DNA of 64,000 nt, taken from an uncultured Alphaproteobacteria bacterium. Its GTDB lineage: Bacteria > Pseudomonadota > Alphaproteobacteria > RF32 > CAG-239. Of the stretch, positions 1 to 64,000 are shown one piece after another; position 1 is the first letter of the stretch; every line of letters starts with the position of its first letter. Location: positions 34,043 through 98,042 of the forward strand of contig CAKQNT010000001.1 in NCBI GenBank assembly GCA_934255405.1, in the 5' to 3' direction. Under the pieces are notes generated by a model. The model was not told the origin of the DNA and searched no databases. It worked only from the letters and a program-made list of their open reading frames with translations. The translations under genes were made by a program, and so were the position numbers.

Positions 1-2982
1 AAAATCGACTTCATCAAAGTGAAAGACCTCGCGCAATGGCGGAAGTTTTTGCACAAATATAGCCTTGGGCGCTTTGATATCTCTCTCTTTGGCAATGCGT
101 CCGACAAAATAACCCTCGGTTTCCGCCGCTGTATCGGCAGTCAAAAGTTTGGCAAAAATGTTAATGCCGCTGATTGTGGATAATCCGGGAGATTTAATTG
201 AAACAGACATAGCCTTAATATCGCGAATCATATTTTGGTGGATATTAACCACTTCCTGATGGTTGGCAGGATCATACAACTTATCCCCCATAGCGGCAAG
301 CTGCGCTCTGGCGGCATCCACTCTGGCCGCCACTGCCTCATTAAGCTCTTCCAGAGCACTACCGGCAGAGGAGATGAGTTTTTTGCGCACAAAGGAAGGA
401 GTTATTTTTTCACCGAGGCTAACGGTATCTTTAGTATTAAGCATACCATTCTGGCTCAAAATATCCTGCAAGCTCTTTTTAACGGCGGAGGCATATTCAT
501 CCTCCGTGTCGGAAGCCATATTTTGAATATTGGCAAGAACTTTTTTATATTCATCTTGTGCATTGTATGTCGGAGCTGACGAAGCGGCAAAAATAGTGCG
601 CACCTTTTGCCGACGACGGGCAGTGGCAATATTTTTATCCGCTTGGGCAAGTTTTTTCTTCAGCGCTTTGACATTGCTCTTTTGCGTTTTGATGCTTGAA
701 GTCAAAGCGGCAATCTCCGGAGACTCTTTATTTTTGGCGGCGGCGTTATTAAAATTTTTGATTTTATCAGTAGCGCTTGATACCTCACGGGTCGGAGCTG
801 TCCCTCCAACATCTCCGGTTATGCTGTCCGGAAAAGTCTCTTGAGCAGTTACACTTTTGAGCATAGCATCTCCGGCATCATCTTTGGCTTTTTCCCGCAG
901 AGATGAAAGCTTTTGAGTATCTTGTTTAAGTTTATCATTGGCGGCATCAAGCTCTGCCAAAGCTTTTTTGCGCTCGGCATAAAGAGCTCTGATTTTGCCG
1001 GCATAGGTATCATCTATGTGCTTGGCGGCTTCAGTGTCATAGGCTGCCAAAGCTTTATCCTGAGATGAAAGCAGGCTAGTCACCAATGCGGAACGTTTCT
1101 CCCACAAATTGTTACTGATATCGGGGTTCGAACTACTGAGATTTTCCACCGCAACCGCCAAAATATCGTACTGAGAGAAAGAAGTCAGATAAGACTTGAT
1201 ATTGGCGTATTTTTTATCCAGATACTGATTATAAAAATTCTTAACATCAGACCATATCGGAAAACCATTGCCAAACTGCCCCCATTTTTGCGGCTCGCTG
1301 GCCAATGACTTGGAAACCTCGGCGCCGATTTGCCATGAAAGCAAGGCGCTCTTGCGACCTTCGTTGGCCGATTTGGCTTCACTGCTGTCCATGCCCTCTT
1401 CTTCATCATCGCTATCGCGGATAAGTTTTAAGATATCATCAGCCTGTTCATCACTGGTGATAGCGTCAGATTTGACATTGTCGGGATCCACGTCTGAGCT
1501 TCCCATCTTGCTGATATCATCAGCAGAAATCTGCGATGTTTCTGCAGCTTTGGCGGACTGATAATAGTCATATGCCATTTTGGATACACCAGTGCGGTTA
1601 TCATGATCTGTTACATCTGCGCGAGTGCCCCACACCGCAGCGGGATTTTTATAGTGGCGGCCGATGTAATTTTGAGCACACTTGTCAGCAATTTTTAAGG
1701 CATTGAGGGCTTTTTTGTACCGCTCTCTAAGCTCTGCCATACCCTCAGCAAGACCTTTATAACCATCCAGATTATAAATCATATTATGCACTTCAATAGC
1801 TTTTTCTACGGTTTCTGTAATTGGAGCAATTTTTTCCAACTCCGCCATTTTGTCTGCTGCTTCTACATACGGGTGGCTCAGCGGCGAGGCCGGCGGCGTC
1901 ATAAACATAAAAGCATTGTTGGAAATGCCTGAGGTATCAACAATTTTATCTGTACCGGCGGCCACGTCTTCTACCTTAGAAAGCGCCGTCGCGGCATTCA
2001 TATTATCTGCAGCAATTCCCAGCTGGGCAAAAGCCAGAGTTGACGAAGTATGTCTTGAAGAATAGGCATATACCGGCAAAATTTCCATCACTGCCGCATT
2101 AGTTTCTGAAGCAGGAGCGTCATCTTGAGTGGAAGTATCGGCAGTTTGGCTCTTTAGTCCTTTAACATAAGGCGCCGGAGTGCCTTTGTACATGGCTTTG
2201 GCTGATATCAGCTGGGCTCTGAGAGCGGTGATTTTTATGATTTCCTTATACAAATCATTTACGGTCTTGAGAGCCTGACCTTCTATGTACAGGCTTTCGT
2301 TATTGCCATCAGGAGCCGGAGTATCACAGGCCGAAGAATCGCCGCTGATACATTTGCTGGCCGCCTCAACCGAGGCTTTGATGTTGTTATCTAATTCATT
2401 CTGCAGCTGATTTGCCGCGGTATAAATATAGAGCAGAGTATCCTGATAAAACTTCTGCCGATAGTCATTATAAGTCTGTTGTTCTGCCGCGCTGTCGCCG
2501 GGGTATTGCAAAAACAATATTTTGCTCAAGTCATACACACTATCCGCGGAAGTATAATCATATTTTTTGCCTTTATAATAGCAACCATTAAAGTTTTTGC
2601 CCAATCCGATAGAAGCATGAGCGGTGCTAATCGGCGATGCGGCCTCGGCATATTTGGCAAGAGTGCTGCCTAACGTGCCGGTTTGTGCTAGCTTTGTACT
2701 ATCTGCTCCTATCGGCATTGCGCTTAAAGATTCAAGTTCAAGATCGCCGGATATCACCGAGTTGACTGCCGATTTCATATTATTGGCGGTGGCGGTTGCT
2801 GAAGTAATCAAGCTTTTAACATTTTTAGAAAGATCCGAAACCTGACGCAATGTAGAGGGAATATTATCGGCAACATCAGGCAAAGGGTAGGAATCTATAG
2901 ACAACGCCCAAAATGCCCGAGCCGGCAGTGCCGTCAGGATAAAACCACTGAATAATATCGCGCTTATAAGTTTTTTAGACAT
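1..2982 (-). CDS. Large secreted protein, 5' portion only (>990 aa; gene continues past window start). N-terminus MSKKLISAILFSGFILTALPARAFWAL is a signal peptide. No TM segments in the visible part. Last gene visible in this window of the VirB3/VirB4 operon.
   Basis: Manual reverse-complement translation from ATG at 2982..2980 is open to position 1. The ORF track shows only short ORFs here, consistent with one long frame running off the edge. The start codon overlaps the upstream stop (ATGA). Confidence 0.55.
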   Translation of the reverse strand, partial: MSKKLISAILFSGFILTALPARAFWALSIDSYPLPDVADNIPSTLRQVSDLSKNVKSLITSATATANNMKSAVNSVISGDLELESLSAMPIGADSTKLAQTGTLGSTLAKYAEAASPISTAHASIGLGKNFNGCYYKGKKYDYTSADSVYDLSKILFLQYPGDSAAEQQTYNDYRQKFYQDTLLYIYTAANQLQNELDNNIKASVEAASKCISGDSSACDTPAPDGNNESLYIEGQALKTVNDLYKEIIKITALRAQLISAKAMYKGTPAPYVKGLKSQTADTSTQDDAPASETNAAVMEILPVYAYSSRHTSSTLAFAQLGIAADNMNAATALSKVEDVAAGTDKIVDTSGISNNAFMFMTPPASPLSHPYVEAADKMAELEKIAPITETVEKAIEVHNMIYNLDGYKGLAEGMAELRERYKKALNALKIADKCAQNYIGRHYKNPAAVWGTRADVTDHDNRTGVSKMAYDYYQSAKAAETSQISADDISKMGSSDVDPDNVKSDAITSDEQADDILKLIRDSDDEEEGMDSSEAKSANEGRKSALLSWQIGAEVSKSLASEPQKWGQFGNGFPIWSDVKNFYNQYLDKKYANIKSYLTSFSQYDILAVAVENLSSSNPDISNNLWEKRSALVTSLLSSQDKALAAYDTEAAKHIDDTYAGKIRALYAERKKALAELDAANDKLKQDTQKLSSLREKAKDDAGDAMLKSVTAQETFPDSITGDVGGTAPTREVSSATDKIKNFNNAAAKNKESPEIAALTSSIKTQKSNVKALKKKLAQADKNIATARRRQKVRTIFAASSAPTYNAQDEYKKVLANIQNMASDTEDEYASAVKKSLQDILSQNGMLNTKDTVSLGEKITPSFVRKKLISSAGSALEELNEAVAARVDAARAQLAAMGDKLYDPANHQEVVNIHQNMIRDIKAMSVSIKSPGLSTISGINIFAKLLTADTAAETEGYFVGRIAKERDIKAPKAIFVQKLPPLREVFHFDEVDF

Positions 2983-4586
2983 CAGATCATCCCCTCTATT
3001 GAAGTTGCCTGTTCTTGCGCAGAAGACGATGCATTACCATGTGACTTGTTGGTTACAGAGGTAACAATATCTTTACCGACAGACACCGTATCCTTAACTG
3101 TTGACACCGTATCTTTGACTGTTGAGGCAGTATCTTTGACTGTTGACACAGTATTTTTGACTGTTGAGGCAGTATCCTTAACCGTTGACACAGTATTTTT
3201 GACTTTATCCGTAGCTGCCGCTGCCGCGTTTTGGGCTTTTGCGGCAACGCTTAAGCCTTTTTCTTTAAGTTCTTCTGCTTTGTTTTTGGCATTACTGACG
3301 GCGGTTTGGGTTTTGTTAATTGCTGAAGCCGCGCTAGTTTTTGCATTTTTGGCAGTTTCTTTGAGCTTGCGAATTTTATAATCTGCTCCGATATTATCTT
3401 GGTCTGTATAATTACATAGGTTAAAACCGCCGGAAGTTCCGCTGGAATCCAAACCATGCAAAGATGCCATTTCTTGAGCTGTTTGCATCTTCAAATCTGC
3501 CAATATAACTTTGGCGTATTTTTGCAACATATTCATCTGTTCTATCAAAACTTGAGCATTAATTCCGGCGCCTTCGGATTCACCGGTCATAGTATCTGCC
3601 AAATCTTCTTTAGACGTGGCGGAATCAATATTGCTTTGGCGCTCTGACAACATATCGGCGCGGACAGACAAGGCCTCGGCAGAAGAATTGCTCAATGCCT
3701 TTTTGCGTTCTCTTTTCCTTTCTTTGGCCTGCTTGATACTGGCTTTGCCTTTGGTAAACAACTTATCTTCTAAAGAATCCTTAAGTTCGCCAAAGTTTGC
3801 TTCTTTTCCACCGGCGGATTTAACCAGCGATGATTTAGAAGCGGTTTCGGCCAATTTTTTAGTGAGTTCGGCAATCTGTTTAGTTTTTTCAACAACTTTA
3901 TCTTTGAACTCATTATCTATTTCTTTATATTGCGCCTCCAATTTATTTTGTTGGTCGGTTTGTTCCTGTTTAATTCGTTTAAGATCATCAACCATCGACT
4001 GAATCTCGCTGCTTGGAACCTTGGCTTCGGCATTTTGAATTTTTGGCAGGTCTGCCGTTGCCGCATTTGACACTAATTTTCCATTTTCATCAACATCCAA
4101 TCCATAAGACTTGGCGGCCACAGTCAGATTATTGCGGACAGCATTTGCTTTAGCTGTAGTTTGCTCTTTTAGCAAATCAACTTCATTAGCCAGCTCCTGT
4201 TGTTTGGAAAGTTTATTCTCCTGCAATTTCTTGAGCGCTTTGCTTTCTTCGACAATTTTTTTAGATATTCTGGCGGCCTCAAGTTCCGGGCTGTCTTTTA
4301 TTTTGCCATATTCTTCCTGCCCTTTTTCATAGACTTTTTTAGCAAAGGTCAGACCTTGTTTGGTATATTTAATTCCGTCGCCGACAAACTGTCCAAACTG
4401 CGAATCCTGAATATTCTGCATCACCTCTTGAGCTTCGCCGACTTTGCCTTGCACCCAGCTCACAAACTTTGACGGAGTTTTGCCATAGTCAATTTTTGTA
4501 AACTGCGCCTGCGCTGCTGGTATAAACGCCGCGCTGCTACAGACAAACGCTATTCCCATAATAAATGCCGCGGTATACTGTTTCAT
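2982..4586 (-). CDS. Secreted coiled-coil protein (534 aa) with C-terminal 7-aa tandem repeats (STVKDTA/V).
   Basis: Signal peptide MKQYTAAFIMGIAFVCSSAAFIPAAQA. K/E-rich heptad-like sequence. 21-bp DNA tandem repeats at about 3075-3210. Start overlaps upstream stop (ATGA). Confidence 0.55.
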   Translation of the reverse strand: MKQYTAAFIMGIAFVCSSAAFIPAAQAQFTKIDYGKTPSKFVSWVQGKVGEAQEVMQNIQDSQFGQFVGDGIKYTKQGLTFAKKVYEKGQEEYGKIKDSPELEAARISKKIVEESKALKKLQENKLSKQQELANEVDLLKEQTTAKANAVRNNLTVAAKSYGLDVDENGKLVSNAATADLPKIQNAEAKVPSSEIQSMVDDLKRIKQEQTDQQNKLEAQYKEIDNEFKDKVVEKTKQIAELTKKLAETASKSSLVKSAGGKEANFGELKDSLEDKLFTKGKASIKQAKERKRERKKALSNSSAEALSVRADMLSERQSNIDSATSKEDLADTMTGESEGAGINAQVLIEQMNMLQKYAKVILADLKMQTAQEMASLHGLDSSGTSGGFNLCNYTDQDNIGADYKIRKLKETAKNAKTSAASAINKTQTAVSNAKNKAEELKEKGLSVAAKAQNAAAAATDKVKNTVSTVKDTASTVKNTVSTVKDTASTVKDTVSTVKDTVSVGKDIVTSVTNKSHGNASSSAQEQATSIEGMI

Positions 4587-5083
4587 TATTTTTCCTCCGC
4601 TTCGCTATTATCTGAGATATCCAGCCCCGCCAAAATTTGCAACCCCTCCAGATTGGCTATTGCCGCCTCAAGTTCCATCAGTTGTTTAACATTTTCGGCA
4701 ATTTCTTTGGCTGGTGCTTTAACCTTATCTTGCAGCACATGATTTTTATCTGTTGCGCCCAGAAGTCCGCCGGCTAAGCCACTGATTTTGCCGACAGCAC
4801 TATTATTGCCGGACGCTGCGGCTGACGATGCAGCAGAGATAATAAAAGATTCCGCATACAGTCTGGCGGCATATTCATTGATGGTGTCGTCCAATTTTTG
4901 TCGCAAGTCTTGCGCATTTTTTGAACTGGTGCGTGGCGCAGTATTTTCTTTGATAATAATATCAATATTGCCGCTCACGTCCTGCGGGTTTTCTATATAT
5001 GTCGGCACATCAAACGCTTGCGCGGCAGACAACGGCAGCAAACTCAATACAGCAACTAACAATGAGTAAAACATCTTATTCAT
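4586..5083 (-). CDS. Small secreted protein (165 aa).
   Basis: Signal peptide MNKMFYSLLVAVLSLLPLSAAQA. Translationally coupled to flanking genes. Confidence 0.45.
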   Translation of the reverse strand: MNKMFYSLLVAVLSLLPLSAAQAFDVPTYIENPQDVSGNIDIIIKENTAPRTSSKNAQDLRQKLDDTINEYAARLYAESFIISAASSAAASGNNSAVGKISGLAGGLLGATDKNHVLQDKVKAPAKEIAENVKQLMELEAAIANLEGLQILAGLDISDNSEAEEK

Positions 5084-6158
5084 CTTTTATCTCCTTTGCC
5101 ACCGTAGAATCTTTTTCAAAAGCGCGGCGACGAACTACTGGCGCTTGCTTTTGGCCAATATCCAGCAATTGTGTCTTTTGCGCATTAGAATTTGTGTTCT
5201 TTAGCTTAGCAACGCCGATTGAATCTGCCTGCTTAAGCTGCTCGGTTAATCCGACTTGAGTATGAATCTGCTGGGTTTGCTCAGTTTCCGGCAATGGTTC
5301 TTGAGCCAGAGCAGTAACATTATCGGCAGTAACATCTGTTTGCAAATCGGCAGACAAAACTTCTTGAGGCAGAGATATATCCGTTGTGGCCGGCGCAACT
5401 GTGGTCAACTCCTGTATGGTGCTGACAGTCTGCTCCTGTGCGGTGCTATCAGTTTGCTCTTGCGTTTGCAACGGAGTCATTTCCGGCGTGTCGGTTATCG
5501 GAGTTTGCTCCGTTGTTTTAGAGGTTGTTCCGGTAACTTTATCGTGAATGTTGCTAATTTTGCCGGTCGATGTAGAAATTTTTTCCGCTGCCAGTCCTTT
5601 TACATCTTTAACTCCGTCTTTAACTTCGGCATATTGATTTTTGGCATCATCTAACTTGCCTTTAGCATCATCTAACTTGCCTTTAGCGCTGTCAACTTTG
5701 TTTTCCAGTTGTTCTGCCTTGGCTTGAGCCTCTTCTATCTTTTTTTTGACGGCTTCAACTTTGGCCTGAGCCTTTTCATAGCGTTGTTTTAACTTGTCTG
5801 CACGTTGTTTGACTTCAGCAGCACGCTTGGCAAGAGCTTCTTTTTTTTCTTTAGCTTTAGCTGCCGCAGCTTGCATTTTTTCATATTTGGCCTGAACCTT
5901 TTCATAGCGCTGTTTTGCGGAAGCGGCTTTATCCTTAGCTTTTTTTAGTTTATTAAAATCTCCTAACGCCCCTATTTTTTTTTGCATGTATTCATTGGTA
6001 AGATTATCAATTTTCTTAATTTCTTTATTTCCTGCTTGGGTAACATTGTTGAGACCATCAAGAACATTAACAACCCAATCAGTAGGCGCATAACAGGGCC
6101 GCCCCATCAAAACAAGGAGCAAAACCAGCATAGCTACAAATGTCTTTTTTTGCATCAT
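5076..6158 (-). CDS. Secreted coiled-coil protein (360 aa), K/A/E-rich, with internal sequence duplications.
   Basis: N-terminal signal peptide. Repeats KQRYEKAQAK and DAKGKLD x2 (21-bp direct DNA repeat 5646-5687). ATGA overlap with upstream gene. Confidence 0.5.
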   Translation of the reverse strand: MMQKKTFVAMLVLLLVLMGRPCYAPTDWVVNVLDGLNNVTQAGNKEIKKIDNLTNEYMQKKIGALGDFNKLKKAKDKAASAKQRYEKVQAKYEKMQAAAAKAKEKKEALAKRAAEVKQRADKLKQRYEKAQAKVEAVKKKIEEAQAKAEQLENKVDSAKGKLDDAKGKLDDAKNQYAEVKDGVKDVKGLAAEKISTSTGKISNIHDKVTGTTSKTTEQTPITDTPEMTPLQTQEQTDSTAQEQTVSTIQELTTVAPATTDISLPQEVLSADLQTDVTADNVTALAQEPLPETEQTQQIHTQVGLTEQLKQADSIGVAKLKNTNSNAQKTQLLDIGQKQAPVVRRRAFEKDSTVAKEIKDE

Positions 6159-6733
6159 TGCTCGGCCTCCCTTTGTTCGGCATTGCGGAAGGCGGCGTCT
6201 GTTTCAAAGAAATTTTTATATGCGTCAATGCCCATATTGGTGGTATAAACGGCGATTATTTTATTAAGATTTTCTGCGCTGCGAGAATATATTTTGGCAT
6301 TTTTGGTTTGATCTTTGCGCAGATTTTCACCATCTGCAGAAATAGCTCCGCCGGCGGCGGCGCTACCGGATTGAATACCGCTATCATCGCCCAGTCTTTT
6401 GTCAAGGGTTTCTTCATAATCACCGGCATCTGTCTTATATTTTAATGCTATATTTAGAGCATTTTTATTAACTTGATGCATGGTTTGTTTGGCAAGCCTA
6501 TCAATAGAATCGGTATCTGCTGCAATTTTGTTCAAACATTTGTCTATCTTGTCTTGATTAGCGGCGTCGGCAGAAGATATTCCACAGCGCATGGCCAAGG
6601 TCTTGGGCAAGAGCATATCGCCATCAGCCGTAGTGCCATCATCAAGATTAAATCCTGCTGCGCATAGCGGAATGGCCGCCAACATTGCTGCTGGCAGAAA
6701 AATTATCCAACTATGCAGGCGGAGCTTATTCAT
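6155..6733 (-). CDS. Secreted protein (192 aa) whose C-terminal domain is paralogous to the C-terminus of the 593-aa VirB5-like protein (shared motif LAMRCGISSADA...DKCL).
   Basis: Start chosen at MNKLRLHSWIIFLPAAMLAAIPLCAAG (signal peptide), preceded by GAGGAGG 6 nt upstream. The ORF-track start at 6769 was rejected. Confidence 0.5.
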   Translation of the reverse strand: MNKLRLHSWIIFLPAAMLAAIPLCAAGFNLDDGTTADGDMLLPKTLAMRCGISSADAANQDKIDKCLNKIAADTDSIDRLAKQTMHQVNKNALNIALKYKTDAGDYEETLDKRLGDDSGIQSGSAAAGGAISADGENLRKDQTKNAKIYSRSAENLNKIIAVYTTNMGIDAYKNFFETDAAFRNAEQREAEQ

Positions 6734-6734
6734 C

Positions 6735-8516
6735 TTAATCCTCCTCAGGTACGTACAAACCTTGACCATAATTGATAAGAGCTCTGGTTGCCAATTTTGA
6801 GCTTTGGATTTTAAGCAGATTGTTCATTTGCATATCTATTGCCTGATTTAACTGGACGATATTGGCATAAGTGTCTCGCGCATTATCTTCCGGCGCATAT
6901 TCTATCGGCTCAACAAATTTTTCAATAAAGCTATCGGCGTCTTGTCTGGCCTTAAAAGCCTCGGCAATTGTTGCGGCAACTGATTGAGCCACCGCCATAT
7001 TGTAGACTTTTGGCGCATCACTGCCGGAATACGCCTGAGATCCAACACGCTCTTTATTAATACGAAGCAGGCAGTCGTCAACAGCGTTTTCTTTGGTCGC
7101 ATCGGCAGAAGACAATCCGCAATACATAGCCAAAGCCCGCGGGATTAAGACGTTACCATTAAAATCTGTACCTCCATCAGGAAGAGTGAGCTTGGCAAAA
7201 GCCAAAGTCTCGGTAGTATGCAACGCCGAGGTTTTAAACGCTTTGCGGCGGAATTTCTGCTGAGGAGCAACCACAGTTGGATTTTTGGACGGAAGGGCTC
7301 TGATATTTTTGGCTGCCGGTTTTGTGGTGGTCTGTGGGGTTTCAAGCTTAATCGATTTCGGTGCAGATACTATCGGCTGCGTTGTTGATAGTTCTCCCTC
7401 TATAGTCTGAGCACCACCGGAAGCGACAACCGGCGCGGCGTTGCTTGTATCCGCCGGCAGAGTGGCATTTGCTGTAGAAGCGGCGGCATTACTTGTACCT
7501 TCTGCACCAGTTGCATTTTCAGATGCGGTTAGCGGAACAGTGCTTCTGCTGTCAACCGCAGGCAATGTAGCAACCGGATTAGGCGCTGCGACGGGATTGG
7601 GTGCGGCTGCGACAGGCGAAGCAACAACGGAAGTAGAAACCGTTTCAGTTGCGCCGGAAGATATTGCAGAGCCAACAGATGTATCTGTGCCGGCGGCCGG
7701 AACATTAGCCTCTGTAGTTGGCGCGGTATCAGCGGCCGAAACATTGGCCTCTGCAGTTGGCGCGGTATCAGCAGCCGGAACATTGGCCTCTGTAGTTGGC
7801 GTTGTGACATCAGCTGCAGTTTCAAACGGTTTGCGACCCGAAACCGGCACCGCGGGTTCTATAGTCGTAGCACCTGCAACATCTTCAGCCTTGGCAATTT
7901 CATCTTGGTCGGCGGTCGGTTCGGCAGCAGTCTCGGAAGCGTTGTCATCGGTTTGAGAATCGTCTTTTTTATCTTTTAAACCGGCCTTGTCCGCTGCTTT
8001 GTCAACTTTATCTTTGACACCATCAATAGTGCTGCTTGCCTTGTCTTTGATGGCACCGGCAGCCTCTTTGGCGGTATTAACGGTATCTTTGGCTGCTTGC
8101 ACACCATCCTTAGCCTCTTGTATGCCGTCCTCCATTTCTTTTTTGAACTCTTTGGCTTTAGCGATGTTTTCATCCAGCTCTGCTTTGTAGGCTTCGTATT
8201 CTTTTTTGTATTTTTCAACTTTATCTTTATATTTTTTGGCTTTAGCGACAGCTTCTTCTATCTTTTGCTTTTTTTTGAGCACATATTCTGATACGGTTTT
8301 CTGGGCTCCGCCAATAGCTGCAGCTCCTGTTTGAACTGTAATCATAATAGATACTACCGTTGCATTTTCTCTGACTTTGGTGCCAAAAGACTTTATTTCC
8401 TGAATCGTACTAGATGTATCAATCACCGGCACAGCAACGGCTTTAGGGCTAGAAGCAAGCACAATCAGCCAGGCAAGAAAAACACTTGTAAGCATGGTGT
8501 TGATATATTTTTTCAT
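6735..8516 (-). CDS. VirB5/TrbJ-like protein with long extension (593 aa). Signal peptide, then mature N-terminus VPVIDTSS, then a coiled coil. A T/A/P-rich 13-aa repeat region follows, then a conserved C-terminal domain.
   Basis: Positioned directly after virB4, where virB5/trbJ sits in P-type operons. Mature N-terminus resembles the TrbJ/VirB5 family start (inference from memory, not searched). 39-bp tandem repeats 7705-7815. Confidence 0.45.
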   Translation of the reverse strand: MKKYINTMLTSVFLAWLIVLASSPKAVAVPVIDTSSTIQEIKSFGTKVRENATVVSIMITVQTGAAAIGGAQKTVSEYVLKKKQKIEEAVAKAKKYKDKVEKYKKEYEAYKAELDENIAKAKEFKKEMEDGIQEAKDGVQAAKDTVNTAKEAAGAIKDKASSTIDGVKDKVDKAADKAGLKDKKDDSQTDDNASETAAEPTADQDEIAKAEDVAGATTIEPAVPVSGRKPFETAADVTTPTTEANVPAADTAPTAEANVSAADTAPTTEANVPAAGTDTSVGSAISSGATETVSTSVVASPVAAAPNPVAAPNPVATLPAVDSRSTVPLTASENATGAEGTSNAAASTANATLPADTSNAAPVVASGGAQTIEGELSTTQPIVSAPKSIKLETPQTTTKPAAKNIRALPSKNPTVVAPQQKFRRKAFKTSALHTTETLAFAKLTLPDGGTDFNGNVLIPRALAMYCGLSSADATKENAVDDCLLRINKERVGSQAYSGSDAPKVYNMAVAQSVAATIAEAFKARQDADSFIEKFVEPIEYAPEDNARDTYANIVQLNQAIDMQMNNLLKIQSSKLATRALINYGQGLYVPEED

Positions 8517-8594
8517 CTCGGCCTCCTGTCAGCTGCCATATATATTTATTATAGCATGTTTGCCGCCGCAAATAAACGAATTTGCGCGTTTTCG

Positions 8595-16884: not shown

Positions 16885-18456
16885 ATGCCGAAAACAGGTT
16901 TAAAAACTTTTGTTTACAGCTTTTCCGTATCTCTGTTTGCGATTTTTGCCGCTAACGGAGTATATTGGCATGAACACAAACGCCCCTCTCAAGAGCCTAA
17001 AATATCAGATAAAAACATTATGTTGTTTCTTAAATCAGAGCAGGCAAACCCCTCTAAAACTGCCGCTCCGGTAAAGAAAATTGCGCTAAATGTTTTGCCG
17101 GATCTTAAACCGGCACCCGATGATGATATAATCATGGCTGATATCGGGCTGGAAGAATCAGAACTACTGGAAATTCCGCTGGAAATTGAATTGCCACCAG
17201 CTAAGCCGGTGCGCAAAGCTCCGCAACCACCAATGATGTTGGCCGAAAACAAAGTTTCTGAGCCGCTTAAAATTGCAGAGCACCCCAAGTCCAAGGTTGA
17301 GGCTGTGGTGATACCACTGCAGGCTCCGGAGATTGCCGACATTAGCCAACCTGTCGCCGTCAAAGCGCCAGAAACCACAATCGAGCCAAAATCAGCTGCT
17401 CCCACATCGCAACCATTGCTGATGGCCGCAGCCGACGAGCCGATACCGTTGTTGCCGATTGAAAAAAGCTCCGACGAACTGGCGCAAAGCGTTACAAAAG
17501 TCAGAATCGGCTCAGTTGATGACTTGAATCAGGTGGCTTTGGCCGATAAGAGCATTCCAGTTCACAGTATGATAAAAGACAAGCCGGAGGAAAGCACGGC
17601 AGAAAGTGCAAAACCGCAGGCCAAGTGGCAAAGCATGGCTGATAAGACCGCGGCAGAATCCCCGTGGGTGGTAGCAAAGGCCGATGGCGCGCTCAAAAAC
17701 GGCAGGCTGGCAGATGAGGCTTATTATCAAAAAGAAAACGCTGAAATTCAAAGCGCCTTAAATCCGCAGCAACAGAGCGGCAATGAAGTTAAAATTGCTT
17801 CGGAAACAGTTAAAAATCTGCTTATTCCTATTCCGGAAGATATTTTGAATGATGAGAACTTAACTCCTCAACTTTCTTATTCGCCCCAAAACAAGCCTGA
17901 ACCTGAGGAAAAACAGCTGACGGAAGTTAAGCCGGCAGAGCTAAAACTTGACAGCGAGGAAAGTCGAAAAAACAAACTGCTTTCTTCGTTGAACTCGATA
18001 TTTTCCTCCTCTCCAAAGCCCAAAGAGACCAAGTCGGCGGCTGAAGCCCCCAATTTATTGTCGGAAATTCGCAAAAAGTTCCAAAAGCCAAGCGCCGTCG
18101 GAAAGATTATGCCAACCGAAATGCGCTTATCATTCCAGCCCAACCGCGCCGAAATATCCGGACAAACGCTACGCTGGATTCAGGCTTTTGCCGCACGAGC
18201 GGCCGACAACCAGAATATGACCATTGAAATCCGCATTGATGGCACCGCCGCAATGGATTTGCAGCAAAAGAGACTTAACCTGCTACACAACATTTTAACC
18301 GATAAAGGAGTTGAATACAGCAAAATAAACACGGTATTTACTCAAAGAGAGCCCAACTCTTTTATCATCAAAACAATTACTCACAACCCCATAGCCCAAA
18401 GAAGGAGCAATGAAAATATAAACAGAGCCGCAGACGGGTATTATCAGCAATGGTAA
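16885..18456 (+). CDS. Membrane-anchored proline-rich protein with degenerate OmpA/MotB-like C-terminal domain. First gene of type IVb pilus operon.
   Basis: N-terminal TM segment. C-terminal QQKRLNLLHNILTDKGVEYSKI resembles the OmpA_C motif N-x2-LS-x2-RA-x2-V-x3-L-x3-GV. Start set at MPKTGL (SD GAGGGG upstream). Confidence 0.45.
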   Translation: MPKTGLKTFVYSFSVSLFAIFAANGVYWHEHKRPSQEPKISDKNIMLFLKSEQANPSKTAAPVKKIALNVLPDLKPAPDDDIIMADIGLEESELLEIPLEIELPPAKPVRKAPQPPMMLAENKVSEPLKIAEHPKSKVEAVVIPLQAPEIADISQPVAVKAPETTIEPKSAAPTSQPLLMAAADEPIPLLPIEKSSDELAQSVTKVRIGSVDDLNQVALADKSIPVHSMIKDKPEESTAESAKPQAKWQSMADKTAAESPWVVAKADGALKNGRLADEAYYQKENAEIQSALNPQQQSGNEVKIASETVKNLLIPIPEDILNDENLTPQLSYSPQNKPEPEEKQLTEVKPAELKLDSEESRKNKLLSSLNSIFSSSPKPKETKSAAEAPNLLSEIRKKFQKPSAVGKIMPTEMRLSFQPNRAEISGQTLRWIQAFAARAADNQNMTIEIRIDGTAAMDLQQKRLNLLHNILTDKGVEYSKINTVFTQREPNSFIIKTITHNPIAQRRSNENINRAADGYYQQW

Positions 18457-18542
18457 TAAGTATAGCGCGGCGCTTGATTATTTAATTTTCAGTATGTATG
18501 ATAGGAAAAACAATGACAAAATCTAATCCGAGGATTGCAGAA

Positions 18543-19199
18543 ATGAACCAGAAAACATGGAAAAGCACATCTCTGATAGCGGCACTTTTGGTAGCCGGAT
18601 GCAGCACTCACGCAACAAGCAGCCCTTATGACGGCAATTCTCCTATACCTCAAGATATGGTATTAGAGCAGCCGGCTCCGGCGACAAATGTGACCACAGC
18701 CTCCGGCAAGGAGCTGATTAGCTATCGAGAAACCGCCGCGGACTACCGCGAATATGGCGAGCGTATGCCTACGGATCAGGATATTGTCAACTCCGGAGCC
18801 GGAAGCAATATGTCAGCCTCTATTCCGCCAACCATTGATGAGGAAGTTGCGGATTATGAAAACGAGGTAAATGCCGCCATTAATGAGGGCAGCAGCGATG
18901 ACAGCTCGGCGCAGTCTTCCGGCGAGGATCCGGTTGAAGACTGGCTGGCTGAGGAAGGCAGCACGCTTAAAGGGTTGTTGACAGACTGGAGCGAGCGCGC
19001 CGGCTGGAGATTGATTTGGAACAGCAACCGCAACTACACACTGGCTGCCGGCGCAATGTTCCGCGGCAGATTTGCCGATGTAAGCTCGGCTTTAATCAGA
19101 ACATTTGCCAGAGCCAGACCGGCTCCGGTTGCCACTTTTTATAAAGGAAACAGAGTCTTAGTTGTTGAGACCATGGAGGATGAGAATGCGTATGACTAA
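18543..19199 (+). CDS. PilL-like lipoprotein (TcpQ-like C-terminal domain) of type IVb pilus systems.
   Basis: Lipoprotein signal MNQKTWKSTSLIAALLVAGC. Conserved C-terminal LTDWSERAGWRLIWNS...TFYKGNRVLVV. Precedes the secretin gene as in R64/PAPI-1 pilL-pilN. Confidence 0.5.
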   Translation: MNQKTWKSTSLIAALLVAGCSTHATSSPYDGNSPIPQDMVLEQPAPATNVTTASGKELISYRETAADYREYGERMPTDQDIVNSGAGSNMSASIPPTIDEEVADYENEVNAAINEGSSDDSSAQSSGEDPVEDWLAEEGSTLKGLLTDWSERAGWRLIWNSNRNYTLAAGAMFRGRFADVSSALIRTFARARPAPVATFYKGNRVLVVETMEDENAYD

Positions 19200-20787
19200 T
19201 TGGAAAAAAATCGGACTTGGAATGCTTGTTGCGGCGTTCGCAGCCTCCTGCTCGATTTCCACAAATATGGATGCAACAATTGAGCGTGAGGTAGAAACTG
19301 CCACCCGCATGAAAGAAGAGGCCAAAGCGCCGACTGTTGTTGCCAATCAGGATTTGATTAAGGTAAAAGACGAGATTTGGCTTGGTGATTCAAGTGAAAT
19401 CGAATATGAAGGCGCCCCGATACCGGCTTATTTGGAAGGCAAGAACGGCATCACCTTGGTGAGCAACCGCCCGATTACCTTGTTTGAAATCGGCGATATG
19501 ATTAACAAAACCACCTCGCTGGGCGTGCGCTATGCTCCCCAGCTGGAAGCAGATGTAAAATCTAAAGGAGCTGCCAACAAACCTACTGTTGACAGCGTAA
19601 ACAGCGATTGGGCAGAACCGGATAAAATGCTGGTTTCTTATCAGGGTCCTTTGAGCGGATTGCTGAATGAAGTGTCTTCTCGTTTTGGAATCTGGTGGAA
19701 GTATGAGAACAAAGAGATTCACTTCTACAAGTTCGTTACCAGAACCTTTGTTGTATATAGCCTGCCAAGTAAACCGAATTTGTCGGTTAACGTCGGCGGC
19801 AGCCAGAGCGGAGGCGGCGGAAGTTCCTCCATCAGTATGAGCAGCTCGATTGAGGTTGAGATGTGGGGCAACTTTGAAAAAAGTATCTCTTCAATGATAA
19901 GCGATGGAGCAAAACTCACGATGTCGCCGGCTGACGGAACCATCACGCTGACCGCTACTCCGAACGATATTAAGAAAGTTGCAAAATACATTAACGAGCA
20001 AAATGTTCGTTTGTCTCGTCAGGTTGCCATCAGCGTAAAGATTTTGCAGGTTTCGATTACAGATACAGACGACTACGGACTTGATCTGAAAGCAACTTTT
20101 GGCGACGGCGTTACCAGTATCGGCGTCACAGGCTCTACCAGCGTAAGCTCTGCGGCCAGCGCCGGCAATACCATCACTTGGGGTATTCTGAAAGACAAAT
20201 GGACGGCCGACGCGGCGGTAAAAGCGCTTTCTCAGCGCAACAACACCAGTTTGGTTACCAGCGGCACGGTTACAACTTTGAACAACAAACCGGCACCAAT
20301 TCAGGTTACACAAAAGCAGAACTACATTGCAGAAATGACCAAGACCAACAGTGGAACCGACGGCACAAACTATGATATTTCGGTTACGACCGAAGAAGTT
20401 GAGACCGGATTCACACTTGATGTTTTGCCACGAATTTTGGAGCATGGTCGTCTGCTGGTTATGTTCAACATGACATTGTCTGACCTGTTGTCACTGGATA
20501 AAGTTGAGTTCGGCGCCTCCAGCGAGAACCAATATATTCAGAATCCGAAGATTGAATCTAGAGCATTTACCCAAGAAGTGGCTATGACCTCCGGAGAATC
20601 TTTAATTTTGACAGGTTATGAGCGCGTAAACAGCTCAACCACCAAGGAAGGCACCGGCTCAGCCGAAAACTCTTTGCTTGGCGGCTCAGCTAAAGCTCAA
20701 AAAGAACGCAGTGTTTTGGTTATTATCCTGACACCGATTGTATTGGAATCTCCGCTGTCACCGGAAGCCAGAATGTCAATGAATTAG
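19186..20787 (+). CDS. Secretin (PilN/BfpB-like lipoprotein secretin of type IVb pili).
   Basis: Lipoprotein-like signal GLGMLVAAFAASC. C-terminal secretin domain (LVTSGTVTTLNNKPAPIQV...VLVIILTPIV). Confidence 0.7.
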   Translation: MRMTNWKKIGLGMLVAAFAASCSISTNMDATIEREVETATRMKEEAKAPTVVANQDLIKVKDEIWLGDSSEIEYEGAPIPAYLEGKNGITLVSNRPITLFEIGDMINKTTSLGVRYAPQLEADVKSKGAANKPTVDSVNSDWAEPDKMLVSYQGPLSGLLNEVSSRFGIWWKYENKEIHFYKFVTRTFVVYSLPSKPNLSVNVGGSQSGGGGSSSISMSSSIEVEMWGNFEKSISSMISDGAKLTMSPADGTITLTATPNDIKKVAKYINEQNVRLSRQVAISVKILQVSITDTDDYGLDLKATFGDGVTSIGVTGSTSVSSAASAGNTITWGILKDKWTADAAVKALSQRNNTSLVTSGTVTTLNNKPAPIQVTQKQNYIAEMTKTNSGTDGTNYDISVTTEEVETGFTLDVLPRILEHGRLLVMFNMTLSDLLSLDKVEFGASSENQYIQNPKIESRAFTQEVAMTSGESLILTGYERVNSSTTKEGTGSAENSLLGGSAKAQKERSVLVIILTPIVLESPLSPEARMSMN

Positions 20788-20797
20788 GAGAACCACA

Positions 20798-22075
20798 GTG
20801 CTTGAAGAAGCCAAACTGTTAGATGATGATATAGACAACGGCTCAGCCAAAAAATCTTGGGGTTCATCCATTACCATTGATGGAGTGAGCTATGCCACAA
20901 GCCTGTTTTGGCAGCCGTTGCAAAATGCCAGCGACCCTTTTCAAGAAGTTGAAGAGGCGTCAGCCGGCGTTTTGGAAGGAGCCGACCTGTTTTGTATTAA
21001 GGGAGGCAAGGCTCCGCAGTTTGGTATCTGCGTTTCTCATGAGGGATATAAAAGCGGCGAAACGGTAGCCGCGGTTGCGTTGGCGACTTCGCTCTCCGAC
21101 ATCGGCTCGTTTATTGCGGTATTTAAGACCGCTGAGGGCTGGTGGTATACCTGTATTCGTAACGACATTATCTTGTCCGACGGCGATATGTTGTTCTTAA
21201 GCGAGGAAGAAGCCAAAGAACAGTTTTTATCTATGTTGGCTGTGCCGGATTGGGGCAAAAAAATTGCGCCCAAAGAATGGGAAATCGAAGACACGGAACA
21301 ACTCGATTTGGCCGAAGTTTTGGCTAGAGGCGCAAAATCAAAGCTGCAAAAAATTAAGGCTTTGCGCGGAGGCAAACTGTTTGCCGTGATTGCGGTTTCG
21401 GCTGTGGTCGGTTTGTGGTTGCTCTCCAGCCTAGTGGACACCCTGTTTTTGACACCGACCGTACGTCCGGTTGTTGTGCCAGTTAAACCGAAGGTAGTGC
21501 CCAAAGTAGAGCAAGTGGTAGAAGTTAAGCCGTGGGAAAAAGTGCCTAACCCCCAGCAGGTTATGAAAAACTGTTATCAGGGAATTGTGGCTCTGGATAA
21601 GATTTTGCCTCCAGGCTGGGCTATTGGAGCAATCAGTTGTAACAACGGCAGTGCCGCCACCTCATGGGTTCGTAATGTCGGGCGCGTGGCATGGGCAAAA
21701 AAAGCTTTGGATGATTCCGGACTAAAATTTTCGGGCTATAGTTTTTCTTCCAACGGCTCAAGTTTGTCGGCAACTTTGGCTCTGGACAAGGCGGAAGAGC
21801 AATTGAGCCCGCCGCAAAAACGCGCGATAGAGCTCCGTGACGAATTGAACGATACATTTCAGAGTATCGGCGTGCCTATTGCGTTGTCTACCGAAACAAC
21901 CAAATCGTCAACCGGCACGATTTATCAGATGATAAAATTTTCACTCAATTCCGAGTACAATCCTTTGACATGGCTGGATTTGTTAACAAAATATTCAGGA
22001 CTTGAGATTAAACTTATAACATATTCTCCAAACGACAAGATTTGGCATTACGAGGGGACAATCTATGTTTTGTAA
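20798..22075 (+). CDS. Bitopic inner-membrane pilus assembly protein (PilO2/BfpC-like by position). GTG start.
   Basis: Single central TM (LFAVIAVSAVVGLWLLSSLV). Position between secretin and PilP-like gene. AGGAG RBS 7 nt before GTG. Confidence 0.4.
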   Translation: MLEEAKLLDDDIDNGSAKKSWGSSITIDGVSYATSLFWQPLQNASDPFQEVEEASAGVLEGADLFCIKGGKAPQFGICVSHEGYKSGETVAAVALATSLSDIGSFIAVFKTAEGWWYTCIRNDIILSDGDMLFLSEEEAKEQFLSMLAVPDWGKKIAPKEWEIEDTEQLDLAEVLARGAKSKLQKIKALRGGKLFAVIAVSAVVGLWLLSSLVDTLFLTPTVRPVVVPVKPKVVPKVEQVVEVKPWEKVPNPQQVMKNCYQGIVALDKILPPGWAIGAISCNNGSAATSWVRNVGRVAWAKKALDDSGLKFSGYSFSSNGSSLSATLALDKAEEQLSPPQKRAIELRDELNDTFQSIGVPIALSTETTKSSTGTIYQMIKFSLNSEYNPLTWLDLLTKYSGLEIKLITYSPNDKIWHYEGTIYVL

Positions 22076-23384
22076 AATAAGAAATATTTTAAGCGTTTCC
22101 GCTTTGGCTTTGATGGTAACAGCAGGCAATAACAACCTGTATGCGCAAGGTGTTGTTACCCTCTCGGAAGATGCCATGTTTGATGATAATGACAGCGCGC
22201 CGTCTGCAAGCGTGCCGGATAATGCACCACTGTTTGGCTCTGACAATGCAGCTCCGACAGCGGCACCAAAAGTTGAGCCGAAGGCTGAACCGGCAGTTGA
22301 ACCTGTCGCCGCAGCCGAGGTTCCGTCACCGATTATGCCGGCGTCTATGCTCAACCAACCGGGGGCTGGCGTGGGAATTATAGGCACTAATGACAACGAA
22401 GAAATTGGTGATGAAGTCTTTTCTAAGATGTCTAATTTGGAAAAGCAAACGGCGTTGTTGAATCTTGAACTGCGCAGAGAGAAAGTTCAAAACGAAATTG
22501 AGGCTATCAAGAATCAGCGCAAACAGGCAATAATCCAAGAACAAGAAAAGGCCGAAGAGCAAAAGCGCAAAAAGATTGAATGGGAAAAAGAGCAAGAGCA
22601 AAAAGTTCTGCAAGAACAGCAGAAGTTGCGTGAGCTGGATATTAAATTTGAAACCGTGCGTCAGGAAAGACTGCTGAACTCTTACAAGAACGAGATGCTT
22701 ACGGCTAATCAGGAATGGATTGCTCATGAAGGCGGTCTCTATCAGCAGATTGAGGATCTGAAAAAAGAAAAACAGGCGTTGTTGGAAGATACGCAGAATA
22801 AGCTGAAAAACATTAAAGCCAGCTTTGCTAATGCTGCTACTCAGGCCGACGAAACCGTTAATGCTTATAAAAAAGAAATCGGAACCCTGAAAGAGCAGAT
22901 TAACACTCTAAACTCCAGAATTGAAGCACAAGAAAGAGAAATGGAAAGACGCAATCCGTTTGCCGATGGCGGAGTTGAGGACGGCGGTGCGGTTACGGCA
23001 TCACAAGCTGCTGATGCTATTGTTCCGGAGTTGAAACTGCAGAATATGTATGCGGTTATGGAAATTCGCGGACAAAATGGAGAGTTGATTGCCAAACTGA
23101 TTAATCAGGACGGCACACCTTTCTATGTTAAAAAAGGCACAGCACTGCAAAGCGGACATATCATCGATGACATCACCTCGACTTATGTTCGGGCAGAAAA
23201 GAACGGTATAAAAGATTATTTATACTTTGCGGCCGGCGGAATTTTGCCTCTGGAACAGCCGAAAACAACAATTACTCCTGATTTGCCGGCGGCAGAGACT
23301 GTCAAAAACACGGCTCCGGCCAAACAGGGTTTTGTAGCCAGCAACGGAATTCCGGGATTGGGACAATCAATGATGGCCAGATAA
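22065..23384 (+). CDS. Periplasmic PilP-like protein: signal peptide, coiled-coil region, C-terminal beta-rich domain.
   Basis: Signal peptide. C-terminal LKLQNMYAVMEIRGQNGELIAKLINQDGTPFYVKKGTALQSGHIIDDI resembles PilP/GspC HR-type secretin-interacting domains (inference). Confidence 0.4.
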   Translation: MFCKIRNILSVSALALMVTAGNNNLYAQGVVTLSEDAMFDDNDSAPSASVPDNAPLFGSDNAAPTAAPKVEPKAEPAVEPVAAAEVPSPIMPASMLNQPGAGVGIIGTNDNEEIGDEVFSKMSNLEKQTALLNLELRREKVQNEIEAIKNQRKQAIIQEQEKAEEQKRKKIEWEKEQEQKVLQEQQKLRELDIKFETVRQERLLNSYKNEMLTANQEWIAHEGGLYQQIEDLKKEKQALLEDTQNKLKNIKASFANAATQADETVNAYKKEIGTLKEQINTLNSRIEAQEREMERRNPFADGGVEDGGAVTASQAADAIVPELKLQNMYAVMEIRGQNGELIAKLINQDGTPFYVKKGTALQSGHIIDDITSTYVRAEKNGIKDYLYFAAGGILPLEQPKTTITPDLPAAETVKNTAPAKQGFVASNGIPGLGQSMMAR

Positions 23385-23387
23385 ACC

Positions 23388-25073
23388 ATGGCAGAAGCGG
23401 AAGAAGAGAAACAAAACGGTAATATCGAGCAGACGGCATCAGACACAACAGCTGGTGCCGCCGCTGAATCTTTGGCGTCAAGCAAAGCTGAAGGTGAAAA
23501 AAAATCTTCTATTGTCGAAACTTATTTCTCTAACGGCAACCGCCTGTTGACTTTGCAGGGATCTTCGCTGGTTATTAATGACGATACCAGACGTTTGTTG
23601 GCTCTGTTTTCAGACGGGCGTTTTCTGGTGGTTGAGAGCCACAAATTTGATGGCCGCGTCTTGAGCTTTGAGGTTTTGGCCAGAAAAAAACGCTTGGCTA
23701 TTCTGAAACCAACCTATGTTTCCCAAAATGAAATTAATGCCATATACAGTATCGGTGAGCGCGCTCAAGCTGAAGTTGACGTACGCGAGGATAGCGAACT
23801 TGACCAGCTGCAAATGCAGAAGGACTTTGTCAATGTGATTGCCCGCGCGGCAGCGCAAAAGGTTTCCGATGTGCACGTTATTGTGGCAGACAGCACCCAA
23901 ATTATGTTCCGTATTAACGGTATGATGACCACTGAGATGGAATATAACAAAGACTGGGGTGAATCTTTTGTCCGCGCGGCGTTTGCCTCAGCCGATGTAT
24001 CGGACTCCAACTATGCACAAAATGAGTTTCAGGGCGCACAAAAACTGGGCTCCACCCCTCTGCGCGGTTCTAAAGGTAAGTTGATGCTGCCGCACAATGT
24101 GTTGGCTATTCGTTTGCAGTTTAACCCGATTGCGTTTGGTTCGCAATATTTGGTTATGCGTCTGCTGTATGCCGATGACAACCCTGATGGCTCGGGCGAT
24201 TTGGCCAGTTTGGGATTTGGCGAGTTTGAAGAAAACTTGTTCTATCGTCTGCGCGCCGTTCCGGTGGGGCTGAATATTATTGCCGGACCGACCGGCTCCG
24301 GAAAATCTACAACACTGCAAAGAAATATGATTAAACTTTTGCAGGAGAAGAATTACGAAATTAACCTGATTACGGTGGAAGACCCGCCGGAGTATCCTAT
24401 TCCCGGTGCGCGCCAAATGCCGGTGACAAACGCCAACACCGAAGAAGAAAAAGATGAACAATTTACTAAAGCGCTGTCTGCGGCTTTGCGTTCTGACCCT
24501 GATGTTATGATGGTCGGCGAGGTGCGCTCACTATCAGCAGCGCAACTGACATTTAAGGGCGCGCTGTCCGGACACGGTGTTTGGACAACCCTGCACGCCA
24601 ACTCTGCACCGGCAATTTTGATGCGTCTGCGCGATATGGGTGTTGAGACATTTAAGCTGCTGGATCCGGAACTGATAAAAGGCCTGATTTCGCAGCGTTT
24701 GTTCCGCAAGCTCTGCCCGCATTGCCGGATTTCCGTAAAAGAGCGACTGAATGATCTTTCGGTACAGCGGCTTAAGGTTGCACTGGGCGATTTTGGGGTG
24801 GAAAATACTTATGTCCGCGGTCCGGGGTGCAAATATTGCGGCAATACAGGCATTAAAGGCCGAATGAGCGTGCCGGAGATAGTTTTGCCCGATGCAATGT
24901 TTTTGGAGCTGATGATTAAAGGCGAAACCCGCAAAGCGATTGATTATTGGACCAGCGACCTTAACGGCAGAACGCTTAAAGAAGCCGCAATTGAGCGCAT
25001 GCTCAAAGGATTGATTGATCTTGATGAAGTCGAGCGCTGGTGCGGATTGATGGATCAGCGACCGGTATACTAG
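23388..25073 (+). CDS. Type IV pilus assembly ATPase, GspE/PilB/TcpT family (PilQ-like of R64 system).
   Basis: Walker A GPTGSGKST, Asp box and His box (MMVGEVRS...GHGVWTTLHAN), tetracysteine motif CPHCR...CKYCGNTG. Confidence 0.85.
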   Translation: MAEAEEEKQNGNIEQTASDTTAGAAAESLASSKAEGEKKSSIVETYFSNGNRLLTLQGSSLVINDDTRRLLALFSDGRFLVVESHKFDGRVLSFEVLARKKRLAILKPTYVSQNEINAIYSIGERAQAEVDVREDSELDQLQMQKDFVNVIARAAAQKVSDVHVIVADSTQIMFRINGMMTTEMEYNKDWGESFVRAAFASADVSDSNYAQNEFQGAQKLGSTPLRGSKGKLMLPHNVLAIRLQFNPIAFGSQYLVMRLLYADDNPDGSGDLASLGFGEFEENLFYRLRAVPVGLNIIAGPTGSGKSTTLQRNMIKLLQEKNYEINLITVEDPPEYPIPGARQMPVTNANTEEEKDEQFTKALSAALRSDPDVMMVGEVRSLSAAQLTFKGALSGHGVWTTLHANSAPAILMRLRDMGVETFKLLDPELIKGLISQRLFRKLCPHCRISVKERLNDLSVQRLKVALGDFGVENTYVRGPGCKYCGNTGIKGRMSVPEIVLPDAMFLELMIKGETRKAIDYWTSDLNGRTLKEAAIERMLKGLIDLDEVERWCGLMDQRPVY

Positions 25074-25080
25074 GAGTAAG

Positions 25081-26217
25081 ATGATGGCAGAAGATAAGAT
25101 TAAAAGAAAACCCAAATCTTTGCAAAATGCGATGATAAAACTTAATGTCATCGAGGAATATTATGCCAAAATGATTATCATCTTCTCTAACAAGGTGCGA
25201 CTGAAAATGTATCGCAAAATTGCCTCGTTAATGAAGAACCGTTTCTCCCTGATGGACGCGTTGGATATGTTGCATGACGGCGCCAGCAACGGAGGCAAAA
25301 ACCCCGGCGAGCCGCTGGCAATTGCTATTGCCGCATGGGGCAAGGCCTTGAACAATGGTAAAACATTTTCTGATGCGCTTAAGGGCTGGGCGCCGGCACG
25401 AGAAAGGCTTATGCTTTCGGTTGGCGATGTGTCCGATTTGGAGAGCGCTCTTCTGAACCTGATTAAGGTTACCGAGGGTTCTACCAAGATGATACGTCCG
25501 ATTATCGGGGCGATTGCCTACCCGAGCTTTTTGATGATGATGTCTGTATTGATTATTTATGCCATCGGCGTTTATATGGTGCCACCAATGATTGATGCCG
25601 CGCCTAATGTAGTTTGGCATGGTATGGCGCGAGATTTGGTAAATTTATCCGACTGGATTAAAGACAATTGGCTGATAGCCTTTTTGTCCTTGCCGGTGAT
25701 AATGGCAGTAATATATTTTACAATCGGTATCTGGACTGGCAAAATCCGCGCCTATTTTGACTGCATTCCGCCATGGTCTTTGTATAAGGTATTTACCGGC
25801 ATCAGCTGGTTGCTGGCTTTGTCGGCGTTGGTAAAAGGCGGCACGCCGGTTTCTACGGCTATGCGCGCGTTGCGGAGAGATGCCAGCAGATATTTGCGCG
25901 AACGCATTGATAAGACACTGGTCTTTATTAATAACGGTGACAACCTCGGGCAAGCACTGGCCAAAACCGGACTTAATTTTCCGGATAAAGAAATTATTGG
26001 CGACCTTAAAATTTATTCTGAGTTGGATAACTTTGAAGAGGCTTTGGATAATCTGGCTAATGATTGGTTGGAAGAATCCGTATATATGATTGAAGAGAAA
26101 GCCGGAATCTTAAACATGGTTGCCCTATTGGCTATCGGCGGTGTTATTGCTTGGGCGGTTATGGGCACATTTGAAATGCAAGACCAAATTACCAGCGGCA
26201 TGGGAGGCGGAGCTTAA
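25081..26217 (+). CDS. GspF/PilC-family inner-membrane platform protein (PilR-like).
   Basis: 378 aa, three TM segments with GspF-like spacing. Follows the ATPase gene. Confidence 0.7.
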   Translation: MMAEDKIKRKPKSLQNAMIKLNVIEEYYAKMIIIFSNKVRLKMYRKIASLMKNRFSLMDALDMLHDGASNGGKNPGEPLAIAIAAWGKALNNGKTFSDALKGWAPARERLMLSVGDVSDLESALLNLIKVTEGSTKMIRPIIGAIAYPSFLMMMSVLIIYAIGVYMVPPMIDAAPNVVWHGMARDLVNLSDWIKDNWLIAFLSLPVIMAVIYFTIGIWTGKIRAYFDCIPPWSLYKVFTGISWLLALSALVKGGTPVSTAMRALRRDASRYLRERIDKTLVFINNGDNLGQALAKTGLNFPDKEIIGDLKIYSELDNFEEALDNLANDWLEESVYMIEEKAGILNMVALLAIGGVIAWAVMGTFEMQDQITSGMGGGA

Positions 26218-26218
26218 G

Positions 26219-26785
26219 ATGAAAATACAAAAGATTATCAAGTCTCTGAAACACTACAACCGAACAATTGCCGCAATAGCAACAATCTTGCTGGCAATAC
26301 TTGGGGTGTCGGTTTTTATCTTTAGCGAAGAAGACAACGGGATTAGCGCCGCCGCAGAAGAATTATCAGAGCTTTCCGGCAATATAAGGCACCATTATCA
26401 GGCGCGGCCAGATTATTGGGGACTGAACACGCAAACGGTGATTGATAAAAAGATTTATCCGGCGCAAATGCTGAAAAACGGCAAACTTGTCGGATTTATG
26501 GGCAATACTGTATTGGTTGGTTCCGGAATTGAAGGCACTATGCTGATGCCCGGAGCGCGCAATTTTGATGTTGTTTATAAGGGGCTAAGCTCTAAACAGT
26601 GTGTCGGGCTTGGCAGCCATAAATTTGAGCAAAAGTTTTGGCTGGGTGTCAGCGGCGTTTCTATCTTGAGTGATAATCAGGAAACCTTGTTTAACTGGGA
26701 TGATGAGAACAACCGCCTGCCGATTTCTAAAGCTCAAGCAAAGAAATCTTGCGGAAACAATAGCATTATAATCTGGCATTTCTAA
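26219..26785 (+). CDS. Small N-terminally membrane-anchored protein (188 aa) at end of pilus operon.
   Basis: ATG at 26219 right after the platform gene stop. N-terminal TM. No prepilin G-x4-E motif. Confidence 0.4.
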   Translation: MKIQKIIKSLKHYNRTIAAIATILLAILGVSVFIFSEEDNGISAAAEELSELSGNIRHHYQARPDYWGLNTQTVIDKKIYPAQMLKNGKLVGFMGNTVLVGSGIEGTMLMPGARNFDVVYKGLSSKQCVGLGSHKFEQKFWLGVSGVSILSDNQETLFNWDDENNRLPISKAQAKKSCGNNSIIIWHF

Positions 26786-26922
26786 GAATCGACGCAATCA
26801 ATTTTTGCCTTGAGATAAAGATGGATTGCTTCTCACGGCTAATCGCCGTTCGCGCAATGACATTAGAGAAGATGGCTATTGCAGCTCACTACGTTCGGGG
26901 CTCGGGATAGTGTACTTTTAAA

Positions 26923-26990
26923 AAAAACTGTCACCGCTCCGAGTGGCGAGCATTCTCGCCCGAGGTCAAGCGGTCTTCCGTGTTGATATA
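26923..26990. repeat. Left ~65-bp inverted repeat of GIY-YIG mini-element (contains internal palindrome GGCGAGCATTCTCGCC).
   Basis: Reverse complement matches 27421-27488 with about 4 mismatches. Confidence 0.7.
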
Positions 26991-27044
26991 CTACATTGGA
27001 AAAATAATATATATTGCGTTATTGCACAATGTTTATACACTTAT

Positions 27045-27341
27045 CTACAAGTCACCGCTCAGCTCAGGGTATAAGTCTTTCCATAACGGATTAAGCTGAT
27101 TTATTAATTTTATTTTAGTCTTGCTATAACATTTTTTCAGGTATTTTTCTCGCCTGATAGCTTGTTCTTCGCCATCTATTTTTTCAAAATACACCAGTTT
27201 AAATAATTCATATCGGCTGGAAAATCCAGAAAGTATTTTATTTTTATGCTCATAGACACGGCGAATTAAATCAGATGTAACACCGGTGTAAAACGTAGTG
27301 TTATTTTTATTGGTTAAAATATATACAAACATCTCTTTCAT
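27045..27341 (-). CDS. GIY-YIG nuclease domain protein (UPF0213/YhbQ-like, 98 aa).
   Basis: Motif FVYILTNKNNTTFYTGVTSDLIRRVYEH (GIY...YIG). Confidence 0.7.
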   Translation of the reverse strand: MKEMFVYILTNKNNTTFYTGVTSDLIRRVYEHKNKILSGFSSRYELFKLVYFEKIDGEEQAIRREKYLKKCYSKTKIKLINQLNPLWKDLYPELSGDL

Positions 27342-27420
27342 AATATCAGGTTAGTCTATAATCAGCGCTAAGACAAGAGAATTTTTTCTTAGAATAAAAT
27401 TAAAATTGCTCCTAAACATT

Positions 27421-27488
27421 ATTTTAACAGCACGGAAGATCGCTTGACCTCGGGCGAGAATGCTCGCCGCTCGGAGCGATGACAGTTT
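27421..27488. repeat. Right inverted repeat of GIY-YIG mini-element.
   Basis: See left repeat. Confidence 0.7.
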
Positions 27489-27539
27489 TTTTATTTTATA
27501 TGCAATAGTAAAGAGGCATAAAAAAGAGGATGGAGGCAT

Positions 27540-27577
27540 AAAAAAAGAGGAGAGCCACCACACTCTCCTCTTTTTTA
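27540..27577. terminator. Bidirectional rho-independent terminator (AGAGGAGAG/CTCTCCTCT hairpin flanked by A- and T-runs) downstream of pilin gene.
   Basis: Seen in sequence. Confidence 0.6.
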
Positions 27578-27592
27578 ATCTTATGATTAGGA

Positions 27593-28219
27593 CTAGTAGT
27601 AAGTCCACGTAATCGTACTACCACTATCCTTAGCGGTACATTCAGCAGCAGCTGCTGAAAGTGACAAAGGCAAGCTATCAATTGTGTGCGGTGTACCACC
27701 TTTATCTCCAATATCCTTATCGTCTTTACTCGGAGAAACCGCTATAGACTGCAAACCAGAACCGGCTTGAGAACCCCAGTCAGCAGTAGCTATAGCTACG
27801 CAAGCCTCCAACGGCAAACCTGAATAAGAAACCGTAAACTGACGACTGTCACCACCAGTTCCACCTTGTGTATCTACAGCAACTTCAACTCGTCCGGAAT
27901 AAGCGTTCACAATAGTAGTTGCACCACTACCAGCTCCGGCAGACGCAATACTTGACTGAAGCATATCTCTGGGAATAATACCCATCTGAACCGCAACTTT
28001 GTTACTCAAACCAGCGTAGTTTACGGCAGAAGAATAAAGTGTACGGATATTCATAACCAGCATAGAAATCTGGTCAAGCGTCTTATTAACACGATATTTT
28101 GACATTGCTTTAGAATAACCGGAGATACCACCTATCGAAAGCACCCCGATAATCGCGAGCACGCCGAGCATTTCGACCATCGAACGTCCTGACTGCTCAT
28201 TTTTATATAATATTGTCAT
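27593..28219 (-). CDS. Type IV (class b-like) prepilin. Leader MTILYKNEQSG, mature start RSMVEMLGVLAIIGVLS. C-terminal Cys pair (D-region).
   Basis: Gly followed by Glu at +5 and a 20-residue hydrophobic helix. Two Cys near the C-terminus. Adjacent to the T4bP assembly operon. Confidence 0.7.
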   Translation of the reverse strand: MTILYKNEQSGRSMVEMLGVLAIIGVLSIGGISGYSKAMSKYRVNKTLDQISMLVMNIRTLYSSAVNYAGLSNKVAVQMGIIPRDMLQSSIASAGAGSGATTIVNAYSGRVEVAVDTQGGTGGDSRQFTVSYSGLPLEACVAIATADWGSQAGSGLQSIAVSPSKDDKDIGDKGGTPHTIDSLPLSLSAAAAECTAKDSGSTITWTYY

Positions 28220-28506
28220 TGTATCTCTCCTCTTATACTTTGTTGATAGTTTAACTATAACAAATTAATAAATTATGAACAATCTTATCATTAGTCATAA
28301 AATAGATGGCCAAAAGTATGTTTTCTCGATTGTTGTATCACTTTAGTCATAATCTGGGTTAATATTGTCCAGATTTTTGTGCTGTTGTCAATATATTGTT
28401 TGCTTTTTTGAAACAAAATCTGTGAAAAACTTTTTATGTTGCTTATATTTTTGCCTGTCTGCCCGTCTTATTGAATAAGAACAGGCAGGCAGACAAGTAA
28501 AAGCTT

Positions 28507-29895
28507 TTATTTGCCGGACTTAATCCGTTCAATAAGTTCTTTTACCGAGGGTATGCCGTTGCGATACAACGGATCTGTGGCAAAACGATATACCTGATGT
28601 CCGGCAAACAACAAATTGTCTACAATACTGCCATTGTGGCTGACATCGTATAGGGTTTTGTGAATGCAATAAGAACGCGGATCCGGCAGTCTTCCAGTAC
28701 TGCCTTTGCTCTGAGACCACGAAGAAAACTGACATTGCGACAAGCATCCAACGCAATTTTTGCGATCTTCTTTCATCTGCACCCACTCATCAGGGGTTAG
28801 GAACACAACCGTGTTATCCGGAGTTTCCTTTATTTCGGTGTAGCCGGATTTCTGCTGATTTGCCGCTTTTTCGGCGTCTGCCGCACGGATATACACGCGC
28901 TTATTTTCGGTTAACTGCAAAGGATGGCAAAACTCCTCCGTCGCCTCGACAGAAAAAGGAACTTCGCCTTGTTTGCGCTCAATCAGGCGAGAAAGAAACG
29001 TGTTTTTAATCGCCGAAGAGAAAAATCCGGTCGGGCTGAATTTTTGCAAAATAACATCGCCTTTTTTTACCTGAAGCATAAGCCGTTTCCACGCATCGCT
29101 AATCGGGCTCTCTTTGGTTATCATCGGACGAGTGCCAAACTGAAACGCCAATTTGCCAATTTCGGGATTATCGATATAATCCTGCCAATCTTCCAGCGCC
29201 CAAATGCCGCCCGCCAAAATAATCGGCTTCTCTTGCAAGCCAAGCTCATTCATAAGCTTGCGCAATTCAACCAGCCGCATATAAGGAGTTTGCGGCTCAG
29301 AGGGATTTTCGGCATTGGTAAGACCGTTGTGTCCGCCGGCAAGCCACGGATCCTCATAAACAACGCCACCCAAAAATTCAACAAAACGATTATATGCGCG
29401 CTTCCACAAAATCTGAAAAGCCCGCGCGGAAGAAACTATCGGATAGTAGTACACTCCGTATTTGGAGGCGATTTCGCCCAGATTATAAGGCAAGCCCGCG
29501 CCGCAGGTTACTCCGTGAATCAAGCCTTTGGCTCTCTCCAGCACACCATTTAGAATTTGTTGAGAACCGGCCAGCTCCCACAGCATATTTAGGTGAATAC
29601 GCCCGTTGCCGTTGGAGACTTCGTGAGCTATCTGCGCTTGAGCAACACAGCCTTTGATTGACTGTTCAATCATTTCTTCGTGTCTTGAGGGGCGGTCTTT
29701 TTTGAAGTAACGCTCAAAGATGACATTGCCTTTGTCATCGTAATAGTCTGGGCTGACGCCGGAAAAGGTGCCGACGCAATTCTCATGCGCCCATGCGCCG
29801 CTGGAATTTCCGTCACTACCGTTAATGCCTTTTCCGCCTTCTATCAGAGGCAACACCTCTTTGCCGGAAATCAATATCGGATTTAGTGTTTTCAA
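28507..29895 (-). CDS. Nitronate monooxygenase / 2-nitropropane dioxygenase-family FMN oxidoreductase-like protein with Cys-rich C-terminus.
   Basis: TIM-barrel NMO-like motifs (ILAGGIW, GAGLPYN). Assignment by pattern only. Confidence 0.4.
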   Translation of the reverse strand: MKTLNPILISGKEVLPLIEGGKGINGSDGNSSGAWAHENCVGTFSGVSPDYYDDKGNVIFERYFKKDRPSRHEEMIEQSIKGCVAQAQIAHEVSNGNGRIHLNMLWELAGSQQILNGVLERAKGLIHGVTCGAGLPYNLGEIASKYGVYYYPIVSSARAFQILWKRAYNRFVEFLGGVVYEDPWLAGGHNGLTNAENPSEPQTPYMRLVELRKLMNELGLQEKPIILAGGIWALEDWQDYIDNPEIGKLAFQFGTRPMITKESPISDAWKRLMLQVKKGDVILQKFSPTGFFSSAIKNTFLSRLIERKQGEVPFSVEATEEFCHPLQLTENKRVYIRAADAEKAANQQKSGYTEIKETPDNTVVFLTPDEWVQMKEDRKNCVGCLSQCQFSSWSQSKGSTGRLPDPRSYCIHKTLYDVSHNGSIVDNLLFAGHQVYRFATDPLYRNGIPSVKELIERIKSGK

Positions 29896-29942
29896 TGAAT
29901 TATCCTTTCTGTGTTATATATAACTGCATTAATATAGGAAAT

Positions 29943-31394
29943 TTATGGAGCTAATTCAAGCAACATTTGCGGCATATTATTTATAGACACCAGAGCAATA
30001 ACTACACAAATCAAAGCATATACCTGCAACATATCGGTTAATCCCTTGTTTTTGAAGGGGGGAATCAGTTTCTGATATTTGTAGATAAGATGATGAACAC
30101 CAACCAGCCCCAATGTGGCTAAGATTGCCTGCATACCAAGACCAATATCGTGCAGAATCGCGGCAAAGGGCTGAAGAATCTTGAACATCATACCAAAAAA
30201 CAACATATATGTCCCGATAACCGCGATGGAAATGCGCTTGAGCTTAATATCCAAAGCCTGTTTAATGCTCTTGTCGTGCTCAACCTTTTCTTGCGACAAG
30301 TCCGCAACATCTATGCCGCGCACTTTTTCGGGAGTTTGCTTTTGCTTTTTGATATCGTGCATATCATGATAAAATTTGTCTTCCATAATGCACAAACCGC
30401 AGCCTTTGGCGGTGAAATACACGTGATTGGGATTGTTTTTGCACTGGCGCAGGTGGTGCATGAGCTTCCACAAATGCTCTTGCCACTCATAAGCACTGGG
30501 ACGGTTGCCGCCTTTGGCAAAGGCGCGTTCAAACATCTGCAACGTGTCTTTGTCGAAATAACTGTGAATGCTGTAAGGGTGAGGCGCCTGATATTTATCC
30601 GGCCAAAGTCCATAGGCATAGTGATATTGCTCTATGCGGTTTTGAATGGTGAGCATATCATCATCTGCTTTGTGCGGAACGCCCGAAAAAGGATGAATGC
30701 CATTGTTGAGAAGTTTGAAAATGATAACCGCCAGCGCAAATTTATCCTGCTCTTCTCCCATATCCTGACAAGCCAGTTTCATACCCTCGGGGTAAATATA
30801 TTCCTCACTGACAAATTCTGCCGGATAGCGCCCTTTTTCTCCTTTGATGGAGAATCCATCGCAGTCAACCATTGCCACCAACATATTGTTTTTGTATACA
30901 GAAACATTGGACGGCTTGAGGTCAACAATATAGTGTCCGCATTTATGCAAAGAGGTAACCATAGAGGCAACATTGTATGCGGCAAAAATCCGATAAGCGT
31001 ATTTTTCCGACAAGCCAAGCTTTTTGCGGATTGCTTTTTGCATAAGGTGGTCCAGCGATACCGCCGCATCCATATTTATTAACGGCATCAGATAGCCAAC
31101 GCAAAATCCTTGTCCGTCTTCCAGCAGTGCCTCCGGCCACGCAATTTGAGTATAAGACACTCCACCCTCTTCCACCGGCGGAAAATGCGGCTTGTTGAGC
31201 AGCATAGCCTCAAGTTTTTGGCGGTTGGTCTGGCTTTTGTTGGTGTTATGAAAAATCTTAGCCACAAGCTCGGGACGCCCTTCGACCTTATAAATCTTGC
31301 CAGAAGCGCCGCCGCGGTTTATCATCTCGCCCAGAGTGACTGTGCCAAAAGACCTATCGGCATAAACGGCATTATATGTAATCTCCGCTACCAT
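29943..31394 (-). CDS. Eukaryotic-like Ser/Thr protein kinase with C-terminal transmembrane helices.
   Basis: Gly-rich loop RGGASGKIY, VAKIF lysine, catalytic loop VDLKPSNV, DCDGF (DFG-like). Confidence 0.75.
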   Translation of the reverse strand: MVAEITYNAVYADRSFGTVTLGEMINRGGASGKIYKVEGRPELVAKIFHNTNKSQTNRQKLEAMLLNKPHFPPVEEGGVSYTQIAWPEALLEDGQGFCVGYLMPLINMDAAVSLDHLMQKAIRKKLGLSEKYAYRIFAAYNVASMVTSLHKCGHYIVDLKPSNVSVYKNNMLVAMVDCDGFSIKGEKGRYPAEFVSEEYIYPEGMKLACQDMGEEQDKFALAVIIFKLLNNGIHPFSGVPHKADDDMLTIQNRIEQYHYAYGLWPDKYQAPHPYSIHSYFDKDTLQMFERAFAKGGNRPSAYEWQEHLWKLMHHLRQCKNNPNHVYFTAKGCGLCIMEDKFYHDMHDIKKQKQTPEKVRGIDVADLSQEKVEHDKSIKQALDIKLKRISIAVIGTYMLFFGMMFKILQPFAAILHDIGLGMQAILATLGLVGVHHLIYKYQKLIPPFKNKGLTDMLQVYALICVVIALVSINNMPQMLLELAP

Positions 31395-31395
31395 T

Positions 31396-32139
31396 TCAGT
31401 TTACCTTTATCCATACCAGCGTTTTGTCATCTGAATTAATCCGTTGCGCTTTGGGCGTATTGAGCGTGTTGGCCAAAGCCTTTACCGCTTTGGGCTTGTT
31501 TTGCGCCTCTTCCAAAAACTTATCTATCGGTCTGATAAAGCCTTGCTCTATTCGCTGCCAATCCGCAGAAAAGGAAAAACACGCAACACCATCGCTCATC
31601 AAAAACAATGTGGAGGCGTTGTCAAACCACGTCAGACGCAGATTCTCAGACCACTCTTGCTGGGTATAAAAATAAGTTTCACACGAGAAATTGCCGTTTT
31701 CCGGACGAGAGGCAACAAAGTCTTCGTATCCGCTGCGTACGGCTATGGCCGCTCCGTCGCCGATATGAAAAAACATTCCCTTGCCGCCGCGACAAACCAC
31801 TCCGACAATTGTGGCGGCAAAATCTGTTATGCCGGATTCTGATTTGGCGGAATTTAGGCGGTGCAAAACCAGTTTTTCTCTTGAAAGAACAACCGCGCGG
31901 CGCACCACCTCCGGCCAATCGGGCATATTGGCATTTTTGAGCAAGTCACAAAGTGTGGAACATACAACTCTGGCGCCGATTTTTCCTAATCTGGCAGAGC
32001 CGGCTCCATCAGAAACCACCGCCACCAGATTCTTGCCGCGAGCGTGTCTGAAATGATCCTGACACGGCAGATTTCTGTGGTTGTGCAAAGCTCCGGTCAC
32101 ACTTGCCGCAACAATTTTCGGAGCGCTAGTCTTCTTCAT
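31396..32139 (-). CDS. PP2C-family Ser/Thr phosphatase.
   Basis: Motifs VSDGAGSARLG, HIGDGAA, LMSDGV. Start set at MKKTSAPK. Confidence 0.65.
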   Translation of the reverse strand: MKKTSAPKIVAASVTGALHNHRNLPCQDHFRHARGKNLVAVVSDGAGSARLGKIGARVVCSTLCDLLKNANMPDWPEVVRRAVVLSREKLVLHRLNSAKSESGITDFAATIVGVVCRGGKGMFFHIGDGAAIAVRSGYEDFVASRPENGNFSCETYFYTQQEWSENLRLTWFDNASTLFLMSDGVACFSFSADWQRIEQGFIRPIDKFLEEAQNKPKAVKALANTLNTPKAQRINSDDKTLVWIKVN

Positions 32140-32812
32140 CCCATTCTCCGGTATCTTCCAGCAAATCCGGAGCATTGGGAGCAGCCCTTGAAATACAGGA
32201 AACACTGCGGCTCAGCCACAGGAAAAACTCGGTAAACTTTAATCCGGTGAGGCGCTTGGGCGACATAGTCGAAAACTTTGCCAATTTTTCAAGATTGGCG
32301 CCCTGTGTTCCAACCGCGTGAATCACCACTTTTTTGTTCTCTTGAGCAATCCGGCATTTTTTGGCAATAGTCTCCCAGTCATAATCCGTCGGCTCGCCAT
32401 CGCTGATTAAGAATATCCACGGGCGTTTTGAGGTTATGCCGCAACTATCATAGAGGCATTTTTGCTCTTCTATCTTGCGCAGAGCCAGCTCCATGGCCTT
32501 GCCAAGCGGCGTAAGCCCTCCGGCTACCATGGTCGGAGCATCAAAATTCATGGCGTCTGTCCAATCTGAAGATATAACCGCCTCATCTTTGCCAAACGCC
32601 TTAATAATCAGCAACTGCACGCGCGAGCTGGCGTCTATGTCGTCTTTGAGTTCGCGCTCCAAAGCCTTGAGACCGGCATTCAGCTGTTTAATCGGCTCGC
32701 CACGCATGGAGCCGGAACAATCCAGCACCAAAACGCAGGGGGTGCGCTCATTGGCATTGTCCGCAAACTCTACATAAGGAATCATCTCATTTTCAATATC
32801 AGAATCTACCAT
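32126..32812 (-). CDS. von Willebrand factor A (vWA) domain protein.
   Basis: MIDAS DCSGSM...SDGEPTD. AAGGAG RBS before MVDSDIEN. ORF-track 5' extension rejected. Confidence 0.7.
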   Translation of the reverse strand: MVDSDIENEMIPYVEFADNANERTPCVLVLDCSGSMRGEPIKQLNAGLKALERELKDDIDASSRVQLLIIKAFGKDEAVISSDWTDAMNFDAPTMVAGGLTPLGKAMELALRKIEEQKCLYDSCGITSKRPWIFLISDGEPTDYDWETIAKKCRIAQENKKVVIHAVGTQGANLEKLAKFSTMSPKRLTGLKFTEFFLWLSRSVSCISRAAPNAPDLLEDTGEWDEED

Positions 32813-32826
32813 CGGAGGCTCCTTAG

Positions 32827-32949
32827 TCAGTTGCGAGGATAGGTGTGAGGATATCCACTGCCCGGAACAGGCTCGGGAGCAGCCAATTTGCCGCAGGAAA
32901 CCACACAAATTGTGCCCAGCAGCAGTAATAAACTCAAATATTTTTTCAT
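32827..32949 (-). CDS. Small lipoprotein (40 aa) MKKYLSLLLLLGTICVVSCGKLAAPEPVPGSGYPHTYPRN, heading the vWA-PP2C-kinase cassette.
   Basis: Found by manual translation (below ORF-track size cutoff). Signal peptide plus VVSC lipobox. Confidence 0.35.
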   Translation of the reverse strand: MKKYLSLLLLLGTICVVSCGKLAAPEPVPGSGYPHTYPRN

Positions 32950-33034
32950 AACAATTCCTTTACTTGTTCTTTGCTATAATATAATTATATAGCCAATAAG
33001 AGTTAAGTAAAAATTAAGTTATACAGAGAAACAG

Positions 33035-33556
33035 ATGATAAAAAAATTGTTGATTTTGGTCATGGCGCTTGTCTGGTGCGAAAACGCAGCAGCCAAAAGC
33101 GGGCTTAATCTTTTTGCCTACCCGCGCGAGGCTCCAAAAACGCCGATTTATACTCCGGCCGGACAGGCGCTGAAATTGTCTGATTTTAAGGGAGAATTTC
33201 TGCTGGTGATGTTTTGGTCGCGCTACTGCGCTCCCTGCATTAAAGAGCTTGACGATATTAACGAATTTGTTTTGAAAACCCGCAACAACGGTATAAAGGT
33301 TCTTCTGGTTTCTAAAGACGATGAATGGACCGATGTGACGGAACAGCGCGAGTTACTCAAAAAATACAAAGCGCCAGATGTGGATTTCTATACCGACAAA
33401 GACGGCAAACTCTCCGGCGACTTTGGCATATTTTCTTCGCCGCACACCGTATTGGTCAATACTAAAAGCGAAGAAATCGGAAGAATCCGCGGTTCGGTTG
33501 ACTGGGGAGACGATGATGTTATTGAGTACATTTATAAAATAAAAGCACAAAATTAG
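33035..33556 (+). CDS. Periplasmic thiol:disulfide oxidoreductase, TlpA/ResA-like thioredoxin.
   Basis: Signal peptide. CAPC active-site motif in thioredoxin fold context. Confidence 0.65.
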   Translation: MIKKLLILVMALVWCENAAAKSGLNLFAYPREAPKTPIYTPAGQALKLSDFKGEFLLVMFWSRYCAPCIKELDDINEFVLKTRNNGIKVLLVSKDDEWTDVTEQRELLKKYKAPDVDFYTDKDGKLSGDFGIFSSPHTVLVNTKSEEIGRIRGSVDWGDDDVIEYIYKIKAQN

Positions 33557-33564
33557 AGGATAAT

Positions 33565-33993
33565 ATGACCGAAAAAATCTATATCAACTGGAATGAATTT
33601 CACAGTGATGTCAAAGCATTGGCGCAACAGCTAGAAAAACGCGGGCAGTTCAATCGTATTGTTGCCGTGAGCCGCGGCGGTCTGATTCCGGCGGGTGTTT
33701 TGGCTTATGAACTGAATATCCGTAATTGTGAAGCGATAAATATCTCAAGCTATGACAACGAATCGAAGCGCGAGGATACGGCGATTGAAATCGGAACAGT
33801 TTTGCACCATGCCGATGAGCACACTCTGATTGTTGATGATTTGGCTGACAGCGGACGCACATTGCAGATTTTGCACAAACTATACCCAAGCGCAACGCTG
33901 GCTTGTGTTTATGTAAAACCTGAAGGACAAAAGTATTGCAATATATATGCTAAACAGCTGCCCAATCAATGGGTGGTATTCCCTTGGGATTAG
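33565..33993 (+). CDS. gpt: Xanthine-guanine phosphoribosyltransferase.
   Basis: Strong colinearity with Gpt (AVSRGGLIPAGVLAYELNIR, IVDDLADSGRT, C-terminal FPWD). Confidence 0.85.
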   Translation: MTEKIYINWNEFHSDVKALAQQLEKRGQFNRIVAVSRGGLIPAGVLAYELNIRNCEAINISSYDNESKREDTAIEIGTVLHHADEHTLIVDDLADSGRTLQILHKLYPSATLACVYVKPEGQKYCNIYAKQLPNQWVVFPWD

Positions 33994-34991
33994 GAAACAT
34001 CTACAAATAACGGTAATCCGCGAGCCATACGAGTCATTTGGGTTTCGATAGAAGTGCCCAAATTGGGGCGTCCGCTCTTGACAATTCCGCGCACCTGATC
34101 GCCTTTGGTGGTATCGGGGTTGGCGAATAAAAACGAAACCACGGCTTTTTTGATAGTTGTTCCAACCAAACTTTGGTGCAGAACTCCAAGCATACCGCGA
34201 GAAAACAAATCATAGGCCAAATCCTCGCTCATACCGCCGGCAGCGGCATATTTGACAACCGAAGTTATGGCATCTGTAACATTGTTGGCATGAATGGTTG
34301 AAAGAACCAAGTGTCCGGAAGTCGATGCGCGCAAAACTTCGCTGGCCGTATCAGGAGTGCGGATTTCTCCAACCATGATATAACGCGGTTTTGAGCGTAG
34401 TGCCGATTTCAGCGAAGCACCCCAATCTCCGCCCGCCGGCTGTGTCTGCTTGCAGAGCCCCAGCCCTCCGTTAGCGCACTTATAAACTCCATCCAGCGGT
34501 TGCTCATTGGGATCTTCAATGGTATAAGCGAATCCGCCTTCTCTAATCAGATATTCCTTAGTTAAACTGGAGATAGAGGTTGTTTTGCCGGAGCCGGTCG
34601 GACCACTCCACAAAATAAGTCCGGATGCATTTTTTAAGGCCAGCAAATAGCGCTCAAGCTGCTTTGGATAACCCAAAGAAGCAAACGCGGGGACTTCCGC
34701 CGGCATGCGGCGGGCGCAATACTGAATGCCATCCAGTGCAACCGTTCTTTCGACACGATAAAAGATATTATTGTAGACGATTGAATAGCTGGGGTTCTGA
34801 CCATCCCAAGAGCTTTCGACCAGAGCATAAAACTTATCAAAATCTTCCGGCGCAAACTGCATCAAGGCATTAGCAGTCTGTTTATTAGGGATAAACGCTT
34901 GTTTTTCCGGAGTAATATATATGTCGGAGAATTGTGTTTCGGTAATAGTTGTCATGGCCAACCTCGTTTGAAATTTTTGTGATATTGGCAT
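33990..34991 (-). CDS. PilT/VirB11-superfamily secretion ATPase, PilT-like by His-box (GHLVLSTIHAN).
   Basis: Walker A GPTGSGKTT, Asp box MVGEIRT, His box. 333 aa. Confidence 0.65.
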   Translation of the reverse strand: MPISQKFQTRLAMTTITETQFSDIYITPEKQAFIPNKQTANALMQFAPEDFDKFYALVESSWDGQNPSYSIVYNNIFYRVERTVALDGIQYCARRMPAEVPAFASLGYPKQLERYLLALKNASGLILWSGPTGSGKTTSISSLTKEYLIREGGFAYTIEDPNEQPLDGVYKCANGGLGLCKQTQPAGGDWGASLKSALRSKPRYIMVGEIRTPDTASEVLRASTSGHLVLSTIHANNVTDAITSVVKYAAAGGMSEDLAYDLFSRGMLGVLHQSLVGTTIKKAVVSFLFANPDTTKGDQVRGIVKSGRPNLGTSIETQMTRMARGLPLFVDVS

Positions 34992-35095
34992 TATAGCTTT
35001 TATGTATTAACAAAAAGCAAACCTATTGATTAATTGTGAAATAGTGTTCCGGTTAGCGCCATAAAATAAAGCTCTCACAAGGGGAGCCTTATTTT

Positions 35096-35172
35096 ATGGC
35101 GCCAGCGGCGGGACTTGAACCCACTACCCACAGTTTAGGAAACTGTTGCTCTATCCTGATGAGCTACGCCGG
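35096..35172 (-). tRNA. tRNA-Arg (anticodon CCT).
   Basis: Manual fold: acceptor GCCGGCG, D-arm GCTC/GAGC, anticodon stem ACAGT with loop TTCCTAA, T-arm GTGGG-TTCAAGT-CCCGC, CCA end encoded. Confidence 0.75.
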
Positions 35173-35197
35173 CGTCATTTGTTTTATACTCGGAAGC

Positions 35198-36310
35198 TTA
35201 GTGTTTGGCAAGAGCCAATTTTTGCAAAAAACGAATTTGTATGTCAGCAATCTGATTTACCGAATCCATCTCCACGTATTCTCCCTCGGCATGCATTCCA
35301 TCGCCGCTGCCAGAGTGCATAATCACCGTTGAGCCCCTGACGGCAAAAGCTCGCGAATCCGTGGCGCCGCCTTCATATTCAAAACTAAGCGGACGCCCCA
35401 AAATATTTTCGGCAAAATGCTTATAATCCAAAATATATGAATTATCCTCGCTCATTACTACCGGAGTTGATGAAGATACTATCTGATACTCGCACCCCTT
35501 AGCCATTGCTTTGTCCAGATTGGATTTTAGCTCTTCAAGAGTGCTGTTTTCAGTCAGGCGGATATCGCACAACGCCTCGCAATAATTGCTGATTACATTA
35601 GAAACCTCGCCACCCTTAATTTTGGCAACGTGCATGGTATCTATCCATTTATTCTGCGGAATAACGCCATTTTTGGAATAATAAGGATAAAACTTGCGCA
35701 AATTGGCAATTGTCTGCAACATAATCTCATTGGCATCAACACCATCCCAAGGGCGAGAGCCGTGTGCAGCAGTGCCGTGAGCCATAAGCTTGACAAACAC
35801 CGGATTTTTGCACTTTACAATCAATTTTGTAATATCTCCGCCGACATCATTATCCAGCACAATCTTGGCTTTCATATTGGGATGAGCCGATAAAAATGCC
35901 TCGGTTCCGCGGCTGCCTTTTTCTTCATCAGAGGATAAAATAACCCCGAATTTTATCGGCAAATTTTCTTTTAGAACATATTCCATTGAATTTAGCGCCA
36001 CCGCGGCAAAAGACTTCATATCCAAAGTGCCGCGCCCATACATGCGCCCGCCCTCAACTTTAGGTTCAAACATCTCAGCAGCGGCGGCCACAACATCTAT
36101 GTGCCCCAAAACAAGAGCATCAAAATTATCGGTATCGGCATTACGAATAAAGATAACCGGCGCACCGGCAACCTCGCGGAACACATCTATTTTGGCGGCA
36201 GTGGCGGCGAACAATTTTTCAATATATGCCATGACCTTATCAATTTCTGCAGCATTGCCGGTTTCTGAGCGAAAACGGATTAAATCTTTGGCAACATCAA
36301 TAACATTCAT
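35198..36310 (-). CDS. M20-family metallopeptidase (ArgE/DapE-like).
   Basis: GHIDVV and DMKS motifs. Confidence 0.65.
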   Translation of the reverse strand: MNVIDVAKDLIRFRSETGNAAEIDKVMAYIEKLFAATAAKIDVFREVAGAPVIFIRNADTDNFDALVLGHIDVVAAAAEMFEPKVEGGRMYGRGTLDMKSFAAVALNSMEYVLKENLPIKFGVILSSDEEKGSRGTEAFLSAHPNMKAKIVLDNDVGGDITKLIVKCKNPVFVKLMAHGTAAHGSRPWDGVDANEIMLQTIANLRKFYPYYSKNGVIPQNKWIDTMHVAKIKGGEVSNVISNYCEALCDIRLTENSTLEELKSNLDKAMAKGCEYQIVSSSTPVVMSEDNSYILDYKHFAENILGRPLSFEYEGGATDSRAFAVRGSTVIMHSGSGDGMHAEGEYVEMDSVNQIADIQIRFLQKLALAKH

Positions 36311-36401
36311 AAAAAAATCCTTTCTGTTTTATTTTTTTACAATTTATTCACTTAATATCGTCATAATAAGGGTAACAGGATAAAAAAAGATTAAAAAGAG
36401 G

Positions 36402-36920
36402 GTGAATATGAAAAGATTATTGGCAACTTTGGCGGTGCTCTTATTATCTGCTTTTGCGGCTTTTGCTCAAGATACCGCCGACGAGAGCGAAAGCGAGACC
36501 GGATTGGCGCTACCCCGTTTTGTAGTCTTGCGTTTTGGACACGTAAACGCTCGCTCCGGCCCTGGTACCCGCTACCCGATAGAGTGGGTATATCGCCAGC
36601 AGTATGCTCCGGCAGAAATTATTGCCGAATTTGAGGACTGGCGCAAAATAAAAGATTGGCAAGGCTCTGAAAGCTGGGTGCACAAAACCAACGTTGCCGG
36701 AAAACGATATGTTAAGATAATTACCCCTGGGGAAAATAACATTTATGCCAAAGATGACTATAAATCCAAGGTAATTGCCCGTGTAGAAGACGAGGCTATC
36801 GGCGAAATTAAGAAATGTCCGGTAAAAACCAGTTTCTGCCTGATAAAATTTGGCAACATCACCGGTTGGCTGCCCCGCCAAAACCTCTATGGTATATATC
36901 CAGATGAAATTATAGATTGA
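36402..36920 (+). CDS. Secreted bacterial SH3-domain protein.
   Basis: Signal peptide. SH3b-like VNARSGPGTRYPIEWVY...W. Confidence 0.45.
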   Translation: MNMKRLLATLAVLLLSAFAAFAQDTADESESETGLALPRFVVLRFGHVNARSGPGTRYPIEWVYRQQYAPAEIIAEFEDWRKIKDWQGSESWVHKTNVAGKRYVKIITPGENNIYAKDDYKSKVIARVEDEAIGEIKKCPVKTSFCLIKFGNITGWLPRQNLYGIYPDEIID

Positions 36921-36928
36921 TAGATAGT

Positions 36929-37504
36929 CTAAAGTTCGGTCAAACTCCAAACACCGTCCTGATACTCCAACCGGAAAAGGGCGGTGTTTTTCATTTTGTG
37001 CGGTTTGTGTCCGAACTTCATCAGAAAATAGCGGATTGAAGCACTATGAGAAGCAATCCCGATAACCTCTTCAGGCGTATCGAGTAATTCCTCAAAAACT
37101 TTATACATACGTTCTTGCATCTGATTTTTGGTCTCGCCGTCAGGAAACGCCACATTCATATCATTGGCTTCATCATACCACAGAGCGTATATTTCGGGAA
37201 ATTTTTCAGCAACTTCGCTCTTGAGCATTCCCTCTGTTTGTCCCAAACACCCCTCGCGCAAGCCATCTTTAATCAGAACGGGGATATTTAATCTTTGAGC
37301 CACAGCCTCTGCAGTTTGGCAAGCGCGAAGAAGCGGACTGGAATAAATTATTTGCAACCCCTTATCCTTCAATAGCGAGGCTAATTCTTTTGCCTGTTGG
37401 ATTCCGTTGGCATTGAGCGGGTTATCTATGCCGCATCCTTGCCAACGCCGCACTATATTATAGTCTGTTTCGCCGTGGCGAAAGATATAAAAAACCTTAT
37501 GCAT
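36929..37504 (-). CDS. Histidine phosphatase (phosphoglycerate mutase-like) family protein.
   Basis: RHGETDYN motif. Confidence 0.6.
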   Translation of the reverse strand: MHKVFYIFRHGETDYNIVRRWQGCGIDNPLNANGIQQAKELASLLKDKGLQIIYSSPLLRACQTAEAVAQRLNIPVLIKDGLREGCLGQTEGMLKSEVAEKFPEIYALWYDEANDMNVAFPDGETKNQMQERMYKVFEELLDTPEEVIGIASHSASIRYFLMKFGHKPHKMKNTALFRLEYQDGVWSLTEL

Positions 37505-37506
37505 GG

Positions 37507-38289
37507 CTACTCCCTCTCGCAAACCGGAACATCAGGAAACATGATTGCGGCAACTTTTTGATAATGTTCATTCCAATTGCTGACCAAAAATTTATAATCA
37601 TGATTGCGGCTCAAGCAAATATCAATTTCAATATGACGGCGCAGATAATCTGCCAATTTGGCACCCATCAGCTCATCTTGCGAAATAATCCGCACCTTGG
37701 GCAAAACCTTGCGAAAACATTCTTTGAGCAACGGATAGTGTGTACACCCCAAAATCAGCGAATCGGCATCAGAAAATTGAGCAGCATATTCCAAAGCTTT
37801 GGCTTCGGCAGCGGCAAAGTTATTACTCTCTATAGCAGGAACCAACTCCGGCGCGGCAACCTCCTTAACCTGCAGTTCAGGTTTTATTTTGTGCAATTCG
37901 GCAGTATAAAGCCGAGAGTTTACGGTTGCCGGAGTAGCAATAACGCCGACTTGAGCCGCATTATCAGACAAAGCCTCTTCCACTGTGGGAATCACAACGC
38001 CTAAAACCTTAACATCAGGAGCATAAGAAGGTATAAACTTTTGTTGCAGATAGCGCAAAGCAATAGATGTTGCGGTATTACAGGCAATGATTATAAGTCC
38101 GCATTTTTGCGATATCAAAAACTTTATCGCCTCAATGGTATACCCCATAATCTGTTCAGGTGTTTTTTCGCCATAGGGCAAGTGCTCGGTATCGCCATAA
38201 TAAACATAGTCGTATTCCGGAAGCGCCTGAATAAATGCCTTGGTAATAACCAAACCGCCAAGTCCGGAATCAAAAACGCCGATTTTCAT
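37507..38289 (-). CDS. murI: Glutamate racemase.
   Basis: MKIGVFDSGLGGL N-terminus, IACNTAT, GCTHYP motifs. Internal start chosen. Confidence 0.8.
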   Translation of the reverse strand: MKIGVFDSGLGGLVITKAFIQALPEYDYVYYGDTEHLPYGEKTPEQIMGYTIEAIKFLISQKCGLIIIACNTATSIALRYLQQKFIPSYAPDVKVLGVVIPTVEEALSDNAAQVGVIATPATVNSRLYTAELHKIKPELQVKEVAAPELVPAIESNNFAAAEAKALEYAAQFSDADSLILGCTHYPLLKECFRKVLPKVRIISQDELMGAKLADYLRRHIEIDICLSRNHDYKFLVSNWNEHYQKVAAIMFPDVPVCERE

Positions 38290-38418
38290 AAAATATCCTT
38301 TCTTATTGCTTTGGCTGAATTTATATCCCTTTTTTGCACCTATTGACAAGAATTATTTTGACTCCTTACTTAAAGCGGCTATAATCGAACAAAATTAGAA
38401 CAAAATGCAATTAGAGAA

Positions 38419-39585
38419 ATGTCTCAACAAAGAATTATAGCCTTAGTCGATTGCGACTGTTTTTTTGTCTCTTGCGAGCAGGTGGATAATCCTGATTTGC
38501 GCGGCAAAGCAGTGTGCGTAACAACCGGAGCCGGAGAGAGGGGAATCGTAGTTTCTCGCTCGCCGGAGGCCAAAGCGCTGGGTATTAAGATGGGAGAGCC
38601 GTTGTTCAAACTGCATGAGCGGGGAATCGAGGCCGTTTTTATTCCGGCGCGTCATCATCGCTATAGCGAGATTTCGGCGCAAGTTATGCAGGTTTTGCAA
38701 AACTTCAGCCCCGATGTAGAGCAAGTATCTGTTGATGAAGCCTACGTTGACCTCACCAGTCTGAACAAAGTATACAAAAAGACCTATACCGAGATTATTA
38801 AGGATATTCGCCAGCAAGTGTGGGAACAGGTTGAGGTGCCGGTATCTATCGGACTATCGACTTCCAAAACATTGGCAAAACTGGCCAGTGACAAAGCTAA
38901 AAAAAATAATGGTATTTTTGCAATTCCTCCGCACAAAATTCTACAAATTATCGGCAATAGTCCGATTGAAGAAGTCTGCGGCGTGGGGCGACAAAATCTA
39001 AAACATCTGCAATATTATGGTATTTTTACCATCAAAGATTATGTTGAACAAGCCGATGCTTTTGTGCGAAAAAGTTTGGGAATCAACGGACTAAACCTCA
39101 AATATGAACTACTGGGCAGCTGCACATCAAAGGTAAACAACAAACCTCAGGCTCCCAAATCTATTCAAAATACGGCAATGTTAGGAAATTTTACTCAAGA
39201 TGAAGCGATGCTGCGCGCGGCTTTGCTCGGACACATTCACCACGCATGCCGTAAACTGCGCAAATGGAATGGATTTTGCAGAACTGCCGGAGTTATGCTG
39301 CGTACCAAAGATTTTAGAGTGATGTCTGCACGGCAAAAGCTGCCTATTTGCACTAACAGCGAGACTGAAATTGCCAAAACCGCGTTACAGCTTCTACACA
39401 ATATCTATCGCCCTCATGAGATTTATCGCAGTTGCGGAATATCACTGGAAGAGCTGGACTATGACTACCAACCCTCTTTGTTTGAAACCAGCACGCCGGA
39501 ACAGCAGGACAGCAAGCTCAGCCATGCCCTTGACGAGCTGGAAGCCAAATTCGGGCAAGATATAGTCAAAACCGGCTGGATATAG
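38419..39585 (+). CDS. Y-family DNA polymerase, UmuC-like.
   Basis: N-terminus LVDCDCFFVSCEQVDNPDLRGKAVCV...SPEAKALGIKMGEPLFK closely parallels UmuC/DinB N-termini. Confidence 0.75.
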   Translation: MSQQRIIALVDCDCFFVSCEQVDNPDLRGKAVCVTTGAGERGIVVSRSPEAKALGIKMGEPLFKLHERGIEAVFIPARHHRYSEISAQVMQVLQNFSPDVEQVSVDEAYVDLTSLNKVYKKTYTEIIKDIRQQVWEQVEVPVSIGLSTSKTLAKLASDKAKKNNGIFAIPPHKILQIIGNSPIEEVCGVGRQNLKHLQYYGIFTIKDYVEQADAFVRKSLGINGLNLKYELLGSCTSKVNNKPQAPKSIQNTAMLGNFTQDEAMLRAALLGHIHHACRKLRKWNGFCRTAGVMLRTKDFRVMSARQKLPICTNSETEIAKTALQLLHNIYRPHEIYRSCGISLEELDYDYQPSLFETSTPEQQDSKLSHALDELEAKFGQDIVKTGWI

Positions 39586-39598
39586 GAATCAAACAGAA

Positions 39599-40486
39599 TC
39601 AAGCATTTTGTTTACGATTTAGATAAGAGCGAAGCAGATTATTATCGCGCATTGTCGAGTGAGGATTTGATGGAACCTGTGAAACCGGACCCAGACCTCT
39701 CAAAGCTTGGACTCGATTACGAAACATATTTTTTGACGTGTCACGATTAAACAAATCGCAGGCTGTAGATATCTCACAAATAGCAATAGATCTATGCAAA
39801 CCAGAATGAGTATGAGGAGGATTATGCCCTCGGAGAGCTTCATCTCGCAGATATTTTGCCCAGCCATCGCAATTATAACCTGCACTCTGTGCAATCAATA
39901 CGCCCATTGTGTCAGCAAAAGTTTCTGCTCCATCCATATATTGCTGTTTAGCATTTTCATTTTGTGGGCGATTATAAAAGTCTATAAAATGTCCCATTTC
40001 GTGAGCTAACAGTCCTGGTAAAATATCTTTATTAAAGTCATCAAACAAGGTTTCTGCCACAAATAAAACCGCTTTATTCCTTGCGCCATCGTTTCCTTTT
40101 TGAAACACAGCTCCACCATTGGGCTTGGGCCATTGTTCCCTAGGGCGGATAGCAATTGTAAAATCTGTGTTATTTAATATTTTTCTTAAATCTTGGCTAA
40201 TTTGGGAACCGTTGTTTGAAAAATCTTGCAATATCTTTCTGACCATCGCAATCTTTTGAGGATTTTGGCATTTTGCCGGCGCTTTTTCTGCCATATCTTT
40301 TTCATCAGGCCACCAAGTCAAATCATCAAGCGTATATACGCAACCGACCTTACCATTTTCTTCAAGAATTTTAGTTTCCAGCGACTTAAGCCTGTCTTGA
40401 GGAAAGCTATCAAAATATTTTCTACCCAAAGATACCAAATGGTTTGGCAGATTGAATGTGTTTGCTGTTGAAACAAAATCTGGCAT
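39599..40486 (-). CDS. Putative zinc metallopeptidase (HEMGH motif).
   Basis: HExxH only. Confidence 0.35.
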   Translation of the reverse strand: MPDFVSTANTFNLPNHLVSLGRKYFDSFPQDRLKSLETKILEENGKVGCVYTLDDLTWWPDEKDMAEKAPAKCQNPQKIAMVRKILQDFSNNGSQISQDLRKILNNTDFTIAIRPREQWPKPNGGAVFQKGNDGARNKAVLFVAETLFDDFNKDILPGLLAHEMGHFIDFYNRPQNENAKQQYMDGAETFADTMGVLIAQSAGYNCDGWAKYLRDEALRGHNPPHTHSGLHRSIAICEISTACDLFNRDTSKNMFRNRVQALRGLGPVSQVPSNPHSTMRDNNLLRSYLNRKQNA

Positions 40487-40550
40487 GCCATATCTCCTGA
40501 TATTAAATATACCATAGGCAATGATAAAATACTAGGCTTAAAAATCATTC

Positions 40551-41252
40551 TTATGTTAAATTAACCAGACCAGAATCATCTGCAAAATTATTTAGGGTGT
40601 GTTTAACTTCTTTCATTGTAGCACAAACGGCTACTACGCCAGTATCAATACATTTTTTACGATATTCAACTGTATCATTACCTTCTGCTCCGAGAAAGGC
40701 TATGCTCTTCATTCCGGCAGAATTAGCGGCGGCAAAATCATTTAAGCTATCACCGATTACAATGCAATCTTGCGGGTTATATCCTTTTGTTTTAGCAGCC
40801 AGTAAAAATAAATCCGGTGCCGGCTTTCCTTGTTTTACCATATCCACGGTAAAATAGTCACTCGATGACATATATTTTTCAATCCATTTGAATTGCGTCA
40901 TTTTCCAAGCATGTTGTTCCTTAGTAGCTCCAGTTGCAATGCAATGTGCAAAACGAGTATCGCTCATAATATCTTCAACACCGGCAATAGGTTGCATAAA
41001 ATACATACCTTTATATTTTTCTTTGGCGTTAATTTTTTGCATGAAATCGTCATCCAATTTGGATGAAGGAAAATATTTTTCCAAACGCTCTTTCCTTAAT
41101 TTATCTGCAATTCCGACCAACAAATTAAGTTTTTCATCTTCGGAAAGAGAGATATTTCTTTCTTTTTCTAATGTTTCACACCAGACCGAAACCCACAGTT
41201 TTTCACTGTCGGCAATGACTCCGTCAAAATCCCAAATGATTAACTTGTTCAT
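40551..41252 (-). CDS. HAD-superfamily hydrolase.
   Basis: DFDGV motif I at N-terminus MNKLIIWDFDGVIADS. Internal start chosen. Confidence 0.6.
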   Translation of the reverse strand: MNKLIIWDFDGVIADSEKLWVSVWCETLEKERNISLSEDEKLNLLVGIADKLRKERLEKYFPSSKLDDDFMQKINAKEKYKGMYFMQPIAGVEDIMSDTRFAHCIATGATKEQHAWKMTQFKWIEKYMSSSDYFTVDMVKQGKPAPDLFLLAAKTKGYNPQDCIVIGDSLNDFAAANSAGMKSIAFLGAEGNDTVEYRKKCIDTGVVAVCATMKEVKHTLNNFADDSGLVNLT

Positions 41253-41381
41253 AGGTAATCCCTTGTTGAAAACTGCTAAAATTCTAGCATCGCACAGGTG
41301 AGGAGTCAATATTATTAGATTAAAAGTCCGATAATTCTGGGTTCTACGTCAAAGTAGGAAGCAAAAGCAGTATCCAAGATT

Positions 41382-41427
41382 ATAAAAAAGCCTCCGCAAG
41401 GGAGGCTTATTTATTGGTGGGTGTGGC
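41382..41427. repeat. 46-bp direct duplicate of the tRNA-Val 3' end (13 nt) plus its terminator hairpin. Second copy at 41554-41599.
   Basis: Exact repeat ATAAAAAAGCCTCCGCAAGGGAGGCTTATTTATTGGTGGGTGTGGC seen twice, 172 bp apart. Confidence 0.8.
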
Positions 41428-41586
41428 ATGGTTTGTGCGGACGCTGCGCACTCCGCAGCCTATCGGCCTCATTCTTCGCTCTTCCTCACCCCTACCCTGC
41501 GGGGCTCGGGCGCCAAACCAGCTTCACTGGTTCAATCTAGCGACACCATACCAATAAAAAAGCCTCCGCAAGGGAGGCTTATTTAT

Positions 41587-41662
41587 TGGTGGGTGTGGCT
41601 GGGATCGAACCAGCGACCCCTACGATGTCAACGTAGTGCTCATACCACTGAGCTACACACCC
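41587..41662 (-). tRNA. tRNA-Val (anticodon GAC).
   Basis: Manual fold: GGGTGTG-TA-GCTCAGTGGTA-TGAGCA-CTACG-TTGACAT-CGTAG-...-GGTTCGATCC-...-CACACCC-ACCA. Followed by a hairpin terminator. Confidence 0.75.
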
Positions 41663-41832
41663 ATCTTCATCAGACGTTCTTTGTTTACAATATCATTTTG
41701 CTTTTGGCAAGAGTTTTTGCATGCCTGTTTGCGATTTTATGTGCAAAACACTATATAAGCTTTGCAACAGATTATATTAGCGAAAATTTAAGCTTTTGGC
41801 GGTACAATAACTTCTATTGAGGGAGATTTTTC

Positions 41833-42720
41833 GTGTCTGATAAAAAACTTGACTTCAGAGTTAACTACAAAAACTTAAAAATCTTTGAAGAATTTAACAG
41901 CAAAGATTTAAGGTTTCCGGTAGTAATGTCTTCGCCTCACAGCGGACGTGATTTTCCACCGGAGTTTTTGGCAAACACCACGCTGAGCGAACTTGAGCTC
42001 CGCTCGTCTGAAGACAGCTTTGTGACAGAGATTGTGAAATCTGCCTCCGATGCCGGAATCCCACTCTTGAGTATGAACATCCCCAGAACTTTTGTTGATG
42101 TAAACCGAGACCGGATTGAACTGGATGATAAAATGTTTTTTGATGCGCCGATTTCAGCCAATAGTTCGGCTTGTCGGCGTTGTCGGGTTGGATTGGGCGT
42201 AATCCACCGCATTATATATCCCAATCGAAATATTTATGACGGAATGCTCTCTTATGAAGAGGGAATGGAACGCCTAAAAAATGTTTATGATGTGTATCAT
42301 AAAAGGCTGAAACAGCTGGTTGATCGCTGTGTGCGCAAGTTCGGGTTTTGTTTGCTTATAGACTGCCACTCAATGCCTTCGCTTATTTGCAATATTATGA
42401 ATGACGAAAAAAGTTTGGATTTTTGCCTCTGCACTCTGTTTGATGAAAGTTGTCCGACGCAGATTTCCGAGTTTTTGAGCCGCCAGCTGGAGGCAAAAAA
42501 ATATCGGGTAGAGTTTAACCGCCCCTACGCCGGAGCTTATATAACATTTAATTATTGCCAGCCTCGTAAAAATATTTACACCCTGCAACTAGAGATTAAC
42601 CGCAGCCTCTACATGAACGAAAAGACGTTCGCCAAAAAACAGAAATTTCAAAAGGTTAGCACCGATATTTGTCAAAGTATTCTGGCGTTGGCAAATTTTT
42701 TGCTGGATTTTAAAAAATAA
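41833..42720 (+). CDS. N-formylglutamate amidohydrolase family protein.
   Basis: SPHSG and IDCHSMPS motifs. Confidence 0.55.
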   Translation: MSDKKLDFRVNYKNLKIFEEFNSKDLRFPVVMSSPHSGRDFPPEFLANTTLSELELRSSEDSFVTEIVKSASDAGIPLLSMNIPRTFVDVNRDRIELDDKMFFDAPISANSSACRRCRVGLGVIHRIIYPNRNIYDGMLSYEEGMERLKNVYDVYHKRLKQLVDRCVRKFGFCLLIDCHSMPSLICNIMNDEKSLDFCLCTLFDESCPTQISEFLSRQLEAKKYRVEFNRPYAGAYITFNYCQPRKNIYTLQLEINRSLYMNEKTFAKKQKFQKVSTDICQSILALANFLLDFKK

Positions 42721-42870
42721 ATATGTTATAAGCCTCTCTTGTTTGTAAACTATTTGTTAATATTTATAACAGGTAGTTTGGGTTTTGCCGCGGTTGGAGA
42801 GCGGTCAAACCGTTGGATCACCAACCTCAGACTATTTTTATTTGATAGTTGCCGTATGGCAGGTTGAAAT

Positions 42871-42886
42871 TGGCACATTTGTTGCA
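42871..42886 (+). promoter_or_regulatory. Sigma54-type -24/-12 promoter element TGGCAC-N5-TTGCA, about 40 nt upstream of the lytic transglycosylase gene.
   Basis: Exact consensus match TGGCACatttgTTGCA seen in sequence. Confidence 0.45.
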
Positions 42887-42924
42887 TGAGGGATACCTGT
42901 TGGCTGGTCTGAGGGAGCAGAGGG

Positions 42925-43665
42925 ATGCGACTTTTCGTATCAAAAATTTTAATGTTTTTGTTAATATTGCTGATGTTAATTCAGCCAGTACAGGCTCGTG
43001 CTTACACTGAAATTCGTGATGACGCTCTGGTTTGTATGGATGCTACACAAAAATTTGAAAAAGAATATCAAATAAAAGAACACCTCCTTTCCACAATTTC
43101 CAGCGTTGAAACCGGTCGCTGGGATGCCAACCGCAAGCGCAATGTTGCTTGGCCGTGGACCGTAAACGCTCAAGGCAAGGGTTATTTCTTTAACTCCAAA
43201 GCCGAGGCCGTTCGTGAGGTTAAACGTTTGCAGGCCGCAGGGGTCAAAAGTATTGATGTCGGCTGTATGCAGATTAATTTGGCTTACCACCCTAAAGCTT
43301 TCAGAAGCATAGAAGAAGCTTTTGATCCGCAAAAAAACGTAGAGTATGGCGCCAAATTTTTGAAAACATTGTATTCTAAAAAAGGCAATGACTGGATTAA
43401 GGCCGCAATGGCTTATCATTCCAGCGTGCCGAGAAAAGCCCAAATATATAAGAAACGCTTGGCCAGCGCCTATGAAGGCGTAAAAGAAGCGGCTGATGCT
43501 AATCCTTTTATATTTGGAAAAAAAGCGCACAAAACTGCCAAAGCACTTGCAAGCAACCGCGTTTATGCTAAAAACAAAGTTAAAATTGAACGTATGACTG
43601 CAAACAAGGCGAATGCGTGGCGGCAGGCAAAATTGGAAGAGTACCGCAACAGCAAACGCCAATAA
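42925..43665 (+). CDS. Secreted SLT-domain lytic transglycosylase.
   Basis: Signal peptide. SLT-like region ...VETGRW...GCMQIN...AYHS. Confidence 0.55.
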   Translation: MRLFVSKILMFLLILLMLIQPVQARAYTEIRDDALVCMDATQKFEKEYQIKEHLLSTISSVETGRWDANRKRNVAWPWTVNAQGKGYFFNSKAEAVREVKRLQAAGVKSIDVGCMQINLAYHPKAFRSIEEAFDPQKNVEYGAKFLKTLYSKKGNDWIKAAMAYHSSVPRKAQIYKKRLASAYEGVKEAADANPFIFGKKAHKTAKALASNRVYAKNKVKIERMTANKANAWRQAKLEEYRNSKRQ

Positions 43666-43682
43666 AGGTTTTATATCTGGCT

Positions 43683-45194
43683 ATGGCGGAGTATTTTTCA
43701 GAGAGCGGCTTATATTGGAGGCCGTTAGGCGGTAATAACATCGACCAAATCAGCGGGCATTGCTATCAATACACGGATATCAAGAGCTTAAAATCCGGCT
43801 TGAAGGCAACCACCATCGTGGTCGATCTCGGAAAATTTGACAATCATCAAGCCTTGGGAATCAAAAACTCGGTGGCAGCGGTTCCGGATATCAGAGAACT
43901 GCTAAAGACCCCGTTTTTGGAGCCCGAGGCTATTTTTTTGACTCACTCGCACCCTGATCATTTGAACGGAATTGTCCACTATCTTAAGGCGGGCTATTCT
44001 TTGCCTCCGCTATATGGCGGCAAATATACCATGATGATATTGAATGAGCTTTATGATGAGTTTTGCGTTATGCCGTACGAGCGTCCGGACTTTAACATTA
44101 TAGATGATGGCGACGTCATAAAATGCGGTTCATTCAAAATTGAGGTATTAGCGTCATCACACACCTGTTTTGACAGCTTCGGGTTGCTGATTACCGCTCA
44201 TGACGGAACAACAGTTTATCACACCGGAGACATGAAAACCGACAACAGCACCTATTTTCGCAAGCCAACAAACCTCAAACGATTGGCTCAAATGTCCGGC
44301 AAAGTTGACTTTACAGTATGTGATTTTTGCGGAATCGTGCGCGACGGATTAGCTGTGCGGGAAGTTGATACCTTTAAGAAACTGGTTCAGATAGTTAAAA
44401 AATCGCGCAAAAATAAAATATTCATACCGGTTTATCCCACTCACGCAGAAATGTATCTAATTGCGTTTTTGGCCGCGCTAAAACAAAAAAAAGACGTTAT
44501 TTTTTATGGTGGCAAAGATTTTTATTCTTATTTGGAACAAATAAAAAATTACGGACTGGATTTTGAAAAACTTGCAGGCAACCGCATAAAAGTCTATGTA
44601 GGGACACCGCCAGAAATAAAGAAACTTAAAGGTAAATTTGCTGTTATCGGAACTTATAACGACATCGGCAGCCATTTTAATGAGAGCAGTTCCGACAGCT
44701 TAGGCATTATCACCTCCGGCACATTTTTTAATCCACTGCGCGGTCAATTTAACGCTCGCAATATCCGTTTTGTTGACACCAAAGATTATCCGGTTTTGCA
44801 AGGATACGGGCATGGTTTTTTGGGTGATTATGAAAAAATAAATCAGATTTTGGCTAAGCCTGTATTTATACCGACCCATTGTCCGATTTATGTTATTGAC
44901 AGCTGCCGCAAGCTGGCGGAATATATAGGCATAAAAATTGCCACACCGACAGCGCAAAACAATCATACCTACAAGCTGGAGAAAGATGGTTTTAAGGAAG
45001 TAAAAGCTTCTCCGGCAACTTGGCTGGTGGTTAGCTATGCTAACAATCAGGCAGCTTTTACTGAAGTCTGGCAGAAGCCGACTTCGGGCATGGGCTTTTT
45101 GAAACGAACATTTAGCGCTCGACGTTGCCGCAACCAATTTGAAATGATGTTACATCAACGCCAAAATAAGGATAACAGAAATGCAGATAAATAA
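43683..45194 (+). CDS. Metallo-beta-lactamase-fold hydrolase, RNase J-like.
   Basis: PLGG near N-terminus, FLTHSHPDHLNG. Overall length about 500 aa. Confidence 0.45.
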   Translation: MAEYFSESGLYWRPLGGNNIDQISGHCYQYTDIKSLKSGLKATTIVVDLGKFDNHQALGIKNSVAAVPDIRELLKTPFLEPEAIFLTHSHPDHLNGIVHYLKAGYSLPPLYGGKYTMMILNELYDEFCVMPYERPDFNIIDDGDVIKCGSFKIEVLASSHTCFDSFGLLITAHDGTTVYHTGDMKTDNSTYFRKPTNLKRLAQMSGKVDFTVCDFCGIVRDGLAVREVDTFKKLVQIVKKSRKNKIFIPVYPTHAEMYLIAFLAALKQKKDVIFYGGKDFYSYLEQIKNYGLDFEKLAGNRIKVYVGTPPEIKKLKGKFAVIGTYNDIGSHFNESSSDSLGIITSGTFFNPLRGQFNARNIRFVDTKDYPVLQGYGHGFLGDYEKINQILAKPVFIPTHCPIYVIDSCRKLAEYIGIKIATPTAQNNHTYKLEKDGFKEVKASPATWLVVSYANNQAAFTEVWQKPTSGMGFLKRTFSARRCRNQFEMMLHQRQNKDNRNADK

Positions 45195-45918
45195 ATATTG
45201 CGATGAGTACAATATCCGCAGCTATGAATGCGACAGCAACGGGAATCTCCGAATTTTGACTTTGATGAATATTTTTCAGGATATGGCAGACAACCATGCC
45301 AGAGAATTGGGGCTGGGCATTGACTATGTCTTGTCTAAGGGATTGGCTTGGGTCGGCACCAATTATGCAATGGATATTGTACGGCTTCCTAAAATGCACG
45401 AACATATTGAAATAATTACGTGGCCTTCGGCAGAGCGCCGACTTGGAGCAGTCCGCGACTTTGAGGTGTTTGGAGAGGACGGCAAAAGCATTATCAAAGC
45501 ATCTAGCCAGTGGGTGCTGATTGACTTCAAACGCAAACGGCCGGTAAGCCTGAACGAAAATCTGCCGGAATACACCTGTATTCCCGAGCGCGCCTTAGAA
45601 ACGGATTTTCCCAAATTGCCGGAAGTTGAGCGTATTGATGAAGAAACCAAATTCAGAGTGCGCTTTGACGATGTTGATATAAATAAACACGTAAACAACG
45701 CAGTATATGTGTTGTGGGCTTGCGAAGCGGTTAATCCGGAATTTAGAGTAGCTCACTCTCCCAAGCATATTGAAATATCTTTTCGCAAAGAAGGGCACAT
45801 GGGTGAAAAAATCAAGGTCAGCACCCAATGCGAAGGGTTGCACAGTTTTCACACCATACGCACTTATGACAGCGATGATGAACGTGAGCTGGCAAGAGCA
45901 TACATAGAGTGGGAATAA
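45181..45918 (+). CDS. Acyl-ACP thioesterase (FatA/B-type hot-dog) family protein.
   Basis: Pattern resemblance over N-terminal 70 aa. Assignment tentative. Confidence 0.5.
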   Translation: MQINKYCDEYNIRSYECDSNGNLRILTLMNIFQDMADNHARELGLGIDYVLSKGLAWVGTNYAMDIVRLPKMHEHIEIITWPSAERRLGAVRDFEVFGEDGKSIIKASSQWVLIDFKRKRPVSLNENLPEYTCIPERALETDFPKLPEVERIDEETKFRVRFDDVDINKHVNNAVYVLWACEAVNPEFRVAHSPKHIEISFRKEGHMGEKIKVSTQCEGLHSFHTIRTYDSDDERELARAYIEWE

Positions 45919-45946
45919 CGTCGGCAAATGTTTCCGGCATAGTCAA

Positions 45947-46510
45947 TCACACTGATAAGTGTTCATATAAAATTTTCGCGCCAAGTCCAATGAGAATAAT
46001 GCCTGAAGAAATTTCCAACCATTGAGTAGGAAACTTCTTAAAGATACGACAAAAATTAAACCCGATGTTTGCGCACACAAAAGTGGTGATACCGATTAAT
46101 GACGCCGAGCTCCAAATCGGCACCTGAACAAAGTAAAGCATGGAGCCACTGACAAAGGCATCTATAGACGTGGCCACACCAATCATAAACAACACCTTTA
46201 AGGACAAGGTTTTGTTTAATTTATTTGAGCACTCGTCACTACGCAGAGAATCGCTGATAACCTTGAGTCCCAACATCAAAAATACAAAAAAAGCTATCCA
46301 GTGATCAATCTGCTCTATCTGATGATAAATCGTGCGGGCACCATACCAGCCTAAAACCGGCATTATAAATTGCCCCAAACCGGTTGACGCGGCTATTTGC
46401 AAAGCGGATTTGCCTTTTTTCTTTTTGATAACCAAGCCATAAGAAAAAGCAACAACAAAGGCATCTACCGACAATGCCAAAGCTAAAAACCATATTTCCA
46501 AGAAACTCAA
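45947..46510 (-). CDS. mntP: Manganese efflux pump MntP family.
   Basis: N-terminus MSFLEIWFLALALSVDAFVVAFSYG, six TMs. Confidence 0.65.
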   Translation of the reverse strand: MSFLEIWFLALALSVDAFVVAFSYGLVIKKKKGKSALQIAASTGLGQFIMPVLGWYGARTIYHQIEQIDHWIAFFVFLMLGLKVISDSLRSDECSNKLNKTLSLKVLFMIGVATSIDAFVSGSMLYFVQVPIWSSASLIGITTFVCANIGFNFCRIFKKFPTQWLEISSGIILIGLGAKILYEHLSV

Positions 46511-46569
46511 TGTCTTCTCCGTTGTATTTTTTTTATTTTTGAGTACAATGCTCGCAAAGGAGCAAGTTT

Positions 46570-47292
46570 ATGGTTGACTATAGCGAAGATTATTTATTAG
46601 ACAAGCGAATAAAAATTTTTCAACCCAATGACGGATATCGGGCGGCAATAGACGCGGTACTTTTGGCCGCCGCAGTAAAGAACGTGCGCCCAGATGATAA
46701 TATTTTAGACATCGGATCCGGTACCGGCGCCATAAGTCTGTGTATTGCCGACAGATTTAGAGAAAATGAGATAACCGGAGTAGAAATCCAAGCGGAGTTA
46801 GCAGAATTGGCCAACAAAAGCGCTCAAGCCAACGGTTTTGCAAAACTAAAATATATAAATAGAGATATTTTTGAGCGCCCACTGCCGTTTTGCTCATTTG
46901 CTCATGTGGTGAGCAACCCACCTTATTTTGAAAACTCAATGCCGACATCTCCCAGATCAGGCAAAGCAACAGCTCATACTTTTAGTCATGGCAACTTAAA
47001 CGATTGGGTTAATCTCTGTATCAAGATGGTACGTCCGCAAGGCTATTTGTATATGATAAACCGCACCGAAGCGTTGGCGGAAATTTTAGCGTCGTTTTCG
47101 GGCCGTATGGGAGAAATTCGTATTTTTCCATTCTATTCAAAAGTCGGGCTTGATGCCAAACGAATAATTGTCCGCGCCAAAAAAGACTCCCGCGCTCCTC
47201 TCTCAATTGCGCCGGAATTGATAATACACGAAGCGGACGGGAGCTACACTCAAGCCGCAGAAGCAATCCTAAGGGGCGGAAATTGTTTGTAA
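46570..47292 (+). CDS. N6-adenine methyltransferase, tRNA m6A37 methyltransferase (TrmN6/YfiC)-like.
   Basis: DIGSGTGAISL motif I and NPPYF motif IV. Confidence 0.6.
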   Translation: MVDYSEDYLLDKRIKIFQPNDGYRAAIDAVLLAAAVKNVRPDDNILDIGSGTGAISLCIADRFRENEITGVEIQAELAELANKSAQANGFAKLKYINRDIFERPLPFCSFAHVVSNPPYFENSMPTSPRSGKATAHTFSHGNLNDWVNLCIKMVRPQGYLYMINRTEALAEILASFSGRMGEIRIFPFYSKVGLDAKRIIVRAKKDSRAPLSIAPELIIHEADGSYTQAAEAILRGGNCL

Positions 47293-47300
47293 TTTTTAGG

Positions 47301-47329
47301 TTGACAGCAAAGGCTTTTGCGGTTATAAA
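47301..47329 (+). promoter_or_regulatory. Sigma70 consensus promoter TTGACA-17 nt-TATAAA upstream of rpmH.
   Basis: Seen in sequence. Confidence 0.6.
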
Positions 47330-47409
47330 CCAAATGTCCGAGAGTTCCGTGGTGGAACTTTAAATAAAACAAATAACAGGCTAACAGCCTGACTAACCGG
47401 AGAAAAAAT

Positions 47410-47544
47410 ATGAAACGTACCTATCAGCCGAGTAAATTGGTAAGAGCTCGTCGTCATGGATTCCGCACCCGCATGGCTACCGCCGGCGGACGCAAGGTTT
47501 TGTCTGCACGTAGAGCAAAAGGCCGTAAAAAACTTTCGGCCTAA
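47410..47544 (+). CDS. rpmH: 50S ribosomal protein L34.
   Basis: [44 protein letters not shown], found manually (below ORF-track cutoff). Confidence 0.9.
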
Positions 47545-47547
47545 GAG

Positions 47548-47940
47548 ATGAAAGTTCTTATCTTAAAGAAAAGAAAAGATTTCGTCAGAGCCGCCAGAGG
47601 ACTCAAATCGGTTACTCCGAGTTTGATTCTGCAGGCGGCTCAAAGTTTATCCACTCCTGCAAAACCGGTGTTGGGAGATGGTTGTTATCTGGGTTTTACT
47701 GCCACCAAAAAACTGGGCAAAGCGCATATTCGCAATCTGGTAAAACGCCGATTACGTGCGGCAGCTGCAGAGTGCTTTGCTGACAATGCTTTGTCCGGCA
47801 TGGATTATGTTCTGATTGGAAGATACAACACGGCAGAGGTTGACTTTATTAAGCTCAAGTCAGATATGATAAAAGCTCTGCGCGATATTGAAAATCAGAG
47901 AAACGAAAAAAATGAAGTTTCTAATCATCGGGTTAATTAA
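47548..47940 (+). CDS. rnpA: RNase P protein component.
   Basis: Position after rpmH. Basic 130-aa protein. Confidence 0.75.
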
Positions 47941-48139
47941 ATTTTATCAAAATTGCATTTCACCGTGGCTGCCCAATGTATGCCGCTACAAACCAAGCTG
48001 CTCGGAATATTTTGTTCAGGCGGTGCAGATTCATGGCGTGATTAAAGGCTCCTACCTTGGAATCCGGCGAATTTTGCGATGTCATCCGTGGGGCGGAAAA
48101 GGATATGATCCGGTACCACCCAAAAAATCAGAAAAATGA
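47912..48139 (+). CDS. yidD: Membrane protein insertion efficiency factor YidD.
   Basis: [18 protein letters not shown]...[14 protein letters not shown]. Confidence 0.8.
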
Positions 48140-48218
48140 TTTAAGTGCTTGCCTTAGCAAAGAAAGTATACTACATATAAGCAAGTTATAAGATTGAAGG
48201 ACAAGGAGTTTTCGGTTT

Positions 48219-49883
48219 ATGAGAGAAGAGACTAAAAGCCTGTATATTGCCATTGTGCTGTCACTGGTTGTGATTTTGGCTACCAACTGGCTGTTTCCTA
48301 AGCAACAGCAGGCGGTTGAAGAAACTGTTGCAGTCGAGCAAATAGAAGTCAAAAACGTTGAAGCCGCTTCGGCTCCGGAAAAGATTGACCTGCCGATGGC
48401 AGAGGTTTTGAAATCTGACAAACGCGTGCAGATAAGCAACCGTGCAATTAGTGGCTCAATTCGGCTCAAAGGCGCTCGTTTTGACGAGCTGAATCTCACT
48501 CGCTACAAACAAACTTTGGCTGAAAACAGCGCTGATGTAAATTTGTTTTCTCCGGCCGGCACTGTCGCTCCTTATTATGCTGAATTTGGTTGGCTCGGCA
48601 CAGATAACTCTCTAAAACTACCCAATGAGAACACCATTTGGCAGCTTAAGGGCAACAAGCTTACTCCGCAAACTCCGATTATTTTGGAATGGAACAATGG
48701 TCAGGGCTTGAAGTTTGTTCGTAAGATTTCGGTTGATGATAACTACCTCTTCAGCATTGAGCAAATTGTTGAAAACAACAGCGGTAAAGATATTACTCTC
48801 TATCCCTATGCCTTGATTAACCGAGAATCTCCTGAAGCTGACGGCAATGCCCGCGTTGTGCATGAAGGGGTTGCCGGCGTGCTGGATTCAACTCTGAAAG
48901 AAATCAAGTTCAGCAGCCTAAAAAAGGATAAAAAAGAAGAGTTCACATCAACCGGAGGCTGGGCAGGTTTTTCTGATCACTACTGGTTGAGCGCGCTGAT
49001 ACTAGACAACAATTCTCAGAGCCGTGTAAAATTTTCGGAAACCGGAAAAGATACTTATCAGACAGACTTTGTCGGGCAAGGAATTAACATCGCCAATGGT
49101 ACTGTCGGCACATCCGGCAGCAAGTTCTTTGCCGGCGCTAAAGAAATCAGCCTGCTTGATGCCTACACTAAACAACATCATATTGAAAAATTTGATTTGG
49201 CGGTAGATTTTGGCTGGTATTACTTTTTGACCAAACCATTCTTCTATATCTTGGACTTTTTCTATCGGATTATCGGCAACATGGGCTGGGCAATATTGCT
49301 GTTTGCCGCTCTGCTGCGTCTGGCGATGTTTCCGATTGCCAATAAGTCTTATGAGAGCATGTCTAAAATGAAAAAGGTTCAGCCGAAGATTCAAGATCTG
49401 CAGAACAAATATAAAGACGACAAAATGAAACTGCAGGCAGAAATGATGAACCTTTACAAAAAAGAGAAAATTAATCCGGCATCCGGCTGTCTGCCGATGT
49501 TAATCCAAATTCCGGTATTTTTCTCTCTCTACAAGGTTTTGAATATCGCCATTGAAATCCGTCATGCTCCGTTCATCGGTTGGATTAAAGATTTGTCAGC
49601 TCCGGATCCGCTGACATTGTCGGTGATTACCCATTTGCCGGTTCCGAGCTTTTTGGATATTGGCATTTGGCCGATTATCATGGGAATCACCATGTATATT
49701 CAGCAAAAATTAAATCCGGCCCCGACTAATAAAGATCAAGCCAGAATGTTTGCACTGATGCCGCTGGTATTTATGTTTATGCTTGGGCATTTTGCCTCAG
49801 GATTGGTTATCTACTGGGCTTTGAGCAATATATTGTCAATCATTCAGCAAAAAGTTATTATGAAAAAAGTCGGAGTTAACTAA
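48219..49883 (+). CDS. yidC: Membrane protein insertase YidC.
   Basis: 554 aa. Large periplasmic domain plus conserved C-terminal TM core. Operon context. Confidence 0.85.
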   Translation: MREETKSLYIAIVLSLVVILATNWLFPKQQQAVEETVAVEQIEVKNVEAASAPEKIDLPMAEVLKSDKRVQISNRAISGSIRLKGARFDELNLTRYKQTLAENSADVNLFSPAGTVAPYYAEFGWLGTDNSLKLPNENTIWQLKGNKLTPQTPIILEWNNGQGLKFVRKISVDDNYLFSIEQIVENNSGKDITLYPYALINRESPEADGNARVVHEGVAGVLDSTLKEIKFSSLKKDKKEEFTSTGGWAGFSDHYWLSALILDNNSQSRVKFSETGKDTYQTDFVGQGINIANGTVGTSGSKFFAGAKEISLLDAYTKQHHIEKFDLAVDFGWYYFLTKPFFYILDFFYRIIGNMGWAILLFAALLRLAMFPIANKSYESMSKMKKVQPKIQDLQNKYKDDKMKLQAEMMNLYKKEKINPASGCLPMLIQIPVFFSLYKVLNIAIEIRHAPFIGWIKDLSAPDPLTLSVITHLPVPSFLDIGIWPIIMGITMYIQQKLNPAPTNKDQARMFALMPLVFMFMLGHFASGLVIYWALSNILSIIQQKVIMKKVGVN

Positions 49884-50524
49884 TGACCTTTGAGCAACCG
49901 GAATTTAGCGCTGAGCAAATTGAGGTCGCACGCAAATTATTTGCCGGCAAATGTGAATTTGTGCTCGGGGTGGCAAAGTTGGAACAACTACCGTTGACTG
50001 AGTGGCCGGAGATTGCTTTTGCCGGACGCTCCAATGTCGGAAAGTCAAGCCTTATAAACGCAGTTACCGGCAAAAAAGGCTTGGCAAAAACCTCTAACAC
50101 CCCTGGGCGCACTCAACAGCTGAATTACTTTAATCTGGCAGACAAAATACATATCGTAGACCTTCCGGGCTATGGTTATGCGGAGGCTCCGGAAAGTACG
50201 GTTCGACAGTGGCAAAAAGTTATTTTTGCTTATTTGCAAGGACGTGTTAACCTTAAGCGGGTTTTTGTGCTGATTGATTCACGACACGGCATCAAAAAAT
50301 CTGATCGGGAAATCATGGAATTGTTGGACAAGGCGGCGGTGACGTATCAGCTGGTATTGACTAAGGCAGACAAGATAAGTGCGGCGGCGTTGCAAAAGGT
50401 TAAGTCTGATTTGCAAACAGAGGTCGGAAAGCATGCGGCAGCATATTCTGTGGTTCTGGCAACAAGCTCCGAAAAAAGAATCGGCATTGATATATTGCAA
50501 GCAGAAATTGCATCTTTATTATAA
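49883..50524 (+). CDS. engB: GTP-binding protein EngB/YsxC.
   Basis: GRSNVGKSSLINA, DLPGYGYA. Confidence 0.85.
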   Translation: MTFEQPEFSAEQIEVARKLFAGKCEFVLGVAKLEQLPLTEWPEIAFAGRSNVGKSSLINAVTGKKGLAKTSNTPGRTQQLNYFNLADKIHIVDLPGYGYAEAPESTVRQWQKVIFAYLQGRVNLKRVFVLIDSRHGIKKSDREIMELLDKAAVTYQLVLTKADKISAAALQKVKSDLQTEVGKHAAAYSVVLATSSEKRIGIDILQAEIASLL

Positions 50525-50549
50525 ATTCAGCACATAGAAAAGAGCGCGC

Positions 50550-50593
50550 AAAAAAAACACCCCGCATGTCTTAGCAAGCGGGGTGTTTTGTTT
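50550..50593. terminator. Bidirectional rho-independent terminator between engB and rpsA.
   Basis: Hairpin ACACCCCGC/GCGGGGTGT with flanking A/T runs. Confidence 0.7.
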
Positions 50594-50604
50594 ACCAAAA
50601 ACGA

Positions 50605-52290
50605 CTAAGCGTTCTTTTTCAGAGCAGCGCCCAGAGCATCGCCGAGAGCAGAGTTGCCACTGTCAGAGTTGGTGTACTCTTCCAGAGCTTTCTTCTCTTC
50701 TTCGATTTCCAGAGCTTTTACTGAAAGGTTCAGCTTGTTGTTTTTCTTGTCAACAGTGGTGACTTTAGCCTCAAGAACATCGCCCTCTTTGAAGGTCTCA
50801 GGGGTCTGAGCGTTTTTGTCTTTAGACAAATCAGCTTTCTTGATGTATGCAGATACACCGTTAACTTCAACGTTTACGCCTTTGTCATCAGCGCTGACAA
50901 CAGTAGCCTTAACAACATCGCCCTTCTTGAAAGCTTCAAGAGCTGCGCCGGTGGTGTTTTCGGTCAACTGTTTAATACCAAGGCTGATGCGCTCTTTTTC
51001 AACATCAACGTCAATGATTTTGGCCTGAATTTCCTGACCTTTGGTGTAGTCCTTAACAGCTTCTTCGCCAGACTTGTCCCAAGAAATATCAGACAGGTGA
51101 ATCATACCATCAATCTCATCAGACAAACCAACAAACAAACCAAATTCGGTAATATTCTTGATTTTGCCTTCGATGATTGATCCAACCGGATGCTCTTCTA
51201 CATAAGCAGCCCACGGATTAGGAGTGCACTGTTTAATGCCCAAAGAGATACGACGTTTGTCAGCATCAACTTCCAGAACTTTAACCTGAACTTCTTGAGA
51301 GGTAGATACAATCTTACCCGGGTGTACGTTCTTGCGAGTCCAGCTCATTTCAGAAACGTGAACCAAACCTTCAATACCGTCTTCGAGTTCAACAAAAGCA
51401 CCGTAATCAGTGATGTTGGTAACTTTACCGGTGTAAATTTCGCCAACTTTGTATTTGTCGGCAACGCTCTGCCACGGGTCAGATTCAAGCTGTTTCATAC
51501 CCAAAGAAATTCTCTGGTTGTCTTCGTTGAATTTGATAACCTGAACTTTAACAGTCTGGCCAACAGACAAAACTTCAGCCGGATGATTAATGCGTTTCCA
51601 AGAAATATCGGTAACGTGCAACAAACCGTCAACACCACCCAAATCAATAAATGCGCCGTAATCGGTAATGTTTTTAACAACGCCCTCAAGGATAGAACCT
51701 TCTTTGAGGTCATTGATGAGCTCGGCACGAGCTTCGGCACGAGTTTCTTCCAGAACAACACGGCGAGAAACAACGATGTTGCCTCTTACCTTGTCCATTT
51801 TCAAAATCTGGAAAGGTTGAGTGATACCCATCAACGGGGTGATATCGCGAATCGGGCGGATATCAATCTGAGAACCGGGCAAGAATGCAATTGCACCGTT
51901 GAGGTCAACAGTGAAACCACCTTTAACGCGGCCAAAGATAACGCCGTTAACACGCTCACCGGAATTGAGACACTTCTCAAGATCTTGCCAGGCTTCTTCA
52001 CGGCGGGCTTTTTCGCGAGAGAGAACAATGTTGCCATCTTTGTCTTCATAGCGGTCAACATAAACTTCTACCTGATCACCAGCCTTGAGTTCGGCGTTTT
52101 GGCCAAACTCGCGCAGAGGAATGCGGCCCTCTGACTTGAGGCCGACATCAACAGTGGCAAAGTCATCAGACAATTTAATAATGGTACCCTTAACAACCGA
52201 GCCGACAATACCTTTGTCGCCGAACTGTTCATTCAGCAAAGCTTCAAAATTTTCGTTGTTTTCAGGGATTTTGATATCAGTATTAATCAT
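50605..52290 (-). CDS. rpsA: 30S ribosomal protein S1.
   Basis: 561 aa with repeated S1 domains. Confidence 0.9.
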   Translation of the reverse strand: MINTDIKIPENNENFEALLNEQFGDKGIVGSVVKGTIIKLSDDFATVDVGLKSEGRIPLREFGQNAELKAGDQVEVYVDRYEDKDGNIVLSREKARREEAWQDLEKCLNSGERVNGVIFGRVKGGFTVDLNGAIAFLPGSQIDIRPIRDITPLMGITQPFQILKMDKVRGNIVVSRRVVLEETRAEARAELINDLKEGSILEGVVKNITDYGAFIDLGGVDGLLHVTDISWKRINHPAEVLSVGQTVKVQVIKFNEDNQRISLGMKQLESDPWQSVADKYKVGEIYTGKVTNITDYGAFVELEDGIEGLVHVSEMSWTRKNVHPGKIVSTSQEVQVKVLEVDADKRRISLGIKQCTPNPWAAYVEEHPVGSIIEGKIKNITEFGLFVGLSDEIDGMIHLSDISWDKSGEEAVKDYTKGQEIQAKIIDVDVEKERISLGIKQLTENTTGAALEAFKKGDVVKATVVSADDKGVNVEVNGVSAYIKKADLSKDKNAQTPETFKEGDVLEAKVTTVDKKNNKLNLSVKALEIEEEKKALEEYTNSDSGNSALGDALGAALKKNA

Positions 52291-52416
52291 TAAGTATTAT
52301 TTCAAAAATGCCATTCCTCCAGATAAGAAACGAGGCGGACTTGTGCGAGGTTAAGAATACCGATGGCAATAGCGCACCCTATTGCCAAAGAGTGGTTCTT
52401 TTATAACCTAAAATAT

Positions 52417-53085
52417 TTATTTTTCAAGCTTTTTATCAATGAGAGAGCAGACTTTTTCAAACACCTGCTCGGCATTGTATTCGGAGGTATCAAAGATAAC
52501 TGCATCAGCCGCCGGTTTTAATGGGGCGGCAGAGCGATTAGAATCGCGTTCATCGCGTTCCTTAATCTGCGCCAAAACCTCTTCATAAGTCTTATTGAGC
52601 CCTTTTTGCAAAAACTCTTTGTAGCGGCGCTCCGCCCTAACCTCCGGCGAGGCAGTCACAAACAGTTTAATATCCGCATCTGGACAAACTACAGTACCGG
52701 TATCGCGCCCGTCATAAATGGCGCCGTTGGCCTTTGATCCATCGGCAAACACCGGATTAAGCGCAAAATCCTGCTGCATTTTAAGCAAAGCGCGGCGAAC
52801 CGATGGCATAGCCGCAACCACGGAGGCAGAACGACCGCCAATATCTGAACGAAAATCCTGATGGTGAGAAAGTTCAATCATTTTGGGGAAAGTTAGGGCT
52901 TGGGCTACTTTTTCGGCAGTTGTCTCATCATCAAGCGGCTGTCCGTCCAATACCATCTGCAACCCTACTGCCCGATACACCATGCCTGTGTCAAAATAAG
53001 CCATGCCGTATTTGCGCGAAAGTTTATCGGCCAGAGTGCCTTTTCCGGCTGAAGCCGGACCATCTATTGTGATAATCATATCCAA
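52417..53085 (-). CDS. cmk: Cytidylate kinase.
   Basis: ITIDGPASAGKGT P-loop. Confidence 0.85.
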   Translation of the reverse strand: MDMIITIDGPASAGKGTLADKLSRKYGMAYFDTGMVYRAVGLQMVLDGQPLDDETTAEKVAQALTFPKMIELSHHQDFRSDIGGRSASVVAAMPSVRRALLKMQQDFALNPVFADGSKANGAIYDGRDTGTVVCPDADIKLFVTASPEVRAERRYKEFLQKGLNKTYEEVLAQIKERDERDSNRSAAPLKPAADAVIFDTSEYNAEQVFEKVCSLIDKKLEK

Positions 53086-53218
53086 TCCCGAGGAATATTG
53101 TTTAAGTGTAATAAAAATTTTACTTTCTGATGTTAAGTTAATCTATAAACTAAAGATAAGAAAGATAATTTAATGGTTATGCCAAAGATTTTTAAAAACG
53201 TGAGGAGAACAAGCGCTT

Positions 53219-53731
53219 ATGTATAAACTTTTGATTCTCTCTTTTATGGCATTGGCATTTTCAACTTCTGAAAGCGCTGCATTCTCTGTGCAGTCATTAA
53301 ATGATGCCTTCAGCTATAACAACATTGCTCGAGATTACGTCCATCCGGCTCCGGCAAAGCCTGAGAAAAACAACCCTGCGCCGATAATTGTCGATGACAC
53401 TCCGATTGATTATCAAACAATTGCCGAAAAACTGCTGTCGAAAAATGGAGCCCAAAAACTATATATAAACTTTTGCAAAACTACGGCGCAAAATGTACAG
53501 GGCAAGATCAAACAGACATTTTTTGTGATTTTGCCGGAAGAAGAAGGAACAAAATGGGTAATGGACACCAAATGTGCGGATATCATAGACAGCCAAAAAG
53601 ATAAAAACCGGCGGATTTGGAAATTGCAACTGAAAAAAGGCGGAAAGGAAAATGTGTTTATAGACAATATAGATACCAAAAACCAAACCGTTAAACAAAG
53701 CCGCATTTTGCGTTTGTGGGTGCAGGAATGA
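53219..53731 (+). CDS. Hypothetical secreted protein (170 aa).
   Basis: Signal peptide only. Confidence 0.3.
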   Translation: MYKLLILSFMALAFSTSESAAFSVQSLNDAFSYNNIARDYVHPAPAKPEKNNPAPIIVDDTPIDYQTIAEKLLSKNGAQKLYINFCKTTAQNVQGKIKQTFFVILPEEEGTKWVMDTKCADIIDSQKDKNRRIWKLQLKKGGKENVFIDNIDTKNQTVKQSRILRLWVQE

Positions 53732-54459
53732 AAAATCAGGCTAAAATCCGTATATTTGTTGACAACCGGCTTGAGGAAGGGCTAGATGTGCAGATTGCCG
53801 AAGAGGCATCACACTATCTGTGCAATGTTATGCGGCTGAAAAACGGTGACAAAATAATCTGTTTTAATGGTACTGATGGCGAATTTGCCGCAGAAATTGT
53901 TAACGCCAACAAAAAGCAAACCACCCTCAAAATCATTAAACTGCTACGGCAGCCAAAGCCGATGCCGGATATCTGGTTGCTTTTTGCTCCCTTGAAAAAA
54001 GACCGCACTGATTTTTTGATTGAAAAAGCAGTCGAGCTCGGAGCGGCCAGATTGGTACCGGTTATAACCGATTATGCAATAACCGACAAAATCCGCGCCG
54101 ACCGGATTCAGGCGCAAATTATTGAGGCCGCCGAGCAATGCGAACGTCTGGATATTCCGGAACTGGCGCCGGCGATAAAGCTTGAGACCTTGCTCAACAA
54201 CTGGGACTGCAGACGTAAGTTGTATTTTATGGACGAGCGCGGTCAAGGCAGACCTTGTGCTGACGCCTTTGAGCCGCAAGGTTCGGCAGCGTTGCTTATT
54301 GGGCCGGAAGGCGGATTTTCTGATAAAGAGGCAGATATTTTGTACAAGAGCAAGTTTGTTAAACCGGTATCGCTGGGGCCGAGAATCTTGAGAGCCGAAA
54401 CCGCAGCGGCAGCAGCGTTGGCTGTCTGGCAGGCCGTTGCCGGCGATTGGAAGGAGTAA
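53716..54459 (+). CDS. rsmE: 16S rRNA (uracil1498-N3)-methyltransferase RsmE.
   Basis: GPEGGFS motif, size. Confidence 0.7.
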   Translation: MGAGMKNQAKIRIFVDNRLEEGLDVQIAEEASHYLCNVMRLKNGDKIICFNGTDGEFAAEIVNANKKQTTLKIIKLLRQPKPMPDIWLLFAPLKKDRTDFLIEKAVELGAARLVPVITDYAITDKIRADRIQAQIIEAAEQCERLDIPELAPAIKLETLLNNWDCRRKLYFMDERGQGRPCADAFEPQGSAALLIGPEGGFSDKEADILYKSKFVKPVSLGPRILRAETAAAAALAVWQAVAGDWKE

Positions 54460-54462
54460 AGA

Positions 54463-55137
54463 ATGAAGTTTTTAATTGCTGATGACCACGAATTATTTCT
54501 TAAGGGCTTGGAGCTGATTCTGCATGATTATGATCAGTCACTGGAATTGGTGATGGCTAAAAGCTACACAGATATTTTTGCCGTTTTGGCCAAACAGTCG
54601 GATTTTAATCTGGTGCTAACAGATTTGGCTATGCCGGGGGCAAATTGGCTGGAGGCAATAAAAAAAATTCACGAAACACTGCCAGATACCCCGATTATTA
54701 TTTTATCGGCCGTGTTCAATAAAGAGATTGTGCAAAAGACTATTGAAATCGGAGCCGCCGGATATATTCCCAAAAGTTCCAGCAACGCGGTGATTATGAG
54801 CGCCATAAGTTTGGTAATGTCGGGCGGCGTGTATATTCCGCCGGAATTGCTGCGCGATACGGAAGACAATGAGTTTGATATGCTTAAACAAGTGGAAAAA
54901 ATTCCGGAAACACAAGATTCCAGCGAAAAAATTAAAATTCTTTCACCGCGGCAAATAGATGTTATTCGGCTGATTTCTCAGGGCAAATCAAACAAGCAGA
55001 TTGCTTTTGAGCTCGGTTTGACTGAAGGAACCGTAAAACTGCATGTTACCGCCATTTTGAAACTGCTCAATGTCTATAATCGAACCGGAGCGGTTGTTGA
55101 GGCGGCCAAATTGGGACTAATCAATGCAAAAAAATAA
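54463..55137 (+). CDS. LuxR/FixJ-family two-component response regulator.
   Basis: Receiver domain (LIADDHELF...LTDLAMPG) plus C-terminal LuxR HTH (LSPRQIDVIRLISQGKSNKQIA). Confidence 0.8.
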   Translation: MKFLIADDHELFLKGLELILHDYDQSLELVMAKSYTDIFAVLAKQSDFNLVLTDLAMPGANWLEAIKKIHETLPDTPIIILSAVFNKEIVQKTIEIGAAGYIPKSSSNAVIMSAISLVMSGGVYIPPELLRDTEDNEFDMLKQVEKIPETQDSSEKIKILSPRQIDVIRLISQGKSNKQIAFELGLTEGTVKLHVTAILKLLNVYNRTGAVVEAAKLGLINAKK

Positions 55138-55468
55138 AATTAACACCAGACGTCTGAATGAGTATAAAAATGTATTCGGAGCAGAGAAAATGCGTTTTTT
55201 GTGGCAGGAGTATCTGACGCAATCAGCGCAAAACTGGCAAAATATGGACAATACGGATTGGGAGGCACGCCGCCAGATATTCCACAACTGGCGCTCCTCT
55301 AGCAAAGTGTTTGGAATGGATGGGTTTGCCCTTATCTGCCAACAGATAGAAGATAAAATTCTCAAACGCCGATTTGACGGACTAGACAAAAAAATAGAAC
55401 TTTGCCGCCAGAACTACGAGCAAAGTACCGGTGATGTCGGCATAATATTTTTACAAATGGAGCCATAA
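55124..55468 (+). CDS. Hpt-like histidine phosphotransfer protein (tentative).
   Basis: HNWRSSSKVFGMDGFALICQQIE resembles the Hpt H-x2-KG...G...L motif. Overlaps response-regulator gene end. Confidence 0.35.
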   Translation: MQKNKINTRRLNEYKNVFGAEKMRFLWQEYLTQSAQNWQNMDNTDWEARRQIFHNWRSSSKVFGMDGFALICQQIEDKILKRRFDGLDKKIELCRQNYEQSTGDVGIIFLQMEP

Positions 55469-55469
55469 T

Positions 55470-64000: not shown

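Follow-up and report, generated by a model that had tools for sequence, protein, structure and literature searches.

Characterised type IVb pili of the R64/PAPI-1 class stabilise mating pairs (PMC5297154, PMC9045228), and pili of the R64 class are also known from chromosomes (PMC3984277, likewise the source of background on the PilO2 family). The thin pilus of R64 (IncI1; genes pilI-pilV) is encoded on an I-type conjugative plasmid and includes pilM between pilL and pilN, a PilT transglycosylase, the PilU peptidase and the PilV adhesin with its shufflon. PAPI-1 has a G-type type IV secretion system (T4SS) together with PilT2, PilV2 and PilM2. The pilL2-pilM2 clusters of PAPI-1 and related ICEs, Tfp7 of B. 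pseudomallei and the pil locus of Salmonella SPI-7 lie on genomic islands or ICEs, and we take them to share the gene order L-N-O-P-Q-R-S with no pilM between L and N. The bundle-forming pilus (BFP) of EPEC encodes its own peptidase (BfpP) in its cluster and has a PilT-like second ATPase, BfpF. The closest annotated relative of the locus described here is a pilus cluster on plasmid NZ_CP004389 of Thalassospira xiamenensis M-5, likewise alphaproteobacterial; among the annotated clusters of the plasmid collection it matched best over the full length. Its neighbours are I-type transfer genes (DotD/TraH and TraJ-like), and the cluster encodes its own prepilin peptidase.

The window analysed was a stretch of 64,000 nucleotides from an uncultured Alphaproteobacteria bacterium (GCA_934255405.1, CAKQNT010000001.1:34043-98042). 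Independent gene calls on the source contig placed one tightly packed operon at 16885-26785 on the + strand; its junctions overlap or span 3-56 nt, in keeping with a single operon. The gene order (gene for the 523-aa protein, then L, N, O, P, Q, R and a pilin-like gene) was kept in all 80 of the related loci that extend far enough. The initial annotation had identified an R64/PAPI-1-class type IVb pilus locus, and both this class and every gene that it listed were recovered with the same coordinates, in the PAPI-1-like order L-N-O-P-Q-R-S; three genes had been missed, namely the pilin-like gene at 26219-26785, a GIY-YIG nuclease gene and a PilT-like ATPase gene at 33990-34991. Overall, its assignment of the pilus class stands; the locus is not on a mobile element, the spacer is not a shared control region and the orientation of the pilin gene is derived. 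It was silent on four departures from R64 and PAPI-1, namely the signal peptide of the pilin and three components: an anchor of OmpA fold, an extra PilT-like ATPase and a pilin-like protein that has no prepilin signal. The predicted gene set for a pilus of this class is real and looks complete.

The first gene (16885-18456, +) encodes a 523-aa inner-membrane protein with an N-terminal membrane helix, a long linker rich in Pro, Ala and Glu, and a C-terminal periplasmic domain for which the earlier description as OmpA-like is supported at the level of the fold. This protein is probably a peptidoglycan anchor. The PilL-like lipoprotein (228 aa; 18513-19199, +; lipobox LVAGC) carries a C-terminal TcpQ domain (Pfam, 58.8 bits against a cutoff of 27) and is encoded just upstream of the secretin, as in the R64/PAPI-1 class; blastp matched it to a Thalassospira TcpQ protein (1.6e-13) and to the C-terminus of IncI1 PilL (1.2e-6). 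The secretin itself (533 aa; 19186-20787, +) reached 284.9 bits (E 1e-84) on the NCBIfam model for type IVB PilN (TIGR02520), 2.75 bits short of the trusted cutoff of 287.65, followed by MshL (109 bits), GspD (45.7 bits) and type IVa PilQ (33.2 bits). Its best blastp matches were PilN of Thalassospira (1e-68; 31% identical over 98% of the length) and of IncI1 (5e-53), and the lipobox residues SCS, Cys included, are invariant in this lipoprotein of the PilN family. The PilP-like protein (439 aa; 22065-23384, +), encoded between PilO and PilQ as in other members of the class, begins with a signal peptide, continues as a long coiled coil and ends in a PilP/GspC-HR beta domain. Homology or fold thus shows PilN and the TcpQ-domain lipoprotein PilL to be the predicted outer-membrane channel, and PilP to be a periplasmic connector with the secretin-binding GspC-HR/PilP fold.

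On the inner-membrane side, a bitopic protein (425 aa; 20798-22075, +) in which a single membrane helix joins an actin-like domain in the cytoplasm to a domain in the periplasm has the architecture of the PilO2 family (PF06864). The single sequence did not reach the Pfam and NCBIfam models, and the family was recognised by a full-length blastp match to Thalassospira PilO2 (1.7e-16), by a profile of orthologues that matched the N-domain of BfpC (3vhj, 5.6e-9) and PilO2Bp (4byz, 5.5e-4), and by hhalign against the C-terminal half of IncI1 PilO (96.9% probability). Membership in this family, by profile match, is shared with the PAPI-1/ICE-type clusters, Tfp7 and SPI-7 pil (PMC3984277). The PilQ-type assembly ATPase of type IVb (561 aa; 23388-25073, +; T2SSE domain) carries a CxxC...CxxC zinc motif; its best solved relative over the full length is BfpD (2e-96, 327 bits, compared with 175 for PilF and 159 for GspE), and blastp matched it to IncI1 PilQ (1.9e-48). 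It is followed by a PilR-type platform protein of the GspF/PilC family (377 aa; 25084-26217, +), which matched the Pfam model T2SSF in two stretches (80.4 bits) and IncI1 PilR by blastp (5e-31), so that the locus has both PilQ and PilR of the class. Homology or fold shows PilR and the bitopic PilO2 protein to form the inner-membrane platform, and the assembly ATPase to be BfpD-like.

Homology to R64, established directly against an IncI1 plasmid, extends to PilL, PilN, PilO2, PilP, PilQ, PilR and the PilS-type globular domain; most components are 24-32% identical, and a 69-residue stretch of the pilin reaches 38%. Recognition of PilO and PilP depended on profile or fold methods. The first gene, the signal-less pilin-like gene and the PilT-like ATPase gene are additional to the R64 set. 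The Thalassospira cluster has the corresponding order TcpQ-PilN-PilO2-x-ATPase-GspF-pilin. Likeness to BFP lies in BfpD as the closest solved ATPase, in the BfpC match of the PilO2 N-domain and in pilins of the Bundlin family, but components of the PilN, PilO2 and PilP types, rather than BfpB, G and U, define the locus as an R64 variant.

Two proteins with pilin domains are encoded at the end of the locus. The first (188 aa; 26219-26785, +) combines an N-terminal membrane anchor with a PilS/bundlin-type globular domain (Pfam Bundlin 31.2 and PilS 22.1 bits, each score reaching or exceeding the cutoff of its model), and its gene is single-copy and directly 3' of pilR in every locus reaching that far. 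At the anchor, a G-x4-E motif is absent from all 74 orthologues; the rare matches to the motif fall within the globular domain. The second (208 aa; 27593-28219, -; PilS 63.2 and Bundlin 47.6 bits in Pfam) is a prepilin and the probable major pilin, in which a canonical G|xxxxE site follows a leader of about 11 residues, with Arg at +1 (MTILYKNEQSG|RSMVEMLGVLAIIGVL) and RSMVEML as the mature N-terminus. Across more than 100 paralogues and orthologues the N-terminus of the protein hardly varies. The site differs from the G|W site of IncI1 PilS, IncI1 PilV and the Thalassospira pilin, in which Trp occupies +1, and the leader from the long one of PilS (23 aa).

In agreement with the initial annotation, no prepilin peptidase gene was found in the window, whether sought by tblastn with IncI1 PilU and the Thalassospira peptidase, by Pfam on most long ORFs or by a scan for polytopic ORFs; nor did 80 related loci, taken with flanks of 10 kb, yield one. 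R64, BFP and the Thalassospira plasmid differ in having a dedicated peptidase, and maturation of the pilin here is a predicted step. Searches of the window with IncI1 PilM, PilT and PilV (tblastn) returned nothing significant, and its only SLT-domain gene (42925-43665) is 15 kb away. The locus accordingly differs from R64 by having no pilM between pilL and pilN, no PilT lytic transglycosylase and no PilV adhesin with shufflon, and from PAPI-1 by having none of PilT2, PilV2 and PilM2.

The PilT-like hexameric ATPase (333 aa; 33990-34991, -) scored 105 bits on the NCBIfam pilT_fam model, for which the cutoff is 319, with somewhat lower scores on TraJ (67) and DotB (65) and 45 on VirB11, and its best solved relatives are PilT proteins (1e-20). 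The T4SS encodes a VirB11 of its own. In the window the ATPase gene is 6 kb away on the other strand. In 30 of 71 loci it comes after the final pilin gene, at a distance of up to 1.5 kb and in the same orientation; 27 loci have no copy within about 4.4 kb downstream. By this synteny it closes the pilus operon in many relatives and is displaced here by inversion. A homologue (38% identical over 167 aa) also stands beside the pilus genes of the Thalassospira plasmid. Family resemblance and synteny suggest a role in retraction. A stretch that might resemble AIRNLIRE, QVRGIVKS, was noticed by eye in the unaligned protein.

The pilus operon stands back-to-back with a VirB-type T4SS, as had been described. 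The first virB2-like pilin gene of that locus (16239-16577, -; TrbC/VirB2 37.8 bits) is divergent from the operon and is followed by two further VirB2-domain proteins and VirB4; beyond the window come two VirB8 genes and then VirB9, a giant VirB10 and VirB11, giving the set VirB2, possibly 3, 4, 8, 9, 10 and 11. VirB2 domains are fused into giant coiled-coil proteins, and VirB10 (1570 aa) contains lectin-like beta-flower repeats. Neither VirD4 nor a relaxase follows in the stretch examined. Of the 80 related loci, 50 have the T4SS next to the pilus operon in divergent orientation, and 3 more have it adjacent in an alternative arrangement, which a single inversion would give; adjacency is broken or rearranged in about 22. 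In 13 species, 5-8 kb of housekeeping genes come between the two loci, and in at least 6 there is no linkage within reach. The linkage makes a functional connection between pilus and T4SS plausible.

The spacer between the two loci (16578-16884) measures 307 bp, or about 274 bp if the upstream TTG at 16852 is used, and had been regarded as a shared control region of 270 bp. Alignment of 44 orthologous spacers revealed three blocks with at least 90% conservation, each unique in the window: M3 (16678-16695) and M1 (16709-16729) on the virB2 side and M2 (16833-16865) on the side of the pilus operon. In rearranged genomes, wherever the loci have separated, M1 and M3 remain about 130 bp upstream of virB2, and M2 keeps to the pilus operon, at position -52 relative to its first gene. 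The divergent arrangement with virB2 thus stands, and the supposed shared region resolves into two separable modules that each follow their own operon; we take the two loci to be separate transcription units with their own conserved, putatively regulatory upstream elements. M2 contains the palindromes CTCTTG-C-CAAGAG and TTGAT-TT-ATCAA and, by our own reading, TTGCCA-N17-TATCAA. The spacer had no match in Rfam.

Related secretins numbered 817 at E ≤ 1e-5; the best 120 of these are 64-99% identical, and the few named records among them all read 'MAG: Alphaproteobacteria bacterium'. A relative is encoded in at least 291 GTDB species-level genomes of uncultured gut Alphaproteobacteria, and the loci are 60-91% identical across species in the best segment (97% for one truncated locus). 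The right flank contains dapE, gpmA, murI, dinB, yidC, rpsA, cmk and dnaK, and G+C is uniform (0.42-0.49), the loci having the same values as the flanking housekeeping genes. Pilus, T4SS and flanks diverge in parallel across species, which fits vertical inheritance. The lineage-wide, vertically conserved setting differs from that of R64 on its I-type plasmid, of the PAPI-1/ICE, Tfp7 and SPI-7 clusters and of the Thalassospira cluster on its plasmid; the neighbouring T4SS is of the VirB type, and carriage on a conjugative plasmid or ICE with an I- or G-type T4SS was not observed. No tRNA gene is located beside the locus in 15 relatives.

We consider it likely that the locus encodes a PilL-PilS class type IVb pilus machine that is a fixed chromosomal trait of uncultured gut Alphaproteobacteria and serves adhesion, possibly with a role in contact for the T4SS. 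Its presence on the chromosome in hundreds of related species, as opposed to a plasmid, makes an inherited attachment organelle more likely than an accessory to conjugation. An unlinked prepilin peptidase would cleave the prepilin, and PilQ would drive polymerisation of the pilin through the PilN channel, with the OmpA-fold protein presumably tying the machine to the peptidoglycan. The PilT-like ATPase would make the pilus retractile, and the signal-less pilin-like protein may be a membrane-retained base or priming component. The pilus would most likely adhere to other cells or host surfaces, and retraction may draw envelopes into contact, whereupon the highly embellished VirB-type T4SS, usually adjacent, could act. 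A literature search found nothing on pili of this lineage.

Some weight must be given to a colonisation or adhesion pilus that works alone, in the manner of Salmonella Typhi SPI-7 pil, B. pseudomallei Tfp7, BFP or TCP, and whose adjacency to the T4SS would be historical; this differs from our preferred explanation solely in denying cooperation between pilus and T4SS. It is a possible but not a probable reading. Separate conserved upstream elements travel with each operon, the pilus operon is intact where virB2 is 5-8 kb off or not found within 10 kb, chromosomal pili of the R64 class that have no tie to conjugation have been described (PMC3984277), and relatives have 0-4 detected tandem copies of major-type pilin genes, a variation to be expected if diversifying pressure acts on a surface adhesin. 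On the other hand, at least 53 of 80 species retain the adjacency, in two arrangements and at identities down to about 60%, which exceeds what drift alone would readily keep. A stronger form of cooperation, which we put forward only tentatively, is that a conjugation-derived retractile R64-class pilus and a VirB-type T4SS were domesticated as one contact-dependent apparatus and fixed in the chromosome of the whole lineage. The pilus would then catch and reel in a target (host, protist or other bacterium), on which the T4SS would act. If true, such a paired apparatus would mean that this gut lineage of small-genome, uncultured Alphaproteobacteria, abundant but unstudied, lives attached, as an epibiont or in interaction with host cells.

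Transfer of a plasmid or ICE, as by R64 and PAPI-1, is less likely than the preferred attachment role. The initial annotation had assumed stabilisation of mating pairs by analogy, with the adjacent VirB-type T4SS moving DNA from donor to recipient. Characterised R64/PAPI-1-class pili do act in this way (PMC5297154, PMC9045228), the nearest annotated relative is plasmid-borne beside I-type transfer genes, and the T4SS adjoins the pilus in most genomes; we nevertheless judge it improbable and do not retain the assumption. Both loci are chromosomal, among housekeeping genes of the same G+C, their parallel divergence with the flanks fits vertical inheritance, and there is no PilV adhesin or shufflon. 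Moreover, the roughly 86 kb examined (the window, 7 kb further left on the contig and about 15 kb beyond in a 70% relative) yielded no relaxase, coupling protein of the VirD4 type, integrase or replication gene, nor an att-like tRNA context.

A type II secretion system (GspD/E/F with pseudopilins), which the initial annotation had named as its refutation should the secretin and ATPase fall into T2SS families with pseudopilin genes nearby, has a negligible chance and was rejected: the ATPase does score marginally higher on GspE than on PilB (215.7 vs 206.3 bits, NCBIfam) and the platform protein matches GspF models, but the scores are far below the family cutoffs (GspD 45.7 vs 351, GspE 215.7 vs 630), the secretin and the solved relatives of the ATPase favour PilN-IVb and BfpD by wide differences (284.9 vs 45.7 for GspD; 327 vs 159 bits for GspE), PilO2 and TcpQ-domain proteins are specific to type IVb, the pilins match PilS/bundlin and not GspG-K, and GspC, L and M had no family matches.

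Between the two pilin-domain genes lies a cassette (26921-27492, -) with a gene for a 98-aa GIY-YIG nuclease (27045-27341, -; Pfam GIY-YIG 58 bits), bracketed by 73-nt inverted repeats (26921-26993 and 27420-27492) that are 90% complementary. The convergent prepilin gene of the initial annotation is present, but it is not the native arrangement: it was found only on the contig of the window and in the closest relative, L003, and in nearly all relatives the prepilin gene comes immediately after the pilin-like gene, on the + strand. The convergent orientation is derived, by local inversions beside the GIY-YIG cassette, and the cassette marks the rearrangement junction and is no part of the pilus machine. 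The cassette repeat occurs four times in L003, including copies that flank the inverted pilin gene of that locus.

The genes that the initial annotation had described in 16885-28219 were found to be present, and the ORF listing of this region agreed with independent gene calls on a 274-kb ENA metagenome scaffold. On the forward strand, the pilus operon comprises the genes for the OmpA-fold protein p523 (16885-18456, 523 aa), the TcpQ protein PilL (18513-19199, 228 aa), the secretin PilN (19186-20787, 533 aa), PilO2 (20798-22075, 425 aa), PilP (22065-23384, 439 aa), the assembly ATPase PilQ (23388-25073, 561 aa), the platform protein PilR (25084-26217, 377 aa), and, as the eighth gene, a pilin-like protein (26219-26785, 188 aa). 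The operon is compact, with gene junctions overlapping or 1-56 nt apart. It is followed on the reverse strand by a GIY-YIG gene (27045-27341, 98 aa) and the prepilin gene (27593-28219, 208 aa), and a virB2-like gene (16239-16577, reverse strand) is divergent from the operon, with a 307-bp spacer in between.

Proteins were compared by blastp with two reference clusters, i.e., the pil region of an IncI1 plasmid and a Thalassospira xiamenensis plasmid, the latter being the best full-length match in the plasmid collection. Matches were obtained for PilN (5e-53 against IncI1, 1e-68 against Thalassospira), PilQ (1.9e-48 against IncI1), PilR (5e-31 against IncI1), the C-terminus of PilL (1.2e-6 against IncI1, 1.6e-13 against Thalassospira), and the pilin against PilS (5.5e-8). 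The 228-aa and 533-aa proteins matched TcpQ and Secretin of Pfam, respectively, and both carry lipoboxes, the Cys of the secretin being invariant among relatives. The 425-aa protein matched an annotated PilO2 over its full length (1.7e-16), and a profile of its orthologues hit the solved N-domains of BfpC (5.6e-9) and Burkholderia pseudomallei PilO2 (5.5e-4) and aligned to the C-terminal half of IncI1 PilO at 96.9% probability; the PilO2 family definition (PMC3984277) fits these matches. A type II secretion system was outscored on both secretin and ATPase: the secretin reached 284.9 bits against the NCBIfam PilN type IVB model, slightly short of the cutoff of 287.65, with all other models far lower (MshL 109, SctC 54, GspD 46, PilQ-IVa 33 bits), and the best solved relative of the assembly ATPase was the type IVb ATPase BfpD (327 bits, full length; GspE 159 bits), which, by the refutation test of the initial annotation, decides for a type IVb pilus.

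The N-terminus of the prepilin is almost invariant, with EQSG directly before the cleavage site and RSMVEMLGVLAIIGVLS after it; the leader is about 11 residues long, and position +1 is Arg. In contrast, IncI1 PilS, IncI1 PilV, and the Thalassospira pilin have a G/W site, and the leader of PilS comprises 23 residues. The predicted signal of the pilin is type IVa-like and atypical for the R64 class. Among relatives, 0-4 tandem prepilin copies were detected directly after the pilin-like gene, in nearly all cases on the same strand; in 11 related loci, no prepilin gene was detected in the roughly 4 kb that follow the operon. Loci with 3-4 tandem copies were L014, L016, L019, L024, L027, L047, L055, L061, L066, and L073; tandem copies were identical in their N-terminal 30 residues and divergent in their C-terminal domains. 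The protein encoded at 26219-26785 matched Bundlin and PilS of Pfam at or above the family cutoffs, and each related locus that extends to it has one conserved copy behind pilR. Its 74 orthologues start with a variable membrane anchor, at which none carried a motif for prepilin cleavage, and in neither the IncI1 nor the Thalassospira cluster was a counterpart detected.

The T4SS locus, to the left of the operon, has VirB2 domains in three proteins (of 1257 aa in one case) and also encodes VirB4 and a putative VirB3; after these come six proteins that matched no T4SS family, several of them large and some coiled-coil. Three successive VirB2-domain genes are unusual. VirB2/TrbC-like hydrophobic segments were observed within two larger proteins additional to the 112-aa VirB2, i.e., the 1257-aa Lys/Glu/Ala-rich coiled-coil protein (11537-15310, reverse strand) and a protein of 211 aa (15367-16002, reverse strand). 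Past the window edge, the locus continues with two VirB8 genes, and in a 70% relative with a VirB9 with SPOR domain, a 1138-aa beta-flower/RHS-repeat protein, a 1570-aa VirB10 bearing beta-flower repeats, and VirB11, which is last in the locus and followed by unrelated genes without VirD4. The predicted T4SS (1-11024, reverse strand, and loci L086 and L090, 8291-18997, outside the window) is atypical and heavily embellished.

Among 80 loci, virB2 was adjacent and divergent in 50, parted from the pilus genes by a 5-8 kb insert with ROK kinase, aroK, xerD, and other housekeeping genes in 13, and out of reach in at least six; in a further three, the T4SS came behind the pilin genes in the same orientation, the layout expected from a single inversion. 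In about 44 species, three motifs of the spacer show at least 90% conservation. The motifs GTTAACATAcTGTTTACA and GCTGTAACAAAAAATTCACAG (within 16678-16729) travel with virB2, about 130 bp upstream wherever it lies, and the 33-nt motif TCTTGCCAAGAGTCGCATTTTGATTTATCAAGG (16833-16865), in which two small palindromes and a TTGCCA-N17-TATCAA arrangement were noted, is located at -52 relative to the first pilus gene in every arrangement, even in genomes without a nearby virB2. Since the motifs stay with their own operon when the loci are apart, the spacer consists of two juxtaposed upstream regions, and the shared control region of the initial annotation was abandoned. Pilus and T4SS may be co-regulated, though this architecture does not imply it; no further copies of the motifs were found in the window (negative regulon test), and the spacer had no Rfam match. 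As independent and strongly conserved upstream elements, the motifs offer defined starting points for the study of regulation.

The top 120 secretin homologues came from uncultured-organism assemblies, the few named ones being labelled Alphaproteobacteria. When one genome was scanned for each GTDB species, relatives turned up in at least 291 genomes, all of them gut, rumen, or faecal Alphaproteobacteria MAGs, e.g., CAG:495, 'Azospirillum sp.' UMGS63, and Candidatus Scatocola (placed by NCBI in Rhodospirillales, Rhodospirillaceae incertae sedis), a lineage which we take to be GTDB order RF32. The order of the eight operon genes from p523 to the pilin-like gene was maintained in all loci extending far enough. 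G+C content is uniform, and the right side of the window is ordinary chromosome (dapE, gpmA, murI, dinB, yidC, rpsA, cmk, dnaJ, dnaK).

Type IVb pili of the R64 class have mainly been described either from conjugative plasmids and ICEs, as accessories, or from genomic islands of pathogens, as adhesins, and the initial annotation cited mating-pair stabilisation as the role of such pili. A function in adhesion or cell contact, perhaps in the service of the neighbouring T4SS, is favoured over it because the locus is chromosomal and lineage-wide and DNA-transfer genes were not found: no VirD4, relaxase, or integrase was seen across the window and the T4SS stretch, including its extension in the 70% relative. 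An ICE, suggested by a tRNA-Arg (35097-35173, reverse strand) beside the displaced second ATPase gene, was ruled out, as none of 15 related or extended loci had a tRNA there or flanking the locus and no integrase was seen. Homology and fold support a standard type IVb machine, in which PilN would form the channel with PilL, PilR and PilO2 the platform, PilP the connector, and PilQ the motor, and the pilin would be cleaved and matured by an unlinked peptidase. Compared with that machine, the set of parts gains a probable peptidoglycan anchor, a PilT-like ATPase, and a pilin-like protein that has no signal, all three lineage-specific additions; its pilin signal resembles type IVa, and no linked peptidase was found in the window or in 80 related loci, the ATPase suggesting pilus retraction and the pilin-fold protein probably being retained in the membrane. 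Linkage suggests that the pilus may cooperate with the T4SS; that both form a domesticated two-part contact apparatus defining the lifestyle of the gut lineage, for which this linkage is the evidence, we consider rather unlikely.

Chromosomal R64-class pili have already been documented (PMC3984277), and the machine belongs to a well-known class, of which the locus is a distinct variant in composition and setting. Here, hundreds of uncultured gut Alphaproteobacteria species share it as a conserved part of their core gene content. In the literature, pairing of an R64-class pilus with a VirB-type T4SS was not found, known pairings being I-type or G-type, nor was any work on pili or T4SS of RF32/CAG-239-type gut Alphaproteobacteria. 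Yersinia ruckeri pYR4, with 'pilus plus T4SS', was ruled out as a VirB-type precedent, its tra system resembling that of pCTX-M3, which is I-type. The locus may serve as an example of a domesticated mobile-element pilus and offers a testable approach to the attachment of an abundant uncultured gut lineage to other cells, or its interaction with them.

A 333-aa PilT-like ATPase lies within 1.5 kb after the prepilin gene in 30 of 71 related loci and is displaced to 33990-34991 (reverse strand) in the window. The gene order among relatives is ATPase, PRTase, AhpC-like, vWA, PP2C, and kinase. Among NCBIfam models, PilT/ComGA scored best for this ATPase (105 bits), followed by TraJ and DotB (about 66) and VirB11 (45), and its best solved relatives are PilT proteins. 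A function as VirB11 of the T4SS was ruled out, since the T4SS has a VirB11 of its own at the end of its locus, located after VirB10 in the 70% relative; furthermore, the second ATPase tracks the pilin genes among relatives. Comparison with the relatives' gene order shows two adjacent inversions in the window and its closest relative, L003, and the convergent prepilin arrangement of the window is, judged from this order, derived. At the inversion junction, the GIY-YIG gene lies between 73-nt inverted repeats that are 90% complementary (26921-27492). L003 has four copies of this repeat (at 7246, 17899, 18392, and 19896), located at the edges of rearranged segments, including the flanks of the inverted pilin gene, and inside the virB2-pilus spacer. 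The GIY-YIG cassette resembles a small mobile or recombinogenic element, which would have caused the local inversions. The vWA protein, PP2C phosphatase, and Ser/Thr kinase form a three-gene module (29943-32908, reverse strand), which is found beside the pilus operon in relatives, too, resembles vWA-PP2C-kinase triads of the literature, and could be a regulator. A 19-nt inverted repeat (35056-35102, 95% complementary, 9-nt loop), whose right arm overlaps the 3' end of the tRNA-Arg and whose remainder lies in the spacer toward the displaced ATPase gene, is probably a terminator.

Follow-up and report, generated by a model that had tools for sequence, protein, structure and literature searches.

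A putative Ssn-family nuclease gene between inverted two-tier hairpin repeats at a type IVb pilus locus of an uncultured gut alphaproteobacterium

The locus

The window, the whole 64-kb stretch of DNA analysed here, comes from an uncultured human-gut alphaproteobacterium and carries a type IVb pilus locus. Position 26785 marks the end of the pilus operon on the plus strand; on the minus strand, a Bundlin/PilS pilin gene extends from 28219 to 27593. Because operon and pilin gene face each other, the gap between them is convergent, and a compact hairpin-ssn-hairpin unit occupies it. The central gene, ssn (27045-27341, minus strand, stop codon 27045-27047), encodes a GIY-YIG protein of 98 amino acids. 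It is the sole ORF with family support between the arms. A repeat search of the window placed the arms of the inverted repeat at 26921-26993 and 27420-27492; they are 73 nt long, 90% complementary and separated by 426 nt. In a pairwise alignment, the conserved core of the arms, from the A-run to GTG, measures 62 nt and contains four mismatches. A 55-62-nt repeat lies on both sides of the gene, the two copies inverted relative to each other. The downstream copy (26920-26982) has its sense strand on the plus strand, opposite to the ssn coding strand, and the upstream copy (27431-27492) has it on the minus strand, the coding strand of ssn. Runs of A8 (26920-26927) and T7 (27486-27492) form the outer ends of the arms. 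The initial annotation had described near-identical inverted repeats, each with its own palindrome and bounded by A/T runs, around a 297-bp GIY-YIG ORF in the convergent gap, and this outline is borne out in full.

Two spacers separate the gene from its repeats. The first, between the upstream arm and the start codon (27342-27430, minus strand), presumably holds the promoter and 5' untranslated region. It is about 85-100% conserved with the orthologous locus L012, and the last 35 nt or so before the ATG are identical; a consensus scan called no sigma-70-like site in it. The second spacer, from the stop codon to the downstream arm (26983-27044, minus strand), is conserved with L012 save for a few substitutions and indels. 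Outside the unit, the left repeat module has an extension at 26881-26919 on the plus strand, ending in CGGGGCTCGGGATAGTGTACTTTT, which is common to many dispersed copies of the repeat in a related metagenome-assembled genome (MAG). A second two-tier hairpin of different sequence, termed type 3, lies at 26820-26862 on the minus strand. On the other side, the pilin gene has a canonical bidirectional terminator of its own at 27538-27579.

The encoded nuclease

The Pfam GIY-YIG domain (PF01541) covers residues 4-76 of the protein (E=1.2e-15), which has no further domain. The closest characterized counterparts belong to the Ssn family, single-domain GIY-YIG nucleases that cut single-stranded DNA (ssDNA) beside a strand-specific hairpin repeat flanking their own gene (Chenal et al. 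2025, PMC11893778). The family corresponds to CDD cd10448 (GIY-YIG_unchar_3), and its members are single-domain proteins of less than 150 amino acids (PMC11893778); the 98-residue ssn product falls within this size. Its BLASTP match to the SsnA orthologue of Neisseria gonorrhoeae shows 45% identity over 86 residues, ungapped, with E=4e-27. In a 7.3-Gb database, tblastn with the same protein reached N. gonorrhoeae chromosomes at E=2e-17 and 88% query coverage. The matching gonococcal ORF encodes 94 amino acids and has canonical NTS repeats on its flanks. Homology to SsnA was defined by E<1e-10 and at least 75% coverage (PMC11893778), and the match to the gonococcal orthologue lies within both limits; this reference came from a pair of chromosomes that PLSDB lists as plasmids, in place of N. 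meningitidis CAX49033.1.

Judged from its sequence, the protein is intact and retains the full set of GIY-YIG catalytic residues. Y6, Y17, G19, R27, H31, E64 and N83 are invariant in 44 of 44 homologues, the window protein included. The tyrosines, arginine, histidine, glutamate and asparagine occupy positions that we take to be equivalent to those of I-TevI. The gene is under purifying selection, with dN/dS=0.11 at dS=0.34 against the L012 orthologue.

Other GIY-YIG groups are more distant. The initial annotation had called the protein YhbQ-type, a label that holds at the level of the superfamily and fails at any closer one: the UPF0213 (YhbQ-type) proteins of the PDB match weakly (1zg2, E=9e-4; 1ywl, E=0.14), against 4e-27 for the SsnA orthologue. 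These are likewise small single-domain GIY-YIG proteins of similar length, and we know of no report of hairpin repeats associated with their subfamily. The PDB sequence search returned weak UPF0213 matches only and no solved Ssn relative. Homing endonucleases of the I-TevI type share the catalytic domain with ssn. They are proteins of about 250 residues with a linker and a DNA-binding domain, cut duplex DNA and reside in group I introns or phage genomes. The ssn product is the bare 98-residue catalytic domain and scores 19.6 bits, over its catalytic part only, with the NCBIfam model for group I intron endonucleases (TIGR01453, cutoff 56.05). An I-TevI-type enzyme was rejected on these grounds, as was residence in a group I intron, intein or phage, the site being chromosomal and intergenic with no intron or RNA family (gathering threshold and E<=1). 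The earlier idea of a homing-type cassette is thus abandoned.

The hairpin repeats

Both arms follow one plan. With paired segments in square brackets, the upstream arm reads A7-C-tGTC[ATCGCT]CCGAGc[GGCGAG]CATT[CTCGCC]CGAGGTCA[AGCGAT]CTTCCGTG on the minus strand, and the downstream arm reads A8-C-tGTC[ACCGCT]CCGAGt[GGCGAG]CATT[CTCGCC]CGAGGTCA[AGCGGT]CTTCCGTG on the plus strand. In this sense orientation, a conserved 5' tGTC is followed by an outer stem, which extends from the A of GTCA to a T-C, and by an inner GGCGAG/CTCGCC stem-loop. Both arms are therefore two-tier hairpins, measuring 42 nt from the first to the last paired base. There is one sense copy per DNA strand, located at the unit's 5' edge. 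The predicted fold has a free energy of -19.8 kcal/mol for the upstream arm (z=-2.0) and -23.1 kcal/mol for the downstream arm (z=-2.4). The palindrome GGCGAG-CATT-CTCGCC lies at 26945-26960 and 27453-27468. With up to three mismatches allowed, this 16-mer occurs in the 64 kb at these two sites only; shuffled sequences give an expectation of 0.56, and none of 100 shuffles reached four matches.

The pairing is maintained where the sequence varies. One outer-stem pair is C-G in the downstream arm and T-A in the upstream arm. Across 32 distinct copies of the repeat, pairing is kept in 99.6% of cells, and the bulge base that varies has no partner. The pair at positions 20/59 covaries among the copies (U-A in 18, C-G in 13, U-G in one); as a single informative pair, which probably reflects few events, it adds weak independent support. 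Between the window and L012, lineages with about 27% synonymous-site difference, the arm cores differ at one position.

The Ssn-related motif (SRM) pattern published for the family, HGTCWYN(0-2)YYVSBRHN(0-5)WNVSBRGN(0-2)RNCYNB, has no match in the whole 64-kb window. Inspected by eye, the repeat fits its 5' HGTCWY and 3' RNCYNB ends; it departs from the pattern in its short outer stem and long structured loop. The pattern misses the repeat because the hairpin is longer and two-tiered, with a 6-bp outer stem and a second hairpin inside the loop. It is a search aid and not a definition of the family. In its place, a structural test was used: GTC, a stem starting with A and ending with T, then C. 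The upstream arm passes this test 58-104 nt before the ATG, and the downstream arm does so at a matching distance on the opposite strand. Since the repeat falls outside the pattern, architecture and position are the grounds on which it is assigned as the cognate site. Both agree with the published description of the flanks, oriented hairpin repeats within 500 bp on both sides of the gene (PMC11893778), the outer stem here being 6 bp.

The same geometry recurs around homologous genes. A GTC-A-stem...T-C hairpin on the coding strand precedes the gene by no more than 200 nt at 45 of 73 metagenomic homologue loci, and at 56 a hairpin of this form follows the gene on the other strand. Hairpins occur on both sides in the arrangement of the window at 39 of the 73 (53%); the opposite arrangement is found at four, with about one expected from shuffles. 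The published SRM pattern itself occurs on both sides, oriented as in the window, at nine loci (12%), and homologues 47-57% identical to the ssn protein carry pattern-matching SRMs on their flanks. The closest protein relatives, at loci L124 and L126 (65-68% identity), bear different GTCA hairpins, and for this reason they do not help to define the specificity of the window repeat.

These results bear on a reading at the RNA level, in which the arms are outward-facing terminators or mRNA-stabilizing hairpins and the gene between the convergent transcription units is unrelated to them. Read outward, each arm is indeed a GC-rich hairpin followed by a run of seven or eight T, and dispersed copies of the repeat are often found between convergent genes (see below). 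The T-run, however, follows the stem of the ssn arms at a distance of 5 nt, and that of most dispersed copies at about 9 nt (GACAGCTATTTTTTT), where an intrinsic terminator requires 0-2 nt. The terminator scan called neither arm, and a pair of intrinsic terminators was rejected. The pilin gene, moreover, has its own terminator. A known structured RNA was also rejected, as Rfam gave no family for the arms, whether the window and 16 related loci were searched at the gathering threshold or positions 26700-27700 at E<=1. Finally, the strand-specific GTCA frame and the upstream (plus)/downstream (minus) geometry recur in unrelated organisms, unlike chance terminators. An RNA-level explanation is extremely unlikely.

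Identity of the unit

The unit is best read as an Ssn-family system, in which the ssn gene and its cognate Ssn-related hairpin repeats adopt the published NTS-ssnA-NTS arrangement; we put the probability of this reading at roughly 0.85. The parallels with SsnA and NTS of Neisseria are close. Both systems have a single-domain GIY-YIG protein of about 94-98 residues, with 45% identity to the gonococcal orthologue on the window side. Both have strand-oriented hairpins on either side of the gene, with a 5' GTCA and a stem from that A to T-C. In both, the repeat is dispersed in intergenic regions, as seen for the window repeat in the related MAG, and a gene for a variable surface protein lies nearby. 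The differences concern the repeat and the host. NTS consists of just a 9-bp stem and a 3-nt loop, whereas the window hairpin is two-tiered and 42 nt long. The window's organism, an uncultured alphaproteobacterium of the gut, has a type IVb pilus and, unlike Neisseria, no known natural competence. The locus thus adds a new example to the Ssn family, with an unusually long hairpin beside a variable pilin gene, and does not represent a new kind of element.

Dispersal and strain variation

Further copies of the repeat, which the initial annotation had proposed to look for, form a dispersed intergenic family in a closely related MAG, CAKQKH01. This genome, distinct from the window's own, comes from a species close to it, with about 80% nucleotide identity in the neighbouring genes. 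It contains 28 exact matches to the repeat pattern over many contigs, and the examined loci hold at least 32 copies, all of them intergenic. Copies in the MAG align with window positions 26881-26988 at 84-89% identity, and their 5' flanks are conserved. By blastn-short, the number of tandem copies varies among strains from one to three. At one orthologous intergenic site the window is empty and the MAG holds a mosaic of about 590 nt. Long ORFs flank 25 of the dispersed copies on either side, and 14 of these copies sit between convergent genes, a preference that is suggestive but not decisive, as gene orientation was taken from rough predictions of ORFs of 150 residues or more. No copies away from the ssn locus were found in the 64-kb window or within 10 kb of the gene in strains of the same species. 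One contig, L007, connects the far arm with another part of the chromosome and implies one further copy.

The MAG also carries other hairpins of this kind. Type 3, tGTC[ATTGC]GCGAA[CGGC]GATTA[GCCG]TGAGAA[GCAAT]CCATC, is the only other GTCA-type two-tier repeat in the 64 kb, where it is present once; it has 17 matches in the related MAG loci, and in L012 an inverted pair of type 3 hairpins adjoins the ssn unit. Canonical 28-nt SRMs (TGTCATTCCGGCGAAAGCCGGAATCCAG) are present too, the published pattern matching 13 in the MAG loci. Besides the SRMs and the window repeat, the MAG has at least three other GTCA-hairpin families. With several such families in one genome, the ssn enzyme has more than one candidate target, and a second ssn gene may exist elsewhere.

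An arrangement of this type recalls RAYT/REP systems, in which a single-copy gene also lies between inverted palindromic repeats and the repeat is scattered in intergenic mosaics. RAYTs are thought to spread REPs. They recognize ssDNA hairpins, and the same would be expected of ssn by homology. A RAYT, however, is an HUH/Y1 transposase, and ssn encodes a GIY-YIG hydrolytic nuclease with no relationship in sequence or fold and no known rejoining chemistry. No HUH/Y1 (IS200/IS605-like) transposase lies between the arms, and a RAYT/REP system proper was rejected; the two are analogous, not homologous. The nuclease might nevertheless serve mainly to generate or maintain the dispersed hairpins, with restriction of ssDNA a lesser role. 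The single gene between inverted copies of a repeat otherwise found in BIME-like intergenic mosaics is consistent with this, as are the empty window site opposite the MAG mosaic, the differing tandem copy numbers and the great homogeneity of the copies; the analogy was already raised for Ssn (PMC11893778). Against it stand the missing mechanism by which a GIY-YIG nuclease could rejoin DNA, the confinement of the repeat to the ssn locus in the window's 64 kb, and the only demonstrated function of the family, a cleavage that lowers transformation by repeat-bearing DNA (PMC11893778). Such a primary role in spreading is possible, if rather unlikely.

Occupied and empty sites

The empty site that the initial annotation had suggested seeking was found. 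Three related lineages lack the unit at the junction between the minor pilin and pilin genes, and two carry it. Compared with two of the three lineages that lack the unit, the window has the hypervariable pilin gene in inverted orientation. As the repeat is dispersed in the related MAG and empty sites exist, the locus departs from the picture, a repeat unique in the genome and conserved with its ORF in all relatives, that the initial annotation had named as arguing against a mobile unit.

These contrasts raise the question of whether the unit is an autonomous cassette, with arms that act as terminal inverted repeats (TIRs) and a GIY-YIG protein that moves the 570-bp whole by homing or in the manner of a transposase. 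The geometry of the arms resembles TIRs, the junction is occupied in some lineages and empty in others, and the far arm of L007 is joined elsewhere. The IS-like look of NTS-ssnA-NTS was acknowledged in the original description, which left its mobility as a hypothesis (PMC11893778). Several observations oppose this account. The ssn gene was found at one locus only among 23 contigs and the related MAG. There is no convincing target-site duplication beyond the A8/T7 flanks, which are inverted and belong to the repeat, and no transposase between the arms or among the called genes of the surrounding 20 kb or so. Domains for DNA binding or strand transfer are missing from the protein. Characterized Ssn relatives do not cleave duplex DNA (PMC11893778), as homing would need. 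As the L007 junction coincides with a copy of the repeat, it can be explained just as well by recombination or by an assembly join. Strong purifying selection and the same position in two species fit a resident, domesticated gene. Movement as an autonomous cassette is very unlikely.

The possibility of a miniature element was considered separately. MITEs are bounded by TIRs, generate target-site duplications and are moved by the transposase of a cognate IS. Like MITEs and Correia-type elements, the window repeat is short, dispersed, intergenic, strain-variable and made up of inverted-repeat sequence. Unlike them, each repeat is a single oriented hairpin, and the two apparent TIRs are two copies of it. 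With no transposase, no target-site duplication and a gene at one locus, neither a MITE nor an IS is supported, and the MITE-like label survives only for the REP/MITE-like dispersal of the repeat itself. From the initial proposal of a compact mobile or selfish element, mobility as a MITE or IS finds no support; the unit is plausibly of selfish origin, in view of the dispersed repeat and the empty sites.

Proposed mechanism and significance

For an Ssn-family system, the mode of action may be drawn from the Neisseria and Wolbachia enzymes. By homology, the ssn protein would bind the folded sense strand only in single-stranded DNA and would cut a few nucleotides 5' of GTCA, here within the A-tract. 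It would be inactive on duplex DNA and RNA. In vivo, the substrate is likely to be repeat-bearing ssDNA, either incoming or an intermediate of replication or recombination. Such cutting would limit or redirect recombination at repeat-flanked loci, in this case beside the hypervariable type IVb pilin gene.

A bolder proposal can be framed, which we consider improbable. The unit would be a mobile or recombinogenic module that entered the pilus locus together with the pilin inversion and helps to drive pilin diversification, comparable to the NTS clusters around antigenic genes of Neisseria; one and the same Ssn enzyme would also recognize several distinct GTCA-hairpin families, two-tier hairpins included. 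If true, multi-family recognition would extend what is known of the recognition code in these single-strand nucleases.

The Ssn family is a recent one, described in 2025, and the locus places an Ssn system of this kind, in all probability, in an uncultured alphaproteobacterium of the human gut. The immediate neighbour of the system is a hypervariable type IVb pilin gene, and related lineages differ in the arrangement of this region. The presence and absence of the unit and its repeats at orthologous sites offer contrasts that can be used to study how such repeats spread. Enzyme engineering would gain a new candidate specificity in the putative structured recognition site of 55 nt. For the family as a whole, the longer two-tier repeat is of a form that the published pattern misses, and pattern-based surveys consequently undercount Ssn-repeat pairs.

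The ssn unit and its setting

The ssn nuclease gene is enclosed by two inverted hairpin repeats, its arms. A repeat search placed these at 26921–26993 and 27420–27492; they are 73 nt long, 90% complementary and 426 nt apart. Pairwise alignment of the arms defines a conserved core of 62 nt, from the A-run to GTG, with 4 mismatches. Each arm contains GGCGAG-CATT-CTCGCC, a 16-mer found at only these two sites in the 64-kb window when up to 3 mismatches are allowed (count reached in 0 of 100 shuffles). The outer ends are an A8 (26920–26927) and a T7 (27486–27492). Between the arms, the minus-strand ORF (27045–27341) encodes a 98-aa protein with a Pfam GIY-YIG domain (E=1.2e-15). The type IVb pilus operon (secretin, ATPase, platform protein and minor pilin, the last ending at 26785) is on the + strand and the Bundlin/PilS-type pilin gene (28219 to 27593) is on the minus strand, so that the unit occupies a convergent gap. 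The anatomy proposed in the initial annotation therefore stands: a 98-aa GIY-YIG ORF bracketed by near-identical inverted repeats, each with its own palindrome and bounded by A/T runs, between the pilus operon and the pilin gene. Positions 27504–27543, between the right arm and the terminator hairpin of the pilin gene (27538–27579), hold a short direct repeat in tandem, AATAGTAAAGAGGCATAAAA / AAGAGGATGGAGGCATAAAA; this stretch varies from strain to strain.

Probable membership of the Ssn family

Ssn proteins are single-strand-DNA nucleases of approximately 94 aa whose only domain is GIY-YIG (CDD cd10448). Their genes are flanked by hairpin repeats: the NTS CGTCATTCCCGCGMAVGCGGGAATCYRG in Neisseria and, more generally, Ssn-related motifs (SRMs) of 20–50 nt, a type of repeat with up to hundreds of intergenic copies (PMC11893778). 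Binding is to the hairpin of one strand, in single-stranded DNA, and the cut falls just upstream of it; the enzymes are inactive on duplex DNA and RNA. In N. meningitidis, Ssn lowers transformation by repeat-bearing DNA; the authors likened the NTS-ssnA-NTS layout to an IS and compared it with RAYT/REP (PMC11893778).

The window unit very probably, at roughly 0.85, comprises an Ssn gene together with its Ssn-related repeats. A tblastn search of PLSDB with the window protein matched two N. gonorrhoeae chromosomes (E=2e-17), the match being a 94-aa ORF amid canonical NTS copies. BLASTP aligns 86 residues of the two proteins with no gaps and at 45% identity (E=4e-27), which counts as homology by the published definition (PMC11893778). 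The PLSDB records, NZ_CP119140.1 and NZ_CP119142.1 (L128), are 2.17-Mb chromosomes filed as plasmids, and are the source of the SsnA ortholog and NTS flanks. Residues Y6, Y17, G19, R27, H31, E64 and N83, which we take to be the counterparts of the I-TevI catalytic set, are invariant in 44 of 44 homologs.

The unit is unlikely to be a homing cassette, as the initial annotation had suggested, or an autonomous transposon. Only one locus was seen to carry the gene, and the protein is a bare domain, lacking a DNA-binding or strand-transfer domain and scoring below threshold against an intron-endonuclease model. No target duplication accompanies the unit, and the characterised relatives are inactive on duplex DNA.

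Repeat structure and orientation

In its sense orientation the repeat consists of an A-run, C and tGTC[AYCGCT]CCGAG-N-[GGCGAG]CATT[CTCGCC]CGAGGTCA[AGCGRT]CTTCCGTG. With RNAfold, both arms form a two-tier hairpin (-23.1 and -19.8 kcal/mol; z = -2.4 and -2.0). One outer-stem pair is C-G in one arm but T-A in the other, a compensatory change. Of the cells in 32 distinct copies, 99.6% are paired; this outer-stem pair is the sole one that varies (U-A 18, C-G 13, U-G 1), and position N, which varies freely, is not part of a pair. This covariation is consistent with a conserved hairpin, and is weak proof alone because a single pair is informative. The published SRM pattern has 0 matches in the window, because the outer stem of the repeat is short and its loop holds a second hairpin. 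Its frame is nevertheless that of the NTS: GTC, then a stem whose first base is the A of GTCA, closed by T and followed by C.

The left arm has its sense copy on the + strand; the right arm has it on the minus strand, the one that codes for ssn. Each strand thus has one sense copy, positioned at the unit's 5' edge. A relaxed structural rule (GTC, A-started stem, closing T and C) was applied to 73 metagenomic homolog loci of 47–64% identity. Rule hairpins occur within 200 nt upstream on the coding strand at 45 of the 73 and downstream on the opposite strand at 56; both are present at 39. The reverse geometry is seen at only four (shuffle expectation approx. 1). The strict SRM pattern is found on both sides, in this same orientation, at nine loci, and several others have long or two-tier variants such as CGTCATTGCGAG...CGAAGCAAYC. 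The window unit, with oriented hairpins on both sides, has exactly the majority geometry of the family. Recurrence of this strand-specific geometry around homologs in unrelated organisms makes it unlikely that the arms are a terminator pair. The T-run, moreover, begins 5 nt past the stem, neither arm is called by a terminator scan, and the pilin gene has a terminator of its own (27538–27579).

Conservation and dispersal in relatives

The ssn gene is intact and conserved. An identical protein is encoded on 23 gut-metagenome contigs, one of which (L001) is 100% identical to the window. The pilin-side repeat (window 27431–27492) changes in copy number by strain, with one, two or three tandem copies approximately 68 nt apart (L002, L003, L005, L009, L123). 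L123 has a truncated gene-distal arm, into which the ORF extends, yielding a 100-aa variant. The MAG CAKQKH01, an uncultured alphaproteobacterium from a Hadza gut sample, represents a related species: neighbouring genes are approximately 80% identical to the window in nucleotides and the ssn unit is at the same place. Between the two ssn orthologs, dN/dS=0.11 at dS=0.34, which shows that the gene is functional. Their 55-nt arm cores show one difference, at an unpaired position; the arms are either constrained or homogenised.

A scan of one genome per species returned 28 exact-pattern matches on many contigs of CAKQKH01 and one in each of two further MAGs. Blastn-short located 32 copies in the fetched CAKQKH01 loci, all intergenic, most often between convergent genes, and embedded in 200–1200-nt mosaics of several other hairpin repeats. 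Such BIME-like mosaics of several hairpin families are seen at L022 1329–1928, L012 4950–5470 and L028 560–1250. Families represented are the canonical 28-nt SRM TGTCATTCCGGCGAAAGCCGGAATCCAG, TGTCACTCTGAGCG-type palindromes, and a second two-tier repeat, tGTC[ATGCC]TC[TTTGCGGAAG]CATT[CTTCCGCAAA]GTCCA[GGCAT]CTACCG, which many copies of the ssn-flanking repeat have as a head-to-head neighbour. One orthologous intergenic site that is empty in the window (16757–16795) holds an approximately 590-nt mosaic in the MAG (L022 1329–1928).

Further copies of the repeat, for which the initial annotation had proposed looking, thus exist: at least 32 are intergenic in the related MAG, and the window's 64 kb has none beyond the ssn locus. 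Repeats of this kind in the window are the two arms and one 'type-3' hairpin (26820–26862), all at that locus. Dispersal is therefore demonstrated for the MAG; for the window's genome there is just a hint of it, in contig L007 (1133–1300). Here the unit's far arm continues into a dnaJ-like/fpg/rpsT/dnaA/dnaN region rather than into the pilus operon; the ortholog of its dnaJ-like/fpg/dnaA stretch lies elsewhere in the MAG (L033), beside a repeat cluster. The junction reflects either a real rearrangement, by recombination between repeat copies, or a join made during assembly. The only other window sequence passing a strict GTCA and perfect-stem (at least 6 bp) filter, GTCATTTGGGTTTCGATAGAAGTGCCCAAATTGGG at 34033–34064 (+), has no sequence kinship to the repeat families and is possibly due to chance.

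The pilin locus

The unit was compared with three related lineages whose platform proteins are 87–94% identical. Neither a GIY-YIG gene nor a GTCA hairpin was found across the 13-kb neighbourhood in any of them. The empty site that the initial annotation had proposed looking for is therefore found, though the locus is also rearranged. In two of the three, the pilin gene lies 137 nt after the minor pilin and is co-directional; in the window approximately 800 nt, unit included, extend from the minor pilin gene to the pilin 3' end. Relative to these two lineages (L116 7782–8300 and L120 7773–8307), the segment 27752–28302 (pilin gene and about 85 nt upstream) is inverted. No clean insertion boundary or target duplication is readable at the window locus against the related lineages. 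Related lineages also differ among themselves: the adjoining block, which spans the second T2SSE gene through NMO, has opposite orientations in L116 and in L118/L120. The pilin region is a rearrangement hot spot.

Among strains of the window species, the pilin gene (L001 9123–9749, window 27593–28219) is 74–89% identical in nucleotides (L001 versus L002–L008), whereas most neighbouring genes are 96–99% identical, ssn 98%, and the minor pilin and NMO 94–98%. The unit therefore abuts a hypervariable surface-protein gene, a setting like that reported for NTS clusters in Neisseria.

Proposed function and significance

By analogy with characterised homologs, the ssn protein would bind the folded sense strand in single-stranded DNA and cut a few nucleotides 5' of GTCA, here within the A-tract. 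Cleavage would fragment repeat-bearing single-stranded DNA and may modulate recombination near repeat-flanked genes. A RAYT-like role, in which ssn would spread the repeats, is a live alternative that concerns function and not the identity of the unit. Any particular in vivo role is proposed with much less confidence than is membership of the Ssn family.

The unit is a further example of a family described in 2025 (Chenal et al.). Three observations go beyond that work, as leads rather than demonstrated novelty: a two-tier repeat that escapes the published pattern; the coexistence of five or more GTCA-hairpin families in the related MAG, where a single ssn gene has so far been seen; and a position beside a hypervariable pilin gene in a rearrangement-prone region.

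Follow-up and report, generated by a model that had tools for sequence, protein, structure and literature searches.

A lineage-conserved micro-lipoprotein-vWA-PP2C-kinase operon in uncultured Alphaproteobacteria, probably a YegL-PphC-YegI-type phosphorylation switch

The TerY-P (TerY-phosphorylation) triad, which joins a vWA protein, a PP2C phosphatase and a Ser/Thr kinase (STK), was reportedly described by Anantharaman, Iyer and Aravind in 2012, and Gao et al. are said to have presented TerY-P in 2020 as a stand-alone anti-phage defence system. We know of no substrate, signal or physiological role of the triad in any organism, even Escherichia coli, where, to our knowledge, no condition that robustly expresses the yegL-pphC-yegI operon has been found. 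The TerY-P triad has been described as a signalling switch of vWA, PP2C and STK-zinc-ribbon components (PMC10542128). The E. coli kinase YegI is active, autophosphorylating and inserted into the membrane, and lacks a sensor domain (10.1101/819920), and PphC dephosphorylates it (10.1101/303594). When YegL and YegI are overproduced, DNA damage increases (10.1101/354589). An analogue, though not an operon-level homologue, is found in the archaellum regulatory network of Sulfolobus (ArnA/ArnB, the kinases ArnC/ArnD and the phosphatase PP2A), in which the vWA protein ArnB is phosphorylated in its C-terminal region (PMC6509490).

We analysed a window of 64,000 nucleotides from an uncultured Alphaproteobacteria bacterium (GCA_934255405.1, CAKQNT010000001.1:34043-98042), in which four minus-strand genes and their neighbours are arranged as listed in Table 1. 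The locus is likely to be a lineage-conserved chromosomal operon for a reversible Ser/Thr phosphorylation switch of the YegL-PphC-YegI (TerY-P) type, and in the cell it most likely serves housekeeping or stress signalling, and not defence against phages. What is newly seen here is modest: the kinase of a known triad is truncated to a membrane-tail-only form, and a strictly conserved micro-lipoprotein is encoded upstream.

Table 1. Features of the operon and its surroundings in the window
Feature	Coordinates	Strand	Basis
TcpQ-secretin-ATPase-platform cluster	16852-26785		
Pilin gene, bundlin/PilS-type	27593-28219		
Hanks-type Ser/Thr kinase gene, 483 aa, YegI homologue	29943-31394	-	Pfam Pkinase, BLASTP vs YegI
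PP2C-type Ser/Thr phosphatase gene, 247 aa, PphC/YegK homologue	31396-32139	-	Pfam PP2C_2, BLASTP vs PphC
vWA/MIDAS gene, cytoplasmic product, 228 aa, YegL/TerY-type	32126-32812	-	Pfam VWA, BLASTP vs YegL
Micro-lipoprotein gene, 40 aa	32827-32949	-	Signal peptide and lipobox
Predicted promoter-like site TTTACT-16-TATAAT	32984-33011	-	Consensus scan, 10/12 matches
TlpA/ResA-like periplasmic thiol:disulfide oxidoreductase (redoxin) gene	33035-33556	+	Pfam AhpC-TSA/Redoxin, NCBIfam TlpA/ResA
PilT/DotB-like ATPase gene	33990-34991		

All four genes lie where the initial annotation had placed them, and its reading of a tight operon with overlapping or abutting ORFs holds with two adjusted starts. 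The longest vWA ORF opens with a TTG, but the gene begins at the ATG at 32812 and thus stays clear of the lipoprotein gene; the spacer between them measures 14 nt and holds an AAGGAG ribosome-binding site. The PP2C gene most likely starts at the ATG at 32139, giving an overlap of 14 nt with the 3' end of the vWA gene, and a single nucleotide separates the PP2C stop codon from the kinase ATG. In the related loci, vWA/PP2C typically measures -11 nt, and PP2C/kinase ranges from -4 to +8 nt. The promoter-like site falls within the 85 bp that separate the lipoprotein gene from the divergent redoxin gene, and a scan of the spacer between the lipoprotein and vWA genes found no terminator. A terminator-like hairpin at 32221-32205, placed at the vWA/PP2C overlap, was dismissed as chance (12 such sites against 6.1 +/- 2.9 expected).

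The domain assignments of the initial annotation (vWA/MIDAS, PP2C, STK with a membrane tail, lipoprotein) are likewise borne out by Pfam matches, by the signal peptide and lipobox, and by hydropathy. The vWA protein matches Pfam VWA (1.4e-6) and is 43% identical to E. coli YegL (BLASTP, E 2e-50). Its MIDAS motif is intact on alignment: 64 sequences, together with E. coli YegL, all keep the residues D31-x-S33-x-S35, T101 and D138. An AF2 model (pLDDT 78.7) gives a vWA fold with a disordered C-tail at residues 207-228; the Foldseek matches of this model include the ArnAB structure 8s05, and a sequence search of the PDB returned no match for the vWA protein. The PP2C protein matches PP2C_2 (8e-38) and, with 23% identity, PphC (BLASTP, E 3e-12). 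The conserved metal-binding aspartates of the PP2C family are present as D28, D44, D128, D183 and D237/238, of which D44 aligns with the PphC metal-site residue D46 (10.1101/303594).

The kinase matches Pfam Pkinase (8e-10), and its BLASTP alignment with YegI (28% identity, E 1e-30) spans both the kinase domain and a C..H..CxxC knuckle. A kinase domain at about residues 18-310 is followed by the zinc knuckle C318-x5-H324-x7-C332-x2-C335, a linker and a hydrophobic tail at about 385-476; no Pfam domain was matched C-terminal of the kinase domain. K46, D158, K160, N163, D177/D179, P202-E203, D217, R298 and the C-H-C-C residues of the knuckle are invariant. Hydropathy predicts two to three membrane helices in the tail, a matter of predicted topology only, and AF2 places helices at 368-401, 403-417, 419-439 and 450-471, with the C-lobe poorly modelled (residues 187-278 have pLDDT values below 50). 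The kinase-plus-knuckle module (query residues 18-340) is common to 732 clusters at 50% identity, and one outgroup cluster (P0361) has the same membrane tail. A sequence search of the PDB with the kinase gave weak generic kinase matches only (RSK, E ~1e-3).

Taken by its sequence features, the locus counts as a member of the YegL-PphC-YegI/TerY-P family, with a MIDAS-bearing vWA protein, an adjacent PP2C, a kinase with a knuckle, and the same gene order. The initial annotation had regarded vWA-PP2C-kinase triads as a known module, and indeed each of the three proteins has its homologue in E. coli, in YegL, PphC and YegI respectively. With yegL-pphC(yegK)-yegI the locus shares gene order, tight coupling, the intact MIDAS and the C-H-C-C knuckle after the kinase domain, as well as a membrane-anchored kinase without an extracytoplasmic sensor domain (10.1101/819920). 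YegI, however, has 648 aa against 483 aa here; the present kinase stops after its hydrophobic tail, whereas YegI continues into a C-terminal cytoplasmic region that gives a weak HhH match. The catalytic loop is a canonical DLKPSN here and DVNQNS in YegI, while DCDGF replaces the DSDSF of YegI, so that the phospho-serines of the YegI DSD loop are absent. Upstream of the vWA gene, a lipoprotein gene and a divergent TlpA-like gene are found instead of the ibsA/sibA toxin locus of E. coli. The wider TerY-P triad resembles the locus in its TerY-like vWA, PP2C and STK followed by a zinc-binding element (PMC10542128). ArnB offers the likeness of a vWA protein with a phospho-acceptor C-terminal region, switched by Ser/Thr kinases and a phosphatase (PMC6509490, PMC12852372), but it contains beta-sandwich and helix-bundle domains in addition and depends on the FHA protein ArnA, whereas the neighbouring ORFs scanned within the 64-kb window yielded no FHA domain; moreover, the phosphatase is a PP2A in the Arn system and a PP2C here.

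The arrangement of a redoxin gene followed, in divergent orientation, by the lipoprotein-vWA-PP2C-kinase genes is essentially invariant in about 110 related loci of uncultured gut and rumen Alphaproteobacteria. The lineage is one of CAG-495-like/RF32-type MAGs. The scan of a genome collection was seeded with exact peptides of this kinase; it reaches close relatives only and cannot detect genomes lacking the cassette. PP2C is the next gene in 97 of 99 lineage loci, the kinase follows in 89 of 89, and the redoxin gene is divergent from the lipoprotein gene in 90 of 90. The redoxin, with a CAPC motif and a signal peptide, is thus an invariant neighbour of the cassette, although a functional link is unproven. 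The order vWA-PP2C-kinase is also kept in about 35 distant metagenomic loci from soil, water and marine samples, where the triad stands without the lipoprotein and without an adjoining redoxin gene, and where the kinases checked have longer, DNA-binding tails (HhH and Zn_ribbon_Top1 domains). Within the lineage, vWA identity ranges from 77 to 97%, and with a median of 88.6%, against 80% for NMO, 69% for the kinase and 58.5% for PP2C, the vWA gene is the slowest-evolving gene of the neighbourhood. The earlier view of an accessory, island-borne region is not supported: each recovered genome of a related species has the block in place, and this most conserved gene is part of it.

The product of the 40-aa ORF has a signal peptide, the lipobox VVSC and a mature peptide of about 21 aa (CGKLAAPEPVPGSGYPHTYPRN). 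Its family aligns as M-K-K, a hydrophobic run and then [SAGC][AGSC]C-G-K with an invariant C19, and the mature consensus reads CGK.S.P.P..SGYPH[TS]YP. With its basic and hydrophobic signal peptide, lipobox and invariant cysteine, the product is a predicted bacterial lipoprotein that would be lipidated. The invariant C, G, Y, P, Y and P residues use all synonymous codons among 84 distinct DNA versions, a pattern that indicates selection at the protein level and hence a real coding gene. A protein database holds 273 clusters of this family, all of about 40-57 aa. In practically every lineage locus the gene stands directly before vWA: tblastn with the 40-aa query found it in 97 of 99, and in the two that this search missed (L034 and L093) it is visible by eye. 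Upstream of distant triads, a regex scan that recovered only six of nine positive controls yielded one spurious match in 27 loci, which makes this negative indicative only.

It is unlikely that the lipoprotein is the lineage's LptM/YifL-type LPS-assembly lipoprotein, or a redoxin partner, that merely shares the promoter region. This proposal draws on one database member named 'predicted small lipoprotein YifL' by JGI, on sub-threshold matches to Pfam LptM_cons in five of 27 members (best E 0.16), on the absence of such a lipoprotein from distant triads, and on the annotated action of LptM in the oxidative (disulfide) maturation of LptD, given the thiol:disulfide oxidoreductase gene that always adjoins the lipoprotein gene. 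LptM is also a very small lipoprotein whose mature end starts with CG. Yet in a profile comparison with E. coli LptM (hhalign) only the signal peptide, lipobox and CG align, over 21 columns; LptM has no counterpart of the invariant mature motif SGYPH[TS]YP, and its KGPL core is absent from the family. With LptM_cons below threshold and similarity limited to signal peptide and lipobox, an LptM identity is unsupported. E. coli lptM is annotated upstream of dapF, whereas here the gene precedes vWA, from which it is separated in about 99 loci by only ~10-30 nt with an RBS and without a terminator. The initial annotation had suggested that the cassette may regulate a secretion or pilus apparatus; that it acts on the type IVb pilus next to it, or on the PilT-like ATPase, appears quite improbable. 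In this window the cassette does stand between pilin and PilT-like genes, with the TcpQ-secretin-ATPase-platform cluster also on the pilin side, but an NMO-like gene, the redoxin gene and gpt intervene. A phosphorylated vWA regulator of a T4P-like machine provides a precedent (PMC6509490, PMC12852372), although no FHA partner like ArnA was found nearby. A PilT-like gene occurs no more than 2.5 kb upstream in 42 of 73 lineage loci, but pilus genes are missing from the fetched flanks of roughly every third lineage locus, the surroundings of the ~35 distant triads gave no PilT-like or pilin match, and E. coli yegLKI is not adjacent to pilus genes. The pilus neighbours vary among lineage loci. In L042, L043, L045, L076 and L078 pilus genes lie on the opposite side, which a single inversion of the block explains. 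Lineage synteny and inversions account for the proximity seen in this window.

A role in anti-phage defence or abortive infection, also raised in the initial annotation, would make the locus a TerY-P-type module or an accessory of a restriction-like system, with the kinase as the sensor of infection and growth arrest as the response set off by the triad; we consider this very unlikely. TerY-P triads have been reported as stand-alone defence systems and as CoCoNuT/McrBC partners (PMC10542128, PMC4978471), some distant YegL-type triads adjoin TIR-like or AbiEi-like genes (L126, L138), and three others (L149-L151) lie on contigs labelled viral by IMG/VR. The only close match on a 'viral' contig (L148) is, however, a 5-kb fragment with the same bacterial synteny. 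The kinase has weak PADLOC matches to PD-T4-6 (4e-6), but these, like that to MkoA, cover the generic kinase core only. Against the PADLOC TerY model the vWA protein reached only E 0.008 (13.8 bits), and the PADLOC scan of PP2C gave no match; as there is no significant TerY-P match, and the control E. coli YegL fails as well (E 0.03), membership in the defence subfamily is rejected. Compared with the TerY-P systems of CoCoNuT/Gao-2020 defence, the kinase here has no OB-fold, HhH or topoisomerase-type zinc ribbon and lacks the nucleic-acid-binding tail of defence-type and most distant triads. Genes for DNA or RNA processing are not linked to it, no nuclease, helicase or other effector gene adjoins the cassette, and the chromosomal position is fixed instead of lying in an island. 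All related species recovered carry the block at a single chromosomal site, and vWA is under very strong purifying selection; defence islands and mobile elements typically show the reverse, a patchy distribution with fast turnover. Neither the place nor the gene content of the block changes among about 110 lineage loci. Conservation by itself, it should be said, is compatible with a defence role.

For the phosphorylation switch that we favour, the following course of events is proposed. Transcription would start from the promoter-like site in the divergent intergenic region and run through lipoprotein, vWA, PP2C and kinase, with the lipoprotein as a lineage-specific first gene and the close packing allowing translational coupling. 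The kinase, whose catalytic residues are conserved, is presumed to be competent and would be held at the inner membrane by its poorly conserved hydrophobic tail, without an extracytoplasmic sensor domain. By analogy with the biochemistry of E. coli, it may autophosphorylate in the activation segment and be reset by PP2C. Position 196 is the only activation-segment site that strictly alternates between Ser and Thr; on the other side, the DSD-loop autophosphorylation serines of YegI are not conserved, their places being taken by C178 and G180. The slow-evolving vWA protein could serve as output or adaptor, its MIDAS binding a conserved partner in a metal-dependent manner, and, like ArnB, may be phosphorylated near the start of its disordered C-tail, at the invariant S208-R-x-x-P212. 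The steps of autophosphorylation, PP2C reset and vWA output are extrapolations. A bolder reading, which we hold to be a long shot, treats the five-gene block as one envelope-to-cytoplasm device, in which the 21-residue lipopeptide, possibly together with the periplasmic thiol-redox state, supplies the extracytoplasmic input to the tail-only kinase and the vWA protein is the phospho-regulated output. If that were true, the orphan YegL-PphC-YegI family would have its first ligand or activator.

In annotation, the cassette should count neither as a defence island nor as a sign of horizontal transfer. The YegL-PphC-YegI/TerY-P triad is widespread, to judge from the 732 kinase clusters, and a stripped-down version that is kept in every species recovered, with ~89% identity in vWA, argues for a conserved cellular function and not only for that of an accessory to conflict systems. 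The vWA protein is the constrained component worth studying, and the strictly co-located micro-lipoprotein is a new candidate partner of the triad.

The four minus-strand open reading frames claimed in the initial annotation, encoding a lipoprotein, a vWA protein, a PP2C phosphatase and a Ser/Thr kinase, are present, and their order is robustly conserved. By sequence reading, the vWA start was corrected to an ATG 14 nt past the lipoprotein stop and preceded by an AAGGAG ribosome-binding site, and the PP2C start to an ATG giving a 14-nt overlap with the vWA 3' end; the kinase ATG lies 1 nt from the PP2C stop. A promoter-like site (TTTACT-16-TATAAT) is predicted upstream of the lipoprotein gene. 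Neither the lipoprotein-vWA junction nor the gap from the kinase gene to its downstream neighbour holds a terminator-like site. That neighbour, an NMO/FabK-like flavoenzyme gene with a Cys-rich C-terminal extension, follows 47 nt past the kinase gene and may share a transcript with the cassette.

Features of the cassette region and its flanks (window coordinates), with tblastn counts and median identity to the window
Feature	Position	Strand	Description	Loci	Median identity
Secretion-like block	2982-16002	-	several large ORFs without family match
VirB4/TrbE-like ATPase	8595-11024	-
TrbC/VirB2-like segment protein	11537-15310	-	1257 aa
TrbC-like protein	15367-16002	-	211 aa
Type IVb pilus cluster	16852-28219	+	TcpQ-like, secretin, T2SSE ATPase, T2SSF platform protein
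ORFs without Pfam match	16852-18456, 20798-22075, 22065-23384		in pilus cluster
Bundlin/PilS-like pilin	26120-26785	+	in pilus cluster
Inverted repeat arms	26921-26993, 27420-27492		73 nt, 90% complementary
GIY-YIG	27045-27341	-	98 aa
Second bundlin/PilS-like pilin	27593-28219	-
NMO/FabK-like flavoenzyme	28507-29895		462 aa	59/78, after kinase	80%
Kinase	29943-31394	-	483 aa; Pkinase 8e-10, profile match in C-lobe only	89/89, next after PP2C	69%
PP2C	start ATG 32139	-	PP2C_2 8e-38	97/99, next after vWA	58.5%
vWA protein	start ATG 32812	-	228 aa; VWA 1.4e-6	97/99 with lipoprotein directly upstream	88.6%
Micro-lipoprotein	32827-32949	-	40 aa; basic and hydrophobic N-terminus; VVSC lipobox		about 52.5%
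TlpA-like redoxin	33035-33556	+	divergent	90/90	about 52.6%
PilT/DotB-like ATPase	33990-34991		333 aa	42/73, <=2.5 kb upstream	73%
gpt					54.5%
tRNA-Arg(CCT)	35097-35173
M20 deacylase				15/78, after kinase	65%

As a variant of an already known triad that is a functional orphan, the cassette is moderately ordinary. In E. coli K-12, yegL (vWA), pphC/yegK (PP2C) and yegI (kinase) stand in identical order. Pairwise comparison aligned the vWA protein with YegL (43% identity, E 2e-50) and PP2C with PphC (23%, E 3e-12) over their full length, and the kinase with YegI (28%, E 1e-30) over the kinase domain and the C..H..CxxC element after it; lineage members are named ‘uncharacterized protein YegL’ in databases. 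In the literature this architecture is called the TerY-P triad, consisting of a TerY-like vWA protein, PP2C and a Ser/Thr kinase fused to a zinc ribbon, and is a predicted phosphorylation-dependent switch (PMC10542128; PMC4978471). The vWA, PP2C, kinase order also holds in all ~35 distant loci, whose vWA identity is 39-69% and which come from metagenomes of soil, freshwater, marine and other origin. An exhaustive profile-free search gave 732 kinase clusters at 50% identity (E <= 1e-30), whose common part is query residues about 18-340, covering the kinase domain and knuckle; with total lengths of 355-1145 aa, they vary in their C-terminal parts.

Alignment of lineage members supports the same assignment. 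All lineage members and YegL carry the MIDAS residues D31, S33, S35, T101 and D138. The PP2C residues D28, D44, D128, D183 and D237/238 are conserved, and D44 aligns with D46 of PphC, a metal-site residue that was mutated in a published study (10.1101/303594). In the kinase, the G-loop, K46, D158-L-K160-P-S-N163, D177-C-D179-G-F, P202-E203, D217, R298 and the zinc knuckle C318, H324, C332, C335 are invariant. Its catalytic loop is canonical, whereas YegI has DVNQNS and a DSD loop (10.1101/819920), whose autophosphorylated serines correspond to C178 and G180 here; position 196 is the only activation-segment site confined to Ser/Thr (56 S, 6 T). The hydrophobic kinase tail shows poor sequence conservation. 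Two to three membrane helices with no extracytoplasmic domain are suggested by its hydropathy and an AF2 model, making it a predicted anchor as reported for YegI. The AF2 model of the vWA protein (pLDDT 78.7) shows a classical vWA fold, which in the PDB matches vWA domains, among them that of the archaeal ArnAB complex, and a disordered C-terminal tail (207-228) opening with an invariant S208-R-x-x-P212.

Close relatives of the kinase number in the hundreds, all of ~484 aa with 67-100% identity and all from metagenome-assembled genomes (MAGs) of uncultured gut Alphaproteobacteria. Searching a single genome from each species yielded 66 loci, among them those of Proteobacteria bacterium CAG:495 and of MAGs from human, deer, sheep and rabbit gut, and another 43 from the same lineage came from metagenomes scanned with the vWA protein as seed. 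The window's proteins were searched over these ~110 loci by tblastn, with loci having enough flank as denominators (Table); in the two lipoprotein misses (L034 and L093) the gene is present by eye. These counts indicate that the cassette and the divergent redoxin gene form a constant five-gene block with variable outer neighbours. A single inversion of the block accounts for five loci (L042, L043, L045, L076, L078) in which the PilT-like and pilin genes are found on its opposite side. A 5.2-kb contig classed as viral in IMG/VR (IMGVR_UViG_3300024268_003428) carries the redoxin-lipoprotein-vWA-PP2C block with 93% vWA identity, and is most likely a wrongly labelled bacterial fragment.

The micro-lipoprotein family comprises 273 clusters, all of about 40-57 aa. 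In an alignment of 27 members the signal peptide varies, one Cys is invariant, and the mature peptide, about 21-28 aa long, follows the consensus CGK.S.P.P..SGYPH[TS]YP. In 84 distinct DNA versions, the invariant residues use all synonymous codons (e.g., four of four for both Pro and Gly), and the gene is therefore translated and selected. One member bears the JGI name ‘YifL’. An identity as LptM was not adopted: Pfam LptM_cons matched members only below threshold (best E 0.16), and hhalign against E. coli LptM aligned the signal peptide and lipobox, nothing further.

Distant triads differ in their surroundings and kinase tails. The distant kinases inspected have 640-740 aa, and some (L114, L138) end in HhH and topoisomerase-type C4 zinc-ribbon domains; in YegI, HhH is matched weakly. 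The lineage kinase ends directly past its hydrophobic tail, which recurs in just one other 50% cluster (P0361, 490 aa). Lipoprotein, redoxin and pilus neighbours were not detected beside distant triads, the lipoprotein result being indicative only, since the lipobox expression recovered just 6 of 9 positive controls. One distant locus (L132) has two tandem vWA paralogues. A TIR-like gene lies downstream of the triad in L126 and an AbiEi-like gene upstream in L138, so some family branches may sit in conflict-system contexts.

The initial annotation placed the cassette in an accessory region and suggested it as a possible regulator of the pilus or secretion apparatus, or as a possible defence or abortive-infection module. 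The neighbour counts and gene identities instead make it a fixed, strongly selected part of the lineage chromosome, and the island framing should be dropped; the GC content of the region is unremarkable. The tRNA-Arg(CCT) gene between the PilT-like ATPase and M20 deacylase genes could mark a point of rearrangement or integration, and this may be why the PilT-like/gpt side varies among species. As for defence, PADLOC gave no significant match for the vWA protein (TerY model E 0.008; E 0.03 on control YegL), none for PP2C and only generic kinase cores for the kinase, and no effector-like gene adjoins the cassette; this framing should likewise be abandoned. The pilus link is not supported: a third of the lineage does not keep this proximity, and neither distant triads nor E. 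coli show it.

In the window, the PilT-like gene lies on the opposite side of the cassette from the type IVb (TCP/BFP-like) cluster. The gene for this stand-alone ATPase runs 4 nt into the end of the convergent gpt gene, and the protein scores far under all NCBIfam equivalog cut-offs, its best match being to the ComGA/PilT family at about 105 bits. Further left of the pilus cluster, the minus-strand block resembles a type IV secretion or conjugation system of divergent kind. The GIY-YIG gene and its flanking inverted repeat look like a small mobile or recombining element; within the window a 28-nt core of the repeat arm is confined to the two arms, and L001, a related locus, has it three times, adjoining its GIY-YIG copy.

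Starting from the observed homology, operon structure and residue conservation, we propose a membrane-tethered kinase/PP2C switch that would act on or through a MIDAS vWA adaptor. By E. coli biochemistry (10.1101/819920, 10.1101/303594) and analogy with ArnB (PMC6509490, PMC12852372), the kinase would be active and autophosphorylate at S/T196, the vWA tail would be phosphorylated, and the MIDAS would mediate partner binding. In E. coli, overproduction of either YegL or YegI raises endogenous DNA damage (10.1101/354589), which fits the predicted DNA-binding tails of most family members. The lineage kinase lacks such a tail, and the triad's output in this lineage may therefore differ. The vWA protein is worth following for its extreme conservation, and so are the invariant micro-lipoprotein and the redoxin, both of which stand beside the triad only in this lineage.
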